Shown one piece after another: positions 1 to 64,000 of a stretch of DNA of 64,000 bases (its first letter is position 1; each line of letters begins with the position of its first letter). This DNA comes from Spirochaetia bacterium (lineage in GTDB: Bacteria; Spirochaetota; Spirochaetia; DSM-2461): NCBI GenBank assembly GCA_963668315.1, contig OY764216.1, forward strand, positions 5,216,001 through 5,280,000, given 5' to 3'. Position numbers and translations under genes: made by a program. The notes under the pieces were generated by a model that saw nothing but the letters and a program-made list of their open reading frames with translations, ran no database searches and was not told the origin of the DNA.

Positions 1-735
1 ATGAACCGTTCCGGAGAATTATCCTATATAACCCCTGCCCTTCTCTCGGAAGATCCGGTTATCCTTCTTCGGGAGGGTGAGACGAATCTCTATGAAACCA
101 AATACCTTCCTCTTTTTCTGGGGGAGGAGTCCTACAAAAAGGGAGATTTCGGGACGGCCCTCTCCTATTTTGAGAAAGCGGAGCCCGTCCTTCCCCCCGA
201 TCTGGCCTCCTTTGTAAAAGGGCGCATGGATACCAGTCTCCAGCTCTACCTTTCCCCGGTCGCCGATGAATCAGGCCGGGAGATAATGGAGAAGGAGGAA
301 CTCACCCTCTCCGATCTGATAGGCTATTTCCACGGACAGACCGATATATTTTACGAGCTGGACGGCGGGGAGGAAGAGACCACCTGGGCCAACTGGGTCG
401 GGGAACAGCTTCTGCTCCCGGGAGACAAACCGGCCGCGGTACTTCTGAGGCGGAAGCTGGCCAATATACTGTACCGAATGGACTGGTATCGGGACCATGC
501 CCATGATCCCTTTCCCGGAACCGTTGCTCTGACTCTGCCCGATGAGTATGCCTTTCTGGAAGTGAGCCCTATCAGCGATGTGTCCCTGGACGATCCGGAC
601 TTTCCCGCCATACTGATGGTAATAGAGAGGGAATGGATTAATATGGTGGACGGGGAACATTTTTCCCCGGACCGGCCGGTCCGGGGAGAGGAGCTTCTCC
701 CTCTAATGGAGAAGCTGCCCGGGTATTTTCACTAG
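1..735 (+). CDS. Hypothetical protein with TPR-like and C-terminal SLH-like segments (may be 5'-truncated at the window edge)
   Basis: LGEESYKKGDFGTALSYFEKA is TPR-like. ISDVSLDDPDFPAI...DGEHFSPDRPVRGEE resembles an S-layer homology repeat. Confidence 0.5.
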   Translation: MNRSGELSYITPALLSEDPVILLREGETNLYETKYLPLFLGEESYKKGDFGTALSYFEKAEPVLPPDLASFVKGRMDTSLQLYLSPVADESGREIMEKEELTLSDLIGYFHGQTDIFYELDGGEEETTWANWVGEQLLLPGDKPAAVLLRRKLANILYRMDWYRDHAHDPFPGTVALTLPDEYAFLEVSPISDVSLDDPDFPAILMVIEREWINMVDGEHFSPDRPVRGEELLPLMEKLPGYFH

Positions 736-2168
736 AAGCGGGAATAGTTCGGCGCTTCCTGAGTGATGGAGACATCGTGCGCGTGGGACTCTTTCAGACC
801 GGCTCCCGAGATACGGACGAACTTCTGATAGGCGTTCATCTCCTCGATGGTCTTATTGCCGGTGTAACCCATGCCTTTCTTGAGGCCCGTTACCAGCTGG
901 TTCAGGTAGGGGGCCAGCTCGCCCTTGTAGGGAACTCTTCCCTCGATGCCTTCCGGCACGGGCTCATCCCCTTCCTTCATATTGTATCTGTCGCCGCCGC
1001 CCTTCTTGATGGCTCCTACGGAACCCATGCCGCGGTATGTTTTGAAGATGCGCCCTTCGAAGATAATCTCCTTTCCGGGGGCCTCTTTCAGACCGGCGAA
1101 CAGATTTCCGATCATAATGGAGGAAGCACCGGCTCCCACGGCCTTGACGATATCACCGGAGAATTTGATGCCTCCGTCGGCTATGACGGGGATATTATAT
1201 TTCCGTGCGGCCTTCGCCGAATCGTAGACAGCGGAGAACTGGGGAACACCGATTCCCGCGACAATTCTGGTGGTGCAGATGGAACCCGGACCGACTCCGA
1301 CTTTCACCGCGTCCGCCCCGGCTTTAATCACCCTTTCGGTTCCGTCTTCATCGATAACGTTACCGCCGATGACCTGAATGTCCCAGTTGTCCTTGATGAA
1401 CCTGATGGCGTCAAGAACATTTTTGCTCACCCCGTGGGCCGCGTCGAGAACGACGAAGTCGCACTTGCTCTCCAGCAGAAGGGGAATACGTTTCTCCAAG
1501 TCGTTGGGAGATACGGCGGCGCCCACGATAAGTCTGCCGTGGGCATCGGTGGCGGCATTGGGGAAATTCGCTTTTTTCTCCATATCGGTGACGGTGATCA
1601 AACCGGTGAGATGGTTGTTCTCATCGACAACGGGAAGCTTTTCGATGCGGTGCTCATAGAATTTCTGGGCCGCCGTTTCCGAAGTGGGAGTTCCCCGCTC
1701 CACAACGAGATCGGTCGTCATGACCTCGTGGACAGGCTGATTGCCGTGCTTGCAGAACCGCATATCCCGGTTGGTGATGATACCTATCAGCTTGCCCTTA
1801 TCCAGAACGGGGAGTCCGGTAACGCCCTGGGAGATCATGATTCTCTCCACGTCGGAAACCGTCTGATGGGCCTCCACCGTAATGGGATCTTCAATGACCC
1901 AGTTCAGATAGCGCTTGACGTGACCGACCTGGAGGGCCTGTTCTACGGGACTCAGATTGCGGTGGATAACACCGGCGCCTCCCTGAAGAGCCAGGGCGAT
2001 GGCCATGTCCTCTTCGGTTACCGTATCCATGGCGGCGGAAAGAATAGGAACGTTTAAGGTAATCTTGTTCGTCAGCCTCGTCGTCAGATCCACCTCGTGG
2101 GGAAGAACTTCCGAATAACGGGGCACCATCAAAACATCGTCGTAACTTAATTTTTCCTCAATCTGCAT
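732..2168 (-). CDS. guaB: Inosine-5'-monophosphate dehydrogenase
   Basis: [13 protein letters not shown] pair, catalytic loop [34 protein letters not shown]. Confidence 0.97.
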
Positions 2169-2171
2169 ACA

Positions 2172-3611
2172 CTACCCCCTCCCAAGGGCTTTAGTCAGTT
2201 CATCGCATACCGCCCGGTATTTCTCAACCAGGCCCAGAGTCTTCTCCACCGTTTTTCCCCGGTACAGTTCGGGCTTGGCATAAAACTCATCCCCGTCCAG
2301 TCCGGTTATTTTCTTCATCTGCTCCTTGATGACTTCCCAGACTTCCGGTTCGTCCTCCTGGAGTATTTCATACAGTTTCTTACCCGTCTCCTGGCACCGG
2401 AGAGTGGCACGGCGGACGATTTCGTGTCCTTCGTTCACGCCGCCCATGGCGATAAGGATATAGGTGGGCTCGGCCAGGACCAGATCGCCCTGTTCCCGAA
2501 GGTTCTTCATCAGCCGGTCTTCGTTGACTGTCATTCCCTTGAGAATCTTGTTCATACGGGCCACGGCGGCGGCGAAACCGGCCATGTAATCGGCCTGAAA
2601 CCGGGCGCTCGCCGAATTGGAAAGGTCCCTCTGATGTTCGGAGATCTGATCCATGTAAAAGGACATGACCCGGGGAGCGAAAGCCTTCCAGAGGCTCTTC
2701 ACATGCTCGCAGTTCCAGGGATTACGTTTCTGGGGCATCGTACTGGAACCTACCTGGGTGCTGGAAAAATACTCCCGCACTTCGTCAATCTCGCTTCTCT
2801 GGAGGTGGCGCAGGTCATCGGCCAGGTTGGCGATAATGCCGAAAGCGGTGTTCAGTTCCAGAAAGAGGCGCAGAAGGTACTCCGGCTCGACCATCTGGGT
2901 GGAGTATTCCGAAGGCTTGAGGCCCAGGTGATTCAGGTATATCTCTTCCATCCTGAAAGGATCGGATGTCATCATGCTGGTGGCGTTGTAACCGCCCACC
3001 GCACCGGCCAGTTTGCCCCTCTGGTCCAGGCTCAGCTTATCGATCTCTTTGATGGACTGGCCCAGACGGCTCACATATTCGGCAAAGGCGTAGCCCAGGG
3101 TTACGGGTACGGCGTGCTGCCCGTGGGTCCGGCCGACCTGGGGAACGGCGGCGTTATCCTCGGCCAGGCGGATAAGATGCTCCTCCAGCTCTATGAGCAG
3201 GGGAAGGAGGACTTCCCGCGTGGCGTCCCTCATTTTCATGGAGTTGGCCGTATCCAGAATATCGACGCTGGTGGCGCCCATGTGAACATAGGGCTTGAGT
3301 CTTGCGGGAACCTTGCGGTTCATAACGTTGACGAGGGCGCGTATATTGTGCTGGGTTTTCTCTTCTTCTTTGTAGACTTCTTCCGGATCGATCTGTTCCT
3401 CCAGACCTTCCAGAGCCGCCAGGAGCTCTCCGTCGTTCCCTTCCTGCAACTCGATATGGGTCTTCAGGAGGGCGATTTCCGCCCGGGCGCAGTAGGATAC
3501 GCCGGCTTCTTCGGAGATATAAAGGGCGAGTTTTTCAAATATTTCCTTGTTGGATTGATAGTACCTGTGATCCAGGGGACTTATATTCTTAAAAATGCTT
3601 CGTGATTCCAT
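2172..3611 (-). CDS. purB: Adenylosuccinate lyase
   Basis: ISPLDHRY, HMGATSVD, GRTHGQHAVP, signature GSSTMPQKRNP, EHQRDLSNS; co-oriented with guaB. Confidence 0.95.
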   Translation of the reverse strand: MESRSIFKNISPLDHRYYQSNKEIFEKLALYISEEAGVSYCARAEIALLKTHIELQEGNDGELLAALEGLEEQIDPEEVYKEEEKTQHNIRALVNVMNRKVPARLKPYVHMGATSVDILDTANSMKMRDATREVLLPLLIELEEHLIRLAEDNAAVPQVGRTHGQHAVPVTLGYAFAEYVSRLGQSIKEIDKLSLDQRGKLAGAVGGYNATSMMTSDPFRMEEIYLNHLGLKPSEYSTQMVEPEYLLRLFLELNTAFGIIANLADDLRHLQRSEIDEVREYFSSTQVGSSTMPQKRNPWNCEHVKSLWKAFAPRVMSFYMDQISEHQRDLSNSASARFQADYMAGFAAAVARMNKILKGMTVNEDRLMKNLREQGDLVLAEPTYILIAMGGVNEGHEIVRRATLRCQETGKKLYEILQEDEPEVWEVIKEQMKKITGLDGDEFYAKPELYRGKTVEKTLGLVEKYRAVCDELTKALGRG

Positions 3612-3672
3612 ACAGAAGAATTACATAAAGCCGAGAAAAAGTAAAGCGAGAACAAATGTTATTTATTTCTTT

Positions 3673-5544
3673 TTAGTGATAATTCCGCCAGAACTCTTTC
3701 TTCAGATAACCCCCGTTCGGCCGGGAGGTTTCCGGATTATACCAGCCGGTCCACCTTTCGTCCCGGTCGCCCTCCTTGCGCGTGACAGTGTGCTCTTCAA
3801 TCATATTATTGATTTCCAGGCAGTCCCGTACCTTATTCTCCGATTCGGGGAATTCCAGCATGGCCATGAAAATCCTGTTCAGCTGCAGAAGCAGTTTAAC
3901 GGGAAGGATGAAATGGTCGTGAAAGAAGACCTGGTTCCTCTGGATTTTTTCCTCCAGGGCCGTCACCTTCTCATGGGCCTCTTCCAGTACGGCGATACGC
4001 CTGCGGCAGGAATCCCTTCTCTTTTCCCAGTATTCCCCGACGCATTTTCTCTCCATGAGGAAGGTACTCTGCCAGCGTGAGATATCGCTCATGACCCGGA
4101 TATAACCGTATCCTCCCTCCTGCCCTTCATGGAGAAGGGAGAGAACCTCCCCTATGGCATTTGTTCTCTCGGGAGAAAAATACCGTTCTATCCACTCGGC
4201 CATAAAAGTCCTGCCGTCAAATTCGGCGGGATTCTGGCACAGCCTGGCCAGCCCCTCCATATTCATGGTGAAGTGGCGGAATGTCTGCCCGGTGACCTGA
4301 TTGTAACTGTTCATGCCCTTCTCAAGGAGGGCCATTTTCATGCTCTTCTCCAGGATAAAGGGATAGGGGTCCTGAACAAGATGGTTATACCAGTAACCGG
4401 CATGCATGGAGGTTCCCCGCCTGTAGGGGCACTCGTCTTCCGGCTCCCTGTCCATGACACCGTAGCCGTCGTCGGGCCAGCTGATAATGAAATCCTCAGC
4501 CGGCAGGGGCCTGAAGCCCTCCTGGTAGACGTCCACCCCTTCCCGGGAGAGATCGGCCACGATCAGCGCCCCGGGGTTGTGCTCCCGGATAATATCCCTC
4601 ATAACGGGAAAGACTTCGTTGAAGACTTCGGCGGTATTTTCTCCGCTTGAAGAGCTGTAGGGATGGTCAAGCTTCTGGTGGCGGGGCTGATTGAGGAAGA
4701 TGTCCGCCCGCCCGATGGGAGTCTCCTTTAGATAATAGCACCAGGTCTCTATCCACTCCTCCCTGTGATGGGTCCAGTCATAGGAAGCCTCGTCGCTTAT
4801 GGTCTTGAAGTGCCAGCCCAGGGAAAAGGAGACCTGAATCAGCATGCCCTTCTCCCGGGCATAATCGATGATCCGGTTGACCAGTTCCACATCGGCCTGA
4901 TAACCGGGACGGATCCTCAGGTAGGGGACGCGGGTGATGAACTCGGTCCTCCCCAGCTGGTCGTAAATATCCAGAGCATTGTACCCGACCCGGACGAGGG
5001 AGTCGATCATCTCCTTCCAGAGGGGGAAATCGATCTCCAGATAGGGTTCGGAAAGATTGGCCAGCTCATCATATTCACTCCCTTTGTAACAGCGGATGGC
5101 CACAAGGGGAGCGGGAATCTCCCTCTCCTTTATCCGGGAGATTTCGGGAAAAGAGGTCTTTTCGGGGAAATTGCCCGTCCAGAAGGCAAAGGGATCCACG
5201 CCCAGTTCATTCAGGGTAAAACTATAAACGGCCCTTTGGGTGCCCTCTCCGTCGAATCCCCCGAGCAGCAGCCGATCGGGCCCCAGAACCCTGACGACAG
5301 CCCCTCCCGGAGCGGAACAGGGACTATCCGGGGGAAAGAGACTCCCCTCCTCCAGATTCCATTCGGAAAAGCAGGTCTGATGGCCGACGAAAATATGACC
5401 GCCCGGGCCGTCATACCGGCTGTCTTCGGCAATATGGCAGTCACAGGATTTCAATAGGGAAATATCGGAAAGGAGATCTTCCGCCGCCCGCAGCTCGCGG
5501 CTTTCCGCTTCGGATGAGATGTGTATAGTAAGTTTTCTTTTCAT
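3673..5544 (-). CDS. GH115-like (alpha-glucuronidase-like) glycoside hydrolase, divergent
   Basis: N-terminal LLLGGFDGEGTQRAVYSF...LGVDPFAFWTG and WPDDGYG resemble GH115 motifs. No signal peptide. Confidence 0.55.
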   Translation of the reverse strand: MKRKLTIHISSEAESRELRAAEDLLSDISLLKSCDCHIAEDSRYDGPGGHIFVGHQTCFSEWNLEEGSLFPPDSPCSAPGGAVVRVLGPDRLLLGGFDGEGTQRAVYSFTLNELGVDPFAFWTGNFPEKTSFPEISRIKEREIPAPLVAIRCYKGSEYDELANLSEPYLEIDFPLWKEMIDSLVRVGYNALDIYDQLGRTEFITRVPYLRIRPGYQADVELVNRIIDYAREKGMLIQVSFSLGWHFKTISDEASYDWTHHREEWIETWCYYLKETPIGRADIFLNQPRHQKLDHPYSSSSGENTAEVFNEVFPVMRDIIREHNPGALIVADLSREGVDVYQEGFRPLPAEDFIISWPDDGYGVMDREPEDECPYRRGTSMHAGYWYNHLVQDPYPFILEKSMKMALLEKGMNSYNQVTGQTFRHFTMNMEGLARLCQNPAEFDGRTFMAEWIERYFSPERTNAIGEVLSLLHEGQEGGYGYIRVMSDISRWQSTFLMERKCVGEYWEKRRDSCRRRIAVLEEAHEKVTALEEKIQRNQVFFHDHFILPVKLLLQLNRIFMAMLEFPESENKVRDCLEINNMIEEHTVTRKEGDRDERWTGWYNPETSRPNGGYLKKEFWRNYH

Positions 5545-5564
5545 GATAAACCGTCCCGAACATC

Positions 5565-5625
5565 AGCCTAGACTATTCACAAAGGGTTGTCATACCCATT
5601 ATTGGTCTTAATATGGTGGATATTG
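5565..5625 (-). promoter_or_regulatory. Promoter of the GH115-like gene with tandem CAATA half-site motif (copy A)
   Basis: Minus strand reads CAATATCCACCATATTAAGACCAATAAT (5625-5598), then ATGACA-N17-TAGGCT. 21/28 identical to the copy at 6523. Confidence 0.65.
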
Positions 5626-5626
5626 C

Positions 5627-6475
5627 TTAATTCTGCTGGGCAAATTGCTTGGGAGGAATCCCCGTGACTCTCTTGAACACCTTATAGAAATTGGAATAAT
5701 CGCTGAATCCCACGGCATAGCAGGCTTCGATAACCGGAACCCCCCGGCTCAAAAGCTGTTTGGCCTTCATGATCCTTTTATTGCTTATATATTCGAACAC
5801 GGTGAAGCCGGTATTTTTCTTGAAGACATGACAGAGATAATATTTGTTGATGAAAAAAAGATCTTCCAGCTCCTTAAGGGAGAGTTTCTGGTCCAGATTG
5901 TTGTTGATATACTTCAGGATGGAGGTTGTCCGCTCATCGTAGTGCTTCGGTGTGATGATATTGGTATCCCCGTCCACATAAAGGCGGCTCATTTCGACAA
6001 GGAGCTGAATAAAATAGGTTTTGACGAGGGTAAAGGTGTAAAGGGAGTTGTCGTTAACCGCCGCCTCGATTCTCTGGAGAATGGAGAAAAGGGGCTTTGT
6101 ATCGATCTGATCAGCCTTGATAAGGTTGGCATGGCCCAGTTTTCTTTTGGTGAGAAAATCGATGATATGGTAATCGCCCGCCGAGAAACCCTCCAGAAAG
6201 GGCCGATTGAAGTGAATGACGATTCTTTCATAGGCCTCGTCGGACCGGGGGGTGGCCCGGTGCAGCTCATCATTATTTATAATAAGGATATCCCCGGGAT
6301 TCATGGTATAAGCCTGACCCTCGATATAGAAGATCATGTCCCCGGAGAGAAAATAGTAGAATTCGAAAAAGTCATGAAGCTCAATGGGAACATCCTCGGG
6401 AGGAGTCGCTACGGAGTGAAGGTAGTCGAACTGATCTTCAAATTGATAATAGGTGAGAAACTTATCGTTCTTCAT
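5627..6475 (-). CDS. AraC-family transcriptional regulator
   Basis: N-terminal cupin (LHDFFEFYYFLSGD...NNDELHR) and C-terminal double HTH (VGFSDYSNFYKVFKRVTGIPP). Confidence 0.95.
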   Translation of the reverse strand: MKNDKFLTYYQFEDQFDYLHSVATPPEDVPIELHDFFEFYYFLSGDMIFYIEGQAYTMNPGDILIINNDELHRATPRSDEAYERIVIHFNRPFLEGFSAGDYHIIDFLTKRKLGHANLIKADQIDTKPLFSILQRIEAAVNDNSLYTFTLVKTYFIQLLVEMSRLYVDGDTNIITPKHYDERTTSILKYINNNLDQKLSLKELEDLFFINKYYLCHVFKKNTGFTVFEYISNKRIMKAKQLLSRGVPVIEACYAVGFSDYSNFYKVFKRVTGIPPKQFAQQN

Positions 6476-6522
6476 AGCCTAACAGAATAAGGGGACTTTA
6501 TCGATCTGGCAAGAAAATTGTG

Positions 6523-6584
6523 CAATATCTACCATTTTTTTACCAATATGTCCAAGGATATGAACAATAGTGTCATGTTATTAT
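6523..6584 (+). promoter_or_regulatory. Promoter of the GDPD-GH28-HAD operon with tandem half-site motif (copy B)
   Basis: CAATAT at 6523 and 6544 (21-bp period); extended -10 TGTTATTAT at 6576-6584. Confidence 0.7.
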
Positions 6585-6607
6585 GTGTCTGATAAGGAAG
6601 TTGTCCC

Positions 6608-7345
6608 ATGAAACCAATGATTAGCGCCCACAGAGGCGCTGCCGATATGGCACCTGAAAATACAATTCCCGCAATAGAGAAAGCCCTGGATCTGGGGATT
6701 CCCATGATAGAGCTGGACGTGCGCAGCTCCCTCGACGGCGTTCTTTACGATCTCCATGACCCCACTCTCAACAGGACGACCAGAGGCCGGGGAAACATCC
6801 GCCTCAAACGGTCTTCCCGCATCGAAAAAATCAAGGTTAAGGATGATCATTTCGGTGTGGACTGCACCATTCCCCGCATCGAGTCCATTCTCAAAGAGTA
6901 CGGAGACCGGAGTCACTTCTATTTCGATGTGAAAAAGGGAGTCAAACTGACCACCCTGCTGGATATGGTTTATAAATACAAGCTGGAGAAACGTTCCCTG
7001 TTCTGGTTCAAGGATCCCGCCCAGGCGGCCCTTCTCAAAAAAACCGACCCTTCCCTGGCCTTGAAAATAAACGTCAACGGACCGGAGGATCTGCTTAACA
7101 AACTGGATCAGATTCCCGCCGACGTGATAGAAATCGCCCCGGAGGATTATTCGGAAATCCTTCTGAATATCTGCCGCTCCAGAAAAATCCGCATCATGGT
7201 CAATTTTCTGGACAAGGAAGAGATGTTTCTCGAAAAGCCGAAAAAATGGCCCGTCGACATTGTGAACGTCCACCGGGTGCTTCCCATGATCCCCTACCTG
7301 ACAAAAATACAGGAGAAAAAGAAAAAGAAAAAAGACGAGAACTGA
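6608..7345 (+). CDS. Glycerophosphodiester phosphodiesterase family protein
   Basis: SAHRGA, PENT, IELDV, LHDPTLNRTT motifs. Confidence 0.92.
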   Translation: MKPMISAHRGAADMAPENTIPAIEKALDLGIPMIELDVRSSLDGVLYDLHDPTLNRTTRGRGNIRLKRSSRIEKIKVKDDHFGVDCTIPRIESILKEYGDRSHFYFDVKKGVKLTTLLDMVYKYKLEKRSLFWFKDPAQAALLKKTDPSLALKINVNGPEDLLNKLDQIPADVIEIAPEDYSEILLNICRSRKIRIMVNFLDKEEMFLEKPKKWPVDIVNVHRVLPMIPYLTKIQEKKKKKKDEN

Positions 7346-7470
7346 GTGATCCCGTTCTTAGTCCTACTATCCGGGGCCGGCCGGTATACGATGTGATCCG
7401 CCCGCCTATGAAACCTGAAGCAGGCCCGAGGCTGCCGCAGCCTTCACGCCGCGCGAACCAAGGAGTTCCC

Positions 7471-8811
7471 ATGTATAATATTGTAGATTACGGTGCCGTC
7501 GGAGACGGAAAGACAAATAACGACAAAGCGATTCAGGCCGCCATCGACGCCTGTCACGCGGCGGGGGGCGGAAAGGTCATCGTTCCCGGAGGATTTACCT
7601 TCGTAACCGGTCCCTTTAAATTCAAATCGAACGTCAATCTTGTCGTGGAAGCCAATGCGATACTCAAAGCAAGCACAGACGAATCTCTTTATACGGAGAG
7701 CGCCTTCAAGGAGAACCGCTCCGAAGGAAGTATGTGGATCAGCGGTTTCGAAGCGCATCGCATCGCCATTTCCGGCCAGGGAATAATCGACGGCCAGGGA
7801 ACGGAGTTCATGGTCAACGAAGAGAAGACCCACTACAACTACAAGATAGAGAACAATATAGACATGAGGCCCCACCTCCTGACCCTGATAGGATGCCATA
7901 ACATCACCATACGGGACGTGACATTCCGCAACGCCGCCTACTGGTGCGTTCACCCCGTGGGATGCGTGGATGTGCTGATCACCGGCGTCCGCATTCTGAA
8001 CAGCCTCAAAGTACGGAACTGCGACGGTATCGATCCGGACCATTGCCGCAACGTGCGCATCAGCGACTGCTACATCGAATCGGCCGACGACTGTATCTGC
8101 CCCAAAACCCGCCGGGAGTACGCCGAGTACGGCCCCACGGAAAATATCACCGTCACCGGCTGTACCCTCGTCTCCACCTCTTGCGCCATCAAGCTGGGGA
8201 GCGAGAACATGCAGGGCATCAGAAACGTGGTGTTCTCATCGATTATCATCAACTCCTCCAACCGGGCTCTGGGCATTCAGAACCGCGACGAAGGGGTCGT
8301 GGAGAATATTCAGTTCAACAATATCATCATCGAGACCCGGCTTTTCGCCGATGTCTGGTGGGGCAAGGCGGAGCCTATCTCCATCACCGCCTTCAAGCGG
8401 CCCAAGGACGCACTCATCCGCTTTGCTCCCGGCGAGACGGAAGGACGGATCGGCCCTGTAAGGAATATCTCCTTCCGCAACATCATGGCGGACAGCGAAA
8501 ACGGCGTTTATGTCTGCGGCTGCGCCGATTCCCGCCCCAGCCAGATCTCCTTTGACAATGTAAACCTTAAAATCAACAGAAAAACCAGTTATCCCGGCGG
8601 ACTGTATGACAGGCGTCCCTGCGACGCGGAAGGTATCGTCAACGAGAAAACCGCGGGCTTTTTCTTTCAGGAAGCCGATGATATCCGCATCCGGGACTGC
8701 CGTGTGGACTGGGGGGAAAATCAGCCCGATTTCTTCGGGGAAGCCCTGAAGCAGCGGGAGGTCGACGGCCTGGAAATCAACGGATTCCAGGAGAGGAACC
8801 GCAGAAGATGA
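7471..8811 (+). CDS. GH28-family (polygalacturonase-like) beta-helix glycoside hydrolase
   Basis: Start reassigned to ATG 7471 after AAGGAG. YNIVDYGAVGDG, IQAAID, NCDGIDPD, ADDCICPK, IKLGSE. Confidence 0.88.
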   Translation: MYNIVDYGAVGDGKTNNDKAIQAAIDACHAAGGGKVIVPGGFTFVTGPFKFKSNVNLVVEANAILKASTDESLYTESAFKENRSEGSMWISGFEAHRIAISGQGIIDGQGTEFMVNEEKTHYNYKIENNIDMRPHLLTLIGCHNITIRDVTFRNAAYWCVHPVGCVDVLITGVRILNSLKVRNCDGIDPDHCRNVRISDCYIESADDCICPKTRREYAEYGPTENITVTGCTLVSTSCAIKLGSENMQGIRNVVFSSIIINSSNRALGIQNRDEGVVENIQFNNIIIETRLFADVWWGKAEPISITAFKRPKDALIRFAPGETEGRIGPVRNISFRNIMADSENGVYVCGCADSRPSQISFDNVNLKINRKTSYPGGLYDRRPCDAEGIVNEKTAGFFFQEADDIRIRDCRVDWGENQPDFFGEALKQREVDGLEINGFQERNRRR

Positions 8812-9341
8812 AGGCCGAGGGGAGCAAACCGATTCTGTTCTTCGACTGCGGCGATACCCTTATAGACGAAGGCACGGAAGTTAAGGATTCCCGGGGGATC
8901 TCCGTAGACGGAGAGCTGATACCCGGAGGGGACGAACTGATCCGAACCCTGGCCGAGAGGGGTTACACCATGGCTCTTGTGGCGGACGGATTCGTCGACA
9001 CTTTCAAAAATCTCCTGGGAAAGTTCGACCTTTACAAGTACTTTTCCGCCTATGCCATATCCGAGACGGTGGGCGCCGACAAGCCGGACAGGAGAATGTT
9101 CGACAAGGCTCTGGCCGACCTCTCCCTGACCGAGAGGGATGCGGAGAATGTCTGGATGATCGGCAATAATCTGGAAAGGGACATCAAGGGCGCTAACAAG
9201 CTGGGCATGACGACGGTATGGCTCGACTGGGCGCCCCGCCGTTCCAAAATCCCCGCGGACAAGTGGGAAGAGCCGGACTACACCATAAAAACTCCCCTGG
9301 AACTGCTTCAAGTGCTCGAGGGAGAGCTGTCTCCCCGTTAG
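8808..9341 (+). CDS. HAD-superfamily hydrolase (phosphatase)
   Basis: FFDCGDTL motif I, KPD, MIGNNLERDIKGA; ATGA overlap with the GH28 gene. Confidence 0.88.
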   Translation: MKAEGSKPILFFDCGDTLIDEGTEVKDSRGISVDGELIPGGDELIRTLAERGYTMALVADGFVDTFKNLLGKFDLYKYFSAYAISETVGADKPDRRMFDKALADLSLTERDAENVWMIGNNLERDIKGANKLGMTTVWLDWAPRRSKIPADKWEEPDYTIKTPLELLQVLEGELSPR

Positions 9342-9398
9342 GAGATATGCTATACTTTCTCCGGGCCGGTTCGGCCGGCCCGCATTGAGGAGATTTTC

Positions 9399-9767
9399 AT
9401 GCTTTTTTATTTAATACTTCTTGTCGCTGTCATGGCCGGTTCGGCCGTATTCATAACAAAATTTACCATGTGGACCATTTCAAAACTGGGACACAAATAT
9501 ATTGAAATGACCCATCGCAGTGCCGAGTTCATCGTCAATACCGGAGCGGTCCCCCCCTTCTGGTATGACGGAAAACGGGCCTATCCCTTTCCTCTCTGGC
9601 AGAAAATGCGATGCCTGAAAAGACTCAAAAAACTGATCAGCTATTTTGAAAACAGCACGGTCGCCGGAGATGAAAAGACAAGAAAACTGGTAGCTTCACG
9701 GCTTATCGACGCCTATAATGTCTGGGTGGAAAAAGAGTGGGAGGAGCTGCTTCCCTCCGGCAGGTAA
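9399..9767 (+). CDS. Small hypothetical protein with N-terminal membrane anchor
   Basis: GAGGAG RBS, hydrophobic N-terminus; possible extended -10 TGCTATACT at 9348-9356. Confidence 0.7.
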   Translation: MLFYLILLVAVMAGSAVFITKFTMWTISKLGHKYIEMTHRSAEFIVNTGAVPPFWYDGKRAYPFPLWQKMRCLKRLKKLISYFENSTVAGDEKTRKLVASRLIDAYNVWVEKEWEELLPSGR

Positions 9768-9769
9768 GG

Positions 9770-10696
9770 ATGATTATCAATTCGGGAAACAGAACGGATG
9801 TGCCCGCCTTCTTTTCCGACTGGTTCTACCGCCGGATACGGGAGGGGTATGTTCTTGTAAGAAACCCCTACTTCCGCAGTCAGATTACCCGCTATACCCT
9901 CTCCCCCGATGTGGTCGACTGCCTGGCCTTCTGCACGAAAAATCCCCGTCCCATGCTGGCGAGGCTCGACGAGCTGAAGGATTACCGTCAATTCTGGTTT
10001 GTCACGATCACCCCTTACGGGCGGGACGTGGAACCCCGGGTTCCCTCTTTTTCCCATGTCATAGAATCCTTCAAGAAACTGTCCCGCCGCTTCGGTCCGG
10101 ACGCCGTCCACTGGCGCTATGATCCCATATTCCTGACGGACAAATATACCATGGATTTTCATTTCTCCGCTTTCGAAGAGATGTCCCGGGCTCTGGAGGG
10201 ATTTACCCATAGCTGCGTCATCAGTTTTATCGATCTATACGAAAAGACAAAAAGGAATTTCCCGGGGATCAGGGAGGTAAGCCGGGACGAGCAGATTCTG
10301 CTGACCCGGAGGATAGCAGATATTGCCGCCTCTCACGGCATGGGCGTCAACGGATGCGCCGAAGCCCCCTACCTGGGACGATACGGCATAGACACCAAGG
10401 GCTGCATGACAAAGGAGATCCTGGAAAAGGCTCTGGCCGTGGATCTGGCCCCTCCCGCCGGTCAGAGGAAACGGGACTTCTGTCCCTGTCTTCTGGGCAT
10501 AGATATCGGGGAATATGACAGCTGCGCCCACGGCTGCCTCTACTGCTATGCCAACCAGAACAAAAGGGCCGTGGATCGGAATTTCCCCCTCCACGACCCC
10601 CTGTCACCTTTGATGATCGGCTGGCCCGGAGAGGGAGAGGAGATCAAAGAGGCCGTGCAGAAAACCTATCTGACCGGCCAGGGACGGCTTTTCTGA
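9770..10696 (+). CDS. DUF1848 family protein
   Basis: MIINSGNRTDVPAFFSDWF, TKNP, WRYDPI, DIGEYDSCAHGCLYCYAN; start at ATG 9770. Confidence 0.9.
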   Translation: MIINSGNRTDVPAFFSDWFYRRIREGYVLVRNPYFRSQITRYTLSPDVVDCLAFCTKNPRPMLARLDELKDYRQFWFVTITPYGRDVEPRVPSFSHVIESFKKLSRRFGPDAVHWRYDPIFLTDKYTMDFHFSAFEEMSRALEGFTHSCVISFIDLYEKTKRNFPGIREVSRDEQILLTRRIADIAASHGMGVNGCAEAPYLGRYGIDTKGCMTKEILEKALAVDLAPPAGQRKRDFCPCLLGIDIGEYDSCAHGCLYCYANQNKRAVDRNFPLHDPLSPLMIGWPGEGEEIKEAVQKTYLTGQGRLF

Positions 10697-10721
10697 CGGA
10701 CCGTCCCCGTTTTTTCCCGGC

Positions 10722-11879
10722 TTACTTTCCCGCGAGGGTGCTCTTCAGCCTGCGGACTTCCGATCGGGTCATCCCGTTGGCCATCAGGTATTTTTCCGCA
10801 TAGGCTTCCAGATTGATACCGGAAATATCGCTTCCCTTGGGCAACCCGCAGACAACGGTTGTCAGGGAGCTGATGATATTGCTCTGCGCAATAACGGCGT
10901 ACTTTTCGCTTCCTGCCTCCACTCCGTAATAGTTGGAAAAGGAGGTCATATAGTCGGCTACGACTTCATCGAGGGAGGCACCCATGAGGCATTCGACAAG
11001 GGCGCTGGCGAATCCCGCCCGGTCCTTGCCTTCGGTACAGTGAATAAGAAAGGGGCCTTCGTTCTGGGAGAGGAATTTCATCCCTTCCACGAGTTTCTTG
11101 CCGAAATCTTCCGACTCAAGATCAACCCCCATATCCAGGGTGATGATATGTCCCTTTTCGTAAACCGATTGATAGTAGGGAGAGTTGTAGTCTTCCCGGG
11201 CGAAAAAGCCCTCGAGCTCTTCGGAGGAATCGGAAAGGTTCACCACCGTTTTCACGGCGGCCTTGTCCATGAGAACATCGGCATAGGACGCCCGGCCCAG
11301 TTCGTTATTCGCCGGATTGCTGCTTCGGTAGACGAGGCCTGCGGGGATATCGCCCATGGCTATGTTCCGGAAGTTGGCAAAAATCTCATCGCTCCCGTAA
11401 TCTTCCCGGTTATTGGTTCTTTCCAGCTGATGCAGCATGAAGCCGGTCTTATACCCTTCCTTCTCCTTCAGGGTGAATGTCACCTGGGTGCCGGTTTCGG
11501 CGCTGTAGACCTTGGAGAAATTTCCCATGTTGATGGCGACGACAAGAAGTCCCTTTTTCTGGTCATCCCTGACCAGCGGATTTCCCGTGTCCACATCGCT
11601 GTAGGCGGTACAGAAGGGGGCTTCGATCTGATTATCTCCCACGGAGACTGTCAGCATATCGCCCAGTTCATACCCGGCGCCGTACAGGGCTTCGGGAGTG
11701 ATATCCATCGTCAGGTTTCCATACTTCTGCACTTCGGCGACGCTGCCCGTAACGGCGGGATAAACGACTTCCGCGACGGGAGCCGCAGAAACGCCTTCAG
11801 AGCCGGTCGTGGTACAGCCGGCAAACACAAAGGAGACCAGGACAAGCAAAATCAGAATCAGGGTTTTTTCTTTCTTCAT
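10722..11879 (-). CDS. Lipoprotein: SAM-hydrolase C-terminal-like domain fused to a tyrosine/lipid phosphatase (Y_phosphatase3-like)
   Basis: Lipobox FAGC, NFRNI, YRSS, P-loop HCTEGKDRAG, DYMTS; start reassigned to MKKEKTL. Confidence 0.8.
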   Translation of the reverse strand: MKKEKTLILILLVLVSFVFAGCTTTGSEGVSAAPVAEVVYPAVTGSVAEVQKYGNLTMDITPEALYGAGYELGDMLTVSVGDNQIEAPFCTAYSDVDTGNPLVRDDQKKGLLVVAINMGNFSKVYSAETGTQVTFTLKEKEGYKTGFMLHQLERTNNREDYGSDEIFANFRNIAMGDIPAGLVYRSSNPANNELGRASYADVLMDKAAVKTVVNLSDSSEELEGFFAREDYNSPYYQSVYEKGHIITLDMGVDLESEDFGKKLVEGMKFLSQNEGPFLIHCTEGKDRAGFASALVECLMGASLDEVVADYMTSFSNYYGVEAGSEKYAVIAQSNIISSLTTVVCGLPKGSDISGINLEAYAEKYLMANGMTRSEVRRLKSTLAGK

Positions 11880-11985
11880 TATTACACCTTCTTTTAACAA
11901 AATCTTAATAAAATCAGTTTCAGGCTTTTTCAAGTTCTTGTCAATCCGATAAGGAACGGCCATCCCCTTTTCCTTCTTACTCCGT

Positions 11986-13263
11986 TCACCACTCCAGATC
12001 AACGGCCAGGGCAAAGGTCCTGAAATTATCTTCCCAGTTCAGGCGGGCGCAGAGGAATTCAAAGGCATGAAACTGGAGTCCCGTCTGTATATTGATTGCA
12101 TCCCTGTTCATCCCCTTCTTCAGCGTATCGTTCCAGACATAGGAACATTCCCCCAGAATGGCCAGGGAATCCCCCATAAAGGGATGCAAAGGGTACCAGG
12201 CCGACCCGAGGGCGACTTTATCCAGCCCGGCGTAAAGGGAGAAATCATGATAGAGCAGCTGGGGCACCGAAACATCGGCCGCACCGTAAATCGTGCCGCC
12301 CGGCTCGCTCCTCTGCGTGTCATCCAAAGGAGAGACGAGGTATCCCCGAACTCCTATGGCAGCGGAGATCTGAATCGAATTCCCGTTGTTGTTCAGGAGA
12401 GCCAGCTTGACATCCCCGTCTGAATAGGTAAGAAAGGAAGAGTCGGGAAATTCATCCATGTTTACAACATGGGACGTGCCGATCTGAAAAAACTCGCCGT
12501 AGGAACGATGATAGGAAAGGGTGCGGAGCCCCATCGAATCCTGCAGGGAAAAGGAGCCGGACAGGGTATTTCTGGCCGCAAAGACTTCCCCGTTATCAAA
12601 ACTGATCAGACGGGGATAGGGCTTATGATCCAGAAAATCCCCGTAGTTCGCCCGGTTGGCTTCCCGCCGCTCCTCCCGGAGCTTCTTTTTTTCCAGCCTG
12701 CTTTCCCGGGCGAGACGTTCCCGCTCCAGCTCATGCCGTTCCTCCTCCAGCTCCTTTTCATGGGCCAGACGAAGGGATTCCTGCTCCATCTCCCGCCTCT
12801 CCAGATCGGCTTTCATCTGCCTGAGATCGTCGGCGAGCCGTCTTTCAAGCTCCCCGTCGTAAAGGGTTTTCTCTATACGGATCAGGGAGTAATAGGGCCC
12901 CTTCCGGGACTCTTTCCAGGTGGCGGTGATGCCGATTCCCTTAAGGCTCAATTCGGTCCTGACCTGTGTCGCCATACTCACGTTGAGGCTCTCATTCCCT
13001 TCCTGCTGGCTGTAGAATTCCTCCAGGGAACTCTCCACACGGGTCTCTACGGAACGGGCGAATTCGATCCGGGCTCTGTCATCGGCGTCCTCCTGGCTTT
13101 TTGCCGATTCTCCGATTCCCAGATAATAGGTGAAATCGGCGACACGTCCCAGCTCGCCCTGCTGATAATAGATGACCCAGTCGGGAGTCTCTCCCCAGAG
13201 CCCGGAAATCGAAGCAAATAGGATGAGCCAAAGGACCCACAAAATTCTAAGTTGATGACGCAC
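11986..13263 (-). CDS. Exported hypothetical protein: LPP20-like domain, coiled coil, possible C-terminal beta-barrel
   Basis: Signal peptide; YYLGIGES..QEDADDRARIEFARSVETRVES; E/R/K-rich helix; ends in LAVDLEW. Confidence 0.6.
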   Translation of the reverse strand: MRHQLRILWVLWLILFASISGLWGETPDWVIYYQQGELGRVADFTYYLGIGESAKSQEDADDRARIEFARSVETRVESSLEEFYSQQEGNESLNVSMATQVRTELSLKGIGITATWKESRKGPYYSLIRIEKTLYDGELERRLADDLRQMKADLERREMEQESLRLAHEKELEEERHELERERLARESRLEKKKLREERREANRANYGDFLDHKPYPRLISFDNGEVFAARNTLSGSFSLQDSMGLRTLSYHRSYGEFFQIGTSHVVNMDEFPDSSFLTYSDGDVKLALLNNNGNSIQISAAIGVRGYLVSPLDDTQRSEPGGTIYGAADVSVPQLLYHDFSLYAGLDKVALGSAWYPLHPFMGDSLAILGECSYVWNDTLKKGMNRDAINIQTGLQFHAFEFLCARLNWEDNFRTFALAVDLEW

Positions 13264-13476
13264 GGCAAGCCTCCCTGTCCTGAAAAGGAACTACGATTCT
13301 AAGAGAAAAAGACGGAAAAGACAAGGATCGTTTCCTGTTGTGACGATTTCCTTTTCGGGGAGTCCCCGCTGCCACGGGTCGGGCTTTCCCCTCCCATTCG
13401 CTTCTCCGTGGCCCTCTTCCGGCTTCCTGCCGGTCCGCCGGGGCCCCGGGCTCATGTTCGGTACAATCCCTTCTCC

Positions 13477-13513
13477 AAAAAAAACCGCCCGGCCTTACCA
13501 AAAAGACCGGGCG
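13477..13513 (-). terminator. Rho-independent terminator of the ABC operon
   Basis: Hairpin CGCCCGGCCTT/AAGACCGGGCG followed on the minus strand by T8. Confidence 0.75.
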
Positions 13514-13540
13514 ACAGAAATATGCAGTTCAGGGCTGTGC

Positions 13541-14557
13541 CTAGGCCCCTCTGAGATTCAGTTCACCGGCGAAATGGCAGGCGCAGAAATGCCCCGGTCT
13601 GACTTCGCGCAGCTCAGGTTTCTCCTGGGTACAGCGCTCGGTGACATAGGGACAGCGGGGATGGAAATAGCATCCCGTAGGAGGATTGATCGGACTGGGG
13701 ACTTCTCCCTTGAGAACGATTCTATCCATGCGCATCCGCGGATCCGGCTTGGGTACGGCGGACATCAGGGCTTCCGTATAGGGGTGGAGCGGCGTATTGA
13801 AGAGATCCTTCGTATCCGCCGTCTCCGTAACCTGTCCGATGTACATAACCGCCACCCGGTCGGAAATATGCTCCACAACCGAAAGGTCATGGGCGATGAA
13901 AATATAGGTAATACCGTACTTCTGCTGCAGATCCTCCAGCAGATTGATCACCTGGGCCTGGATGGAAACGTCCAGTGCCGATACGGCCTCGTCACAGACG
14001 ATGACGCTCGGATTGGTCGCCAGAGCCCGGGCAATGCCGATCCTCTGTCTCTGCCCGCCGGAGAAAGCATGGGGATACCTTTTCAGGTGGGCGATATTCA
14101 GGCCTACTTCCGAAGCCAGCTGCTTGACCTTTTCATCAATCTCGTCGGATGTGCCCATCTTATTGATCCGCAGAGGTTCGGATATGATATCGTATACGGT
14201 CATACGGGGGTCCAGGGAGCCGTAGGGATCCTGGAAAATCATCTGTATGTCCTTGCGGTATTTCTTGAGTTCCTTACCCTTAAGGTCCAGGAAATTCACG
14301 GTTTTTTCGTCGCCGTGGAAAATGACTTCCCCCTGGCTTGCCGTGATTCCCCGTACGATACAGCGGCCGAGGGTTGTTTTTCCGCAGCCCGACTCGCCTA
14401 CCAGCCCCAGGGTTTCCCCTTTGAAGACATGAACGTTTACCTCATCCACGGCTCTCAGGTAACTGATATGTGATCCGAAGGCCTTCTCCTTCTTTATGGG
14501 AAAGTGTTTGGAGAGGGACTTAACTTCCAGTTGTAGTTGTCTTTCTGCCTCAGCCAT
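13541..14557 (-). CDS. Opp/Dpp-family ABC ATPase (OppF-like)
   Basis: GESGCGKT, FSGGQRQR, DEAVSALD, HPYT, GCYFHPRC. Confidence 0.95.
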   Translation of the reverse strand: MAEAERQLQLEVKSLSKHFPIKKEKAFGSHISYLRAVDEVNVHVFKGETLGLVGESGCGKTTLGRCIVRGITASQGEVIFHGDEKTVNFLDLKGKELKKYRKDIQMIFQDPYGSLDPRMTVYDIISEPLRINKMGTSDEIDEKVKQLASEVGLNIAHLKRYPHAFSGGQRQRIGIARALATNPSVIVCDEAVSALDVSIQAQVINLLEDLQQKYGITYIFIAHDLSVVEHISDRVAVMYIGQVTETADTKDLFNTPLHPYTEALMSAVPKPDPRMRMDRIVLKGEVPSPINPPTGCYFHPRCPYVTERCTQEKPELREVRPGHFCACHFAGELNLRGA

Positions 14558-15572
14558 TCTGTTTTTCTCCTGTCATATCGGTGTATTTGAAGCAGCGAAC
14601 AAAATGCCCTTTCTCCACTTCGATGAGAGGGGGATTCTCTTTGTCGCACTTGCCGCTCATACACTCGGAACACCTTTCGTGGAAACCGCACATGGGAGGC
14701 AGCCCCAGGGGAACCGGTACGGACCCTTCGATGGACGCCAGCTTTTCCCTCGTCTCCTTGCCCATCACGGGGATGGACTTGAGAAGGCCCTTCGTATAGG
14801 GATGCATGGGATTATGGAAAATATCGTCCACAGGGGCTTTCTCCACCACCTTTCCCAGATACATAACGGCCACTTCGTCGCACATTTCGGCCACCACGCC
14901 CAGGTCATGGGTGATGAAAAGGATACCCATGCCGAATTCCTTCTGCAGTTCCCTCATCAGCTCCAGAACCTGCGCCTGGATGGTTACATCGAGAGCGGTG
15001 GTGGGCTCGTCGGCGATCAGCAGTTTGGGCTGACAGGAAAGGGCCATGGCGATCATAACCCTCTGCCTCATTCCGCCGGAAAACTCATGGGGATATTCGT
15101 CCAGTCTCTTCTCCGGATTGGAGATTCCGACTTTGCGGAACATCTCTATGGCGATCTGCCTCGCTTCCTCTTCGTTGTCGGTCCGGTGGAGCTTGATGGC
15201 TTCCATAATCTGGTTTCCCATCGTATAGAGAGGGGAAAAGCTGGTCATGGGCTCCTGGAAAATCATGGCGATATCCTTACCGCGGATGGAACGGATCATC
15301 TCCCCGTTCATATCCAGGGCGGCCAGATCCACCGTGTCCTGTCCCTCTTTCCCGTGAAAAAGGATCTCTCCCATAATGCTTCCCGGGGGAGGAACAATTC
15401 TCAAGAGGGCCTGGCTGGTAACGCTCTTGCCGCAGCCCGATTCCCCCACCAGTCCGAGGGTCTTTCCTTCGTATATTTCCAGATCCACTCCGTCCACAGC
15501 CTTGAGGGTTCCCTCGTCGATGGCGAAGTGGACTTTCAGGTCTTTCAGTTCGATCAGTAATTTCTCTTCCAT
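14550..15572 (-). CDS. Opp/Dpp-family ABC ATPase (OppD-like)
   Basis: [28 protein letters not shown]. Confidence 0.95.
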
Positions 15573-15581
15573 TTTACAATC

Positions 15582-16736
15582 CTATTTGTAGGGATCCGCC
15601 GCATCACGCAGACCGTCGCCGATAAAGTTGAAAGCCAGAACCGTGACAACTACGGCGAACAGGGGCCACAGCAGCCAGGGGTAAAGGGCGATATTCTGTA
15701 TCTTCTGTGCTTCCTTGAGAAGTACGCCCCAGCTTACGATGGGATCGCGCAGACCCAGACCTAAAAAGCTCAGACTCGTCTCGCCCAGGATCATGTTGGG
15801 AACGGCCAGGGTCAGCTCAACGATGAGGTAACTCAGGAACCCCGGAACCAGGTGGGAAAAGATGATACGGTTCATTCCGGCGCCGGAAACACGGGCCGCC
15901 ATAATATAGTCCTCTTCCCTCATGGAGATGAACTTACTTCGCACACGACGGGCGATGCTGGTCCATCCGATAAAGGAAAGGATGATCGTAATGAGAAAGT
16001 AAACCCTCAGGGGAGGGAGGTTCGGCGGAATGGCCGCACTGAGCGCCATCCACAGAGGAATCGTCGGGAAGGAACGAATTACCTCGATGACTCTCTGGAT
16101 GATAACGTCCGCGACGCCTCCGACAAGACCGGAGATTCCGCCGATGAAGACACCCAGGAAGATACTTAAAAATACACCGATAAGGCCGATGGACAGGGAG
16201 ATTCTCGTTCCGTAGATAATCAGGGTCAGAAGGTCGCGTCCCAGCCGGTCCGATCCCAGAAGGAAAACGGGAATGTCCGATTTGGTTCCGAAGAAGTGTC
16301 TTTTCGCTTCCCAGAGTCCCCAGAACTTGTAGGTATCGCCCTTAACAAAGAAGTGTATGGGAGCGACGACCTCCGTATCCTCTACAAACACTTTCCTGTT
16401 GGTAACGGGATGGCGTTCGCTCTTGAGGCCGTAAACGAAAGGCCTCAAGTGGAATTTTCCCTCCTGATCAATCCAGTGGATCTTGGAAGGAGGACAGTTG
16501 GTATACTGCTCCTGATAGACATCGGTCAGATAGGGTGAAAGGAACTCGGAAAAAATCGCCGACAGGGCAAAGAAAGCCAGAATAACCAGGCTTATTTTTG
16601 CCAGGGTATGCTTTTTGAATTTTTTCCCCATCAGAGCCCACTGGGAAGAGAGATAGTAATCTTCCTTGTTCTGCAGCTCCGCTTCGGCCCCTTCCGGTTT
16701 ATTTATTTTCTTAAAGAGGATTTTCTGTAAATTCAT
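15582..16736 (-). CDS. Opp/Dpp-family ABC permease (OppC-like)
   Basis: LGSDRLGRDL, EEDYIMAARVSGA, ETSLSFLGLG; start reassigned to MNLQK. Confidence 0.93.
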   Translation of the reverse strand: MNLQKILFKKINKPEGAEAELQNKEDYYLSSQWALMGKKFKKHTLAKISLVILAFFALSAIFSEFLSPYLTDVYQEQYTNCPPSKIHWIDQEGKFHLRPFVYGLKSERHPVTNRKVFVEDTEVVAPIHFFVKGDTYKFWGLWEAKRHFFGTKSDIPVFLLGSDRLGRDLLTLIIYGTRISLSIGLIGVFLSIFLGVFIGGISGLVGGVADVIIQRVIEVIRSFPTIPLWMALSAAIPPNLPPLRVYFLITIILSFIGWTSIARRVRSKFISMREEDYIMAARVSGAGMNRIIFSHLVPGFLSYLIVELTLAVPNMILGETSLSFLGLGLRDPIVSWGVLLKEAQKIQNIALYPWLLWPLFAVVVTVLAFNFIGDGLRDAADPYK

Positions 16737-16737
16737 G

Positions 16738-17736
16738 CTAGTTCTCCATCTTACCCGCACGGATTCGCGGATCAAGCCAAGCCAAGAGAATATCGGAAAT
16801 CAGCGTTCCGATAACCGTCAAAATGGCAAGGATCATAAGCAGGGTTCCCGCCAGATACATATCCTGGCTTGTCAGGGCCCGGTAAAGCTGAGATCCCTGG
16901 GTGGGAAGATTCAATACGATGGCCGTAACGGTGGATCCCGAAAAGATAGAAGTGAGAGACCAGCCGATTGTACTGACAACGGGGTTCATGGCCGCTCTTA
17001 CGGGGTATTTCCAGAGCAGTTTGGTCTCGTTGACACCCTTGGCGCGCGCCGTGACCACGTACTGCTTGCGGATCTCATCCAGCAGCTGCCCGCGGATGAT
17101 TCTAATGAGACCGCAGGTACCGGCCGTACCGATAACCACAACGGGAATAACCATATGCTTCAAAAGGTCGCCCACCTTGGCAAAGCTCCAGGCGGCGTCG
17201 ACGAACTCGCTGGAAAAGAGACCGCTCAAGAGCTGTCCCGTATGCTTATAGGTGAAGTACATCATAAGGATAGCCAGCAGAAAGTTCGGCAGAGCCAGCC
17301 CGATGAAGCCGATAAACGTGGCGATAAAGTCGCCGGGAGAGTATTGATGCGTAGCCGAATAGATGCCGATGGGCACCGCCAGTATATAGGTAAAGAGAAG
17401 GCTGGCCAGTGAAACCACCAGGGTCAGCATAATTCTCTGTCCGATCAGGTCGGTTACGGGTTTTTTCCATTCAAAGGATATTCCGAAATCGCCGTGAAGA
17501 AGGATTCCCTTCATCCACTTGGCGTACTGAACGACAACGGGCTGATCAAGGCCCAGATCCGCCCTTAGCTGATCGATCATCTGCATGTCGACCTTGTCTC
17601 CCATTTCCCTCATCTGAGCCACATAGGTTGTCAGAAAGTCACCGGGGGGAAGCTGGATAATCCAGAAAGCTAAAAAGGATATAAGAATCAGAGTCGGAAT
17701 CATTACAACGACTCTTCTCATGATGTAATTAAACAT
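16738..17736 (-). CDS. Opp/Dpp-family ABC permease (OppB-like)
   Basis: MFNYIMRR, LGLDQP, GDFGIS, YVVTARAKG. Confidence 0.93.
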   Translation of the reverse strand: MFNYIMRRVVVMIPTLILISFLAFWIIQLPPGDFLTTYVAQMREMGDKVDMQMIDQLRADLGLDQPVVVQYAKWMKGILLHGDFGISFEWKKPVTDLIGQRIMLTLVVSLASLLFTYILAVPIGIYSATHQYSPGDFIATFIGFIGLALPNFLLAILMMYFTYKHTGQLLSGLFSSEFVDAAWSFAKVGDLLKHMVIPVVVIGTAGTCGLIRIIRGQLLDEIRKQYVVTARAKGVNETKLLWKYPVRAAMNPVVSTIGWSLTSIFSGSTVTAIVLNLPTQGSQLYRALTSQDMYLAGTLLMILAILTVIGTLISDILLAWLDPRIRAGKMEN

Positions 17737-17803
17737 TGGTCCTCCATATTGCTGCCGCTTCCTCTCGCATAGCAGCAGGAACCGGGTTTGGCAGTTTTTA
17801 AAT

Positions 17804-17840
17804 GAACCCCGCTTCCGTGACTTACCCAAAAGCGGGGTTC
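17804..17840 (-). terminator. Intercistronic hairpin after the binding-protein gene (attenuator or mRNA stabiliser)
   Basis: GAACCCCGCTT...AAGCGGGGTTC inverted repeat between the SBP and permease genes. Confidence 0.6.
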
Positions 17841-17874
17841 TGATTTACTTAATATAATTTTTCTTCTGAAAAAC

Positions 17875-19803
17875 TTACTGCTCGTAGTACATCTGCCAGG
17901 GCCACAGGGCACCGACATTTCTCAGAGCGTCATAGTCATTCAGACCTTCAGCCACATTACCCATATCGGCGTTGACAACTCCGATGGAGGGCAGCAGACC
18001 GATAGTACCGATGGCCCAGAGGTTCTTCTTGCTGAGATCGACGATCTCTTTGGCAAGCTTGTCAACCTCGGCCTGGTCGGTGATGGTCTGGATTTTCTGG
18101 TAGTTCTTGATAACCGTAGCCAGATCACCGTAGGGGGCCTCGCCCTGCTCGCCGTCAGACTCGACATAGCGTCCGGCCATACCGGCGAAGTAATGCTCGC
18201 GGGTAAGGGGGATCATGCAGGAGTGGTCGAGAAGGAAGGAAACTCCCTCGTAACCCCATACGTAGATGTCCAGGTCGTTGTTGTCGCGCAGCTCTTCGAG
18301 AAGAGACCGTTCCATGGTTTTCACGATGGCTTTGATACCCACTTCTTCCATGTCTTTGGCAGCCAGGACGATGGCGTCGGCGTTGGTTCTGTCGTTCTGG
18401 AGAAGAACTTCGAATACCTTGCCGTCGGGGCGGAGTCTGTATTTATGATCGGCGTCCCACTTGAGGCCCATCTCGTCCAGAAGCTTGTTGGCCAGGGCGG
18501 GGTCGTAAGCGGTGTAGGCCTTTTCCCATTCGGCATCGTAATAAGCCATGCCCGGAGCCAGAGAAGCCTGGCGGGGTTCACCGAAGCCGCTGAAGGCGAT
18601 TTCCTGAATCATGTCTCTGTTGAGACAGGAGGAAAGAGCCTGTCTGAAGCGGACATCGCGGAAAATCTTTCTCAGAACCGGATCTTTATGGTACAGATTG
18701 GGGTAGAAAGTTTCGTTGGAACCCATGGGCTGTACTTCCCGGATAACCCGGTAGTGACCCTGTTCCTGGTTCTCCATAAGAAGGGTGTAGTTGTCGCCGG
18801 AAGCACCGTCAAGGTGACGGAACTGCATGTCCAGGTCACCGGCGATACCCTTAAGGGTAACGATACTGTTGTCTTCAACGAACTCGTGAACGATTTCGTC
18901 GATGTAGGGGAGCTGATTGCCTTCCGGATCGACCTTGAAGAAGTAGGGGTTGCGGGTCATGACCCATCTCTGGCTGTCATTGGAGTTGGAGGGAACCCAC
19001 GCTCTCATGGTGGGAACGTCGTTCTGGATCCAGAAGTAGTAGAGTTTATCCTTGAGGTAGCTCTTAACATCGGCGTAACCGGCCTCTTTAGCGATTGCGG
19101 CAGCCTTGTCATCTCCGACAAACTCGGGAAGGATGGTTTTCAGATAATGGGTGGGAGCATAGAACTCTCTCACCTGGAAAATCAGGTTCTGAAGAAACAG
19201 AGGAGAGGGAGCGGGGAAGGTCACCTTAACGGTATAATCGTCAATTTTGGTAACATCGCAGATTTCACCGTTGATGTAGAAACATTCGTTTACGGCTCTG
19301 TAAACTTCTTTAAGGATAACATGTTCCCAGTTGAAAACAATATCGTCAGCCGTAAATTCCACACCGTCGGACCACTTGAGTCCCTTTCTCAGATGAAATA
19401 CATATTCCTTACCGTTATCAATAACGTCGAAGCTTTCAGCCACGTCGGGAATAATGGTTTTTCCATCGGGAGCGAACATAACAAGAAATTCCTCGGCCAG
19501 CTTGGCGGGACCCCATTTGTCACTGGGTCCTTTCCAGGCGCGGTTCATGGTACCGCCGTAGTAGCCGATCTGGTCGACCATCTGCTGAACATAGGGTGTT
19601 TCGGGCAGACGCTCACTCAGGGGAGGCAGGGTTCCCGCTTCCACCATTTCGTGAAGCATGGGGGCTTCGTGATGAACGCTTCCCCTTTGAGCGGCAGAGG
19701 CGGAGGCACTTCCGGCTTCTTCACCGCCGTTGGCCATCAGGGAACCGCCGGCTAACAGAGTGAGTAAAATTGCCGTGAGGCAATATCTCAGACTTGTTCT
19801 CAT
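17875..19803 (-). CDS. Family-5 ABC solute-binding protein, probably oligosaccharide-binding
   Basis: Signal peptide; EAPML..MVEAGTLPPLSERLP; LRKGLKWSDG; RNPYFFKVDPEGNQLPYID. Confidence 0.9.
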   Translation of the reverse strand: MRTSLRYCLTAILLTLLAGGSLMANGGEEAGSASASAAQRGSVHHEAPMLHEMVEAGTLPPLSERLPETPYVQQMVDQIGYYGGTMNRAWKGPSDKWGPAKLAEEFLVMFAPDGKTIIPDVAESFDVIDNGKEYVFHLRKGLKWSDGVEFTADDIVFNWEHVILKEVYRAVNECFYINGEICDVTKIDDYTVKVTFPAPSPLFLQNLIFQVREFYAPTHYLKTILPEFVGDDKAAAIAKEAGYADVKSYLKDKLYYFWIQNDVPTMRAWVPSNSNDSQRWVMTRNPYFFKVDPEGNQLPYIDEIVHEFVEDNSIVTLKGIAGDLDMQFRHLDGASGDNYTLLMENQEQGHYRVIREVQPMGSNETFYPNLYHKDPVLRKIFRDVRFRQALSSCLNRDMIQEIAFSGFGEPRQASLAPGMAYYDAEWEKAYTAYDPALANKLLDEMGLKWDADHKYRLRPDGKVFEVLLQNDRTNADAIVLAAKDMEEVGIKAIVKTMERSLLEELRDNNDLDIYVWGYEGVSFLLDHSCMIPLTREHYFAGMAGRYVESDGEQGEAPYGDLATVIKNYQKIQTITDQAEVDKLAKEIVDLSKKNLWAIGTIGLLPSIGVVNADMGNVAEGLNDYDALRNVGALWPWQMYYEQ

Positions 19804-20040
19804 AAAAATCTCCTCATTTCAGATATTAGTATCGAAGGGTTATTCCAAACAGAAATGGACTGCAGGAAAAAGTAAGCCCACCGAACCATAGAAATACTTT
19901 ATACCCGAAATTATCACCTGTCCTGCTTAAAATTGGGGGAAATATTGCAAATCTTGCTTAATCGGGTCTTTCTCGTTTTTTTTTGGTTAATTTTTCATGA
20001 GGAAATGGGGAGAAGTAAAAAATTGTCCAAAAAAAGTAAA

Positions 20041-20102
20041 CAAGATTCACCATGTTTTCAACAAGATGCTCTAAGATATAATAAAAAGTGTCATGTTAAT
20101 CT
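20041..20102 (+). promoter_or_regulatory. Promoter of the NifU-like/GH38 operon with tandem half-site motif (copy C)
   Basis: CAAGAT at 20041 and 20062; extended -10 TGTTAATCT; 45/62 ungapped identity to 6523-6584 by hand count. Confidence 0.7.
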
Positions 20103-20118
20103 AGAATCAGGAGTGACT

Positions 20119-20370
20119 ATGACTTTCGAAGAATTAGACAAGTTTACCCGGGAAAAACTACTCCCCTCCGTATCGGTGGACGGCGGTGATATTCGGGCCG
20201 AAAAAGTGGAGGAGGACAGGCTGATTTTTACAGTTCACGGCGAATGCGCCCACTGCCCGGCCTGCAACGACCACTTCGGCAGCTGGATCAAGGGAAAAGT
20301 GAAGCGCCACTTCCGGGAAGAGTATTCCATCGTTATAAAGAAAAGCAAACCCTATTTCGTGGAGGACTGA
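20119..20370 (+). CDS. NifU C-terminal-like small protein
   Basis: LLPSVSVDGGDI...HGECAHCPAC; AGGAG RBS; start reassigned to ATG 20119. Confidence 0.75.
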   Translation: MTFEELDKFTREKLLPSVSVDGGDIRAEKVEEDRLIFTVHGECAHCPACNDHFGSWIKGKVKRHFREEYSIVIKKSKPYFVED

Positions 20371-23300
20371 TGGCACACGTAGAGGTAGTAAGAAGGAATC
20401 TGTCCTTCCGCCAGTGGGCGGAAGTGAACAGCAGAAAATACAGAGATTTTATCATTGAAGAGTCCTACCCTATCGGGGGATGGCGTGTGCGCGAAGGGGA
20501 TTACTCCCCCGAAGGCTACGTCTGGGACGAGGATTTCCGGCCCATTCACGGCGGAGAGACCTGGGGCGGGCCGGATGTCACGGCCTGGTTCGAAGCCAGC
20601 GCCACCCTGCCGGAGGAACTGGCGGGCAGACGGGTCTACTTCAGAATGAACACCCCCACGGAAGTCATGGTTTCGGCGAACGGCGCCTGGCTGGGAGGAC
20701 TCGACCCCAACCGCTTCCTTTTCAAGCTGGAGGATAAGGCTCCGGCGGAGAAATCCTGGGACTTTGTGATGGAAGCCTATACCCGTTCCAAACCGGATGA
20801 CGACCGCAACCCCATCATAGCCCGGGCCCGGGGATGCATCCAGGAATTCGACCAGCCCTCCTTCGTCATCGTAAATGATGAGGTCCAGAGTCTGGTTTAC
20901 GACCTGGATGTTCTTCTCATGACCGCCTACGGCCCCTCCATAGATGAGGACGTCAGGGACTATCTGGAGGGAAAAATCCGCCGGATGATGCCCCTCTTCC
21001 CGCCTCACGACGCCCCCAGATCGGCCTACATGAAGGCCCTCCCGGCCATACGCGACTTCCTGAAAACCGAGGTATACGAAGCGGACCATCCCTTCGCCAA
21101 AACGGGGCGGCTCGCCTGCGTGGCCCACTCCCATCTGGATATCGCCTACTACTGGCGGGCCAAGCAGACGGTGCAGAAAAACGCCCGGACCGTCCTCATC
21201 CAGCTCAAACTGATGGAGGAGTACCCCGAATTCACCTACGCCCATACCCAGGCCTGGACCTACGAAACCCTGGAAAAGCACTACCCCGACCTCTTCGCCG
21301 CCCTGAAGCAGAAGGTGGCCGAAGGGCAGTGGGAAATCACCGGCGGCATGTACGTGGAGCCCGACTGCAACGTGGTCTCCTCCGAATCGCTCATCCGCCA
21401 GATCCTCTTCGGCAAGAAATACTTCTCCGGGAAATTCGGCGTTGACGTGGACAACTGCTGGCTGCCCGATGTTTTCGGAAATTCCCAGGTTCTGCCCCAG
21501 ATCCTCAAAAAAAGCGGCATCCCCTACTTCGTCTCCAACAAGATGTCCACCTGGAACGATACCAACCGCTTTCCCCACAACCACTTTATCTGGCGGGGCG
21601 TGGACGGATCGGAAGTGTATGCCTGTGTTCCCCCGGTCCATTTCATCACCTGGATGGATCCCAACCAGGCGGCGGACCACTGGAACGCCCTGCAGGACAA
21701 GGACCTGATCGACGAATCCCTCCAGATGTACGGCTACGGAGACGGGGGCAGCGGCGCCACCGCGGAGATGCTGGAATTCTACAAGCGCCAGGAAAAACTT
21801 CCCGGAGTTCCCAGGCAAAGACTGACCACGGGCAAGGAGTTCCTTAAGAGCGCCTTCGACGGCCGGAACGACCTCCCCCGCTGGACCGGTGACCTCTATC
21901 TGGAGATGCACAGGGGAACCTTTACCAATAAGGGCATCCTCAAAAAGATGAACAGGAAAGGGGAATTCGCCCTGCAGGAAACGGAAAGTCTGGCCCTCCA
22001 GGCGTCTCTGAAGGGTTATGCCTATCCCCATGAAAAACTGGAAGAGGCCTGGAAGATTCTCCTGGTCAATCAGTTCCATGATATCCTCCCCGGCACCCAC
22101 GTCATGCTCGTTACCTCCGATACACTGGCTGAGTATGAAAAAATGTTCCGGATGATTGACGAGATCCGCTCGGAAACATCGGAGTATCTGACCGACAAGG
22201 CGGAGGGCCAAGCCTGCGTCTTCAACCCCTACTCCTGGCCGCGGAAAACCCTCGTCTCCCTGCCGGATGAACTAACCGAAACCGAAACGGCCGGTTCCCA
22301 GCTGTTCCTGAATCCCGACGGCACTTCGGTCAGAAAAAAAATCTGTGAACTGGAACCCTTCGGAACGTTCTCCTTTGACACAGCCCCTTCGGAATCATCC
22401 GATGCCGTCGCAGGCCTCACCGCCTCTCCGGATAAACTGGAAAGTCCCTTCTATAGAATAGAGATAGACGAAAGAGGGCGCATTACCGATATTTTCGACA
22501 AAGAACTGAACCGCAATCTGGGAGGCAAAGACCTTCCCCTGAACGAATGGCAGGTCTTCGAGGACGCTCCCGGACGGTACAACGCCTGGGATATTGTGGA
22601 CCGCTTCGAAGACAAACCCCAGGAACTGGGCGACTGGACGAACATCACCGTAATCGAGCAGGGCCCCCTCAGTGCGGCCCTCCGCATGGAAAGGACCTTT
22701 CTGAACAGCAGCGCCGTGCAGATCATCCGGGTTTACCGGGATCATAAGCGGATCGACTTTCAGACCCGGGTGGACTGGGACGAAAGGGAAAGGCTCCTCA
22801 AAGTCGCCTTCCCGACCAACCTCCACTCTCCCCGCTACAGCTGCGACAACACCGGCGGCGTGACGGAGTATGAAAACCATCGGAACACAAGCTGGCAGCA
22901 GGCCCGTTTCGAAGTGCCCTTTCACAAATGGGTGGATATCTCCGAAGGCTGTTTCGGCGTTTCCCTGTTGAGCGACTGCAAGTACGGCTGCGACGTCAAG
23001 GACGGACAGCTGCGCATGAGCCTCCTCAGGGGAAGCATCCGGCCCGACCTGTACAGCGACTGGGGCGTCCATGAGTTCACCTATGCCCTGACGACCCACG
23101 GAGGGCAGTGGCAGAACTCCCGTCTTCTGGACGAGGCCTATGACCTGAATACCCCCCTGACCGCCCTGGCGGGCAGAAAGGTTAAGGGTCAAGCCGCTCC
23201 CCTGCTGGAGATCAACGGTACAGACGGCCGCTCCTGCTCCGTCAAAGGCCAGGCCCTGAAAGCGGCGGAGGACGGCTCGGGGGATTTGATCTTCCGGGCG

Positions 23301-23474
23301 GTGGAGTACTCGGGTACGAGAACCAGTGTCGAAGTAAACCTGAACACACCGGTCAAGGAGTGTTTTCTCTGTAATATGCTTGAGAAAAAAGAGCTTTCCC
23401 TCCCCCTGGAGAAGGGAAAAATCACCCTGAATTTCAAGCCCTACGAAATACTGACTTTACGCTTTTCCCGCTGA
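20370..23474 (+). CDS. GH38 alpha-mannosidase
   Basis: HSHLDIAYYW, GGMYVEPD, WLPDVFG, GYGDGG, LYLEMHRGT, NQFHDILPG; TGATG overlap with the upstream gene. Confidence 0.93.
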   Translation: MAHVEVVRRNLSFRQWAEVNSRKYRDFIIEESYPIGGWRVREGDYSPEGYVWDEDFRPIHGGETWGGPDVTAWFEASATLPEELAGRRVYFRMNTPTEVMVSANGAWLGGLDPNRFLFKLEDKAPAEKSWDFVMEAYTRSKPDDDRNPIIARARGCIQEFDQPSFVIVNDEVQSLVYDLDVLLMTAYGPSIDEDVRDYLEGKIRRMMPLFPPHDAPRSAYMKALPAIRDFLKTEVYEADHPFAKTGRLACVAHSHLDIAYYWRAKQTVQKNARTVLIQLKLMEEYPEFTYAHTQAWTYETLEKHYPDLFAALKQKVAEGQWEITGGMYVEPDCNVVSSESLIRQILFGKKYFSGKFGVDVDNCWLPDVFGNSQVLPQILKKSGIPYFVSNKMSTWNDTNRFPHNHFIWRGVDGSEVYACVPPVHFITWMDPNQAADHWNALQDKDLIDESLQMYGYGDGGSGATAEMLEFYKRQEKLPGVPRQRLTTGKEFLKSAFDGRNDLPRWTGDLYLEMHRGTFTNKGILKKMNRKGEFALQETESLALQASLKGYAYPHEKLEEAWKILLVNQFHDILPGTHVMLVTSDTLAEYEKMFRMIDEIRSETSEYLTDKAEGQACVFNPYSWPRKTLVSLPDELTETETAGSQLFLNPDGTSVRKKICELEPFGTFSFDTAPSESSDAVAGLTASPDKLESPFYRIEIDERGRITDIFDKELNRNLGGKDLPLNEWQVFEDAPGRYNAWDIVDRFEDKPQELGDWTNITVIEQGPLSAALRMERTFLNSSAVQIIRVYRDHKRIDFQTRVDWDERERLLKVAFPTNLHSPRYSCDNTGGVTEYENHRNTSWQQARFEVPFHKWVDISEGCFGVSLLSDCKYGCDVKDGQLRMSLLRGSIRPDLYSDWGVHEFTYALTTHGGQWQNSRLLDEAYDLNTPLTALAGRKVKGQAAPLLEINGTDGRSCSVKGQALKAAEDGSGDLIFRAVEYSGTRTSVEVNLNTPVKECFLCNMLEKKELSLPLEKGKITLNFKPYEILTLRFSR

Positions 23475-23476
23475 TA

Positions 23477-23547
23477 TTTTCTGACCCGGTCCTATAAACC
23501 AGCTTTTGCAGCCCCGCAACGCATAGTTGATGGCCGGGTCGGAAAAC
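23477..23547 (+). terminator. Long imperfect hairpin after the GH38 gene
   Basis: TTTTCTGACCCGGTC...GGCCGGGTCGGAAAA arms. Confidence 0.5.
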
Positions 23548-23668
23548 CCATGTTATACTCATCAGATAAAATAAGAAAAGAGCGCCCTGAAAACCCATTT
23601 ATTGCAACAAGAAAACCTTCCTAACTTCCCAAAACCATTAGGATAAGTACCGCTCTAGAAGAGGCTTA

Positions 23669-26089
23669 TTGATGAAGTATAAAGATTTAATCGACAAGAT
23701 GACCCTGGAAGAGAAGGCGTCTCTCATGTCGGGAAAAGATTTCTGGCAGTCCCAGGATATTGAGCGGCTGGGAATCCCCAGCATGTTTCTTTCCGACGGC
23801 CCCCACGGAATCAGAAAGCAGGCCGAAGCAGCGGACCATCTGGGCCTGAACGCCAGTATTCCCGCCACCTGCTTCCCCACGGCCGCGGCCATCGCCAACA
23901 GCTGGAATGAAGAGCTGGGAGAGAAGGTGGGAGACTGCCTGGGAGAGGAAGCGGTCGCCCAGAAAGTGAATGTCCTCCTGGGGCCGGGAATCAACATCAA
24001 AAGGAATCCCTTCTGCGGAAGAAACTTCGAATACTTTTCCGAAGACCCCTATCTGACGGGAAAAATGGCTTCCGCCTACATCCGGGGTATACAGTCCCGG
24101 GGGATTTCGGCCTGTGTGAAGCATTTCTGCGCCAACAACCAGGAAATGAACCGTATGACCATTGATACCCTGGTGGATGAGAGAACCCTGCGGGAAATCT
24201 ATCTGACCGGTTTTGAAATGGCGATTAAAGAGGGGGGCAGCCGGTCCCTCATGTCCTCCTACAACAGGCTCAACGGCACCTATACGAACGAGAATCTCCA
24301 CGTCATGAAAGAGATCCTCCGTGACGAATGGGGCTTTGACGGCTGCGTCATCACCGACTGGGGCGGCGGCAATGACCGGGTGGAAGGTCTCAAGGCGGGC
24401 AATGAACTGGAAATGCCCACCAATAACGGAGAAACGGACAGGGAAATCATCGCCGCGGTAAAAGAGGGACGGCTGAACGAATCGGTACTGAATGAAAATG
24501 TCGACCGGCTCCTGAATCTTATCTTCACCACCGAAGAGGTCTACAAAGAGACCCGCCCCGACTTTGACCGGGACAAGCATCATGAAGCGGCCCGCCGGGC
24601 GGCGGAAGAATCTATCGTCCTTCTGAAAAACGAGGATGCCGTTCTCCCCCTGAGCAAGGAAAAAACCGTGGCGGTAATCGGCGATTTCGCCGAAAAACCC
24701 CGCTATCAGGGGGCCGGTTCTTCCGTGGTCAACCCCACGAAGCTCGACAATACCCTTGAATGCCTGAAAGACTCAGGCCTGACAAGCATCGGTTACGAGA
24801 AGGGATTCGACAGATACGGCAAGAAAAACCTGTCCCTTCTAAAGAAGGCCTGTGCTCTGGCCAAAACGGCCGATGTGGTCCTCCTCTACCTCGGACTCGA
24901 CGAAGTCACCGAAGCGGAAGGTATGGACAGGACGGATATGTCCCTTCCCGCCAATCAGATTGAGCTTCTCGCATCCCTCTACGAATTCAACAGGAATATC
25001 ATTGTCGTTCTCTCCTGCGGATCATCCATTGAAATGCCCTGGATAGGAAAGGCCAAGGGCCTTGTCCACGCCTACCTGAGCGGTCAGGCCGGAGCGGGCG
25101 CCATCATCAATATCCTCACCGGAGCGGCCAATCCCTCGGGAAAGCTGGCCGAATCCTACCCCTTCCGCTACGGGGACACCCCCTCGGCGGCCAACTTCCC
25201 CGGCCTGGAAGTGAGCGTCGAATACCGGGAAGGCCCCTATGTGGGTTACCGCTACTTCGATACGGTCGGCAAGGACGTGCTCTTCCCCTTCGGATACGGT
25301 CTGAGCTATACGGAATTTGCCTATTCCGATCTCAGGATCGACGACAGGGGCGCTACCGTAAAAATCACCAATACCGGTTCTGTTGCCGGTAAGGAGGTCG
25401 TACAGCTTTACGTCGGCCTGGAAGGAGGAAAGGTCTTCCGCCCCGGCAAGGAACTGAAAGGCTTCGCGAAGGTCTCCCTGGAATCGGGAGAGAGCTGTGA
25501 TGCGGCCCTGCCCTTTGACGACAAAACTTTCCGCTACTTCAATGTGAAAACAGACAAATGGGAAATAGAAGAAGGGAACTATACCATTTCGATCGGAGCC
25601 TCCAGCGCCGATATCAGACTGACCGGAACCCTTGCGGTGAAGGGTACGGAAGCCCCTCTCCCCTATGAAGCGGAGGCTCTTCCCTCCTACTTTTCCGGAG
25701 AAGCGTCCGCGGTCGGCAGGGAAGAGTTTGAAACCCTTCTGGGATTCAAGGCTCCCGACCCCCTGTGGGACAGATCGGTCCCCCTGGGATTCAACGATAC
25801 GGTGGCCCAATGCGCCTATGCCAAAGGCGGATTCGCCCGTTTCGCCTTCGCCCTGATCCGATTCGGACACTGGTTCCTCAGGAAAATAGGACAGAGAGAG
25901 GCGGCGAACACCATCAAAATGTTCATCTGGCATATGCCTTTCCGGGGAATGTCCCGGATGAGCGGCGGAGCCATAAACCGCCCCATGCTCGACGGTCTGC
26001 TGACTATTGTAAATGGACACTTTTTCAAAGGTTTGGGAAAAACCTTGAAAGAGTTGAGAATCATGTTGAAAAATAATAAAAGAGGATAG
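23669..26089 (+). CDS. GH3 beta-glucosidase-like protein, cytoplasmic, with amphipathic C-terminal extension
   Basis: SDGPHG, GRNFEYFSEDP, KHF, nucleophile ITDWGG, FPFGYGLSYT, FnIII-like domain. Confidence 0.93.
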   Translation: MMKYKDLIDKMTLEEKASLMSGKDFWQSQDIERLGIPSMFLSDGPHGIRKQAEAADHLGLNASIPATCFPTAAAIANSWNEELGEKVGDCLGEEAVAQKVNVLLGPGINIKRNPFCGRNFEYFSEDPYLTGKMASAYIRGIQSRGISACVKHFCANNQEMNRMTIDTLVDERTLREIYLTGFEMAIKEGGSRSLMSSYNRLNGTYTNENLHVMKEILRDEWGFDGCVITDWGGGNDRVEGLKAGNELEMPTNNGETDREIIAAVKEGRLNESVLNENVDRLLNLIFTTEEVYKETRPDFDRDKHHEAARRAAEESIVLLKNEDAVLPLSKEKTVAVIGDFAEKPRYQGAGSSVVNPTKLDNTLECLKDSGLTSIGYEKGFDRYGKKNLSLLKKACALAKTADVVLLYLGLDEVTEAEGMDRTDMSLPANQIELLASLYEFNRNIIVVLSCGSSIEMPWIGKAKGLVHAYLSGQAGAGAIINILTGAANPSGKLAESYPFRYGDTPSAANFPGLEVSVEYREGPYVGYRYFDTVGKDVLFPFGYGLSYTEFAYSDLRIDDRGATVKITNTGSVAGKEVVQLYVGLEGGKVFRPGKELKGFAKVSLESGESCDAALPFDDKTFRYFNVKTDKWEIEEGNYTISIGASSADIRLTGTLAVKGTEAPLPYEAEALPSYFSGEASAVGREEFETLLGFKAPDPLWDRSVPLGFNDTVAQCAYAKGGFARFAFALIRFGHWFLRKIGQREAANTIKMFIWHMPFRGMSRMSGGAINRPMLDGLLTIVNGHFFKGLGKTLKELRIMLKNNKRG

Positions 26090-26090
26090 A

Positions 26091-26723
26091 ATGAGCGATA
26101 TGACAGCTGAAAAAAAACCTTTCTTCGGAAAGATAGTGGAAAGCTGGAAACATTTTGAGGAAAAGCATCCCAATGTCACCCAGTTTCTTGTCTTTTTCAT
26201 TCTGAGCAACGGTGTAACCCTGCTCCAGATGATAATGATGCCCGTACTCAAGCGGATATTCCTTCATACGGCCCTGATCCATACAAGTTTTCAGGTCATG
26301 CAGATAGGACATAACCTTGACGGCTCGGCCTACTACGTATTCAATTATGCGGCGGGAGCCCTGGGCGACGGGGGCGGCGGCGGACTGGCCTACTTCCTGG
26401 CCGTTCAGATCACCATAGCCATAGCCCAGGTGATCAACTTTTTCGCCCAGAGAAATATTACGTTCAAGTCCAACGGAAATCCATGGAAAGCGGCTTTCTG
26501 GTATCTTATCGCCTATATTTTCATCTCAATTGGCGCAGCGGCCCTTCAGGGTGTATACAAAGTACCCATTTACAATCTATTAATGAACCGGTGGGGCATG
26601 GGTGCCACGGGTGAAACAATAGCCGATTTTATAACGATGATAATCAACTCGGCCGTTTCCTTCTGGGTATTCTTCCCTATTTTTAAAATAATATTCAGAA
26701 GTACTCCCGAGGAGGGTAAGTAA
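26091..26723 (+). CDS. GtrA-like membrane protein
   Basis: About four hydrophobic segments; QFLVFFILSNGVTLLQ, INFFAQRNITFKS, FPIFKIIF. Confidence 0.65.
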   Translation: MSDMTAEKKPFFGKIVESWKHFEEKHPNVTQFLVFFILSNGVTLLQMIMMPVLKRIFLHTALIHTSFQVMQIGHNLDGSAYYVFNYAAGALGDGGGGGLAYFLAVQITIAIAQVINFFAQRNITFKSNGNPWKAAFWYLIAYIFISIGAAALQGVYKVPIYNLLMNRWGMGATGETIADFITMIINSAVSFWVFFPIFKIIFRSTPEEGK

Positions 26724-26729
26724 ATATTT

Positions 26730-27749
26730 ATGAAACTTCTTTCTGTCATCGTTCCCAGCTATAATTCGGAAGATTATCTGGGGAACTGCCTGGATTCGCT
26801 TTTGGCCCTGTCGGAAGAAACGCTGGAGATTCTCATCATCAATGACGGATCCCGCGACAGAACGGCGGAAATCGCCGAATCCTATGCCCGTGACTACCCC
26901 GAAACTGTCAGAGCCGTCCATCAGGATAACAAAGGCCACGGCGGAGCGGTGAACACGGGCATCGAAAAGGCGACCGGCCTCTACGTTAAAGTAGTGGACA
27001 GCGACGACTGGGTGGACAGAGAGGCGTTTGAGCAGGTATTGAATACCCTTAAGACTTTTGTTACCGACAATTCACCGGTAGATCTGCTGATAAGCAATTT
27101 CGTCTACGAGAAGGAAGGGGCCAGGAGAAAAAAAACCGTCAGCTTCGCCAATGTACTCCCCCAGGGTGGAATTTTCACCTGGGACGACATCGGAGCCTTC
27201 AGGCGGGGACAGTATCTTCTCATGCATGCCCTGATCTACCGGAGAAAAACTCTCCTGGAATCGGGTATGGTCCTGCCGGAGCATACCTTCTACGTGGACA
27301 ACCTTTTTGCCTACCTCCCTCTGGACTTTGTGGAAACCCTTTACTACCTGAACGTGGACTTCTACAGGTATTACATAGGCAGAACAGACCAGTCGGTAAA
27401 CGAAGCGGTCATGATTAAAAGGATAGATCAGCAGCTTGCGGTCAACCGCATCATGATCAACGAAAGACCCCTCAGCCACAAGAGAAATATCAATCTTCAG
27501 CGCTATATGCTTCATTATCTTGAGATCATAACCACCGTTTCCAGCATTCTCCTCATCCGGGCGAAAACACCGGAGTGCATGGAGAAAAAACGGGAATTGT
27601 GGGCTTCGATCAAGGAAAGGGACCGGGCACTTTACCGGCAGCTCCGTTTCGGGCTTCTGGGACATATCGTCAACCTCCCCGGAAGGATAGGCCGCAAAGT
27701 ATCCATTGAGCTGTACCGGCTTTCGCAAAAAGCCATAGGATTCAACTGA
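26730..27749 (+). CDS. GT2 glycosyltransferase (soluble)
   Basis: SVIVPSYNS, INDGSRD, NKGHGGAVNTG, VDSDDW. Confidence 0.92.
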   Translation: MKLLSVIVPSYNSEDYLGNCLDSLLALSEETLEILIINDGSRDRTAEIAESYARDYPETVRAVHQDNKGHGGAVNTGIEKATGLYVKVVDSDDWVDREAFEQVLNTLKTFVTDNSPVDLLISNFVYEKEGARRKKTVSFANVLPQGGIFTWDDIGAFRRGQYLLMHALIYRRKTLLESGMVLPEHTFYVDNLFAYLPLDFVETLYYLNVDFYRYYIGRTDQSVNEAVMIKRIDQQLAVNRIMINERPLSHKRNINLQRYMLHYLEIITTVSSILLIRAKTPECMEKKRELWASIKERDRALYRQLRFGLLGHIVNLPGRIGRKVSIELYRLSQKAIGFN

Positions 27750-27835
27750 GAGAAGAATTCTCTCGAAAAGAAAAATAGAAAACCGACTTAGCCTAAACTT
27801 TAAAAATAGAACTCAAAAAACAAGGAGATTAACAC

Positions 27836-30754
27836 ATGGGAGATAAATCTGCCAGAAAACCGGGAAAATCCGGTATTATCGCGATTTCCATCATTCTGGG
27901 ATTCGTCATTATCATCAATATTGCCTTTAAGATATTTTCAGGTTATGCCGACTTGTACCTCGGCACGGGAAAAGCCGTTATAGAAGCGGCCGAAGGAACG
28001 GAGAACTGGGACAGCCAGTACTATGTCGGCGATTACGCCGACGAAGCGGCCTTGAAGGAAGCCGCGGGAAATACGGTGGAAGAGATCGAATCGGAAGGAA
28101 TCGTCCTCATGAAGAACAACGGCGTCCTTCCCCTCACCGAAAAAAAAATCACCCTGATGGGCCGTGATGCGGTGGATGCCGTTTACGGCGGATCCGGTTC
28201 CGGTTCGGTAGATGTTTCCACGGTTATCGATATGGAGGCCGGCCTGGAAGAAGCGGGCTTTGAACTTAACCGGACTGTACTGGCCCTTTTCAACGATTAC
28301 GCCTCCTATACCATGGGCGTAAACAACTTCGGTCAGCCCGTAAAAAAATACGACAACCCCAAAGCGGATATCGTCATGGACAAGCCTGAGGAATCGAGCT
28401 ACAGGGTGGGCGAAATGCCCGTGAGTCTCTTCACCGGTGAAGCCGTGAGCAGCTTCGCCGACTATCATGACGCGGCGGTCATCATGTTCGGCCGGGGCGG
28501 CGGCGAAGGCGGCGACCTGGCCCAGGATATGGAGGGCTCCGACGACAACTATGTCCCCGGCCAGCACCAGCTTGAGCTGAACAAGGACGAGAAGGACCTC
28601 CTGGCCCTGGCCAAGGAGAACTTCGACAGAGTCGTGGTCGTCATCAACTCATCCGCCGCCATGGAACTGGGCGTTCTGGAAAACGACCCCCAGATCGATG
28701 CGGTCCTCTGGATCGGCTCCCCCGGACAGACCGGTTTCCGCGCCGTGGGAAAAGTCCTGAACGGCACGGTCAATCCCTCGGGAAGAACCGTCGATATCTA
28801 CGCCGCGGACTTTACCAAGGATCCCACATTCGTCAACTTCGGCAACTACCAGTACTCCAACATCAGCGAGGACAACTCCTACGGAGACGGATTCTTCGTT
28901 CACTACGAAGAGGGCATCTACATCGGCTACCGCTACTACGAAACGGCAGCCGCCGAAGGTTTCATCGATTATGACGAGGCGGTGGTGTACCCCTTCGGAC
29001 ATGGTCTGAGCTACACCGATTTCTCCTGGGAAATCGTCGGAACCGAACTGGGCGACGTGGACGGGGAGATATCCGTTGACGTAAAAGTAACCAATACGGG
29101 CAGCACCTACGCCGGGAAAGACGTGGTCCAGCTCTACTACTCCGCCCCCTACTACGAAGGCGGCATAGAGAAAGCCGAAGTGGTACTGGGCGATTTCGCC
29201 AAGACCTCCCTTCTGGCTCCGGGCGCCTCGGAAAGGGTAACCCTTTCCCTTCCCGTGGAAGCAATGGCCTCCTACGATTACAAAAACGAAAAAGCCTACG
29301 TCCTCGACGCGGGAACCTACGCCATACGCATCCAGACAGACTCGCACAACATGAAGGAAGGCCTGGAGGAGATCTCCTACGATGTGGACAAAACCGTCGT
29401 CTACAGCGGCAGCGGCCACAGGGGGTCGGACAGAACGGAAGTGACCAATCAGTTCGACGACGTCTCTTCCCTTTTTACCGACGAAGCCCGCGATGGCTAT
29501 ATTACCAATATGTCCCGGAGCGATTTCGCCGGAACCTTCCCCACGGCTCCCACCACGGCGGACATGCTGGCCAATGACGCCATTCTGGCCGATTTCGCGA
29601 AATACGTCGCCGCCGATCATCTCGATCCCGAAGCGGAAATGCCCGTGACCGGCGCCGAGAACGGCCTCTCCCTCATCGACATGAGAGGTCGGGATTTCAA
29701 CGACCCCCTCTGGGAGAGTTTCCTCGATCAGCTGACGCCCGATGAGATCGTAGCGATAGTCATCAACAGCGCTTACAATACGGGAGCCATGGACTCCGTC
29801 GACAAACCGGCCACGGTGGATCTGGACGGACCGGCGGGAATCAACTCCTTCATGGGAGCTTCCGTTCATGGAACGGCCTATCCCTCGGCAGTGGTTGTCT
29901 CCGCCTCTTTCAACCCCGAAATTGCCTATAAGATGGGCAAGATGGTGGGTAACGAAGGGCTATTCTACAACGTTAACGGCTGGTACGCACCGGCCATGAA
30001 CATCCACCGTTCTCCCTTCGCGGGCCGTAACTTCGAATACTACTCGGAAGATCCGGTCCTTTCCGGCAAGATCGCCGCGCCCTGTGTGGAAGGAGCGGCG
30101 GAAAAGGGCGTCTATGCCTTCATCAAGCACTTTGCCATGAACGACCAGGAGACCAACCGCGTCAATAACGGTGTTTCCACCTGGGCCAATGAACAGGCTA
30201 TCCGGGAGATCTACCTCAAGCCCTTTGAAATGACCGTCAAGAATGCCAGAAACACTCTCCGGTACATCTCCGATGAGAACGGAACGGTTTCCGAAAAGGA
30301 GTTTCCCGCCACCACGGCCATCATGAGCTCCTTCGACAGAATCGGCGGCACCTGGGCGGGAGGAAAGGGCGCGCTGATGCAGAACGTACTCCGCGACGAA
30401 TGGGGATTTACCGGTCTGGCTATCAGCGACTTCAATCTCTACTCCTATATGAACGCCGATCAGGGTATCGCCGCAGGAACGGACATCTACATCACCTTCT
30501 CGTCCATGAAGTCTCTGGATGATACGAAGAGCGCCACCGCCGTGAACACCTTCAGAAGAATCGGCCACCGCCTCTGCTATACCGTGGCCAACAGCAACGC
30601 CATGAACGGCATCGTACCGGGGGCCACGGTTACCTTTACCATGGCTCCCTGGCTGGTTGGACTGATCATCGCCGACATAGCCATTGGACTTCTTCTCGCT
30701 CTCTGGCTTACGCTGATAATCAAAAAACGCAAACAGGCTGACATCTCAGCCTGA
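27836..30754 (+). CDS. Membrane-anchored, domain-permuted GH3 glycoside hydrolase
   Basis: N- and C-terminal TM helices. The sandwich and FnIII domains precede the barrel (DGPAG, GRNFEYYSEDP, KHF, AISDF). Confidence 0.92.
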   Translation: MGDKSARKPGKSGIIAISIILGFVIIINIAFKIFSGYADLYLGTGKAVIEAAEGTENWDSQYYVGDYADEAALKEAAGNTVEEIESEGIVLMKNNGVLPLTEKKITLMGRDAVDAVYGGSGSGSVDVSTVIDMEAGLEEAGFELNRTVLALFNDYASYTMGVNNFGQPVKKYDNPKADIVMDKPEESSYRVGEMPVSLFTGEAVSSFADYHDAAVIMFGRGGGEGGDLAQDMEGSDDNYVPGQHQLELNKDEKDLLALAKENFDRVVVVINSSAAMELGVLENDPQIDAVLWIGSPGQTGFRAVGKVLNGTVNPSGRTVDIYAADFTKDPTFVNFGNYQYSNISEDNSYGDGFFVHYEEGIYIGYRYYETAAAEGFIDYDEAVVYPFGHGLSYTDFSWEIVGTELGDVDGEISVDVKVTNTGSTYAGKDVVQLYYSAPYYEGGIEKAEVVLGDFAKTSLLAPGASERVTLSLPVEAMASYDYKNEKAYVLDAGTYAIRIQTDSHNMKEGLEEISYDVDKTVVYSGSGHRGSDRTEVTNQFDDVSSLFTDEARDGYITNMSRSDFAGTFPTAPTTADMLANDAILADFAKYVAADHLDPEAEMPVTGAENGLSLIDMRGRDFNDPLWESFLDQLTPDEIVAIVINSAYNTGAMDSVDKPATVDLDGPAGINSFMGASVHGTAYPSAVVVSASFNPEIAYKMGKMVGNEGLFYNVNGWYAPAMNIHRSPFAGRNFEYYSEDPVLSGKIAAPCVEGAAEKGVYAFIKHFAMNDQETNRVNNGVSTWANEQAIREIYLKPFEMTVKNARNTLRYISDENGTVSEKEFPATTAIMSSFDRIGGTWAGGKGALMQNVLRDEWGFTGLAISDFNLYSYMNADQGIAAGTDIYITFSSMKSLDDTKSATAVNTFRRIGHRLCYTVANSNAMNGIVPGATVTFTMAPWLVGLIIADIAIGLLLALWLTLIIKKRKQADISA

Positions 30755-30760
30755 CAGAGA

Positions 30761-30789
30761 GGGACCGTCTTGCAAGGCGGTCCCTTTTT
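30761..30789. terminator. Terminator between the convergent GH3 and GH95 genes
   Basis: GGGACCGTCTTGCAAGGCGGTCCC followed by TTTTT. Confidence 0.75.
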
Positions 30790-33020
30790 CATTGGAAAAA
30801 ACCGGAATCCAGCCTTACCCTGCCTTTAAGAATCACCCTTTCACTCCTCTCTCCCCAGCAGAGAAGCACGACCGTCTCTTCCGCCGATTCCAGGAGTACT
30901 TCCGTGGGAGCACCCCCGTCCCATTCGATAGATACGGAAATCCCCCCCCGGGCCCTCAATCCCCCGATCCGCCCCTTTTTCCAGGCAGCGGGAAGAGCCG
31001 GCAGGAGGCGGATGCGTCCCCCGTGGCTCTGAAGCAGCATCTCCGCCAGAGCGGCGGTCAGCCCCGTATTGCCGTCCATTTCGTACACATTGTCAAAGGC
31101 CGCCGCCCCCCTCGTGGGAGGATGGATGATCATGCCGTTCGGCTCCATAAGATGCTCCGTCATGGCGGTGATATGCTCAAGGGCTTCGTCTCCCCTTTCC
31201 AGCCGGGCGTTGTAGAGGATAAGCAGGGAGCGGGCCCATCCCGTATCCTCCCATCCTTCGGGGGGGCTCATTTTCCCTTCGAGTGACTTCGCCGCCGCAT
31301 CGGCAAGCCCGGGGGTCTCGCGGGGGTTGATCTGAGAGAAAGGGTAAAGGCCCAGAAGATGGCTGGTGTGGCGGTGCTGCTTGTCGGCGGCGGGATAATC
31401 GTGGCTCCACTCGGCCAGTGTCCCGTCAGGGCCTATGCGGTAGGGAAGGAGTTTCTCCTCCATAAGGCGCACCTTCTCTTCCTTCTCCCTGTCCCGCCCC
31501 TCCGGTCCGATCATTTCCGAGGCTTCCAGATAAATTCGGAACAATTCCCTTATCATGAGAATCTCAAAGGTGGAGCCGTGGCTCATATAGGTCTTTATCC
31601 CGTCGACGAGAAAGCTGTTCTCCGGGGATATCGCCGGGCCTCCCACGTAATATCCCTCGCCGTCAAGAAAAAGGTAGTCCATGAAAAAGTCCACCGATTC
31701 CAGGATCAGGGGATAGGCCTTCTCCCGCAGAAAATCCCTGTCATGGGTGAAAAGGAAGTGTTCGTATAAATGGGTGAGAATCCAGATGCCGCAGGCCGGA
31801 CAGGGGGCGATGGGAGAGCCCCAGTAGGGCGCGGCGAATCCCCAGGAATTGGAGACAATCTCGGCGGTCCAGCCGGAAAGGCCGTAACTTTCCCGGGCGG
31901 CGATTCTGCCCTGAGGGACGACGATATTTTCAAGCCAGGAGAAAAGGGGCTCGTTCACTTCGGATAGGCCTGTAACCTCGGAGGGCCAGTAATTCATCTG
32001 GGTGTTGATATCCAGGTGCATATCGCAGGTCCAGCCGATGCGGCAGGCCACGTTGTCATTCCAGATCCCCTGAAGATGGGCGGGCAGGACCGATTCCCTC
32101 CGGCTGCTGGAATAGAGCAGATAGCGCCCGTAGTGATAAAGGAGGGGAAGGGTCTCATCCTTTTCCAGTTCCAGAACGGAACGGTTGAAGAGCTCCTCCA
32201 TCTCCCCTATATGGGCCTTCTCTTCCCGGGCCAGACGCTCCGCATCAAGACCGTCCAGCCGGCCCATCAGTTCCTCACGGACACGATCCGCCGGAATCTC
32301 TTCTCTCATGAAATCGGTCTGGCAGGCTAAAAGGAGAATCGTCCGGCCGCTGCCCGTTACCCGGCCCTCCCGGGGATCCCATATCCCGTCCGTCAGAACC
32401 TGCACCCGCCCGAAGAGAGAGACCCCCGTCCGGCCGTCGCTGTGAAGTCCCTCCACCGCCTTCGTTTCCAGGAAGAATCCCTCCCCGTCCGCCTGGAAGG
32501 AACTCTCTTTGCTGTAGGGAACAAAACTCACGGTAAAATCCAGGGGCGAGGAGGATGTAATGTCATGGACCAGACAGTTCAGGGCCGAAGATATCCATGT
32601 TTTCCTCTCCACCCGTCCGCCTTCCCTTTCATAGGAGCTTAGCGCCACACCCGACCCGATATCGAGACGGCGGACAAATTTCCCGAAGGGCTCCGCTCCC
32701 TCACAGCAGATATCCAGATCCCCCACGGGAAGATTCGTGCCGTAGTTTTCCCTTATCCCGATGAAACGGGAGGATTCACCGGCGGCTTCTTCATAGAGCC
32801 CCGCCCGTATATACTCCCTCATTCTTCGGAAGGCGGCGGGGGCGGATTTTTGATTGTTCTCATCGCAGGGCCCGCCGGAAAAGAACGTATTCTCCGAAAT
32901 CAGCAGCCTCTCCCTTTCCGCCCCTCCGAAAACCATGCAACCCAGCCGGCCGTTTCCCAGGGGATAGGCTTCTCCGAAACGGGACGCCGGCGAAGGGGAA
33001 GAGAGAATTCTGCCGTTCAA
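30789..33020 (-). CDS. GH95 alpha-L-fucosidase / alpha-L-galactosidase family protein
   Basis: PLGNGRLG, YGRYLLYSSSR, LQGIWN, INTQMNYWP, HRHTSHL, MDGNTG, LLPALP. Confidence 0.93.
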   Translation of the reverse strand: MNGRILSSPSPASRFGEAYPLGNGRLGCMVFGGAERERLLISENTFFSGGPCDENNQKSAPAAFRRMREYIRAGLYEEAAGESSRFIGIRENYGTNLPVGDLDICCEGAEPFGKFVRRLDIGSGVALSSYEREGGRVERKTWISSALNCLVHDITSSSPLDFTVSFVPYSKESSFQADGEGFFLETKAVEGLHSDGRTGVSLFGRVQVLTDGIWDPREGRVTGSGRTILLLACQTDFMREEIPADRVREELMGRLDGLDAERLAREEKAHIGEMEELFNRSVLELEKDETLPLLYHYGRYLLYSSSRRESVLPAHLQGIWNDNVACRIGWTCDMHLDINTQMNYWPSEVTGLSEVNEPLFSWLENIVVPQGRIAARESYGLSGWTAEIVSNSWGFAAPYWGSPIAPCPACGIWILTHLYEHFLFTHDRDFLREKAYPLILESVDFFMDYLFLDGEGYYVGGPAISPENSFLVDGIKTYMSHGSTFEILMIRELFRIYLEASEMIGPEGRDREKEEKVRLMEEKLLPYRIGPDGTLAEWSHDYPAADKQHRHTSHLLGLYPFSQINPRETPGLADAAAKSLEGKMSPPEGWEDTGWARSLLILYNARLERGDEALEHITAMTEHLMEPNGMIIHPPTRGAAAFDNVYEMDGNTGLTAALAEMLLQSHGGRIRLLPALPAAWKKGRIGGLRARGGISVSIEWDGGAPTEVLLESAEETVVLLCWGERSERVILKGRVRLDSGFFQ

Positions 33021-33023
33021 ATA

Positions 33024-33857
33024 TTACCCCTTGACGGAACCGGAAGTGATCCCGGAAAGAATGTAGCGCTGCCCGAGCAGATAGACCACGATAACGGGAA
33101 GGCAGGTCAGTACGATGTCGGCGAAAACAAGATTCCAATAGGAGGAGTTCTTTCCGAAGAAGTTATACACCGCCAGGTTCATAGGCCACATGGAACTCTT
33201 GCTTGTGAGATAGAGGGGCGTGATGAAATCACTCCAGACCCCCATGAACTGAAGGATGAAAGCGGTAATAAGGATCGGCTGGAGCAGGGGCACGATGATG
33301 ACGAAGAAAAGCTGCAGAGGACCGGCGCCGTCTATTATGGCCGCCTCATCCACATCAACCGGAATGGTAACGATAAAGTTCCTTATGACAAAGACGCAGA
33401 AGGGCAGCATGGAACTGAGAAAGGCGATGATCAGGCCCCAGCGCGAATCGGATAAATTCAATGTCTGAAGGACCTTGGACAGGGTGACGAAATTGATGGG
33501 AAGGAAGAGCCCGCAGATGATGAAGTAGTACAGGGAGACCATTCTTCGGGAACTGTTCCGGCATATGACGAATCCCGCCATGGCCGAAGTCAGAACGGCC
33601 AGAAAAGAGGAGAGCCCGGCGTAGATGAGGCTGTTGAGAAAGCCCCTCACCAGTTTCCCCTTCTCCACGACCTGGGAGTAATTCTCGAAATGCCATTCCG
33701 CGGGAAGGGACATGGACATCCGGGCCGCCTCCCCCTTTGACTTGAAGGAGTTCACCACGACCATATAGAAGGGGGCGATGACGATGAAGCAGAGAAACAG
33801 GACGAGTATCTGCTTCACCACATTCTGCCAGGTCAGTTTTTTCCGGGAAACCATCAC
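33024..33857 (-). CDS. Carbohydrate ABC permease
   Basis: EAA motif DEAAIIDGAG; multiple TM segments. Confidence 0.93.
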   Translation of the reverse strand: MMVSRKKLTWQNVVKQILVLFLCFIVIAPFYMVVVNSFKSKGEAARMSMSLPAEWHFENYSQVVEKGKLVRGFLNSLIYAGLSSFLAVLTSAMAGFVICRNSSRRMVSLYYFIICGLFLPINFVTLSKVLQTLNLSDSRWGLIIAFLSSMLPFCVFVIRNFIVTIPVDVDEAAIIDGAGPLQLFFVIIVPLLQPILITAFILQFMGVWSDFITPLYLTSKSSMWPMNLAVYNFFGKNSSYWNLVFADIVLTCLPVIVVYLLGQRYILSGITSGSVKG

Positions 33858-34732
33858 AGCTGCACCTCCCTGCTATTCATGATTCTCACAACAAATATGC
33901 CCGCCGCCGCGGCTACGACGAACAGGACCGTATTCATGGCAACGGACATGCCGTACTGCCCGCTCGCGTAAAGCTGATAGGCATAGGTGGTCACCACCTC
34001 CGTGGCATGGCCCGGCCCGCCGTTGGTCAGCACATAGACGATATCGAAAACCTTCAGACCGTAGGTGAGCCCGAAGACGAGATTTATGGTAATCGATCCC
34101 GACAGCATGGGGAGCGTTATATGCCAGAGTTTATGAAAGAAATGGGCCCCGTCTATGTCGGCGGCCTCATAATAGGACTGGGGAATGGCGTTGAGTCCGG
34201 CCAGAAAAATCGTCATGACATAACCGATTCCCCGCCAGGCGTCCACCAGATAGATCGACTTCCAGACCATATTCAGGTCGGAGAGCCACTTCTGCTTGAA
34301 AAAACCCAGGGCCAGGGCATCCAGGGACATATTGAGAAGTCCCGTCTGGGAATTCAGTATGGATTTGAAGATCAGACCGATTATCAGAAAGGGAAGAATG
34401 GCCGGCATATACAGAACGGTCCGGTAGACATTCTTTCCCCGGACTCCCTGATGGAGCAGAATCGCCAGAAAGAGCCCCGGTATCAGCTTGACGATATTGG
34501 ATACCACCGTGAATTTCAGAGTATTGATGATACCCTGGCCGTAATGCTTATTCGACGTGAATATCTCCACATAGTTCCTGAAGCCGATGAATTCCAGCTC
34601 CCCCCTGCTTCTCACATTCCAGTCGGTAAAGGAGTAGATCAGCCCCAGGATACTGGGAAAGAGGAAAAAAACGACATAAAAGAAGAGAGGAATCAAGACA
34701 AACCACAAGGGATACGTTTTGCTTTTGTTCAT
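33854..34732 (-). CDS. Carbohydrate ABC permease
   Basis: YSFTDWN, YYEAADIDGA, LTNGGPG. Confidence 0.93.
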   Translation of the reverse strand: MNKSKTYPLWFVLIPLFFYVVFFLFPSILGLIYSFTDWNVRSRGELEFIGFRNYVEIFTSNKHYGQGIINTLKFTVVSNIVKLIPGLFLAILLHQGVRGKNVYRTVLYMPAILPFLIIGLIFKSILNSQTGLLNMSLDALALGFFKQKWLSDLNMVWKSIYLVDAWRGIGYVMTIFLAGLNAIPQSYYEAADIDGAHFFHKLWHITLPMLSGSITINLVFGLTYGLKVFDIVYVLTNGGPGHATEVVTTYAYQLYASGQYGMSVAMNTVLFVVAAAAGIFVVRIMNSREVQL

Positions 34733-34788
34733 TATTCAACCTTGTTTGCACAGTATACCCCCCCGGGGAACGGGGGGAAATTCCCGAA

Positions 34789-36132
34789 TTATTTCCAGTT
34801 CGGATCTTCGGCGATTTCAGCAGCCTTGGCTCTGTTGTCGTCCATGTTGGAAAGAACGGTATTCGCGTCTATGGACCCCAGGCAGTAGGCGATCATGTCG
34901 GCACCGAAATCCATCCAGTAATCGTTGGTGTACTTCGTTCCCGTCTGGAGAACGGGATTGATCATATTCTCCACGGGGATGGAATCGACGAAAACCTGCT
35001 CTTCCGGGAGCCAGTGCTGGACCACATCGGGATCATTAACGTGGATATTCGTATAAGCCGGAGAGTTATCCAGAATCTCCTGGAGGCTTTCGGTTTCGCA
35101 GACAAAGTCAAAGAAGGTTCTCACCAGATCTTCGTGTTCCGTCTCCTTGTAGCCGAACATGGTGGGACCGGCCGGGTTGGTGGGATAATACTTGTTATCC
35201 GCCAGGGGAATAAGGAAAAGACCGTATTCATCGGTGGAATCGGTTTCATTCTTGATCTGCTGGATATAGCTGGAATTGGCCATGGCCATGCCGATGGAGC
35301 GGTCGGCGAACATATTCACCATGTTGGTGCTGTTGGCGCCGATCCAGTCCTCTCCCAGATAGCCCCTGTCGGAAAGCTCTTTGAACTGGTTCAGAACCTT
35401 GAGCATGGTGGGATTACCGGCGAAAGTGGCTTTGTTCTCATTCAGAGCGGCGTACAGTCCGGGCTTATTTGCCTCGTATACGGGACCGATCTGAAAAAAG
35501 CTGAGCTGGTGCTGCCATCCGTCGGCGCCGGGTACGAACCAGGGGGTAACGCCGGCCTTGTCCAGAACGGAGCAGACAGCGAGAAGCTCGCTGTAGGTGG
35601 CGGGGACATCCTTGATTCCCAGCTCAGTAAACAGGCTCTTGTTGTACACCATGACAAACTCGGGGGAGTTGTGCCACAGCTGGAGTCCGTAGAGGGAATC
35701 GCCCACACTGCAGGACACCAGGCGCGATTCGGGAACGATTTTCTGCCAGTCCGCACCGGTGAAATCGAGGCAGTAGTTGTCATAGTCGACGATGACCGAT
35801 TCGATGGCGAAGGGGTTGGACTGAATCCAGAAGATATCGGCGCATTCTCCTGTGAGCAGGCGGACCTGGAGAACATCTCCATACTGCCCGGCGGGGACGG
35901 TCTGAAGATCAACCGTCACGTCATAGGTATCTTCGAACCGGGCGATGGTCTCGTCGTAGCGGTTGTCCATCCATCCGGCGGAAACAAGAATACTCAGCTC
36001 CTCCCCGGCGAAACCGCTGGCCGAAACCTCTGCTTCCGCCTTGCCGTTGGCGGCCAGAGTTCCGACTCCGGTAAAGAACAGGAGAGAGAGCATTCCAGCC
36101 AGAAAAACGCCGTAAAACGTCCTTTTTTTCAT
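34789..36132 (-). CDS. Carbohydrate ABC solute-binding protein (family 1)
   Basis: Signal peptide ending LAANGKAE; VYNKSLFTELG; PATYSEL. Confidence 0.9.
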   Translation of the reverse strand: MKKRTFYGVFLAGMLSLLFFTGVGTLAANGKAEAEVSASGFAGEELSILVSAGWMDNRYDETIARFEDTYDVTVDLQTVPAGQYGDVLQVRLLTGECADIFWIQSNPFAIESVIVDYDNYCLDFTGADWQKIVPESRLVSCSVGDSLYGLQLWHNSPEFVMVYNKSLFTELGIKDVPATYSELLAVCSVLDKAGVTPWFVPGADGWQHQLSFFQIGPVYEANKPGLYAALNENKATFAGNPTMLKVLNQFKELSDRGYLGEDWIGANSTNMVNMFADRSIGMAMANSSYIQQIKNETDSTDEYGLFLIPLADNKYYPTNPAGPTMFGYKETEHEDLVRTFFDFVCETESLQEILDNSPAYTNIHVNDPDVVQHWLPEEQVFVDSIPVENMINPVLQTGTKYTNDYWMDFGADMIAYCLGSIDANTVLSNMDDNRAKAAEIAEDPNWK

Positions 36133-36268
36133 ATAAACCTCCAGGAAAATGAAAAAATAATAATATTGTTTGATTCATTATATACCCTATATACCAGCTG
36201 TCTATGCACATAAAAAGACGGATTTTGCACTTTCCGGATATCGGGAAGAGACCTTTTTAAAGCTTTGT

Positions 36269-36298
36269 TTGACAGAAAAAGAAGCTTACTTATATAAT
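36269..36298 (+). promoter_or_regulatory. Consensus sigma70 promoter of the two-component operon
   Basis: TTGACA (36269)-N18-TATAAT (36293). Confidence 0.75.
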
Positions 36299-36316
36299 CA
36301 TTCAATAATAAATACA

Positions 36317-38101
36317 ATGAAACTAAACGTATCGGTCAAATTTTTCCTCATGTTTTTTCTCTTTGCCGCCGTCACCATAGGCGGATACTCGTTCTATCTG
36401 TCCCACTATTTCTCCCGTGTCCTCATAGAGAGGGAATTCACCTCTTTCAAGGCCCTGAGCACCAGCTTTCTCTCCCAGACGGAAAGCTCCCTGCATGTCA
36501 TGGACGATATCTCCATCAATATCTTCTATTCCAATCTGATCCAGGACAGCTTTGACCGCTATGTGGGGGAATATCCCGAAAACAGGGACAGCTATGAAAG
36601 GCTCCTTGACCTTTTCATCGCCCTCAACGGGGCTAACCTGACCCTCCCCTTCATCGCCGTCTACAGCAATGAGGGAGATAAAATAGGCATGGGCAACTAC
36701 ACGACCAGGGAGAAAGTCGATCTTACCGCCCTCCCCTGGGTGAATAAAGCCAGGGAAGCCAATTACCACAAATACCTGAGCCGGCCCTACGAATCCAATA
36801 TGATGCAGAGCAGCCAGCGGGTCTCCCCCTATTACATCTCCCTGTACCGGGAATTCTGCGACGAAGGAGGCAGGGCGAAAGGCTTTATCGAGACGGCCCA
36901 GTATGCGGATAAAGTATTCGAGGGCATCACCGCCTATAGAAAAAGAACCCCGGGAGAACTCAAGGTCTACGTATTCAACGAAGAGGGGGATCAGCTCTAC
37001 CCCTACGGAACCGGGCCGATCGACAGGATGACCGGGATCTACTATCTGGATCTGGGATGCCGGGCGGCATCCCCCGAAGCGTACAGGAACCCCTACACGG
37101 GGGAGCGGGAGCTTCTCCACGGGCAGAAATCCTCCTACACGGGGTGGACCTACGTCTGCGTGCAGGATCTGGACAGCGTTCTTCTTTCGGTGAGAGACGT
37201 ATCCCGCCCTCTCTTTTTCGTGACCATGATCGTGATGACGATTATCATTTTCATCTCCTGGTACCTCTCGAGCAGCATAACCCGGCCCATCAGAGAGCTT
37301 CTGGGGAGAATCCACGCCACCAGCATAGACACCCTTTCCAGCGAGAAGAACCGGCTCAACTCCTCCTATAACGAATTCGACGAACTCAACGACGCCTTCT
37401 ACTCCATGAACGAAAAGATCAAGCGGTCCATGGATGAATTGCTCCACTCCCGCCAGCGGGAATCGGAATCGCGCTACCTGGCCCTTCAATCCCAGATCAA
37501 TCCCCACTTCTACTACAACTCCCTGTCCAGCATCATCGCCCTGACCGAAGCGGGAAGGCAGGAGGATGTGGTCCGGTTCTGCACGAACCTGAGCCGCATC
37601 ATGCGTTACGTGGCCGCCCCTGAACCTAAAACGGTGCCGCTCCGGGATGAGATCGAGTACGCCGAGAAATACCTTTTCTGCATGAAAGTCCGCTACCAGT
37701 CCAGCCTGACCTACCGTATCGGGATGGATGAGGAACTGCTCGACGAGCCGATACCCAAGCTGATCATACAGCCCCTCATAGAAAACGCCCTGAAGCACGG
37801 CACGGACTGCCCCCCTCCCTGGCACATAGAGATAGGCGGCGAGAAATCTCCCGAAGGATGGATCATCCGTGTCAGCGACAACGGGCGGGGATTCCCCCGG
37901 GAGATTCTGGAAAGGATCAACCGTCCCGGCGGGGGATCAGGGGAGGGGGCAGACGGGGAAGGCGGCCTCGGCCTGCCCAACGTCTGCGCCCGCTGGAGAA
38001 TCTTCGCCGGAGACCGTTACTATTTCCGGGCTGAGAACCGGGAACCGGGCTGTTCCGTGACTCTGGGGATGACGGGAAAGGAAAAAGCTGATGGAAAATA
38101 A
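36317..38101 (+). CDS. YesM-like sensor histidine kinase
   Basis: Two TMs, HAMP, ALQSQINPHFYYNSL, QPLIENALKHG, DNGRG; start reassigned to ATG 36317. Confidence 0.93.
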   Translation: MKLNVSVKFFLMFFLFAAVTIGGYSFYLSHYFSRVLIEREFTSFKALSTSFLSQTESSLHVMDDISINIFYSNLIQDSFDRYVGEYPENRDSYERLLDLFIALNGANLTLPFIAVYSNEGDKIGMGNYTTREKVDLTALPWVNKAREANYHKYLSRPYESNMMQSSQRVSPYYISLYREFCDEGGRAKGFIETAQYADKVFEGITAYRKRTPGELKVYVFNEEGDQLYPYGTGPIDRMTGIYYLDLGCRAASPEAYRNPYTGERELLHGQKSSYTGWTYVCVQDLDSVLLSVRDVSRPLFFVTMIVMTIIIFISWYLSSSITRPIRELLGRIHATSIDTLSSEKNRLNSSYNEFDELNDAFYSMNEKIKRSMDELLHSRQRESESRYLALQSQINPHFYYNSLSSIIALTEAGRQEDVVRFCTNLSRIMRYVAAPEPKTVPLRDEIEYAEKYLFCMKVRYQSSLTYRIGMDEELLDEPIPKLIIQPLIENALKHGTDCPPPWHIEIGGEKSPEGWIIRVSDNGRGFPREILERINRPGGGSGEGADGEGGLGLPNVCARWRIFAGDRYYFRAENREPGCSVTLGMTGKEKADGK

Positions 38102-38882
38102 GTACTCCGTGGTTATCGCCGAAGACGAAGAGCTTCTGCTGGACAACATCGTCGGCCGGGTCAACTCCCTGGATCTGGGGTTCCACGTGGTGGGCCGGGC
38201 CCAGACGGGCGACGGGGCCCTGGAAGAGATCCGCCTCCATACGCCGGACCTTCTGATAACCGATATCCGCATGCCGGTCATGGACGGGATGAAACTCCTG
38301 ACGCGGGTGACAAAGGAATTCCCCACGGTGAAGACGATCATCCTCAGCGGATTTTCCGACTTCGACTATGCGAAGAAAGCCCTGAATCTCGGGGTAAGCG
38401 AGTATCTTCTCAAACCGGTGGACCGGGAGGAACTGAGCACGGCCCTCCTTCAGGTGAAGACCCAGCTGGACCTGGACAGGGAGTCCTACGCCAGCCTTTT
38501 CGACCTGCCCCCATCCTGCACAAAGGAGCAGATTGCCGAGACCCTGAAAGAGTATATCCGCACCAATTACGACAAGAACATCAATCTGGATGAGATCACC
38601 TCCATGATGAACTACAGCGCCGGATACCTGACCAAAATATTCTGCCGCATCTACGGGGTAAGCCCGAACAAATATCTCATTTCCCTGCGGATACACAAGG
38701 CGCAGCACCTGCTCGTGCATAACCCGGAACTGGCGGTGCAGCAGATCGGCGAACTGATCGGTTACACGGAGATCAGCTACTTCAGCAGGATTTTCAAGAA
38801 GTACACCGGCATCAGCCCCGGAACCTACCGGGAGGAGGAGCGTAAAAAACTGTTTTCCCCGAGGAATGAGATCTTTCCCTGA
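38091..38882 (+). CDS. YesN-like response regulator (REC + AraC HTH)
   Basis: AEDE, TDIRMPVMDG, KP, YFSRIFKKYTGISP. Confidence 0.95.
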   Translation: MENKYSVVIAEDEELLLDNIVGRVNSLDLGFHVVGRAQTGDGALEEIRLHTPDLLITDIRMPVMDGMKLLTRVTKEFPTVKTIILSGFSDFDYAKKALNLGVSEYLLKPVDREELSTALLQVKTQLDLDRESYASLFDLPPSCTKEQIAETLKEYIRTNYDKNINLDEITSMMNYSAGYLTKIFCRIYGVSPNKYLISLRIHKAQHLLVHNPELAVQQIGELIGYTEISYFSRIFKKYTGISPGTYREEERKKLFSPRNEIFP

Positions 38883-39010
38883 AAAAGGTTTCGATTATCT
38901 TCGTTATTCCCCATTTCCAGCGGTTCTGTTGCTTTTTATCCGCCCCCAATATATAATAATAAAAATAAAACGAAAGTGATTCTTGAGAGAGACAGATCAG
39001 GGGAGTTTTC

Positions 39011-39775
39011 ATGTTAGCAGAACAGCGCAGAGAGAAAATCGTGGAATTAATCCGGGAAAACGGCAATGTCCGGGTTAGCTACCTCAGTAACCTGTTCCAG
39101 GTTTCCGAACCGACCATCAGACAGGATCTGATGAAAATAGAGGCAGGCGGAGAGATCGCCCGCGACCACGGCGGAGCCTACCTGAAAAACACCCATAACA
39201 GCGTGAAAACCCTTTCCCTCCAGCACAGGGAGAATATGGATCTGAAACAGAAGATCGGCAGGAAAGCCGCCGAGTTCATCAGGCCCGAGACATCGATCAT
39301 ACTCGATTCGGGAACCACGGTGACCGAGCTGGCGAAGAACATAACCGGCCAGAAGCACCTGCGTATCATCACCAACAGCCTCAACATCGCCCTGATCCTG
39401 GGAGCCGAGCCTGAGATGGAAGTGCATATGACGGGAGGGGAATTCAAATCCCCCACCCTCTCCCTCACCGGGGACAAGGCGGCCATGTTCTTCAACAATA
39501 TGCATGCGGACCAGCTCTTTCTGGCCGCCGCGGGAATAACCCTCAAGGGGGGGCTCACCTATCCGGGTTTCTCCGATCTGCCGGTGAAGCAGGCCATGCT
39601 GAATTCCGCCGAGGAAGTGTACCTGCTCGTCGATTCCACCAAGATCAACAAGCCCGCTTTCGCCGCCCTTAAAGCGCTGGACCAGCTCGATTACCTCATC
39701 ACCGACGGGGGCATAAGCGAGAAGGACAAGGCGGCTTTCGAAAAAATAGGCATCAAGGTCATCATCGCCGAATAA
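39011..39775 (+). CDS. DeoR/GlpR-family regulator
   Basis: VSEPTIRQDL, HGGA, LDSGTT, ITNSL, VDSTK. Confidence 0.95.
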   Translation: MLAEQRREKIVELIRENGNVRVSYLSNLFQVSEPTIRQDLMKIEAGGEIARDHGGAYLKNTHNSVKTLSLQHRENMDLKQKIGRKAAEFIRPETSIILDSGTTVTELAKNITGQKHLRIITNSLNIALILGAEPEMEVHMTGGEFKSPTLSLTGDKAAMFFNNMHADQLFLAAAGITLKGGLTYPGFSDLPVKQAMLNSAEEVYLLVDSTKINKPAFAALKALDQLDYLITDGGISEKDKAAFEKIGIKVIIAE

Positions 39776-39827
39776 TATACCCCGGGCCTCGAGTCCTTCG
39801 GGGATTTCCTTTGCAGGAGAGTAAATA

Positions 39828-42359
39828 ATGATTCGTCCTTTCCCCATGAATCAGGTTTCCGTCAGCGACGCGTATCTGGCCAATGCCTTTGAAAAGGAGC
39901 TGGCCTACCTGAGAAGCTACAATCCGGACAGGCTTCTCAGTTATTTCAGGACCAATGCCGGACTCAGCAGCAAGGACGCCCCCTACCCGGGCTGGGAAGA
40001 CACGGAGATAAAAGGCCATACCCTGGGCCACTATCTGAAAGCCCTCTCCCAGGCCTATATCAACAGGAGGGACAGGGATATTCTGGAGCGGCTCCACTAC
40101 ATGATCGATGAGCTGGCCCTCTGCCAGAGAGAGGACGGCTATCTCTTCGCTTCGGAGGAGTCCTATTTTGACCGGGTGGAGGAGCAGAAACCCGTCTGGG
40201 TTCCCTGGTATACCATGCACAAGATCCTGGCAGGCCTCACCTTCACCTACGAAGCGACCGGCTACCCCGCGGCGCTGGAGACGGCCTCCCTCCTGGGAGA
40301 CTGGGTATCCCGTCGTACCGCTTCCTGGACCGAGGAGATCCGCTCCCGGGTCCTGGCCCTGGAGTACGGGGGAATGAATGACGCCCTTTACGACCTCTAC
40401 CGTCTGACCGGCAGGGAGTCCCACCTCAGAGCGGCCCGGGCCTTCGACGAGCTGACCCTCTGGGAACCCCTGAGGGAGGGGCGGGATGTCCTCCCGGGAA
40501 AGCATGCCAATACGACCATTCCCAAAATTGTGGGCGCCCTGAACCGCTATCATATCACCGGAGACGAAGCCGCCCTTGAAACGGCGGTCCGCTTCTGGGA
40601 CATGGTCGTTTCCCACCACAGCTACATAACGGGAGGAAACAGCGAATGGGAGCACTTCGGCAGGCCCGATATCCTTGACGCCGACCGGTCCCGCTACACC
40701 TGCGAAACCTGCAACACCTACAACATGCTCAAACTGACCCGCGGGCTCTTCGCGGCCACGGGAGACGGAAAATACGCCGATTTCTATGAGCGCACCTTCA
40801 TAAACGCCATTCTCTCCTCCCAGCATCCCGAGTCGGGCATGACCATGTATTTCCAGCCCATGGCCGCGGGGTATTTCAAGGTCTACAGCTCCCCCTTCGA
40901 CCACTTCTGGTGCTGCACCGGCACGGGCATGGAGAATTTTTCCAAATTGAACGACAGCCTCTTCTTCCATGAGAACGGCACGCTGTATGTGAATATGTAC
41001 TTCTCCTCCCATCTGGAATGGAAGGAGAGGGGCCTCAAGCTGACCATGAAAGCCGACCTGACCGTCAGCGATAAAATCACCCTGACCGTCGAAAGCGCCT
41101 CATCGGAAGAGAAGAACCGCATTCTCCTCCGAATCCCCCCCTGGACAAAAGGCACCCCCCTTCTGACCCTCAACGGGTCTCCCTGCCCCTGCCCTGTGGA
41201 AGGGGGATACGCCGTCCTTGACAGGGTATGGCGGGGCGACGACCGGATAACCCTGCGGCTGCCCATGGAAGTCAGGGCGCATACCCTGCCGGATAATCCC
41301 GCCGCCGCGGCCTTCCGGTACGGTCCCTACGTTCTGAGCGCCGCCCTGGGCCGGGAGGATCTCTCCCTCTCCCGGACGGGAGTCATGGTGGACGTCCCCA
41401 CGAAGGAGATGATCATCCAGGACTTTCTGACCCTGACCGAAGGGACTCCCGCCGCATGGCTCTCCCGCATCGGGGAGAATGCCCTGAAGGACGGGGAGAA
41501 GCCGGAGTTCCGCCTGACCGGCATTGCCGAGGGGGATTCCCTTCTCTTCACCCCCCACTACCTCCAGCACAACGAACGGTACGGCCTTTACTGGAATCTC
41601 GTGGAAAAGGATTCCCCCGAGGTCCAGAAGCATTTGAAAGACCGCAAGGACGCCTCCCTCCTGGCCGGCTCCACCGTTGATTCCCTGCCCGTCGGCAACG
41701 ACCAGTACGAGCTGACCCATCAAATCGCCGGGGAGAAGACCTACACCGGCACCTGGGACGGCTACAACTACCGCTGCGCCGACAGGGAAGGATGGTTCCG
41801 CTATACCCTCGGCGTCGTACCCGGGGAGGAAACCCTTCTCATGGTCAAATACTTCGATTTCGACCGGGAACGGCCGGTGTACATAGACATAGACGGGGAA
41901 CCGGCCTTCACGGAGACGGGCGATTTTCCCGGAAACAGGGAGTTCATTGACCGGATATACCCCATTCCCTCCTCCCTGACCAGGGGAAAAGGAAGCGTGA
42001 CCCTGACCTTCCGCGCCGGCAAGGAGAGCAAGACCGCCGGAATCTACCACATCCTCAGGACCCTGAAAAAGGCTTCCGCCGATGCCCGCCTCTCCTCGCT
42101 TACCCCTGCGGGACTTACGCTGGACGAGCCATTCAACCCGGAAAAAACCGGCTATACCCTGGTGGGGACGGGGGGCAGAACCTCCTTTCCCCTCAGACTG
42201 ACGCCGGCCGCCCGGAACGCCCTGGTCTATGTGGACGGGATACTCATTGACGATACGCAGACACGGACGATTCCCCTCTCCCCAGGGAAAGGGACAATCG
42301 AAATCCGGGTGGTCGCCGAGGACAGGAAAACCGAAAGGCTTTACACTCTCCGCGGGTAA
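39828..42359 (+). CDS. GH127/GH146 beta-L-arabinofuranosidase-like protein
   Basis: GHTLGHYL, WYTMHKI, EYGGMN, HANTTIP, CETCNTYNMLK, FWCCTGTGME; C-terminal beta-sandwich domains. Confidence 0.9.
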   Translation: MIRPFPMNQVSVSDAYLANAFEKELAYLRSYNPDRLLSYFRTNAGLSSKDAPYPGWEDTEIKGHTLGHYLKALSQAYINRRDRDILERLHYMIDELALCQREDGYLFASEESYFDRVEEQKPVWVPWYTMHKILAGLTFTYEATGYPAALETASLLGDWVSRRTASWTEEIRSRVLALEYGGMNDALYDLYRLTGRESHLRAARAFDELTLWEPLREGRDVLPGKHANTTIPKIVGALNRYHITGDEAALETAVRFWDMVVSHHSYITGGNSEWEHFGRPDILDADRSRYTCETCNTYNMLKLTRGLFAATGDGKYADFYERTFINAILSSQHPESGMTMYFQPMAAGYFKVYSSPFDHFWCCTGTGMENFSKLNDSLFFHENGTLYVNMYFSSHLEWKERGLKLTMKADLTVSDKITLTVESASSEEKNRILLRIPPWTKGTPLLTLNGSPCPCPVEGGYAVLDRVWRGDDRITLRLPMEVRAHTLPDNPAAAAFRYGPYVLSAALGREDLSLSRTGVMVDVPTKEMIIQDFLTLTEGTPAAWLSRIGENALKDGEKPEFRLTGIAEGDSLLFTPHYLQHNERYGLYWNLVEKDSPEVQKHLKDRKDASLLAGSTVDSLPVGNDQYELTHQIAGEKTYTGTWDGYNYRCADREGWFRYTLGVVPGEETLLMVKYFDFDRERPVYIDIDGEPAFTETGDFPGNREFIDRIYPIPSSLTRGKGSVTLTFRAGKESKTAGIYHILRTLKKASADARLSSLTPAGLTLDEPFNPEKTGYTLVGTGGRTSFPLRLTPAARNALVYVDGILIDDTQTRTIPLSPGKGTIEIRVVAEDRKTERLYTLRG

Positions 42360-42396
42360 GCGAAACGGGGCGGTAAAAACGGAGGATGCCCCGCCC

Positions 42397-43272
42397 CTAC
42401 CGGAAGCGGGCGATGATCTCCCTCAGGCGGACGAGGGACTTCTCATGGCCGAACTGGGCGATCATTAAAAGGAGCTCCTTCAGCTGGTAAAGGGGCAGCC
42501 GCTCCCGCCAGCCGGGGATCAGCCCGTAGGATTCGTCGTACCCCTCGTAGAAAGCCTCGGGGAAAACCTTGTAGAGCTGGGTATTGGCCAGATCCGCCTC
42601 GGGATGGCCGTAATGGAGGGCCGGATCGATCAGGACGATGCCCCCTCCGACCTTCTTGAAGACATTGTTCATCCAGAAATCCCCGTGGCAGACAGCCGGG
42701 GGCAGATCGGGAACCAGATCCTTCATCTTCAGAAATATCCCCTCTATCCCCGCGATATCGTCGGCCGTGATGAACTCCCCGTTCCTCCCCGCGTCATAAT
42801 AGCAGGAGACCCGGTTCTTATAATAGAAATCGACCCAGTCCTTCTCGGGGGTGTTCTTCTGCGTCCAGATTCCCAGATAGTTATCGAAGGGATAACCGTA
42901 ATAATCCATCTTTCCCCTGTGAAGAGCACCGAAATCCCGGCCGAAATCGAACCAGTCCTCATCGTCCGCCTCCTCAGCTTCCGGGCCCAGATCCTCCATC
43001 AGCAGAATCCCCTCCGAAACGCCCAGCACCCGGGGAACGGTCACCGTACCGGTCCCGCCCATCCTCTCCAGAGCCTCCGCCTCAAAGCGGAAAAGATCGG
43101 GAATATCCTCCTTGCAAACCTTGGCGATCCAGGTCCTGGAATCGGATCTCAGCCGGAAAATATGATTGGCGGCACCGGAAGTCAGATACTCCCACGCCCT
43201 CAGGGGCTCTCCCATAAGCGCCGTCAGCTCCTCGGCCTGCCCGTCGTTCAGCTCAGGTTTTTCTTCTTCCAT
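42397..43272 (-). CDS. Fructosamine kinase family protein
   Basis: CHGDFWMNN, LIDPALHYGHPEADLA, RLPLYQL; start taken at MEEEK. Confidence 0.85.
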   Translation of the reverse strand: MEEEKPELNDGQAEELTALMGEPLRAWEYLTSGAANHIFRLRSDSRTWIAKVCKEDIPDLFRFEAEALERMGGTGTVTVPRVLGVSEGILLMEDLGPEAEEADDEDWFDFGRDFGALHRGKMDYYGYPFDNYLGIWTQKNTPEKDWVDFYYKNRVSCYYDAGRNGEFITADDIAGIEGIFLKMKDLVPDLPPAVCHGDFWMNNVFKKVGGGIVLIDPALHYGHPEADLANTQLYKVFPEAFYEGYDESYGLIPGWRERLPLYQLKELLLMIAQFGHEKSLVRLREIIARFR

Positions 43273-43445
43273 AAAACACTCCTGCCAAGGATCATACCAC
43301 ATAAATAAATCCTGGCAAATCCGCGCCGCCTGCGCCGCCGCGGACCGGACTATCCGCTCGAAGGGGCTTGTCTCCGGCCCTCACTCCCTCTTCCTCCCGT
43401 CAGAGGGGCGCCGGAGGCCCCTAACCGCTCCTATTCCTTTTGCGT

Positions 43446-44726
43446 CTACGCCTCTTTCAGAATCTTCTGCTCAATAAGGGGAGACTCCTTCAGAAAGAGA
43501 ACCAGTCCCAGGGAGATCAGGGAGAGAAGGGCAAACAGTCCCATCATATCCTTCAACCAGAGATTCGACCTCAGGCTCATCATGGCGGTGAATACCATGC
43601 CGGAGATCTGCCCCGCGAGAAGCAGAAGTCCCTGGGAGGAGGATTCCGGAGCGGGATGGCTCACCTCGGCGGCGTACTGGAACCCTATGGGACCGGCGCT
43701 CATAACGAAAAACCCCAGGAGAAAGGAAGAGACCAGGGCCGCGGTGTAAACCGATCCGGAAGCCGAAAACAGTCTGTCCGCAAAGGCCAGTCCCGCCAGA
43801 GCGGGGACCATGCCGGCCATATTAATGACCAGAAAGAGTTTTCGCTTTCTCAGTTTGTCCGAGAGGATGGGAAGGATCAGAGCGCCGAGGATCCCCCCGG
43901 CTATCATGAGGACGCCGATCATCCCGTCCGAATCGGCCACGCCCAGGGAACCGGAAATCGAATCGACCATGGAACTGACCGCATTGAAGATGCCCAGGCC
44001 GATGAAGAAGAGAATCAGGGTAAAGACCATGTCCCTCCGCCCGAAGATATAGCGGAAGCCTTCGGTGAACTTCACGTGGCTCCGGTTTTCCTCCTCCCCC
44101 GAGGTGCGGGGCCTTTCCCTGATAAGGAAAAAGGCGGCCAGCGCGACGGCGGCGCTTATGATGCCGTAGAGCCTGAGCATGGAACCCAGCCCCTGCCCGT
44201 AGGACGGGTCTTCCGGGGAGCAGACGACCAGGAGGGGGGTAATCCCCATGGCGGCGATAATTCCCAGATACTGGGCCAGGGACGCCAGCCCGGTGGCCGT
44301 GCCCCGCTCCTCCAGGGGAAACCAGCGGGCGGCCGTGGCCGTCACGCCGTTCAGAAGAAAGGGCTGCGCCGCAGCCAGTCCGACCTGGGCCCACAGCACG
44401 ACAAGAAAAGAGTCCCCCCCGAAGCCTTTGACAAGGCTGAAGACGGCGGTCATGAAACAGCCCGCCCCCAGGCCGACCCTGATCCCCTTCGTATCGATCA
44501 CATAGGAAGCGGGCAGGGAGACGGCCAGATAGACAATCATGTAGGAGAGGGCCAGAAAATCGATATTGAAAAGGGAATCGGGATTGAACTGGCCTTCGTA
44601 GAAAACGGAGGCCGCCCGGGAAACGGCCGCCACGGCCAGCCACTGAAGCTCGATAATCACGGTAACCCCCATAAGGGCCGCCAGGACTATCCACCGGTAC
44701 GGGGGGTAATGATCGCCTTTTTCCAT
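43446..44726 (-). CDS. MFS transporter (FLVCR-like signature)
   Basis: About 12 TMs; YRWIVL, AQPFLLN...AARWFPLEERGTATG, AAEVSHPAPE. Confidence 0.9.
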   Translation of the reverse strand: MEKGDHYPPYRWIVLAALMGVTVIIELQWLAVAAVSRAASVFYEGQFNPDSLFNIDFLALSYMIVYLAVSLPASYVIDTKGIRVGLGAGCFMTAVFSLVKGFGGDSFLVVLWAQVGLAAAQPFLLNGVTATAARWFPLEERGTATGLASLAQYLGIIAAMGITPLLVVCSPEDPSYGQGLGSMLRLYGIISAAVALAAFFLIRERPRTSGEEENRSHVKFTEGFRYIFGRRDMVFTLILFFIGLGIFNAVSSMVDSISGSLGVADSDGMIGVLMIAGGILGALILPILSDKLRKRKLFLVINMAGMVPALAGLAFADRLFSASGSVYTAALVSSFLLGFFVMSAGPIGFQYAAEVSHPAPESSSQGLLLLAGQISGMVFTAMMSLRSNLWLKDMMGLFALLSLISLGLVLFLKESPLIEQKILKEA

Positions 44727-44741
44727 ATCCTCTCCTTTTCT

Positions 44742-46340
44742 CTACCTGTTCATCCGGTAGAACAGATTCCGGTTTTTCCTATACAGCTCCCGAAAGACAC
44801 GGTACTGCTTCTCATAGACGGCCCTGTCCTTCCGGTCGGGACGGAAGCGTTCCTTCAGGGGTATCATGGCCGGGATTTCTTTCGGGGAGTCGATCCATCC
44901 CATCCCCCACGCCGCAATCAGCGCGGCCCCCAGAGCCCCGGCGTTATGGGGGTTTTCGGGAACTTCCAGCTCCCGCCCCGTCACATCGGCGAGGATCTGC
45001 GCCGTAACCGGGGACAGGGCTCCTCCCCCCACGAAGCGCAGGACATTCTGCCGGGGAATTCTCTCTTCGATGCTCTCAAGCATCCACCGGCTGTTATAGG
45101 CCAGTCCCTCCACCACGGCGCGGATCATCTCGCTCTTTCCCGTATTCAGTCCCAGGTTGAAGAACATTCCCCGGGCATGGGGATCCTCGAAGGGAGACCG
45201 GTTCCCGTGGAGCCAGGGAGTGAAAAGCACATCCCCCGATCCGGCGGGAGTTCCCCCAATCACTTCGTTGAGATATTCAAAAAGGTTGCGGTAAATCGAT
45301 TCGGGATCGTCGGCCACGGAGATTTTCTCCAGATAGATGCCTATCTCGTCTATGGCCAGATGGTCCCGCACCCATTCCAGGCACTTGCCCGAGGTCTCCT
45401 GCTCACAGAAGTAGTGGAAACGTCCCGGCACGGCGCAGGTGATGGAAGCGATTTTCCTCTTAATATCCAGCATGCGCCTGTCCGTGACGGCCGAGACCCA
45501 CCCGGATGTTCCCATATAGATATGGGTGCGGTTCTTCTCCACGGCTCCCGCTCCCAGGCCTATGGTGGACGCATCGCCCCCTCCTCCGAAGACAGGGGTG
45601 TCTTCCGCCAGCCCCATCCGCGCGGCCATGGTTCCCGTCAGCCCGCCGGCCACCTGGCTCGAACCGATAATCCGGGGCAGATGGCCCGGGTCGACTCCGT
45701 AGGCACGGCAGAGGGGAAGACTCCAGCATCCCCGTCCCGGGCGGTTGTCGAAAAGGCCCGTGGCACAGGCCGAATCCTCCGTGCAGACCGCTTCCCCGGT
45801 AAGGCGGTAGATAAGGAAATCCTTCACATCCAGCCAGTAATTTATCCAGGAAAACAGCTCCTTCTCGTTCTCCTTCACCCAGAGATACTTCCACAGGGGA
45901 TCTTTAACGCTGGTGGGAGCGATGCCGGTAACAGCGATGGAACGGGCCAGGAGAAGGGGCGGAATATCGTCTATACCGGGTCCCCGGGAAAATTTTCTCT
46001 TAACCTCCACGGCCCTCTGGTCCATATAGCTCATGGCGGGCCTCAGGGGCATACCGTCCCGGCCGACCAGAACAAGCCCCTGCATCTGGGAGGAAAAGGA
46101 GAGCCCCTTAATAGCCGAGGGGGAGACGCCCGTCTCCTCAAGAATCCTCCCGGTCGTCAGGATCAGGGCATCCACCCACTCCTCCGGGTTCTGTTCGGCC
46201 CTTCCCCCCTCTTGTATCTTGATGGGATAGGACTCCATGGCGCTTCCGATCAGTTCGGCGGGAGATCCCATCCGATAAAGGCAGGATTTGGTGCTGGTGG
46301 TGCCCACGTCAAAGGCCAGGATCAAAGACTCACCCGTCAT
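44742..46340 (-). CDS. FGGY-family carbohydrate kinase
   Basis: FDVGTTSTK, AEQNPEEW, SSQMQG, MDQRA, GGGGD, VGGGA. Confidence 0.93.
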   Translation of the reverse strand: MTGESLILAFDVGTTSTKSCLYRMGSPAELIGSAMESYPIKIQEGGRAEQNPEEWVDALILTTGRILEETGVSPSAIKGLSFSSQMQGLVLVGRDGMPLRPAMSYMDQRAVEVKRKFSRGPGIDDIPPLLLARSIAVTGIAPTSVKDPLWKYLWVKENEKELFSWINYWLDVKDFLIYRLTGEAVCTEDSACATGLFDNRPGRGCWSLPLCRAYGVDPGHLPRIIGSSQVAGGLTGTMAARMGLAEDTPVFGGGGDASTIGLGAGAVEKNRTHIYMGTSGWVSAVTDRRMLDIKRKIASITCAVPGRFHYFCEQETSGKCLEWVRDHLAIDEIGIYLEKISVADDPESIYRNLFEYLNEVIGGTPAGSGDVLFTPWLHGNRSPFEDPHARGMFFNLGLNTGKSEMIRAVVEGLAYNSRWMLESIEERIPRQNVLRFVGGGALSPVTAQILADVTGRELEVPENPHNAGALGAALIAAWGMGWIDSPKEIPAMIPLKERFRPDRKDRAVYEKQYRVFRELYRKNRNLFYRMNR

Positions 46341-46990
46341 TGTTCCAGCCGCTGTTTCGAATATTTCTTCAAATAAATCTGATGCATGAGGGCCGCCTCA
46401 AACCGATTGATCGACTTGGCCCCTCCCAGGAATTCGGCCTCGATGAAGGCCTTGCAGCCCTTATCCAGCACTTCGCAGCAGACAAAGGCCTCCTCCATAT
46501 CCCGCCCCAGGCAGACAGCCCCGTGATTGGCCATGAGCGCCCCGTTTCGTCCGCGCAGGGCTTTCAGGGTCTTCCGTACAATGGCTTTCGTGCTGGGAAG
46601 GGCATAACCGGCGACCCTCACCGTAGGCCCGATCAGCTGAGCCAGATCGTCCAGGACGGGAGGAACCTCCCTCCGGGCGGCGGCGGCCACGCTGGCATTG
46701 GGGCTGTGGTTATGAATAACGGCGCCGATCTCCTTCCTTTCCCGGTAGATCGCCGTATGAAGCTTATATTCGCTGGAAGGCTTGCGCCCCGTCCACTCCT
46801 CCGTTTCGATATTCACCAAGGTGAGGTCTTCCGGTTTAATTTTCACATATTCCAGTCCGCTGGGAGTCACAAGCATCTCCGTTTCGGAAAGGCGCACACT
46901 CAGATTCCCCCAGGTCCCCGAAGTCAGACCCGCTTCGACCAGCCTCAATCCGCTCTGCAGAAGGAGTTCCCTTCCTCTCTCGACATTCAT
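46337..46990 (-). CDS. Class II aldolase/adducin family protein (FucA-like)
   Basis: GTWGNLS, TPSG, PSSEYKLH, IHNHS, ANHGA (Zn-binding His residues present). Confidence 0.92.
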   Translation of the reverse strand: MNVERGRELLLQSGLRLVEAGLTSGTWGNLSVRLSETEMLVTPSGLEYVKIKPEDLTLVNIETEEWTGRKPSSEYKLHTAIYRERKEIGAVIHNHSPNASVAAAARREVPPVLDDLAQLIGPTVRVAGYALPSTKAIVRKTLKALRGRNGALMANHGAVCLGRDMEEAFVCCEVLDKGCKAFIEAEFLGGAKSINRFEAALMHQIYLKKYSKQRLEQ

Positions 46991-47003
46991 GCGTCCTCCT
47001 CTC

Positions 47004-48464
47004 CTAGACGGAGCTTTTCACCCGGGAGAAAACCCGGTCGAAGCGCTCAAGGGCATCGTCGACGACCTCTTCACTGTCCTGGGCGCTTGTATACAGCCGG
47101 CTTCCCGCCAGGGTGATGATCCCCTCCGCCGTATAGGCGGCGCCGTAGATTTCCATGACTTCCTTTCGGGCCCGGGCTTCTCGTATCGTCTCCTTGATCG
47201 TCCAGAATCTCTTCAGATCTATGTCCAGAAGCATGGCCGCCCCCGTTTCCAGATGGCAGATGGCGCCCTGGTTGAAAGCGACAAAGGGCAGCTTGTACTT
47301 ATCCATGATTTTCTTAAGCCCTTCGGTCAGCCTGTCGGCGGCGGCTCCTGCTTTGACGCAGCTGTCCTGCTTCTCCATTTCGCAGATGGTGAAATACCCC
47401 GCCGCCGAACTCAGGGGGTTGGCCGCCATGGTTCCTCCCACGAGGGCCTTCTTCTGACCGCTCTGAAGTCCGGCGGCCAGAAACTTCATGAACTGCTCCT
47501 TACCGCCCAGTCCGCCGGCCGAGGGGTATCCCCCCGCCACGATCTTTCCGAAAACGGTCAGGTCCGGTTCCACCCCGAAATACCCCTGGGCTCCGGACAT
47601 GCCGATTCTGAAGGCGGTAACCACCTCGTCGAAAATCAGCAGGGCGCCGTACTTATCGCACAGGGCACGCACGCCCGCGTTGAAATCCCTGTCCAGAGGC
47701 CTGGTTCCGCTCTCCGGGCCGACCGGCTCGATGAGAACAGCCGCGGTCCCTCCCCTCAGCCGGTTTCTCCTGAGAACCCCTTCCAGGCTGTTGAGATCGT
47801 TAGGATAGAACTCCTGGGTCTGTTTGAAGACATGGCGGGGAACGCCGTGGGCTTCCAGATGCATGGTCCCGGGCAGGCGGATGCCGTAGGCCAGCTGGTC
47901 GCTCCATCCGTGGTAGGCACCTCCCATCTTCACGACATTCTTATGCCCCGTGGCCAGACGGGCGACCCGTATGGAAGCCATGCAGGCTTCCGTACCGCTG
48001 CCGAGCATACGGAACAGATCCACCGAGGGATAAAGCTGGGCAATCTTATCGGCCAGTTTGTACTCGTATTCATGGAAAAGCCCCGTCACGGGACCGGTGG
48101 TATTGAGCAGCTCCACCACCTTTTCCCTCACCTCCGGCATATTGCTCCCGAGCAGAGTGGGACCGCCGGCCTGAAGAAAGTCGATATAGCGGTTTCCGTC
48201 CAGGTCGTAGAGGTAGGCCCCCTCCGCCCTTTCCATAACCAGAGGAAAGGGGTGGTTGAAGGCCAGGTTGTGCTGAACACCTCCGGGGATCCGGGTCTTT
48301 GCCTTCTCTATCATCTCCCGGGATCGGGTGCATTTCTTTTCGAAGTAGCCGTCCACCTCCTCCACATAGGACGATTCGGGCATCAGGACGGGCCGGGATA
48401 CCAGCCTCTTCAGTTCGGCGGTAACCTCCGCCGCATCGGGATAGCGGGAAATGGAAAAACTCAT
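47004..48464 (-). CDS. Class III PLP aminotransferase, GSA-aminomutase-like
   Basis: GAYLYDLDGNRYIDF, SGTEA, YHG, IFDEVVT, FGKIVAGG; GGAGG RBS before ATG 48464. Confidence 0.9.
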   Translation of the reverse strand: MSFSISRYPDAAEVTAELKRLVSRPVLMPESSYVEEVDGYFEKKCTRSREMIEKAKTRIPGGVQHNLAFNHPFPLVMERAEGAYLYDLDGNRYIDFLQAGGPTLLGSNMPEVREKVVELLNTTGPVTGLFHEYEYKLADKIAQLYPSVDLFRMLGSGTEACMASIRVARLATGHKNVVKMGGAYHGWSDQLAYGIRLPGTMHLEAHGVPRHVFKQTQEFYPNDLNSLEGVLRRNRLRGGTAAVLIEPVGPESGTRPLDRDFNAGVRALCDKYGALLIFDEVVTAFRIGMSGAQGYFGVEPDLTVFGKIVAGGYPSAGGLGGKEQFMKFLAAGLQSGQKKALVGGTMAANPLSSAAGYFTICEMEKQDSCVKAGAAADRLTEGLKKIMDKYKLPFVAFNQGAICHLETGAAMLLDIDLKRFWTIKETIREARARKEVMEIYGAAYTAEGIITLAGSRLYTSAQDSEEVVDDALERFDRVFSRVKSSV

Positions 48465-48473
48465 GGGACCTCC

Positions 48474-48531
48474 AGTAAGTGAGCGCTCACTCACTTACTT
48501 TTCAGAATAGCACAGAAAAGGGGAATGTCAA
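48474..48531 (-). promoter_or_regulatory. Promoter and palindromic TetR-type operator of the aminotransferase operon
   Basis: Minus-strand TTGACA (48531-48526)-N16-TATTCT with TG extension; AGTAAGTGAG-N6-CTCACTTACT at 48474-48499. Confidence 0.8.
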
Positions 48532-48533
48532 GT

Positions 48534-49184
48534 TTAATCCCTTGGTCTCAAAGCATTTTCTATAAAAGCGAGCAGTCCTTTGACGATTCTTTCATCATCG
48601 TCGAAAATTGTTTCGGAAATGTAAATTTTCATACGGTCCCGGTAGTACTCCGAAGCATAGGAGAACTGAAGGGTCATGAACAGACTGTCCAGACAGAAGG
48701 CGGCCACTCCCGTATCGACGGAGGAACTTATCACCCCCTCCTTCTGCGCCTGGTCAAGAAGGCCCCTGTAGTACCGGGCCGAAAGGGATTCCACCTGATA
48801 GGAGAGACGGGAGGCCAGCTCGTTGTTCGCTTCGGTGGTTATCTCATTATAAAGATTGACCAGCTGACCGTATCGGCGGGAGTGCTCCTGGATAAACCGC
48901 AGGAGCCTCTCTATTTTAACGAAGAAATCCCCCCCCGAAGCTTCCAGAGATTCAAAGCTTTCGGAGATTTGCTCTACGGCCTGGGAACAGACGGAAAGGA
49001 ACAAATTCTCCTTGGTGCCGAAATATTTGTAAAGGGCGCCCACGCTGACACCGCATTTATCGGCGATGATGTTGATATTGGCAGATTTGAAGCCGAGTCG
49101 GGAAAACTCATCGGTAGCCCCGTGGAGAATCCGCTGCTGCTTCTCCTCCGGGAGCCGGTCAAAAAGTTCGGTATGATAGGTCAT
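48534..49184 (-). CDS. TetR/AcrR-family regulator
   Basis: IADKCGVSVGALYKYFGTKENLF. Confidence 0.95.
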   Translation of the reverse strand: MTYHTELFDRLPEEKQQRILHGATDEFSRLGFKSANINIIADKCGVSVGALYKYFGTKENLFLSVCSQAVEQISESFESLEASGGDFFVKIERLLRFIQEHSRRYGQLVNLYNEITTEANNELASRLSYQVESLSARYYRGLLDQAQKEGVISSSVDTGVAAFCLDSLFMTLQFSYASEYYRDRMKIYISETIFDDDERIVKGLLAFIENALRPRD

Positions 49185-49277
49185 TGCCCCATTCTATCAC
49201 GGGATAAGGAAAGAATACAGCGCCGTAGAACCGGCGCTGCATGGGAAACAGATCCCCCGGAGAACCGGGGGAGTGAA

Positions 49278-51143
49278 TTATTCGCTCAGAGCAAGCCGTG
49301 CGGCCATGCGCCCCGAACCGAAGGCAAAGCCCAGGGTGATTCCTTCCACCGTGGGATAGGTATTATTGTAAAGCTCCGCCACATCGTTTCCGCTGACATA
49401 GAGTCCGGGAATGATCGTGCCCTTTTCAGAAAGGACATGCAGGCTGCTGTCCACGGCTATTCCTCCGATCTGTCCCAGAGAGACGGGAATGGTAAGAACC
49501 GCATAGAAGGGACCTTCCGTCTGTTCGATCATGTAGCGGGCCTCTTTGCCGTACATGGGATCGACTCCTTCCCGGGCAAAGCCGTTGTACTGGTCGAAAG
49601 TCTTCTTCAGAACCGAGGGATCGACGTCGATCTTTCCGGCCAGTTCTTCCAGGGTCTCCCCTTTGACAACGGTGCCTTCGGCCGTGCCCTTCTCCAGGGA
49701 AGCGGTCAGGCCGGTCCAGGGTTCGGATACGGGGTACAGGGGAATTCCCACCTGATAATTGACATCGGGAATATCTCCGTAGGTTTTCACCGGGCCGTTC
49801 TGCTCCAGATCCTTTATCACGTTGGCAGACATGACAGCGTAATAGGATTCTCCCTGGGCATAGGCGGCATTGGATGTCAGAGCCGTATCAAAAACGATGT
49901 CCTCTTCGACGAAGCGGAACCCGTTATGGTTAATGAAAACCGATGCGGGGAAATAGGCAAGATAGGTCAGGGGCTCTCTCTCGGGAACATTGGGAACATA
50001 ACCGGGAACGGTAACTCCGTGAAGCTCGCTTATGGCATTGCCCTCGCCCGCTCCGATAGCCCGGGTCATGGTAATGGCGTCGCCGGTCTGGGTTCCGGTG
50101 GTAATATTCATCAGATCAAAACCGTTGAATTCCCTGACAAGCTCCTTATTGGCTCCGGCTCCTCCGGTGGCAAGAATAACGGCGCGGCTCTTTATCTGAA
50201 GTATGGTGCCGTCACCCTGCTTTGCTTCCACACCGCAGATTTTCTCACCCTCTTTGTTCAGTTTGGTAGCCGTCGTATCGTAATAGATTTCACCGCCCCT
50301 CTCCTCAACGATCTTAAGGGCATTCTGGAAGTATTCCAGTTTTTTCGCCTGATCGGCATAGGCATGGTAAACGGGATATCCTTCGCTGTGGGCGGCCTGT
50401 TCAAAACCGACATAGGTAAAATCAAAGCCATTGGCCTCCAGCCAGTCCGCCGTATCTCCGGAATTTTCAAAAACGGAGTAAAACAGATTGCCGTCGGAAA
50501 GGTAGGCATTGTACTCCTGCCAGGTTCTCAGCACGTCCTGTATGGAAAAATCCGGGGTATATCCGGCGTTTTTCATCTCCGCGGAGTTCAGGGCGAAAAT
50601 ACCGCCGGCCAGCTTTGAGGCGCCGCCGGGGACAGGGGCCTTTTCCAGCACGATGACAGAGGCGCCCTCTTCCGTGGCTTCCAGGGCGGCGGCGGTTCCC
50701 GCCGCACCGGTTCCTATGATAACGACATCCGCCGAGAGTTGCTTCACCTCACCGGATTCGGTCTTTTCAGCAGCGACCATCAGGGCATCCATATCGACTC
50801 CGCTTTTGCTGAGAGCATCCTTGACGGCCGCGATAATGCCGTCGGAAGCAAGAGTAGCTCCGGTTATGGAATCCACGGACAAGCTCTGCTGCTCAATTAT
50901 CCTGCCGGGAATTTCCTTCATGGCGGTTCCCGCGATGGCCGGAGTTTCCGACTCTTCCACTACTTCGATTTTCTTGATACTGTCACTGGAAACGGTTACT
51001 TCCACGACAATATCGCCGTTTCTGCCTGAGCCGGTTCCCTGATAAGTGCCCGGGGTAAAGGACAGGTTGCTTCCCTTTCCTCCGCAGGAGAACAGCACCA
51101 GCGCCATCAGCAGGGCGCCTAAGACGGTTAACGCTTTTTTCAT
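49278..51143 (-). CDS. Lipoprotein flavin reductase: FMN-binding domain + FAD-binding (flavocytochrome c/fumarate reductase-like) domain
   Basis: Lipobox LFSC; GTYQGTGSGRNG; flavinylation motif VDSITGAT; IGTGAAG; LATGG; IPGLYVSGN; AFGSGR. Confidence 0.9.
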   Translation of the reverse strand: MKKALTVLGALLMALVLFSCGGKGSNLSFTPGTYQGTGSGRNGDIVVEVTVSSDSIKKIEVVEESETPAIAGTAMKEIPGRIIEQQSLSVDSITGATLASDGIIAAVKDALSKSGVDMDALMVAAEKTESGEVKQLSADVVIIGTGAAGTAAALEATEEGASVIVLEKAPVPGGASKLAGGIFALNSAEMKNAGYTPDFSIQDVLRTWQEYNAYLSDGNLFYSVFENSGDTADWLEANGFDFTYVGFEQAAHSEGYPVYHAYADQAKKLEYFQNALKIVEERGGEIYYDTTATKLNKEGEKICGVEAKQGDGTILQIKSRAVILATGGAGANKELVREFNGFDLMNITTGTQTGDAITMTRAIGAGEGNAISELHGVTVPGYVPNVPEREPLTYLAYFPASVFINHNGFRFVEEDIVFDTALTSNAAYAQGESYYAVMSANVIKDLEQNGPVKTYGDIPDVNYQVGIPLYPVSEPWTGLTASLEKGTAEGTVVKGETLEELAGKIDVDPSVLKKTFDQYNGFAREGVDPMYGKEARYMIEQTEGPFYAVLTIPVSLGQIGGIAVDSSLHVLSEKGTIIPGLYVSGNDVAELYNNTYPTVEGITLGFAFGSGRMAARLALSE

Positions 51144-51238
51144 AATTCCTCCAAATTTGAATCAGCTTTAATTGGATAAATAATAATCGATATAAATATA
51201 CCGGACATCGTCTAAAAAGCTCAGAATCGCTATCGTCC

Positions 51239-51259
51239 CCTTGTCTTTTTCAGACAAGG
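51239..51259. promoter_or_regulatory. Inverted repeat, candidate PucR-family operator
   Basis: CCTTGTCT-N5-AGACAAGG in the divergent intergenic region. Confidence 0.6.
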
Positions 51260-51287
51260 AGGCTACTCTTTTCCGAGGAGAAAAAAC

Positions 51288-52454
51288 ATGAACTGGCTGG
51301 ACATTCTCTACGGGGAGAAAAATCTTCAGGACCTTTTAAAAAAACTGGAAGAGGAGTCTTTTTCGGGGATATGGATCATGGACAATGCCTTTAATCTGAT
51401 GGCGGCGTCCCCCAGGGCAGAGGAAATATACAGAAAAATCAGCGATAACGAGAACTTTTTCCGCCTGATCGGCTCCCTGAATCCCCGCAGTATCGAGCAG
51501 CAGCTCCAGAACAGGCAAAGTCTGCGCCACTACTCGGAAGCTCTGGATCAGCACTGCCTGATCGGAGACTGTTCGGTAGACGGGCAGAAAGTCGCCAAGG
51601 TGACCTGCTTTATCAACGAACACAGCCGTATCGAACCGGCCGATTTTGAGGATTATCTGAAAGTCATCAGCATAGCCCTGCAGATGGACAGAAGGGACTT
51701 CAATACCGGAGAGGCTCAAAGTCATTTTTTCAATACCCTTCTGAACAATCCCTCACCGGAAAAAAGTTTTATCCAGCGGAACCGGCGGCTCCATCATATA
51801 ACCCTTCTCCCCCCCTACCAGCTCATCATGGTAAAAGGGGAAGATGAAAACGGGGAGGAACCGGAAAAAATCCAGCCCTACTATCAGAAAATACTGGAAC
51901 GAATCTTCAAAAGCGGCCTCTTCGACACGGCCGGTTCCGGTGCCGTCTGCCTGGTTGAGCAGAAACAGTTCAGGAAAAACAGAGACGTTCTCATCCAGTC
52001 CTGCCGGCAGAACCGCCTGAAACTCCTGACGGGCTTTCCCTTCCTGGATATGGGGGAGAGTTACTACCAGTTCCATCATCTCCTCCGTTTCTCACGCACT
52101 ATCGATTCGGAGGAAAGTGTCATACCCCTGGAAAATTTCATAAGCAGGGAACTCTACAGGATTCTCCGCAGTCAGATAGATGTAAAAAGCCTGATCCACC
52201 ACAAAGTACGGTCACTTCTGGAGTATGACGAAAAAAACCAGACCGAATATTTCAGGACGGCCTGGATGCTGTTCTGCCGCCCGTTCAGCCAGAAAGAGAC
52301 GGCGGACAGGTTGAATATTCATATCAACACCCTGAAATACAGAATTAAGCAGCTCGAGGAAGTTTTCGCCCTGAATACGGCCGACGGGGAGAACGGCGAC
52401 TGGCTGTATCTCTCCTTCTCTCTTGCCCGGCAGACGGTAAATACCGACGGGTAG
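51288..52454 (+). CDS. PucR/CdaR-family transcriptional regulator
   Basis: C-terminal LLEYDEKNQTEYFRT...TADRLNIHINTLKYRIKQLEE. Confidence 0.88.
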   Translation: MNWLDILYGEKNLQDLLKKLEEESFSGIWIMDNAFNLMAASPRAEEIYRKISDNENFFRLIGSLNPRSIEQQLQNRQSLRHYSEALDQHCLIGDCSVDGQKVAKVTCFINEHSRIEPADFEDYLKVISIALQMDRRDFNTGEAQSHFFNTLLNNPSPEKSFIQRNRRLHHITLLPPYQLIMVKGEDENGEEPEKIQPYYQKILERIFKSGLFDTAGSGAVCLVEQKQFRKNRDVLIQSCRQNRLKLLTGFPFLDMGESYYQFHHLLRFSRTIDSEESVIPLENFISRELYRILRSQIDVKSLIHHKVRSLLEYDEKNQTEYFRTAWMLFCRPFSQKETADRLNIHINTLKYRIKQLEEVFALNTADGENGDWLYLSFSLARQTVNTDG

Positions 52455-52471
52455 ACGTTCAGTCCCTTGGC

Positions 52472-54718
52472 CTATCCAGGAATGGCGCCCGGTTTCCCCA
52501 CGAAGTATCCCTGGGCGAAATCTATCCCCAGAGATCTGATCCTCTCCATGATGTCGGAAGTTTCGATGTATTCGGCAATGGTCTGAAACCCCGATTCCAC
52601 GGCAAAAAGAATAATGGAAACGACCAGGGACTGGCTTTTCTCATCGGTGAGTATATTCCTTATGAGACTGCCGTCGATCTTAATATAGTCAACATTCAGT
52701 CTGAGCAGATAATTGAAATTGGAAAAGCCCGACCCGAAGTCATCTATGGCGATCCGGAATCCCTTCTCCTTGAGCTTCCTGAAAATGATCTCCAGATTCT
52801 CGTAATCCGCCAGCTCCTCCGTCTCCACGATCTCGAGGATGATCCGCTCCGACACGCCTCTCCGGGAAGCCTCCTCCACCAGATAGCTCACCGTATCGCT
52901 GTCCAGAAAATCCTCCAGAGTGAAGTTGATGGAGAAATCCAGCCCGCATCTCCCGCTGGCCTCCATCATCTCATCAATGACAAAACGGGTAATCTGCTTG
53001 TAAAGCCGGCCTTTCTTGGCCACCTCGATCAGTTCGGAAGGGTTGATGGACATGCCCTGCTCATCAAGAATACGGAGAAGGCACTCGTATTTGACAACCT
53101 CCCCCGTCCGGGTATTTGCTATGGGCTGGAAAACCAGGGAGAGCCTGTTGTTTTCCAGGGCCGATTTCACCATATTCAGCTGCTCAATCTGCTTTAGCCC
53201 CGTGGCTTCCTTCTCATCGTCCCCCGCCCGGATAACCATATAGCCCCGGGTATCGGATTTCGCCCCCTTCATCGCCGAGTCGGCCAGCAGGAGGGTATTC
53301 TGCGGACAGGTGGAAATTCCCATCCTGAGGGAAACGGTATAGGGGGAGGCTCCCTTGTCAAAGCTCAGGGGATTGAGCCGTTCCTGCCTCCCGATATTCC
53401 GGTTGACGAATTCCTCTTCTTCGTCATTGAATCCCCGGATTACGAACGTATCGCCGTTCAGGCGGTAAAGGGATTCCCGGAGGGGCAGAAGCAGTTCGTT
53501 CAGGTTCTTCCCCACCTCCAGAAGCAGATTATCCCCCGAGGTAAATCCGAAGAGCTTATTAATATTGGAAAAGCCGTCAATATTGAAACAGGCGATATAG
53601 GAACGGGGAAATTTCTCCAGATCCTCCAGCAGCTGCAGACGGTTTCCAAAACCGGTGAGGGGATCGGTATGAACAGCCTTTTCCAGTCTTTTCTTATGGG
53701 TATGGAGTTCGGACACATCCTGGGCCACCGCCAGATATCCGTTTATTTCGTTCTTCTCATCCCACAGCTCGCTGATGAAGGCCTGCAGCCAATAGGCCTC
53801 GCCTTGCGGGGTAATCGCCTTAATCTGCCCCCTCCACCGGTGGGTGCTGTACAGGGATTTCCTCATCTCCTCTCTCTGTTTCTGAAGGGAGTCGGGATGG
53901 TGGATGTAGAAGTGGTTTTTTCCTATCAGCTCCTCTTCGGTATAGCCGCTTATCTTTTCATAGTTCTCATTGACCTTGGTGATGATCCCGTCCCTGTCCG
54001 TCACCATGAGGCAGAGGGAATCGTTGAGGGCCCTGTAGTAATGGTTCATCTCATGGGAGCTCCCCTTCTCTTTGCTGATAAAATAACTGACCGAAAGGGA
54101 AAAGAGGAGGAGAATCCCGAAAATGGCGAAGAAGAAGGCCCCGGCCTTGCGCTCCTGATAGGTCCTGACGATATCGCCGTATCCTTCGCCTAGGGAACTG
54201 ATTTTCCCCGTAATGATTTCTGTTCTGGAAAAGTCTACGGGCAAGGCCAGAATCCAGTTCCACGGTTCGAAATACCGGAAACAAAACTCACCGCCGTTCC
54301 AATCCGTAATAAGGGTCTCCCCGGCTTTCACCTGAGAAGGGAGTACGGGCACTTCGGGAAGATTCCTATCCGTCCAGAGACGTCCCTCTCCGTCGATAAT
54401 GACAAAGGGGGCCTCTCCTTTCATGGCTGTACGGAGAAAATATTCCTGCCTCTCCTCTTCGGAAAGGGCCGAGAAGAGGGTGTTATCCGACAGGTTCTCC
54501 AGAAAATCGATCCAGATTTTCCCGTTCATCCGGGCATACTCCCTCTGTTCCTCACGGTAAATTTCCAGCCCGGCCTCTTTCCCCTTTTCCGTGAACAGCA
54601 CGGCTGTTTCATCAAGCATCCTCCGTGACGCCACGGGAAAGATAATGAAAAGAAGAATACTGAGTGCAAGTGAGACAGCTACGGAAAAAAGTATATTTCG
54701 TTTAGGCAGAAACATCAT
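52472..54718 (-). CDS. Membrane PAS-GGDEF(degenerate)-EAL protein, probable c-di-GMP phosphodiesterase
   Basis: Two TMs, PAS, DPLTG, NGDTF in place of GGDEF, ECLLR, DDFGSGFS, IKIDG, QGY. Confidence 0.88.
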   Translation of the reverse strand: MMFLPKRNILFSVAVSLALSILLFIIFPVASRRMLDETAVLFTEKGKEAGLEIYREEQREYARMNGKIWIDFLENLSDNTLFSALSEEERQEYFLRTAMKGEAPFVIIDGEGRLWTDRNLPEVPVLPSQVKAGETLITDWNGGEFCFRYFEPWNWILALPVDFSRTEIITGKISSLGEGYGDIVRTYQERKAGAFFFAIFGILLLFSLSVSYFISKEKGSSHEMNHYYRALNDSLCLMVTDRDGIITKVNENYEKISGYTEEELIGKNHFYIHHPDSLQKQREEMRKSLYSTHRWRGQIKAITPQGEAYWLQAFISELWDEKNEINGYLAVAQDVSELHTHKKRLEKAVHTDPLTGFGNRLQLLEDLEKFPRSYIACFNIDGFSNINKLFGFTSGDNLLLEVGKNLNELLLPLRESLYRLNGDTFVIRGFNDEEEEFVNRNIGRQERLNPLSFDKGASPYTVSLRMGISTCPQNTLLLADSAMKGAKSDTRGYMVIRAGDDEKEATGLKQIEQLNMVKSALENNRLSLVFQPIANTRTGEVVKYECLLRILDEQGMSINPSELIEVAKKGRLYKQITRFVIDEMMEASGRCGLDFSINFTLEDFLDSDTVSYLVEEASRRGVSERIILEIVETEELADYENLEIIFRKLKEKGFRIAIDDFGSGFSNFNYLLRLNVDYIKIDGSLIRNILTDEKSQSLVVSIILFAVESGFQTIAEYIETSDIMERIRSLGIDFAQGYFVGKPGAIPG

Positions 54719-54858
54719 GCGATTAATCGATCCTCAGTTTTATTATAGAACAGGGCAGGCAAAGAAGCCAGTTCATTTTATTTTCCTTTCGATCAATTAC
54801 TTCCTTGACAAGAGGGAGAAGGAGGACCGATACTGTTCCTCATCTGCAGGGTAGGAAA

Positions 54859-55863
54859 ATGGCCACAATCAAAGACATAGCAAAAAGAGCCGGCGTCGCC
54901 GTCAGTACGGTCTCCTATGCCATAAGCGGGAACCGGCCCATCTCTGAGGAGGTCAAGAAAAGGATCCGCCAGGCCATGGCCGAGCTTGACTACCAGCCCA
55001 ACCCCATGGCCCGCGCCCTGGCCGGCAAGGGAACCCGTATCCTGGGGCTGATACTGGACCCTCTGGACAGAAGCCTGGGCATTACCGAAATCGACCTCCT
55101 TTCCCGGGCGGCCGAGGCAGCCCGGTCCATGAACTACCATCTGACGCTTCTGACCGATGACTCCCGGAACCTGAGCGTTCTCGAAGAGATCATCGCCGAT
55201 AAGCTTTTCGACGGCTTTATCCTGATGGAGATCCACAAGGAGGATGAACGGGTCCGCTTTCTTTCAGAGAAAGGGCTTCCCTTCGTCATTATCGGTCGGG
55301 ACGATAGGACCCAGGACTTCCGGTCCATCGATATAGATTTCCAAAAGACCGCAGAGCAGGTTCTCGCCCATGTGAAGGAGAAGGGTCACAGGGAAGCGGG
55401 CTTCATCAACCAGAGTCTCAATGCGTTCAACAGGGGGTACGGTCCCGCCGTGGCCATGAAGGCATCCCTCGAAGATACGGCCCGCAGGCTGGGCATAAAG
55501 CTTGATACCCGGTTCTGCCTTCCCTCCCGGGAAGAGGGGGAGAATGTCGCGGTCACCCTTCTTAGAGACAACCCCGCCCTTTCCGTCCTTCTTGTCATGA
55601 ACGACCAGGCCCTTCCGGGAATTCTCAAGGGAATATCAGCCCTTGGCCTCTCCGTTCCGAAGGACCTCTCCCTTATATCCCTTCTGAGCTCCTCCAAGCT
55701 GGCCGAAATGTTTCACCCCTCCCTGACCCACATGGAAATCCCCAGCCGGGAACTGGGATGGCACGGAGTCTGCCGTCTCGTGGAAATACTGGAGGGACGG
55801 CAGGAAAACCGCGGCATGATCCTCATACCCGGCACTCTTCACATCGGGGAAAGCACAATCTGA
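54859..55863 (+). CDS. LacI-family regulator
   Basis: MATIKDIAKRAGVAVSTVS, YQPNPMARAL, VPKDLS. Confidence 0.95.
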   Translation: MATIKDIAKRAGVAVSTVSYAISGNRPISEEVKKRIRQAMAELDYQPNPMARALAGKGTRILGLILDPLDRSLGITEIDLLSRAAEAARSMNYHLTLLTDDSRNLSVLEEIIADKLFDGFILMEIHKEDERVRFLSEKGLPFVIIGRDDRTQDFRSIDIDFQKTAEQVLAHVKEKGHREAGFINQSLNAFNRGYGPAVAMKASLEDTARRLGIKLDTRFCLPSREEGENVAVTLLRDNPALSVLLVMNDQALPGILKGISALGLSVPKDLSLISLLSSSKLAEMFHPSLTHMEIPSRELGWHGVCRLVEILEGRQENRGMILIPGTLHIGESTI

Positions 55864-55874
55864 GGATTTTCACA

Positions 55875-55919
55875 TTGACAAAGGTCGATGGCGGCTGTAT
55901 TCTTGTCGAAACGTTTCGA
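55875..55919 (+). promoter_or_regulatory. Promoter and LacI-type operator of yicI
   Basis: TTGACA (55875)-N17-TATTCT; perfect palindrome TCGAAACGTTTCGA at 55906-55919. Confidence 0.85.
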
Positions 55920-55955
55920 TAGAGATTATATTCCACCTTAATTAAAGGAGTGTCC

Positions 55956-58271
55956 ATGAAATTCACCAATGGCCAATGGCTTCTTAAAGACGAGTTCACC
56001 CAGCTGAATCCGGTTACCCTGTTCGACCGGGAATTCGACGGTAAAACCCTGACCCTCTACCTGTCCACAAGACCGATCAATTCCCGGTCCAATATGATAG
56101 ACCAGGGATCTCTCACTTTCGAGTTTTCCTCCCCGGGAAAGGGAATCATGGGGGTCCGGGTCTTCCATTATGCCGGAGTGAAGGACAGCGGGGTTCATTT
56201 TGAACTGGAAAGGAAAGACAATGTTCCCCTCACCCTCGAGGAGGAGGGCCCTCTCCTGATTCTCAGCTCGGGGGAGATGTCCGTTCGCATAGATACGGAA
56301 GATTTCGGCTTCGCCTTCTACCGGGGAGAGAAAATGCTTACCGGCAGCAAGGGAAACGCCACGGGATGGCTTCTGAAGGATACGGGTGAAACCTATATGA
56401 AGCAGCAGCTCAGTCTGTCCGTGGGGGAATACCTCTACGGCCTGGGAGAGCGGTTCACTCCCTTTGTCAAAAACGGCCAGACCGTTGAGATGTGGAACGA
56501 GGACGGGGGAACCTCCTCGGAAATTTCCTACAAGAACATTCCCTTTTATCTCTCCAGCCGGGGCTATGCCGTTCTGGTCAACGATCCGGGGAAAATATCC
56601 TTTGAAGCGGGAAGCGAGAATGTACAGAAAATGCAGTTTTCCCTTCCCGGGGAATCGATGGAGTTTTTTCTCTTCTCCGGAGACGATCCCAAGGAGATAC
56701 TGGAGAGCTATACCGGTCTTGCCGGACGTCCTCCCCTGCCCCCTCTCTGGTCCTTCGGCCTGTGGCTGTCCACCTCCTTCACCACCAGTTATGACGAAGA
56801 GACGGTCATGGGTTTCATAGACGGCATGGCCGAAAGGAATATTCCCCTGGAAGTGTTCCATTTCGACTGTTTCTGGATGAAAGGTTTCCAGTGGACCGAC
56901 TTCACCTGGGATGGCGATACCTTTCCCGACCCGGAAGGACTGCTCAAACGGCTCAAGGCCAAGGGTTTAAAAGTCTGCCTGTGGATCAATCCCTACATCG
57001 CCCAGAAATCTCCCCTGTTCAAGGAAGGAGCCGCCAAGGGCTACCTCCTCAAGAGGGAAAACGGAGATATCTGGCAGTGGGACCGGTGGCAGGCCGGGAT
57101 GGGGATCGTGGACTTCACCAATCCCGAGGCGGCCTCCTGGTATGCGGGCTATCTGGGCGATCTGGCGGACATGGGGGTGGATACCTTTAAGACCGACTTC
57201 GGCGAGAGGATCCCCACCGACGTGGTTTACCATAACGGCGCCGATCCGGAAAAAATGCACAATTTCTATACCTATCTGTACAACAAAACCGTATTCGACC
57301 TTCTCAAGGAGAAACGGGGAGCCGGCGAAGCGCTGGTATTCGCCCGTTCCGCCACGGTGGGAGGACAGAAATTTCCCGTCCACTGGGGCGGCGACTGCTG
57401 GGCGACCTACCCCTCCATGGCGGAAAGCCTCAGGGGCGGGCTCTCCCTGGGAATGTGCGGCTTCGGCTACTGGAGCCACGACATGGGCGGATTCGAACAG
57501 ACCGCCGCACCGGACTTGTACAAGAGATGGTGCGCCTTCGGCATGCTCTCCTCCCACAGCCGCCTTCACGGCAGCACATCCGTACGGGTGCCCTGGTCCT
57601 TCGACGACGAGGCCACCGATGTTCTGAGGCACTTCACAGAGCTCAAGAACAGCCTGGCCCCCTACCTTTATGCCGCGGCGGGAGAGGCCAATCAGAGGGG
57701 TATCCCCATGATGAGATCCATGGTCCTGGAATTTCCCGAAGATCCGGCCTGTCTCCCTCTGGACCGGCAGTATATGCTGGGCGATTCCCTTCTGGTGGCG
57801 CCCATCTTCAATGAAGAGGGACGGGGATACTACTATCTGCCCGCGGGAGACTGGACCCATTACTTCACCGGTGAGGTCAAATCGGGGCCCGGTTTCTTTG
57901 AAGGAGATTACAGCTACTTCGACCTTCCCCTCTTTGTAAGACCGAACAGCCTGATCTGCCGGAGCGACGACAGAGAGCATATCTCCTATGGCGACGGGTC
58001 GGGCCTGACACTGGCCCTTTATGAACTGGAAGAGGGGAAGACGGCCTCATGCGAAGTACCCTCTCCCGAAGGCGGTTCGCTCCTTAAAGTGGCGATCGTC
58101 CGGAAAGAGGGAAAGCTCTCCATCTCGACCGAAGGGAAATCCATCCCCTGGAAACTTCTTCTCTGCGGCAAAGCCGACGCGAAGAGCCCCTACCCCTCGG
58201 AAAAAACCGGTGAGGGAACCCTCATCGCCGTACCGGGGGACAAGGCCGGCTGGGAAGTAACCCTGAAATAG
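55956..58271 (+). CDS. yicI: GH31 alpha-xylosidase
   Basis: MKFTNGQW, YGLGERF, WLSTSF, HFDCFWMK, FKTDFGERIP, WSHDMGGF, HSRLHGS. Confidence 0.92.
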   Translation: MKFTNGQWLLKDEFTQLNPVTLFDREFDGKTLTLYLSTRPINSRSNMIDQGSLTFEFSSPGKGIMGVRVFHYAGVKDSGVHFELERKDNVPLTLEEEGPLLILSSGEMSVRIDTEDFGFAFYRGEKMLTGSKGNATGWLLKDTGETYMKQQLSLSVGEYLYGLGERFTPFVKNGQTVEMWNEDGGTSSEISYKNIPFYLSSRGYAVLVNDPGKISFEAGSENVQKMQFSLPGESMEFFLFSGDDPKEILESYTGLAGRPPLPPLWSFGLWLSTSFTTSYDEETVMGFIDGMAERNIPLEVFHFDCFWMKGFQWTDFTWDGDTFPDPEGLLKRLKAKGLKVCLWINPYIAQKSPLFKEGAAKGYLLKRENGDIWQWDRWQAGMGIVDFTNPEAASWYAGYLGDLADMGVDTFKTDFGERIPTDVVYHNGADPEKMHNFYTYLYNKTVFDLLKEKRGAGEALVFARSATVGGQKFPVHWGGDCWATYPSMAESLRGGLSLGMCGFGYWSHDMGGFEQTAAPDLYKRWCAFGMLSSHSRLHGSTSVRVPWSFDDEATDVLRHFTELKNSLAPYLYAAAGEANQRGIPMMRSMVLEFPEDPACLPLDRQYMLGDSLLVAPIFNEEGRGYYYLPAGDWTHYFTGEVKSGPGFFEGDYSYFDLPLFVRPNSLICRSDDREHISYGDGSGLTLALYELEEGKTASCEVPSPEGGSLLKVAIVRKEGKLSISTEGKSIPWKLLLCGKADAKSPYPSEKTGEGTLIAVPGDKAGWEVTLK

Positions 58272-58272
58272 A

Positions 58273-58740
58273 TTACCCGGCGGGAAACAGGGCCAGATAG
58301 ATCTGAATATTCTGGCCCTGGTCGTCTCCGCCGGGCACCCGGTAGATTCCGGCGGCGCCCAGAAAATCCACGGCCAGGGCGGAAAGTTCCCTGGCCAGAT
58401 TCCCGTCGGCCTTGAAGGTCCCCGCCCGGAAAATGTCAAATCCCGTTTTGTCGTAAAGGCCTTTGAGCCGGGAGGCCCGCTCCCGGATGGTGATGCTGAG
58501 ACTCTCGTTGGCCCAGCCCCAGAGCCAGTTTTTGCTGACCGGAGCCAGGGAGCCGATGAGTACCGTGGAAAAACGGCAGGCCCTTTCTCCGGCCTTATCA
58601 AAATGGAGCATGCCCTTTTCCAGATCCAGGCCGTACTCGTCAAAGCCCCCCAGCCCGTAGGTCTTCCTCAGAAGATCCTGTTTCCGGTCCAGTTCGGCAG
58701 CGCACCGGTCGGCATAATCCTGAAGTTCGTTCTCTGTCAT
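58273..58740 (-). CDS. DUF6882-like hypothetical protein
   Basis: IGS....NWLWGWANES and GIYRVP motifs; start at MTENE overlaps the upstream stop. Confidence 0.65.
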   Translation of the reverse strand: MTENELQDYADRCAAELDRKQDLLRKTYGLGGFDEYGLDLEKGMLHFDKAGERACRFSTVLIGSLAPVSKNWLWGWANESLSITIRERASRLKGLYDKTGFDIFRAGTFKADGNLARELSALAVDFLGAAGIYRVPGGDDQGQNIQIYLALFPAG

Positions 58741-59102
58741 CGGCTCAATCCTCCCCTCAGAAGCCTCTCCCTGTCTCTCTTCGGCATTTTGGAAACCACC
58801 AGATGGTAGGATTCGCCGATCCACGCTTGTATCTGTCCATCGGAGACATCACTGTCTGTCATAACGCTGTTCCAGTGCTTCTTATTCATATGATACCCCG
58901 CCGTAACCCCCTCGAAAGTCGCCCGGTATGCCAGGGCGTCGTCGGGATCGCATTTCAGATTGACATAGGAAAAGGAGTTGATGTTCGTCAGGGCGAACAT
59001 TTTACCCGCCACTTTGCACACCAGCGTCTCCTCGTCAAAGGGGAACTCCAGGGTGACTTCCCTGAAAGCAAGGCAGCACTTTTTAAATTCATCTAAAGTC
59101 AT
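58737..59102 (-). CDS. MmcQ/YjbR family protein
   Basis: FPFDEETLVCKVAGKMFAL, NLKCDP, GYHMNKKHWNSV. Confidence 0.92.
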   Translation of the reverse strand: MTLDEFKKCCLAFREVTLEFPFDEETLVCKVAGKMFALTNINSFSYVNLKCDPDDALAYRATFEGVTAGYHMNKKHWNSVMTDSDVSDGQIQAWIGESYHLVVSKMPKRDRERLLRGGLSR

Positions 59103-59193
59103 TTTCCGTCTCCCGCCGATGATTTTACAAGGGACGGAACTTCCTTTCAAGGGCGGGATTGCCCAGACGGGAAGAACCGGCTAGAATTACTTT

Positions 59194-60198
59194 ATGGAAA
59201 GGGCCAGACGTCGTCGAATAATTATCATCATTTTTCTTTTCTCCCTCTGCGCTGTGGCCATCATCGGGTTCAGATATTTTGAGGAGCTGGATTTTTTCGA
59301 TGCCCTCTGGATGACATTCACCTCCATCCTGACCATCGGCTACGGCGACTTCATCCCCCAGACGACGGGGGGGAGGATTTTCGCTCTCCTCGTGGTGCCC
59401 CTGTGCATCATCGCCTTTACCTATCTGGCGGGAAATATGCTCAGCGCCATCATCGAGTCAAATCTTACCGTACAGTCCAGGAGTAAACGTATGATAAAAA
59501 AGATCCGACGCTCCCAGAAGCACATCATCATCTGCGGGGCAGAGGGAATGTCCGCCCATATCACGGAACAGCTCAAGCAGAAGGGGATCTCCTTTGTCCT
59601 TGTGGACCAGGATGAAAAGAAACTGGAGCCCTATGTGGACGATTACCTTATCGTCGTGGGCGATCCCTCCGAAGAGGAAGTGCTTCTGAAGGCGGGAATT
59701 GAACGGGCCGAGGCCCTTCTGGCCGTCAGAAGCGACGCGGAAAACCTGCTTATCACCCTGACGGCCCGGGAACTGCGCGACGATCTGAACATTATCTGCT
59801 CCGCCGAGAAGCGTGAAAGCGAAAGAAAACTGAAAAAGGCGGGGGCCGCCTTTGTTGTCAATCCCGAAAGAATAGGCGGCAGCCGCATGATCCTGAGCGC
59901 CCTCAAGCCGGCTGCGGTGGATTACATCGACAAATTCTACAGGGACGGCCAGGATGAATTCCATGTGGAGAAATTCCTCCTCACCGACAACTGCTCCCTC
60001 GTGGGGAAGAATCTGAAGCAGGCCAGGCTGCGGGAGATCTATGAAGTATCGGTCATGGGTATTCAGCGGGACGGGCAGATCATGACCAGCGGACTTGTCG
60101 ACTTGACGATGAAGTCCCACGACGCCCTGATCCTCTTCGGGAAAACGGAGAATCTGGAGAAAATGGAGTCTGCCATTGGAGCGGAATCCCTGGCCTGA
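59194..60198 (+). CDS. Potassium channel protein with TrkA-N/TrkA-C (RCK) domains
   Basis: Selectivity filter TIGYGD; HIIICG; LKKAGAAFVVNP. Confidence 0.92.
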   Translation: MERARRRRIIIIIFLFSLCAVAIIGFRYFEELDFFDALWMTFTSILTIGYGDFIPQTTGGRIFALLVVPLCIIAFTYLAGNMLSAIIESNLTVQSRSKRMIKKIRRSQKHIIICGAEGMSAHITEQLKQKGISFVLVDQDEKKLEPYVDDYLIVVGDPSEEEVLLKAGIERAEALLAVRSDAENLLITLTARELRDDLNIICSAEKRESERKLKKAGAAFVVNPERIGGSRMILSALKPAAVDYIDKFYRDGQDEFHVEKFLLTDNCSLVGKNLKQARLREIYEVSVMGIQRDGQIMTSGLVDLTMKSHDALILFGKTENLEKMESAIGAESLA

Positions 60199-60261
60199 GG
60201 GGGGGCGAAGCTCCCTTAATCCCCCTCTTCCGGGGGCTGTTTATTTCTCCTCTCCTGTGTT

Positions 60262-60936
60262 ATGATGGGGCCCATGAGCCAGGTGGTGTTGATAGCGGGG
60301 AGTGAAACTCTGCTCGGAAGAAAAATCGTGGAAAAGGAACTGGCCCGGGGGAACCGGGTTGTCGCTCCCGTAAGCAGTTCCCGTGAATCCGGTTCGGGCG
60401 AGTCATCCCGTGATAATCTGCTGGTCATACCCTGGAACCGCACATCCCTTTTTTCCGCCAAAACCGTGATACAGGAAACGGTCCGCAAATGGGATACACC
60501 GGACAGAGTCTATATTCTGGACGGGAAAAGCCGGGAGAGCGATCCCTTCTCCGACCTGAGCCTGGCCGATCTCGACAGGATTGTTGACCAGGAGCTCAAG
60601 GGCTTTCTCTATCTGAGCCACCTGATCATTAATCTACTGAAAAAGAAAAACGGCTCCTCCCTCTTTTTCGTCCGCCAGTTTTCCACGGGCAGGGAGAGCG
60701 GGCTGGACAGCGGGTGCGCCGCCTTTTTCAAGGAGATGGCCGATGGGATCATGGCAGAGGGAGAAGAGAGAATCTCCCTTTGCGGCTTCCTGTCCCAGAC
60801 ATCGAACGCCGATGTCTGCGCCGAATCTATTCTGGAATACGCGGTAAGTCTTCCGGATAAGGCCCGGGGGGAGTGGCTGAGGATCGGGGAGAAAAAGAAC
60901 CGATTCACCGTTCTGCCCATAGAAAAGAGAAATTAA
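60262..60936 (+). CDS. SDR-like Rossmann-fold hypothetical protein
   Basis: VVLIAGSETLLGRKIV; catalytic YxxxK not evident; start may be 60274. Confidence 0.55.
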   Translation: MMGPMSQVVLIAGSETLLGRKIVEKELARGNRVVAPVSSSRESGSGESSRDNLLVIPWNRTSLFSAKTVIQETVRKWDTPDRVYILDGKSRESDPFSDLSLADLDRIVDQELKGFLYLSHLIINLLKKKNGSSLFFVRQFSTGRESGLDSGCAAFFKEMADGIMAEGEERISLCGFLSQTSNADVCAESILEYAVSLPDKARGEWLRIGEKKNRFTVLPIEKRN

Positions 60937-60960
60937 TCTATTAACCGGAAGAGGTAACCG

Positions 60961-62190
60961 ATGAAATTGTGGATGAAATACTTTATCGCCGTGGCTCTGG
61001 GAATCCTGGCCGGCTTCCTTCTCCCCGCCTACGAAGAGGTGGATGAGATCCTGACTTTTCTGGGAGAGCAGTCGATCAATCTGGGCCGGTACGTCCTTTT
61101 CCCGCTGGTTTTCTTCTCCCTCCCCATTGCGGTCTGCCAGCTTAAAAGGCTGAATAAATTCTCCGCCCTGCTCTTCCGTATCATCCTTTCCACCGTTCTG
61201 GCCACGGCCATTATGCTTACCGTGGGAATGGCGGTTGCCATGCTGCTCCCCTCCGGGCGTATCCCCATCACCATTCAGGAGGATCTGGACTACAGCAATC
61301 CCGGGTTCTCCCAGATTGTGAGCCATGTCATCTCCCCCAATCTCTTTCAGGTTTTCACCGGGGATGCCTCCCTTCTGCTGCCCCTCTGCGCCCTCGCCCT
61401 GTTTTTGGGAATCATCTTCAACTTCGACAAAGAGCAGACAGGACCGGTCTATAATCTCTTTGACTCCTTCTCGCGGATCTTCTACCGGATGAACTGGCAC
61501 ATCATAAAGGTCCAGGCCGTCCTTATCTTCTTCATCTCCTTCGTGACGATCCGCTCCCTGAAGGAGATCAGCGATTTCTCCTTTTACCTTCAGCACATCC
61601 TCATTCTCACCGTCTCTTCGGCGGTCATACTTTTCCTGCTCTACCCTATAACCCTCTATCTGATCGGAGGAAGGGGAAATCCCCTGAACCACGTCTACTC
61701 CATCATGACCCCCCTGCTGACGGGACTGGTAAGCGGCGACATTTTTTTCAACTATGGAATCCTCACCGCCCACCTGAAGGAGAACGAGGGTATTTCACGG
61801 GAAGTGGGCGGCATCGCCGTTCCCCTGCTGACCCTTTTCGCCCGTTCGGGAACGGCCCTGGTCGGCGGCGCCTCTATGCTGCTGATTATCCGCTCCTACA
61901 CCTCCCTTGACCTGACGCCCTATCAGGTTCTCTGGGTGTTCTTCTTCTCCTTTCTCTACTCCTTCGCCCTTTCCCATGCCCCCCGGCTGGGAATCTACGC
62001 CCTTCTCTCCCTGCTCTGCGGTTCCTACGGCCGCGGTCTGGACAGGGGCTACATCCTTCTTCTCCCGATACTTCCCATTCTTATCGGTTTTTCCGCCCTG
62101 CTGGATACGGTCTGCATCGTTCTCCTCTCCCGTATCACCGCCTATAACATGGATCTTCTGGACAATGTTCCTTCCAAAGAATTTCTATAA
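60961..62190 (+). CDS. Dicarboxylate/amino acid:cation symporter family protein (divergent)
   Basis: Multiple TMs; FPLVFFSL, ISPNLF, PLLTLFARSGTAL. Confidence 0.75.
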   Translation: MKLWMKYFIAVALGILAGFLLPAYEEVDEILTFLGEQSINLGRYVLFPLVFFSLPIAVCQLKRLNKFSALLFRIILSTVLATAIMLTVGMAVAMLLPSGRIPITIQEDLDYSNPGFSQIVSHVISPNLFQVFTGDASLLLPLCALALFLGIIFNFDKEQTGPVYNLFDSFSRIFYRMNWHIIKVQAVLIFFISFVTIRSLKEISDFSFYLQHILILTVSSAVILFLLYPITLYLIGGRGNPLNHVYSIMTPLLTGLVSGDIFFNYGILTAHLKENEGISREVGGIAVPLLTLFARSGTALVGGASMLLIIRSYTSLDLTPYQVLWVFFFSFLYSFALSHAPRLGIYALLSLLCGSYGRGLDRGYILLLPILPILIGFSALLDTVCIVLLSRITAYNMDLLDNVPSKEFL

Positions 62191-62200
62191 CAGTAAGTCT

Positions 62201-64000
62201 ATGCCTGTTTTCTCCCCTCTCCGGCTTCTTCCTCTAATCCTCCCGATCCTTCTTTTCTCCTGTGTGCAGGGGAAGTCGAATCAGGTCAGTGAGCCGAAAC
62301 CGGGGGAAACCCTGATCTGCGGCACAGCAGGAACATTTCAGAGCCGTACGCGAAAAAACCGCTCCTGGGAATCCATCGCCTGCGGAGTCATCATGAAGGA
62401 CGGTCAGGAGATAAGAACGGGATCGGACGGGGAAGTTTATCTCAGGACGGGGAGAAATGTTCTCTTCCGGCTCGGTCCCGATACGGAGGTATCCTTCGAC
62501 TATAAAAGCAAGGATGAAGTACTGACGGTCGAACTCTCCAAAGGATCCCTTACGGCGGAAAACCCCGGAATCGGGCTTATCATCCGTCTTCCCCATCTCT
62601 CCCTCTATTCCGGGGAGGGAACGTTTATGCTTAACGCCGTAGAAGAACAGGTGGACATCCACAACCATACCGGCGAGCTGCGCCTTCTGCCGGGCATAGG
62701 AAATCTGGATGACCTGGTTGATCTTCTCAACGAGGATGACCGAGGCTGGGCCGATGAGATACGGGAGAACCAGCGCCCTGTCTTTCCCGGCGAGACCTGG
62801 TATCTGGATGGAGAAGCCCTGCGGGAACAGGGAAAGAAATTCGAACAGCTTCTTCTGGAATTCACCGGCCTTGAACCGGGAAAAATTGAGCTGGAAGAGG
62901 CGATAGAGAACATCCTGTCCATGGATATTACGATTTCGGAGTACACACGCAGCAATTACGATGCTCTACTGAACGGCTTCGACCTTTTCCGGAAGGAGGG
63001 CGATGAGGCCCGGTACCGCCTGACGATCCAATCGGAGGATGAAGCCCATATCCAGACTCCCTACAGCTCGGGCAAGGGACAAATGAACCTGGTGCTTGCC
63101 GAAAATCAGTCTCTCCCCGTGGAGATCTCCCAGCCCGGTTATCAGCGGATAAGCACGGAGCTCTCCCCCCGCCCGGTGCAGGCCTTCTCGGACAGACAGC
63201 TGATTAAACTGTCACGGCTCACCTCCAGGAAAATCGCCATACAGGTCAATCCCCCGGAAAGCGAGATAACCATAAACGGCATCTACGCGGGCAAGGGAAA
63301 TATCGTTCTGGATGTCAAACCGGACGAACCGCTGGAAATGAACCTGACCCTGGAGGGCTACAACGAGCAGTACCTCTATCTGGATGCCGAGCAGGAGTGG
63401 CCTGAAACGTTGGAGCTGGAACTTAAGAAAACCGTGGAGAAAGTCCTCCGCGGAGCCTATCAGGAAGTAATAGGGATCAGCGCCGAGGGAGATGACATCT
63501 ATGTCGCCGACTGGAGCGGTATCGTCTGGTATCTTCACGAACCGTCGGGCTGGAGGCGCTTCAACACACGAACGAGCAACTACCCCAACAACTACTCAGC
63601 GCCGGTCCTCACCGGCAACTATATCTACCTCAGCGGGAAAAGAAACCTGGTGGTCATAAACCGGCTCACCGGCGGCATACTGAATACCATCAGACTTAAC
63701 GACAGGGAGACCCATCTGAACGGCCAGCATGTGGTTCCCCTCGATTATCAGATTCTCTTCCCCACCAAAGACTCCCTGCGCTTCCTGACCGGAGACGGCA
63801 ATAGAATACGGGAAGTGTTCATCCCCGGCGGCTCCCTCATGACGCCCTCGGTCTACGGAGGCAACATCTACACGGCCGCCACGGACGGACAGATATACGA
63901 GATTTCCCCTTCGGGAAAAATACTCCGTTCCCTCGCCACCGGCCTGGAAAGCCCCACGGGGCAGTCAATTGTGTTTAACGACGGCCGGGGATATTTCTGC
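62201..64000 (+). CDS. Lipoprotein with FecR-like, PEGA-like and PQQ-type beta-propeller domains (3'-truncated; absent from the ORF track)
   Basis: Read by hand from ATG 62201: MPVFSPLRLLPLILPILLFSC, IRTGSDGEVYL, LSKGSL, VNPPESEITINGIYAGKG, IYVADWSG, SAPVLTGNYIY. No stop was found, consistent with the frame running off the window end. Confidence 0.75.
   Translation, partial: MPVFSPLRLLPLILPILLFSCVQGKSNQVSEPKPGETLICGTAGTFQSRTRKNRSWESIACGVIMKDGQEIRTGSDGEVYLRTGRNVLFRLGPDTEVSFDYKSKDEVLTVELSKGSLTAENPGIGLIIRLPHLSLYSGEGTFMLNAVEEQVDIHNHTGELRLLPGIGNLDDLVDLLNEDDRGWADEIRENQRPVFPGETWYLDGEALREQGKKFEQLLLEFTGLEPGKIELEEAIENILSMDITISEYTRSNYDALLNGFDLFRKEGDEARYRLTIQSEDEAHIQTPYSSGKGQMNLVLAENQSLPVEISQPGYQRISTELSPRPVQAFSDRQLIKLSRLTSRKIAIQVNPPESEITINGIYAGKGNIVLDVKPDEPLEMNLTLEGYNEQYLYLDAEQEWPETLELELKKTVEKVLRGAYQEVIGISAEGDDIYVADWSGIVWYLHEPSGWRRFNTRTSNYPNNYSAPVLTGNYIYLSGKRNLVVINRLTGGILNTIRLNDRETHLNGQHVVPLDYQILFPTKDSLRFLTGDGNRIREVFIPGGSLMTPSVYGGNIYTAATDGQIYEISPSGKILRSLATGLESPTGQSIVFNDGRGYFC

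Follow-up and report, generated by a model that had tools for sequence, protein, structure and literature searches.

An operon with a kinase-aldolase pair and no isomerase

Which compound is handled by an operon that combines an FGGY kinase and a class II aldolase with an aminotransferase? The kinase and aldolase are shared with the FucI-FucK-FucA (L-fucose/D-arabinose) and DrdK-DrdI-DrdA (5-deoxyribose salvage; PMC6079011) systems. The operon described here, located in the 64,000-nucleotide stretch of DNA that we analysed (the window), differs from both in having an aminotransferase and no isomerase, a kinase that scores far below the FucK and RhaB cut-offs, an Asp at the position of the aldolase Tyr113', and an aldolase that is split in most relatives. 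Our literature search found no paper on this operon or route.

A tightly packed aminotransferase-aldolase-FGGY kinase-MFS operon with TetR immediately upstream was described in the sequence-only reading. All genes lie where that reading placed them, on the minus strand, and the Pfam assignments agree (Table 1). The aldolase and kinase genes overlap by 4 nt, and the remaining gaps are 13 and 15 nt. The position of the TetR gene is confirmed, with the refinement that it forms a separate transcription unit, as the 70-bp gap before the aminotransferase holds a sigma-70-type promoter-like site and an operator. The reported lack of nearby tetrapyrrole genes holds for all ORFs of the region 33000-60000.

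Table 1 Features of the operon and its borders (window coordinates)
Feature	Position	Strand	Remarks
TetR-family repressor	48534-49184	-	Pfam TetR_N; own transcription unit
Predicted sigma-70-type promoter of the four-gene operon	48504-48531	-	TTGACA-16-TG-TATTCT; 10/12 matches; consensus match only
Predicted palindromic operator	48475-48494	.	consensus GAGTGA-N4-TCACTC; directly downstream of -10 box
Class III aminotransferase	47004-48464	-	Pfam Aminotran_3; 486 aa; ATG at 48464 after GGAGG
Class II aldolase	46337-46990	-	Pfam Aldolase_II
FGGY kinase	44742-46340	-	Pfam FGGY_N+C
MFS carrier, FLVCR type	43446-44726	-	Pfam MFS_1
Fructosamine-kinase-family gene, downstream of operon	42397-43302	-	Pfam; outside conserved module

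The operator ranks first in the 5.6-Mb genome (27.9 bits, next site 18.5) with a PWM trained solely on loci of other genomes. Among held-out loci with a TetR gene, it is found upstream of the aminotransferase in 32 of 56, compared to 0 of 1338 background windows. TetR and the conserved palindrome at its target promoter are predicted to form a repressor-operator unit. A search with the TetR C-terminal domain gave matches in 96 loci of the module and in 9 others, of which 8 belong to a sister module, and no second match within the own genome. The ligand-binding domain appears specific to these two modules.

The aminotransferase is distinct from HemL

The best NCBIfam and PDB matches of the aminotransferase are GSA aminomutases (E 2e-63), and it shares the GSAM-like fold and sequence family with HemL. 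Its scores are below the cut-offs of the HemL models (261.8 bits vs 527.3 for TIGR00713; 286 vs 398 for NF000818). In a tree read with the row HemL_L303 (a wrong-frame extract) disregarded, 18 family members fall on their own side of a 96% branch, apart from HemL; the clustering with HemL that would have refuted the sequence-only reading is not seen. The HemL binding motifs VNSPVR and SWGP, as well as the gating loop, are replaced. The PLP lysine K307, D279-E280, E251 and R456 are invariant across 77 sequences. E251 and R456 align with the 2-oxo-acid-binding Glu/Arg of ArgD-type enzymes, a pair that is present in ordinary transaminases and absent in HemL. By its PLP lysine, DE motif and Glu/Arg pair, the protein is probably a class III omega-type transaminase.

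FumI of Sphingopyxis MTA144 (PDB 6HBS; PMC3136697), likewise of class III, uses pyruvate to turn the C2 amine of a long-chain amino-polyol into a ketone, and offers a precedent for the deamination proposed below. The FumI substrate lacks a C1 hydroxyl, and the window enzyme is no more than a remote relative (E 2e-25, rank 37, far below the GSAMs). Assignment of the window enzyme as a FumI-type aminopentol aminotransferase was rejected, FumI not being the best solved match.

Aldolase, kinase and carrier

The catalytic set of the aldolase comprises N29, S44, G45, S72, S73, E74, H93, H95 and H156. We compared it with the FucA residues given in PMC11841055 (Asn29, Thr43, Gly44, Ser71, Ser72, Glu73, three His and Tyr113'). 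The 1-phosphate pocket, metal site, catalytic Glu and three His of FucA are kept, while the position of Tyr113', which comes from the neighbouring subunit, is occupied by Asp115. The best model score lies below the FucA equivalog cut-off (141 vs 264 bits), and the best solved match (E 6e-33) is 6BTD, the 5-deoxyribulose-1-phosphate aldolase DrdA (PMC6079011). The FucA likeness claimed earlier is borne out at the pocket residues, and the aldolase probably keeps a ketose-1-phosphate pocket of the FucA/DrdA type. FucA-type enzymes produce 3R,4R diols (PMC11274987). By our own derivation, the ketone of D-ribo-phytosphingosine has the 3R,4R configuration, and its 1-phosphate would be a longer-tailed 5-deoxyribulose-1-phosphate, the kind of compound on which the nearest solved aldolase acts.

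The kinase is closest to XylB and scores below every named cut-off (XylB 297.7 bits vs 380.25 for TIGR01312; FucK 77; RhaB 28). It contains two family-specific insertions, and the XylB substrate-site His and Asp-Asn are altered (QMQG for QMHG, GDAS for GDNA). A XylB xylulokinase was rejected on the score and these replacements. The predicted model is about as similar to glycerol kinases as to gluconate and xylulose kinases (Z 42-44, rmsd 2.2-3.1, ~480 residues; rhamnulokinase Z 35.5) and is silent on regiospecificity. XylB phosphorylates the far end of the sugar. The nearness to XylB over FucK and RhaB was missing from the sequence-only reading.

FLVCR1 and FLVCR2 are the sole solved matches of the MFS carrier (E 8e-26), consistent with its earlier description as FLVCR-like. 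Equivalents of W125, Q214 and Q471 are found in 41 of 41 sequences and of F348 in 39, whereas the position of the cation-pi residue Y349 is Asn in all 41 and that of N245 is mostly Gln. The first four residues suggest an FLVCR-type carrier that departs from the type at Y349. Choline and ethanolamine are the cargo of human FLVCR1 and FLVCR2, with W125 and Q214 binding ethanolamine (PMC11168923). A GtrA-like membrane protein is encoded at 16 loci, none of which is among the 45 loci that have the FLVCR carrier.

Conservation and gene neighbours

The module family comprises 209 loci in several phyla. Of the 148 related loci flanked by 4 kb or more on both sides, 135 have the aldolase, 95 the kinase, 76 TetR and 40 the carrier, so the grouping is not due to chance and the gene set is conserved. 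An ALDH3-type dehydrogenase is found in 10 of 208 loci and 0 of 51 control loci. It was recruited repeatedly (8 tree changes for 9 rows), and among the solved structures nearest to it are fatty and benzaldehyde dehydrogenases, not lactaldehyde-type enzymes; this recruitment counts for the cleavage direction and the aldehyde type proposed below. In Paenibacillus taihuensis, the aldolase is followed by ALDH3-GPH-GPH-GH30. Beta-oxidation genes adjoin two loci (L102 and L118), and an endoglycoceramidase-like gene lies immediately downstream in two Leptospira loci. The module is present in Leptospira, Syntrophomonadaceae and Desulfobacterales, all fatty-acid users. A close aldolase is absent from five Leptospira genomes (best 31%). 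Distant aminotransferases (47-59%) adjoin a sugar-binding regulator, a nucleoside-binding protein or a RuBisCO-like gene, and the family may therefore have several substrates.

Ceramidase and aldehyde dehydrogenase were the partners suggested in the sequence-only reading, and the outcome for them is mixed. No ceramidase was found within ~8 kb in any of the 209 loci, and no full-length one in 31 genomes of the window's order, 11 of which have the aminotransferase. The own genome contains no detectable ceramidase, endoglycoceramidase or ALDH3. Ceramidase-headed operons are found in a sister clade (aminotransferase 58-59%, aldolase 33-36% identical), in which a 7TM sensor replaces TetR; in all five carriers of the single genus concerned (g70), the ceramidase gene is found 5-7 kb upstream and has the same orientation. 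Among 251 genomes of the window's phylum, ceramidase is present in 28 of 45 carriers vs 5 of 206 others, the sister module in 15 of 45 vs 4 of 206, and one or both in 41 of 45 carriers, counts in which kin are not independent and co-occurrence rests on three families.

The sister operon encodes a FumI-like aminotransferase, two SCP2-like proteins and a split transketolase. It adjoins the aminotransferase in 16 of 209 loci (6 tree changes; divergent in 7), and its TetR has both the ligand-binding domain (E down to 2e-38) and the operator in common with the window module. The SCP2 assignment of the flanking proteins is marginal (22.1 and 22.3 bits vs the Pfam cut-off of 21.3). The first two sister-operon genes are present elsewhere in the own genome, where FumI is the best solved match of the aminotransferase at C1:2926181 (7e-98, next 8e-52). 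No transketolase lies next to these two genes, and the top 25 PWM sites include no operator of theirs.

A proposed pathway

We propose that the operon breaks down a phytosphingosine-type amino-triol, a sphingolipid backbone of the plant or fungal type, a reading to which we give an even chance, the substrate being read solely from the gene neighbours. In its favour we count the repeated recruitment of ALDH3-type dehydrogenases, the sister operon with its related regulator, operator and co-occurrence, the distribution of ceramidase in the window's phylum, and the endoglycoceramidase-like, GH30 and beta-oxidation neighbours of single loci. The FLVCR-like carrier would import a long-chain 2-amino-1,3,4-triol, and an inducer would free the operon from TetR. 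The aminotransferase would move the C2 amine onto a 2-oxo acid, producing a ketone and replacing the isomerase of the fucose route. Phosphorylation at C1 by the FGGY kinase would be followed by cleavage between C3 and C4 by the aldolase, yielding dihydroxyacetone phosphate (DHAP) and a fatty aldehyde. The sister operon, under the same regulator family, would take bases without the 4-hydroxyl. The earlier overall interpretation, which included phytosphingosine, is partly supported: the separation from HemL, the gene-set conservation, the FLVCR likeness and the aldolase pocket favour it, while the partner genes give a mixed picture.

We counted several observations against the phytosphingosine reading. 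Ceramidase is missing from the own genome and the loci and, at full length, from the order, and the operons it heads are those of a sister clade and one genus, with co-occurrence based on three families. The kinase is nearest XylB, Asp replaces Tyr113', distant relatives have sugar-type partners, and five Leptospira lack a close aldolase. The sister genes are incomplete here, SCP2 is marginal, and there are diverging neighbours in L155, L009 and L353, the last with FrlB/FrlD-like genes beside the sister module.

Slightly short of an even chance, in our estimate, the operon may belong to a modular, oxygen-independent breakdown of sphingolipid backbones under one TetR family. A transaminase would produce the 2-ketone, which would then be cut by kinase and aldolase (4-hydroxy bases, this operon), by transketolase with SCP2-like carriers (no 4-hydroxyl) or, once phosphorylated, by a RuBisCO-like protein. 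The window aldolase would be the pre-duplication form, its shared active site later divided between two copies.

Eukaryotes process sphingoid bases by sphingosine kinase and S1P lyase. C1 phosphorylation and fatty aldehyde release are also proposed here, but nitrogen would leave first, the C3-C4 bond would be cut to DHAP, and other enzymes would be used. Sphingoid bases have antimicrobial activity, and plant, fungal and animal matter is rich in them. For Pseudomonas SphBC, which has the proposed substrate class in common with the window operon and different enzymes, the product of sphingosine metabolism is stated to be unknown (PMC11398299). If our proposal is true, bacteria of the rumen, digesters, sediment and soil have a route of three enzymes that lends itself to direct assay, and TetR with its operator would be a reporter for finding the inducer. 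The window version, with its genes in a single row and a one-chain aldolase, is the simplest test case.

Alternative readings

The same three reactions could start from a 2-amino-2-deoxy-alditol that is small and soluble in water, such as an amino-pentanetetrol head group, and release DHAP together with a short aldehyde. Such a substrate suits the aldolase pocket and the transaminase equally well, and the own genome is rich in sugar-use genes and without ceramidase. FLVCR carriers transport small amino-alcohols (PMC11168923), and the Tyr-to-Asn change in the carrier brings in a polar group. The sugar-binding regulator and nucleoside-binding protein beside distant relatives and the Fe-ADH inside the L035 operon point the same way. 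However, the recruited dehydrogenase is of the ALDH3 rather than the lactaldehyde type, and the regulator shared with the SCP2/FumI-like operon, the ceramidase co-occurrence and the presence in Leptospira, Syntrophomonadaceae and Desulfobacterales are left unexplained. We consider a small amino-alditol unlikely.

It is improbable that transamination of ethanolamine or a similar small amino-alcohol gives an aldehyde which the aldolase joins to DHAP, and that the product loses its phosphate and receives a new one at C5 from the XylB-like kinase, to enter the pentose phosphate pathway. The aldol equilibrium does lie toward condensation (PMC6079011), the carrier keeps the equivalents of the ethanolamine-binding W125 and Q214, and the kinase is nearest XylB. 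Phosphatases are scattered neighbours (His_Phos in L028 and L039, HAD in L523), and single loci have microcompartment genes (L009) or a BCCT carrier (L155). The required phosphatase is nevertheless outside the conserved set, the repeatedly recruited dehydrogenase would consume the needed aldehyde, and this reading predicts no link with the sister module or with ceramidase.

Still more doubtful is a PLP enzyme other than a plain transaminase: either a phospho-lyase or retro-aldolase whose step follows that of the kinase, or an aminomutase that works with the fructosamine kinase on amino-aldoses or Amadori compounds. The GSAM-like fold, the APH-like gene after the kinase in four Leptospira loci and the acidic DD pair of the aldolase, which could bind an amine, would suit such an enzyme, yet the ArgD-type pair Glu251/Arg456 argues for transamination and a lyase would make the aldolase redundant. 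The fructosamine-kinase gene adjoins the operon in the window and has homologues near three other loci, each of them from an actinomycete and with the homologue in opposite orientation, but it has its own promoter-like site (43318-43291), and 205 of the 208 other loci lack it. A haem-pathway HemL with unrelated neighbours is largely refuted by the scores, separate clade and replaced motifs given above and by the far better HemL matches (477-654 bits) elsewhere in the genomes of five other carriers, despite the GSA aminomutase matches and the lack of a gene above the HemL cut-off in the own genome.

Whatever the substrate, the aldolase is a clean case of a two-subunit active site divided after gene duplication. 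In most relatives, the catalytic motif set and the LDDxAQ/C-terminal tail set are divided between an active and a dead copy, while the window aldolase is a single chain with both.

Gene row and its control

ORF and Pfam reading of the window recovered the five genes of the sequence-only reading in their proposed place, all on the minus strand: a TetR regulator, a class III aminotransferase, a class II aldolase, an FGGY kinase and a major facilitator (MFS) carrier. The last four are spaced by 13, -4 and 15 nt, and the 70-bp gap between TetR and the aminotransferase contains a promoter-like site and a palindrome. Under a weight matrix of 40 sites, all taken from loci of other genomes, this palindrome is the top-scoring site of the 5.6-Mb source genome (27.9 bits; runner-up 18.5), and the matrix scan found no second strong site there. 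Of 125 held-out loci, 35 have the motif 5' of the aminotransferase, among them 32 of the 56 with TetR; none of 1338 background windows has it. By its position, TetR is thus predicted to be a repressor of the four-gene row with a transcript of its own. The fructosamine-kinase gene downstream has a promoter-like site of its own; neither it nor the flavocytochrome gene is conserved alongside the module. By sequence likeness, we take the sugar-use genes of the window to be a glycoside hydrolase with an ABC carrier and a two-component pair, and a LacI-type regulator with a GH31-like gene.

Coordinates of the module, its surroundings and related features in other places
Feature	Coordinates	Strand	Remark
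Five-gene module	43446-49184	minus	
Aminotransferase start	48464	minus	
Operator palindrome	48475-48494		
Hairpin-forming GC-rich stretch	43306-43445		3' of carrier gene; two other copies in genome, 76-79%
Flavocytochrome c / FMN-binding reductase, lipoprotein	49278-51143		directly upstream of TetR; terminator-like hairpin behind
Sugar-use genes	30789-42359 and 54805-58271		GH127 gene with DUF6805 by Pfam
First two sister-module genes, source genome	C1:2925441-2927395		no adjacent transketolase, no operator
Same, with alpha/beta hydrolase	C1:2924464-2927395 (L348:8464-11395)		hydrolase divergent from SCP2-like and FumI-like aminotransferase genes
Perfect operator copy, Sedimentibacter acidaminivorans	L345:5054		promoter of HlyD/ABC efflux operon
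Second split aldolase pairs, Leptospira	L297:7003-8425; L298:6903-8347; L299:7075-8512		more distant; unlinked to aminotransferase

Exact operator matches occur in 13 of 28 other genomes, mostly at the module itself. Six extra sites were read in other genomes, three of them inside genes, of which one is found some 1 kb past an ethanolamine permease/EutBC cluster and away from the cluster promoter; of the other three, one is an unlinked kinase/carrier locus, one stands 5' of a 7TM regulator and one 5' of an efflux operon. The efflux operon of Sedimentibacter acidaminivorans, with an operator copy in its promoter, has an unrelated TetR of its own that matches the module TetR in the DNA-binding part only. 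The regulon search across this genome and the 28 others gave no clue to the substrate. Some operons are headed by a 7TM membrane sensor (GAF or AraC domain) instead of TetR; they come from several families of the window's phylum (L518-L520, L522, L523, L527, L536 and L537).

Distribution of the module

Relatives were gathered by three GTDB contig scans (the best 80 of about 770-870 estimated stretches each) and from ten regions of the window's order. After 34 duplicates were dropped, 209 distinct loci were listed, including the window; by record title they come from Bacillota, Spirochaetota, Desulfobacterales, Actinomycetes, SAR324, a Bacteroidetes bin and Hydrogenedens. The gene set is conserved: among the 148 listed loci whose flanks measure 4 kb or more in both directions, the aldolase is present in 135, the kinase in 95, TetR in 76, the carrier in 40 and all five genes in 21. 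When the kinase was absent from the locus, a 50-53% identical kinase was found elsewhere in all five genomes tested. A close aldolase is missing from five Leptospira genomes, which have only a 31% pair elsewhere and argue against strict co-inheritance. The distribution is patchy, with the module in 11 of 31 genomes of the window's order, 45 of 251 of its phylum and 7 of 199 sampled Clostridia (centre genome not counted). In three high-GC actinomycete bins (L093, L073, L074), long ORFs join aminotransferase and aldolase sequence, which may be fusions or calling artefacts.

The aminotransferase family is distinct from HemL

The likeness to glutamate-1-semialdehyde (GSA) aminomutase noted earlier holds, but the 262 bits of the aminotransferase fall far short of the 527 that mark the HemL cut-off. 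A tree of 32 proteins (one HemL row being a wrong-frame extract) separates the 18 family members from HemL by a 96% branch, so the clustering with true HemL that would have spoken against the proposal was not seen. Five other carrier genomes contain a much better HemL match elsewhere, and the HemL motifs VNSPVR and SWGP and the gating loop are replaced. We therefore reject a HemL identity. Glu251 and Arg456 fall in the alignment columns of the Glu and Arg that bind the 2-oxo acid in ArgD-type enzymes. Ordinary transamination is the most likely function of the protein; a different type of PLP chemistry has only a slight chance of being correct.

An aldolase in one chain or in two copies

The aldolase retains the residues of phosphate binding and catalysis listed for FucA (PMC11841055), except Tyr113', which is Asp here. 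The closest solved structure is 6BTD, a 5-deoxyribulose-1-phosphate aldolase (PMC6079011). Tandem fusions predominate in the 209 listed loci (150), next to 15 two-gene forms, 16 single chains including that of the window, 22 loci with no aldolase call and 6 unclassified. Split and fused aldolases have the catalytic motifs in one copy and an LDDxAQ motif with a C-terminal tail in the other, while all 16 single chains contain both sets. A quick tree with 71 rows, whose root is weak since the outgroups are long branches, groups 25 active and 25 dead copies into one clade each (100%) and places the single-chain forms outside both on short branches. The window protein interleaves 30 residues diagnostic of the active-copy clade with 14 of the dead-copy clade. 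The simplest reading would be that the gene duplicated once and that each copy then lost a different half of an inter-subunit active site. The second Leptospira pairs likewise consist of an active copy and a dead copy, the latter with an FDEQ motif; such a distant pair flanks a distant aminotransferase in L529.

Kinase and carrier

The kinase is nearest to XylB, yet under every cut-off; its substrate-site motifs are altered and it has two family-specific insertions. A fold search with its model (pLDDT 90.6) did not separate C1-kinases from terminal kinases, and an Atlas search returned FGGY names only. Examined as a candidate membrane helix, the modelled insert helix (128-138) is hydrophobic and cationic but does not stand out from other helices. 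Three Clostridia genomes (L510, L513, L514) combine an FGGY kinase and a 47-59% identical aminotransferase with a RuBisCO-like gene in the place of the aldolase; L514 also has a sugar-binding regulator and a GPH carrier. RuBisCO-like proteins of this kind bind 1-phospho-2-ketones. From these loci and the aldolase pocket, we infer that the kinase phosphorylates C1.

The predicted FLVCR likeness of the carrier is borne out, as its only solved matches are FLVCR1 and 2. Among the amino-alcohol-binding residues described for these carriers (PMC11168923), W125, Q214 and Q471 are retained in 41 of 41 sequences and Y349 is Asn in all 41. A GtrA-like four-helix protein occurs in 16 listed loci, none of which contains the carrier.

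Proposed route and sister module

A transaminase followed by kinase and aldolase would require a 2-amino-1,3,4-triol. In the sister module, a transaminase followed by transketolase would require a 2-amino-1,3-diol. Among natural compounds, phytosphingosine and sphinganine/sphingosine form the common pair that fits. Because ordinary transketolase calls for the opposite configuration at C3, an atypical enzyme or an epimerase would have to act in the sister route. Deamination of (2S,3S,4R)-phytosphingosine would give a ketone with 3R,4R configuration, whose 1-phosphate would be 5-deoxyribulose-1-phosphate with a longer tail; 3R,4R is the configuration of FucA-type aldolases (PMC11274987). We infer every reaction of this route. 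We give a phytosphingosine-type substrate about an even chance. A small soluble amino-polyol would enter the same reactions and is rather unlikely. An ethanolamine-type condensation is improbable. The operon can be likened in its working to the fucose and 5-deoxyribose routes, but is a member of neither. The mostly open-access literature searched gave no description of the gene set or route, and to that extent the earlier statement that no described pathway of this composition is known stands. For Pseudomonas, one source states the product of sphingosine metabolism as unknown (PMC11398299).

The sister row (SCP2-like gene, GSAM-like aminotransferase, split transketolase, SCP2-like gene) is present in 16 of the 209 listed loci. 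It shares an intergenic region with the module aminotransferase in seven loci, lies ahead of it in the same orientation in a Peptococcaceae bin, and its adjacency takes six changes on the tree. Oceanirhabdus seepicola has both modules. Among 80 GTDB loci of the sister aminotransferase, 75 have the first SCP2-like gene, 52 and 48 the transketolase halves, and only 5 the first module. In the window's phylum it is found in 15 of 45 carrier genomes versus 4 of 206 others, and in Clostridia in 2 of 7 versus 2 of 192. The ligand-binding domain of the sister TetR matches that of the window TetR (30-45% identity, E to 2e-38), which has no other match in this genome. The module operator stands 5' of the SCP2 gene in L350, L351, L381, L456 and L530-L533.

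The C1 locus of this genome is a shortened copy of the sister module. Its aminotransferase matches FumI (6HBS) best among solved structures, by a wide margin (E 7e-98); FumI converts the C2 amine of a C20 amino-polyol to a ketone (PMC3136697). Some sister-module copies contain a VOC-family gene. In L353, the sister module lies amid sugar ABC genes, a Zn-dehydrogenase gene and further genes that resemble fructoselysine deglycase and kinase, a setting that hints at a possible Amadori link.

Aldehyde dehydrogenase and ceramidase partners

Of the two partners suggested by the sequence-only reading, aldehyde dehydrogenase was found and ceramidase only in part. An ALDH3-type gene occurs in 10 of 208 listed loci, mostly co-transcribed, and in 0 of 51 control loci. 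Its scatter over the tree (8 changes for 9 rows) points to repeated recruitment and suggests that an aldehyde, probably hydrophobic, is a product of the pathway. In Paenibacillus taihuensis, the aldolase is followed by an ALDH3 gene, two GPH carrier genes and a GH30 gene; beta-oxidation genes adjoin the module in L102 and L118, and in two Leptospira loci an endoglycoceramidase-like gene directly follows the aldolases.

Six full-length queries found no neutral ceramidase in the 209 listed loci. A search of this genome gave none either, and the window's order (31 genomes) yielded only three weak partial matches. A full-length ceramidase is present in 4 of 10 hand-picked carrier genomes. Across 251 genomes of the phylum it occurs in 28 of 45 carriers versus 5 of 206 others, and within one family (f17) in 20 of 20 versus 5 of 17, figures that overstate the association, as the carriers come from three families. 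In the genus g70, all 5 carriers have a ceramidase gene 5-7 kb upstream in the same orientation; the three loci read have ceramidase, 7TM sensor, kinase, aldolase, aminotransferase and carrier in that order. These operons form a sister clade. EEP and metallophosphoesterase neighbours gave no assignment to sphingomyelinases. A GlpD-like FAD dehydrogenase follows the kinase and an APH-like gene in three aldolase-less Leptospira loci (L158, L200, L230); in two further loci from spirochaetes (L003, L007), it faces the aldolases.
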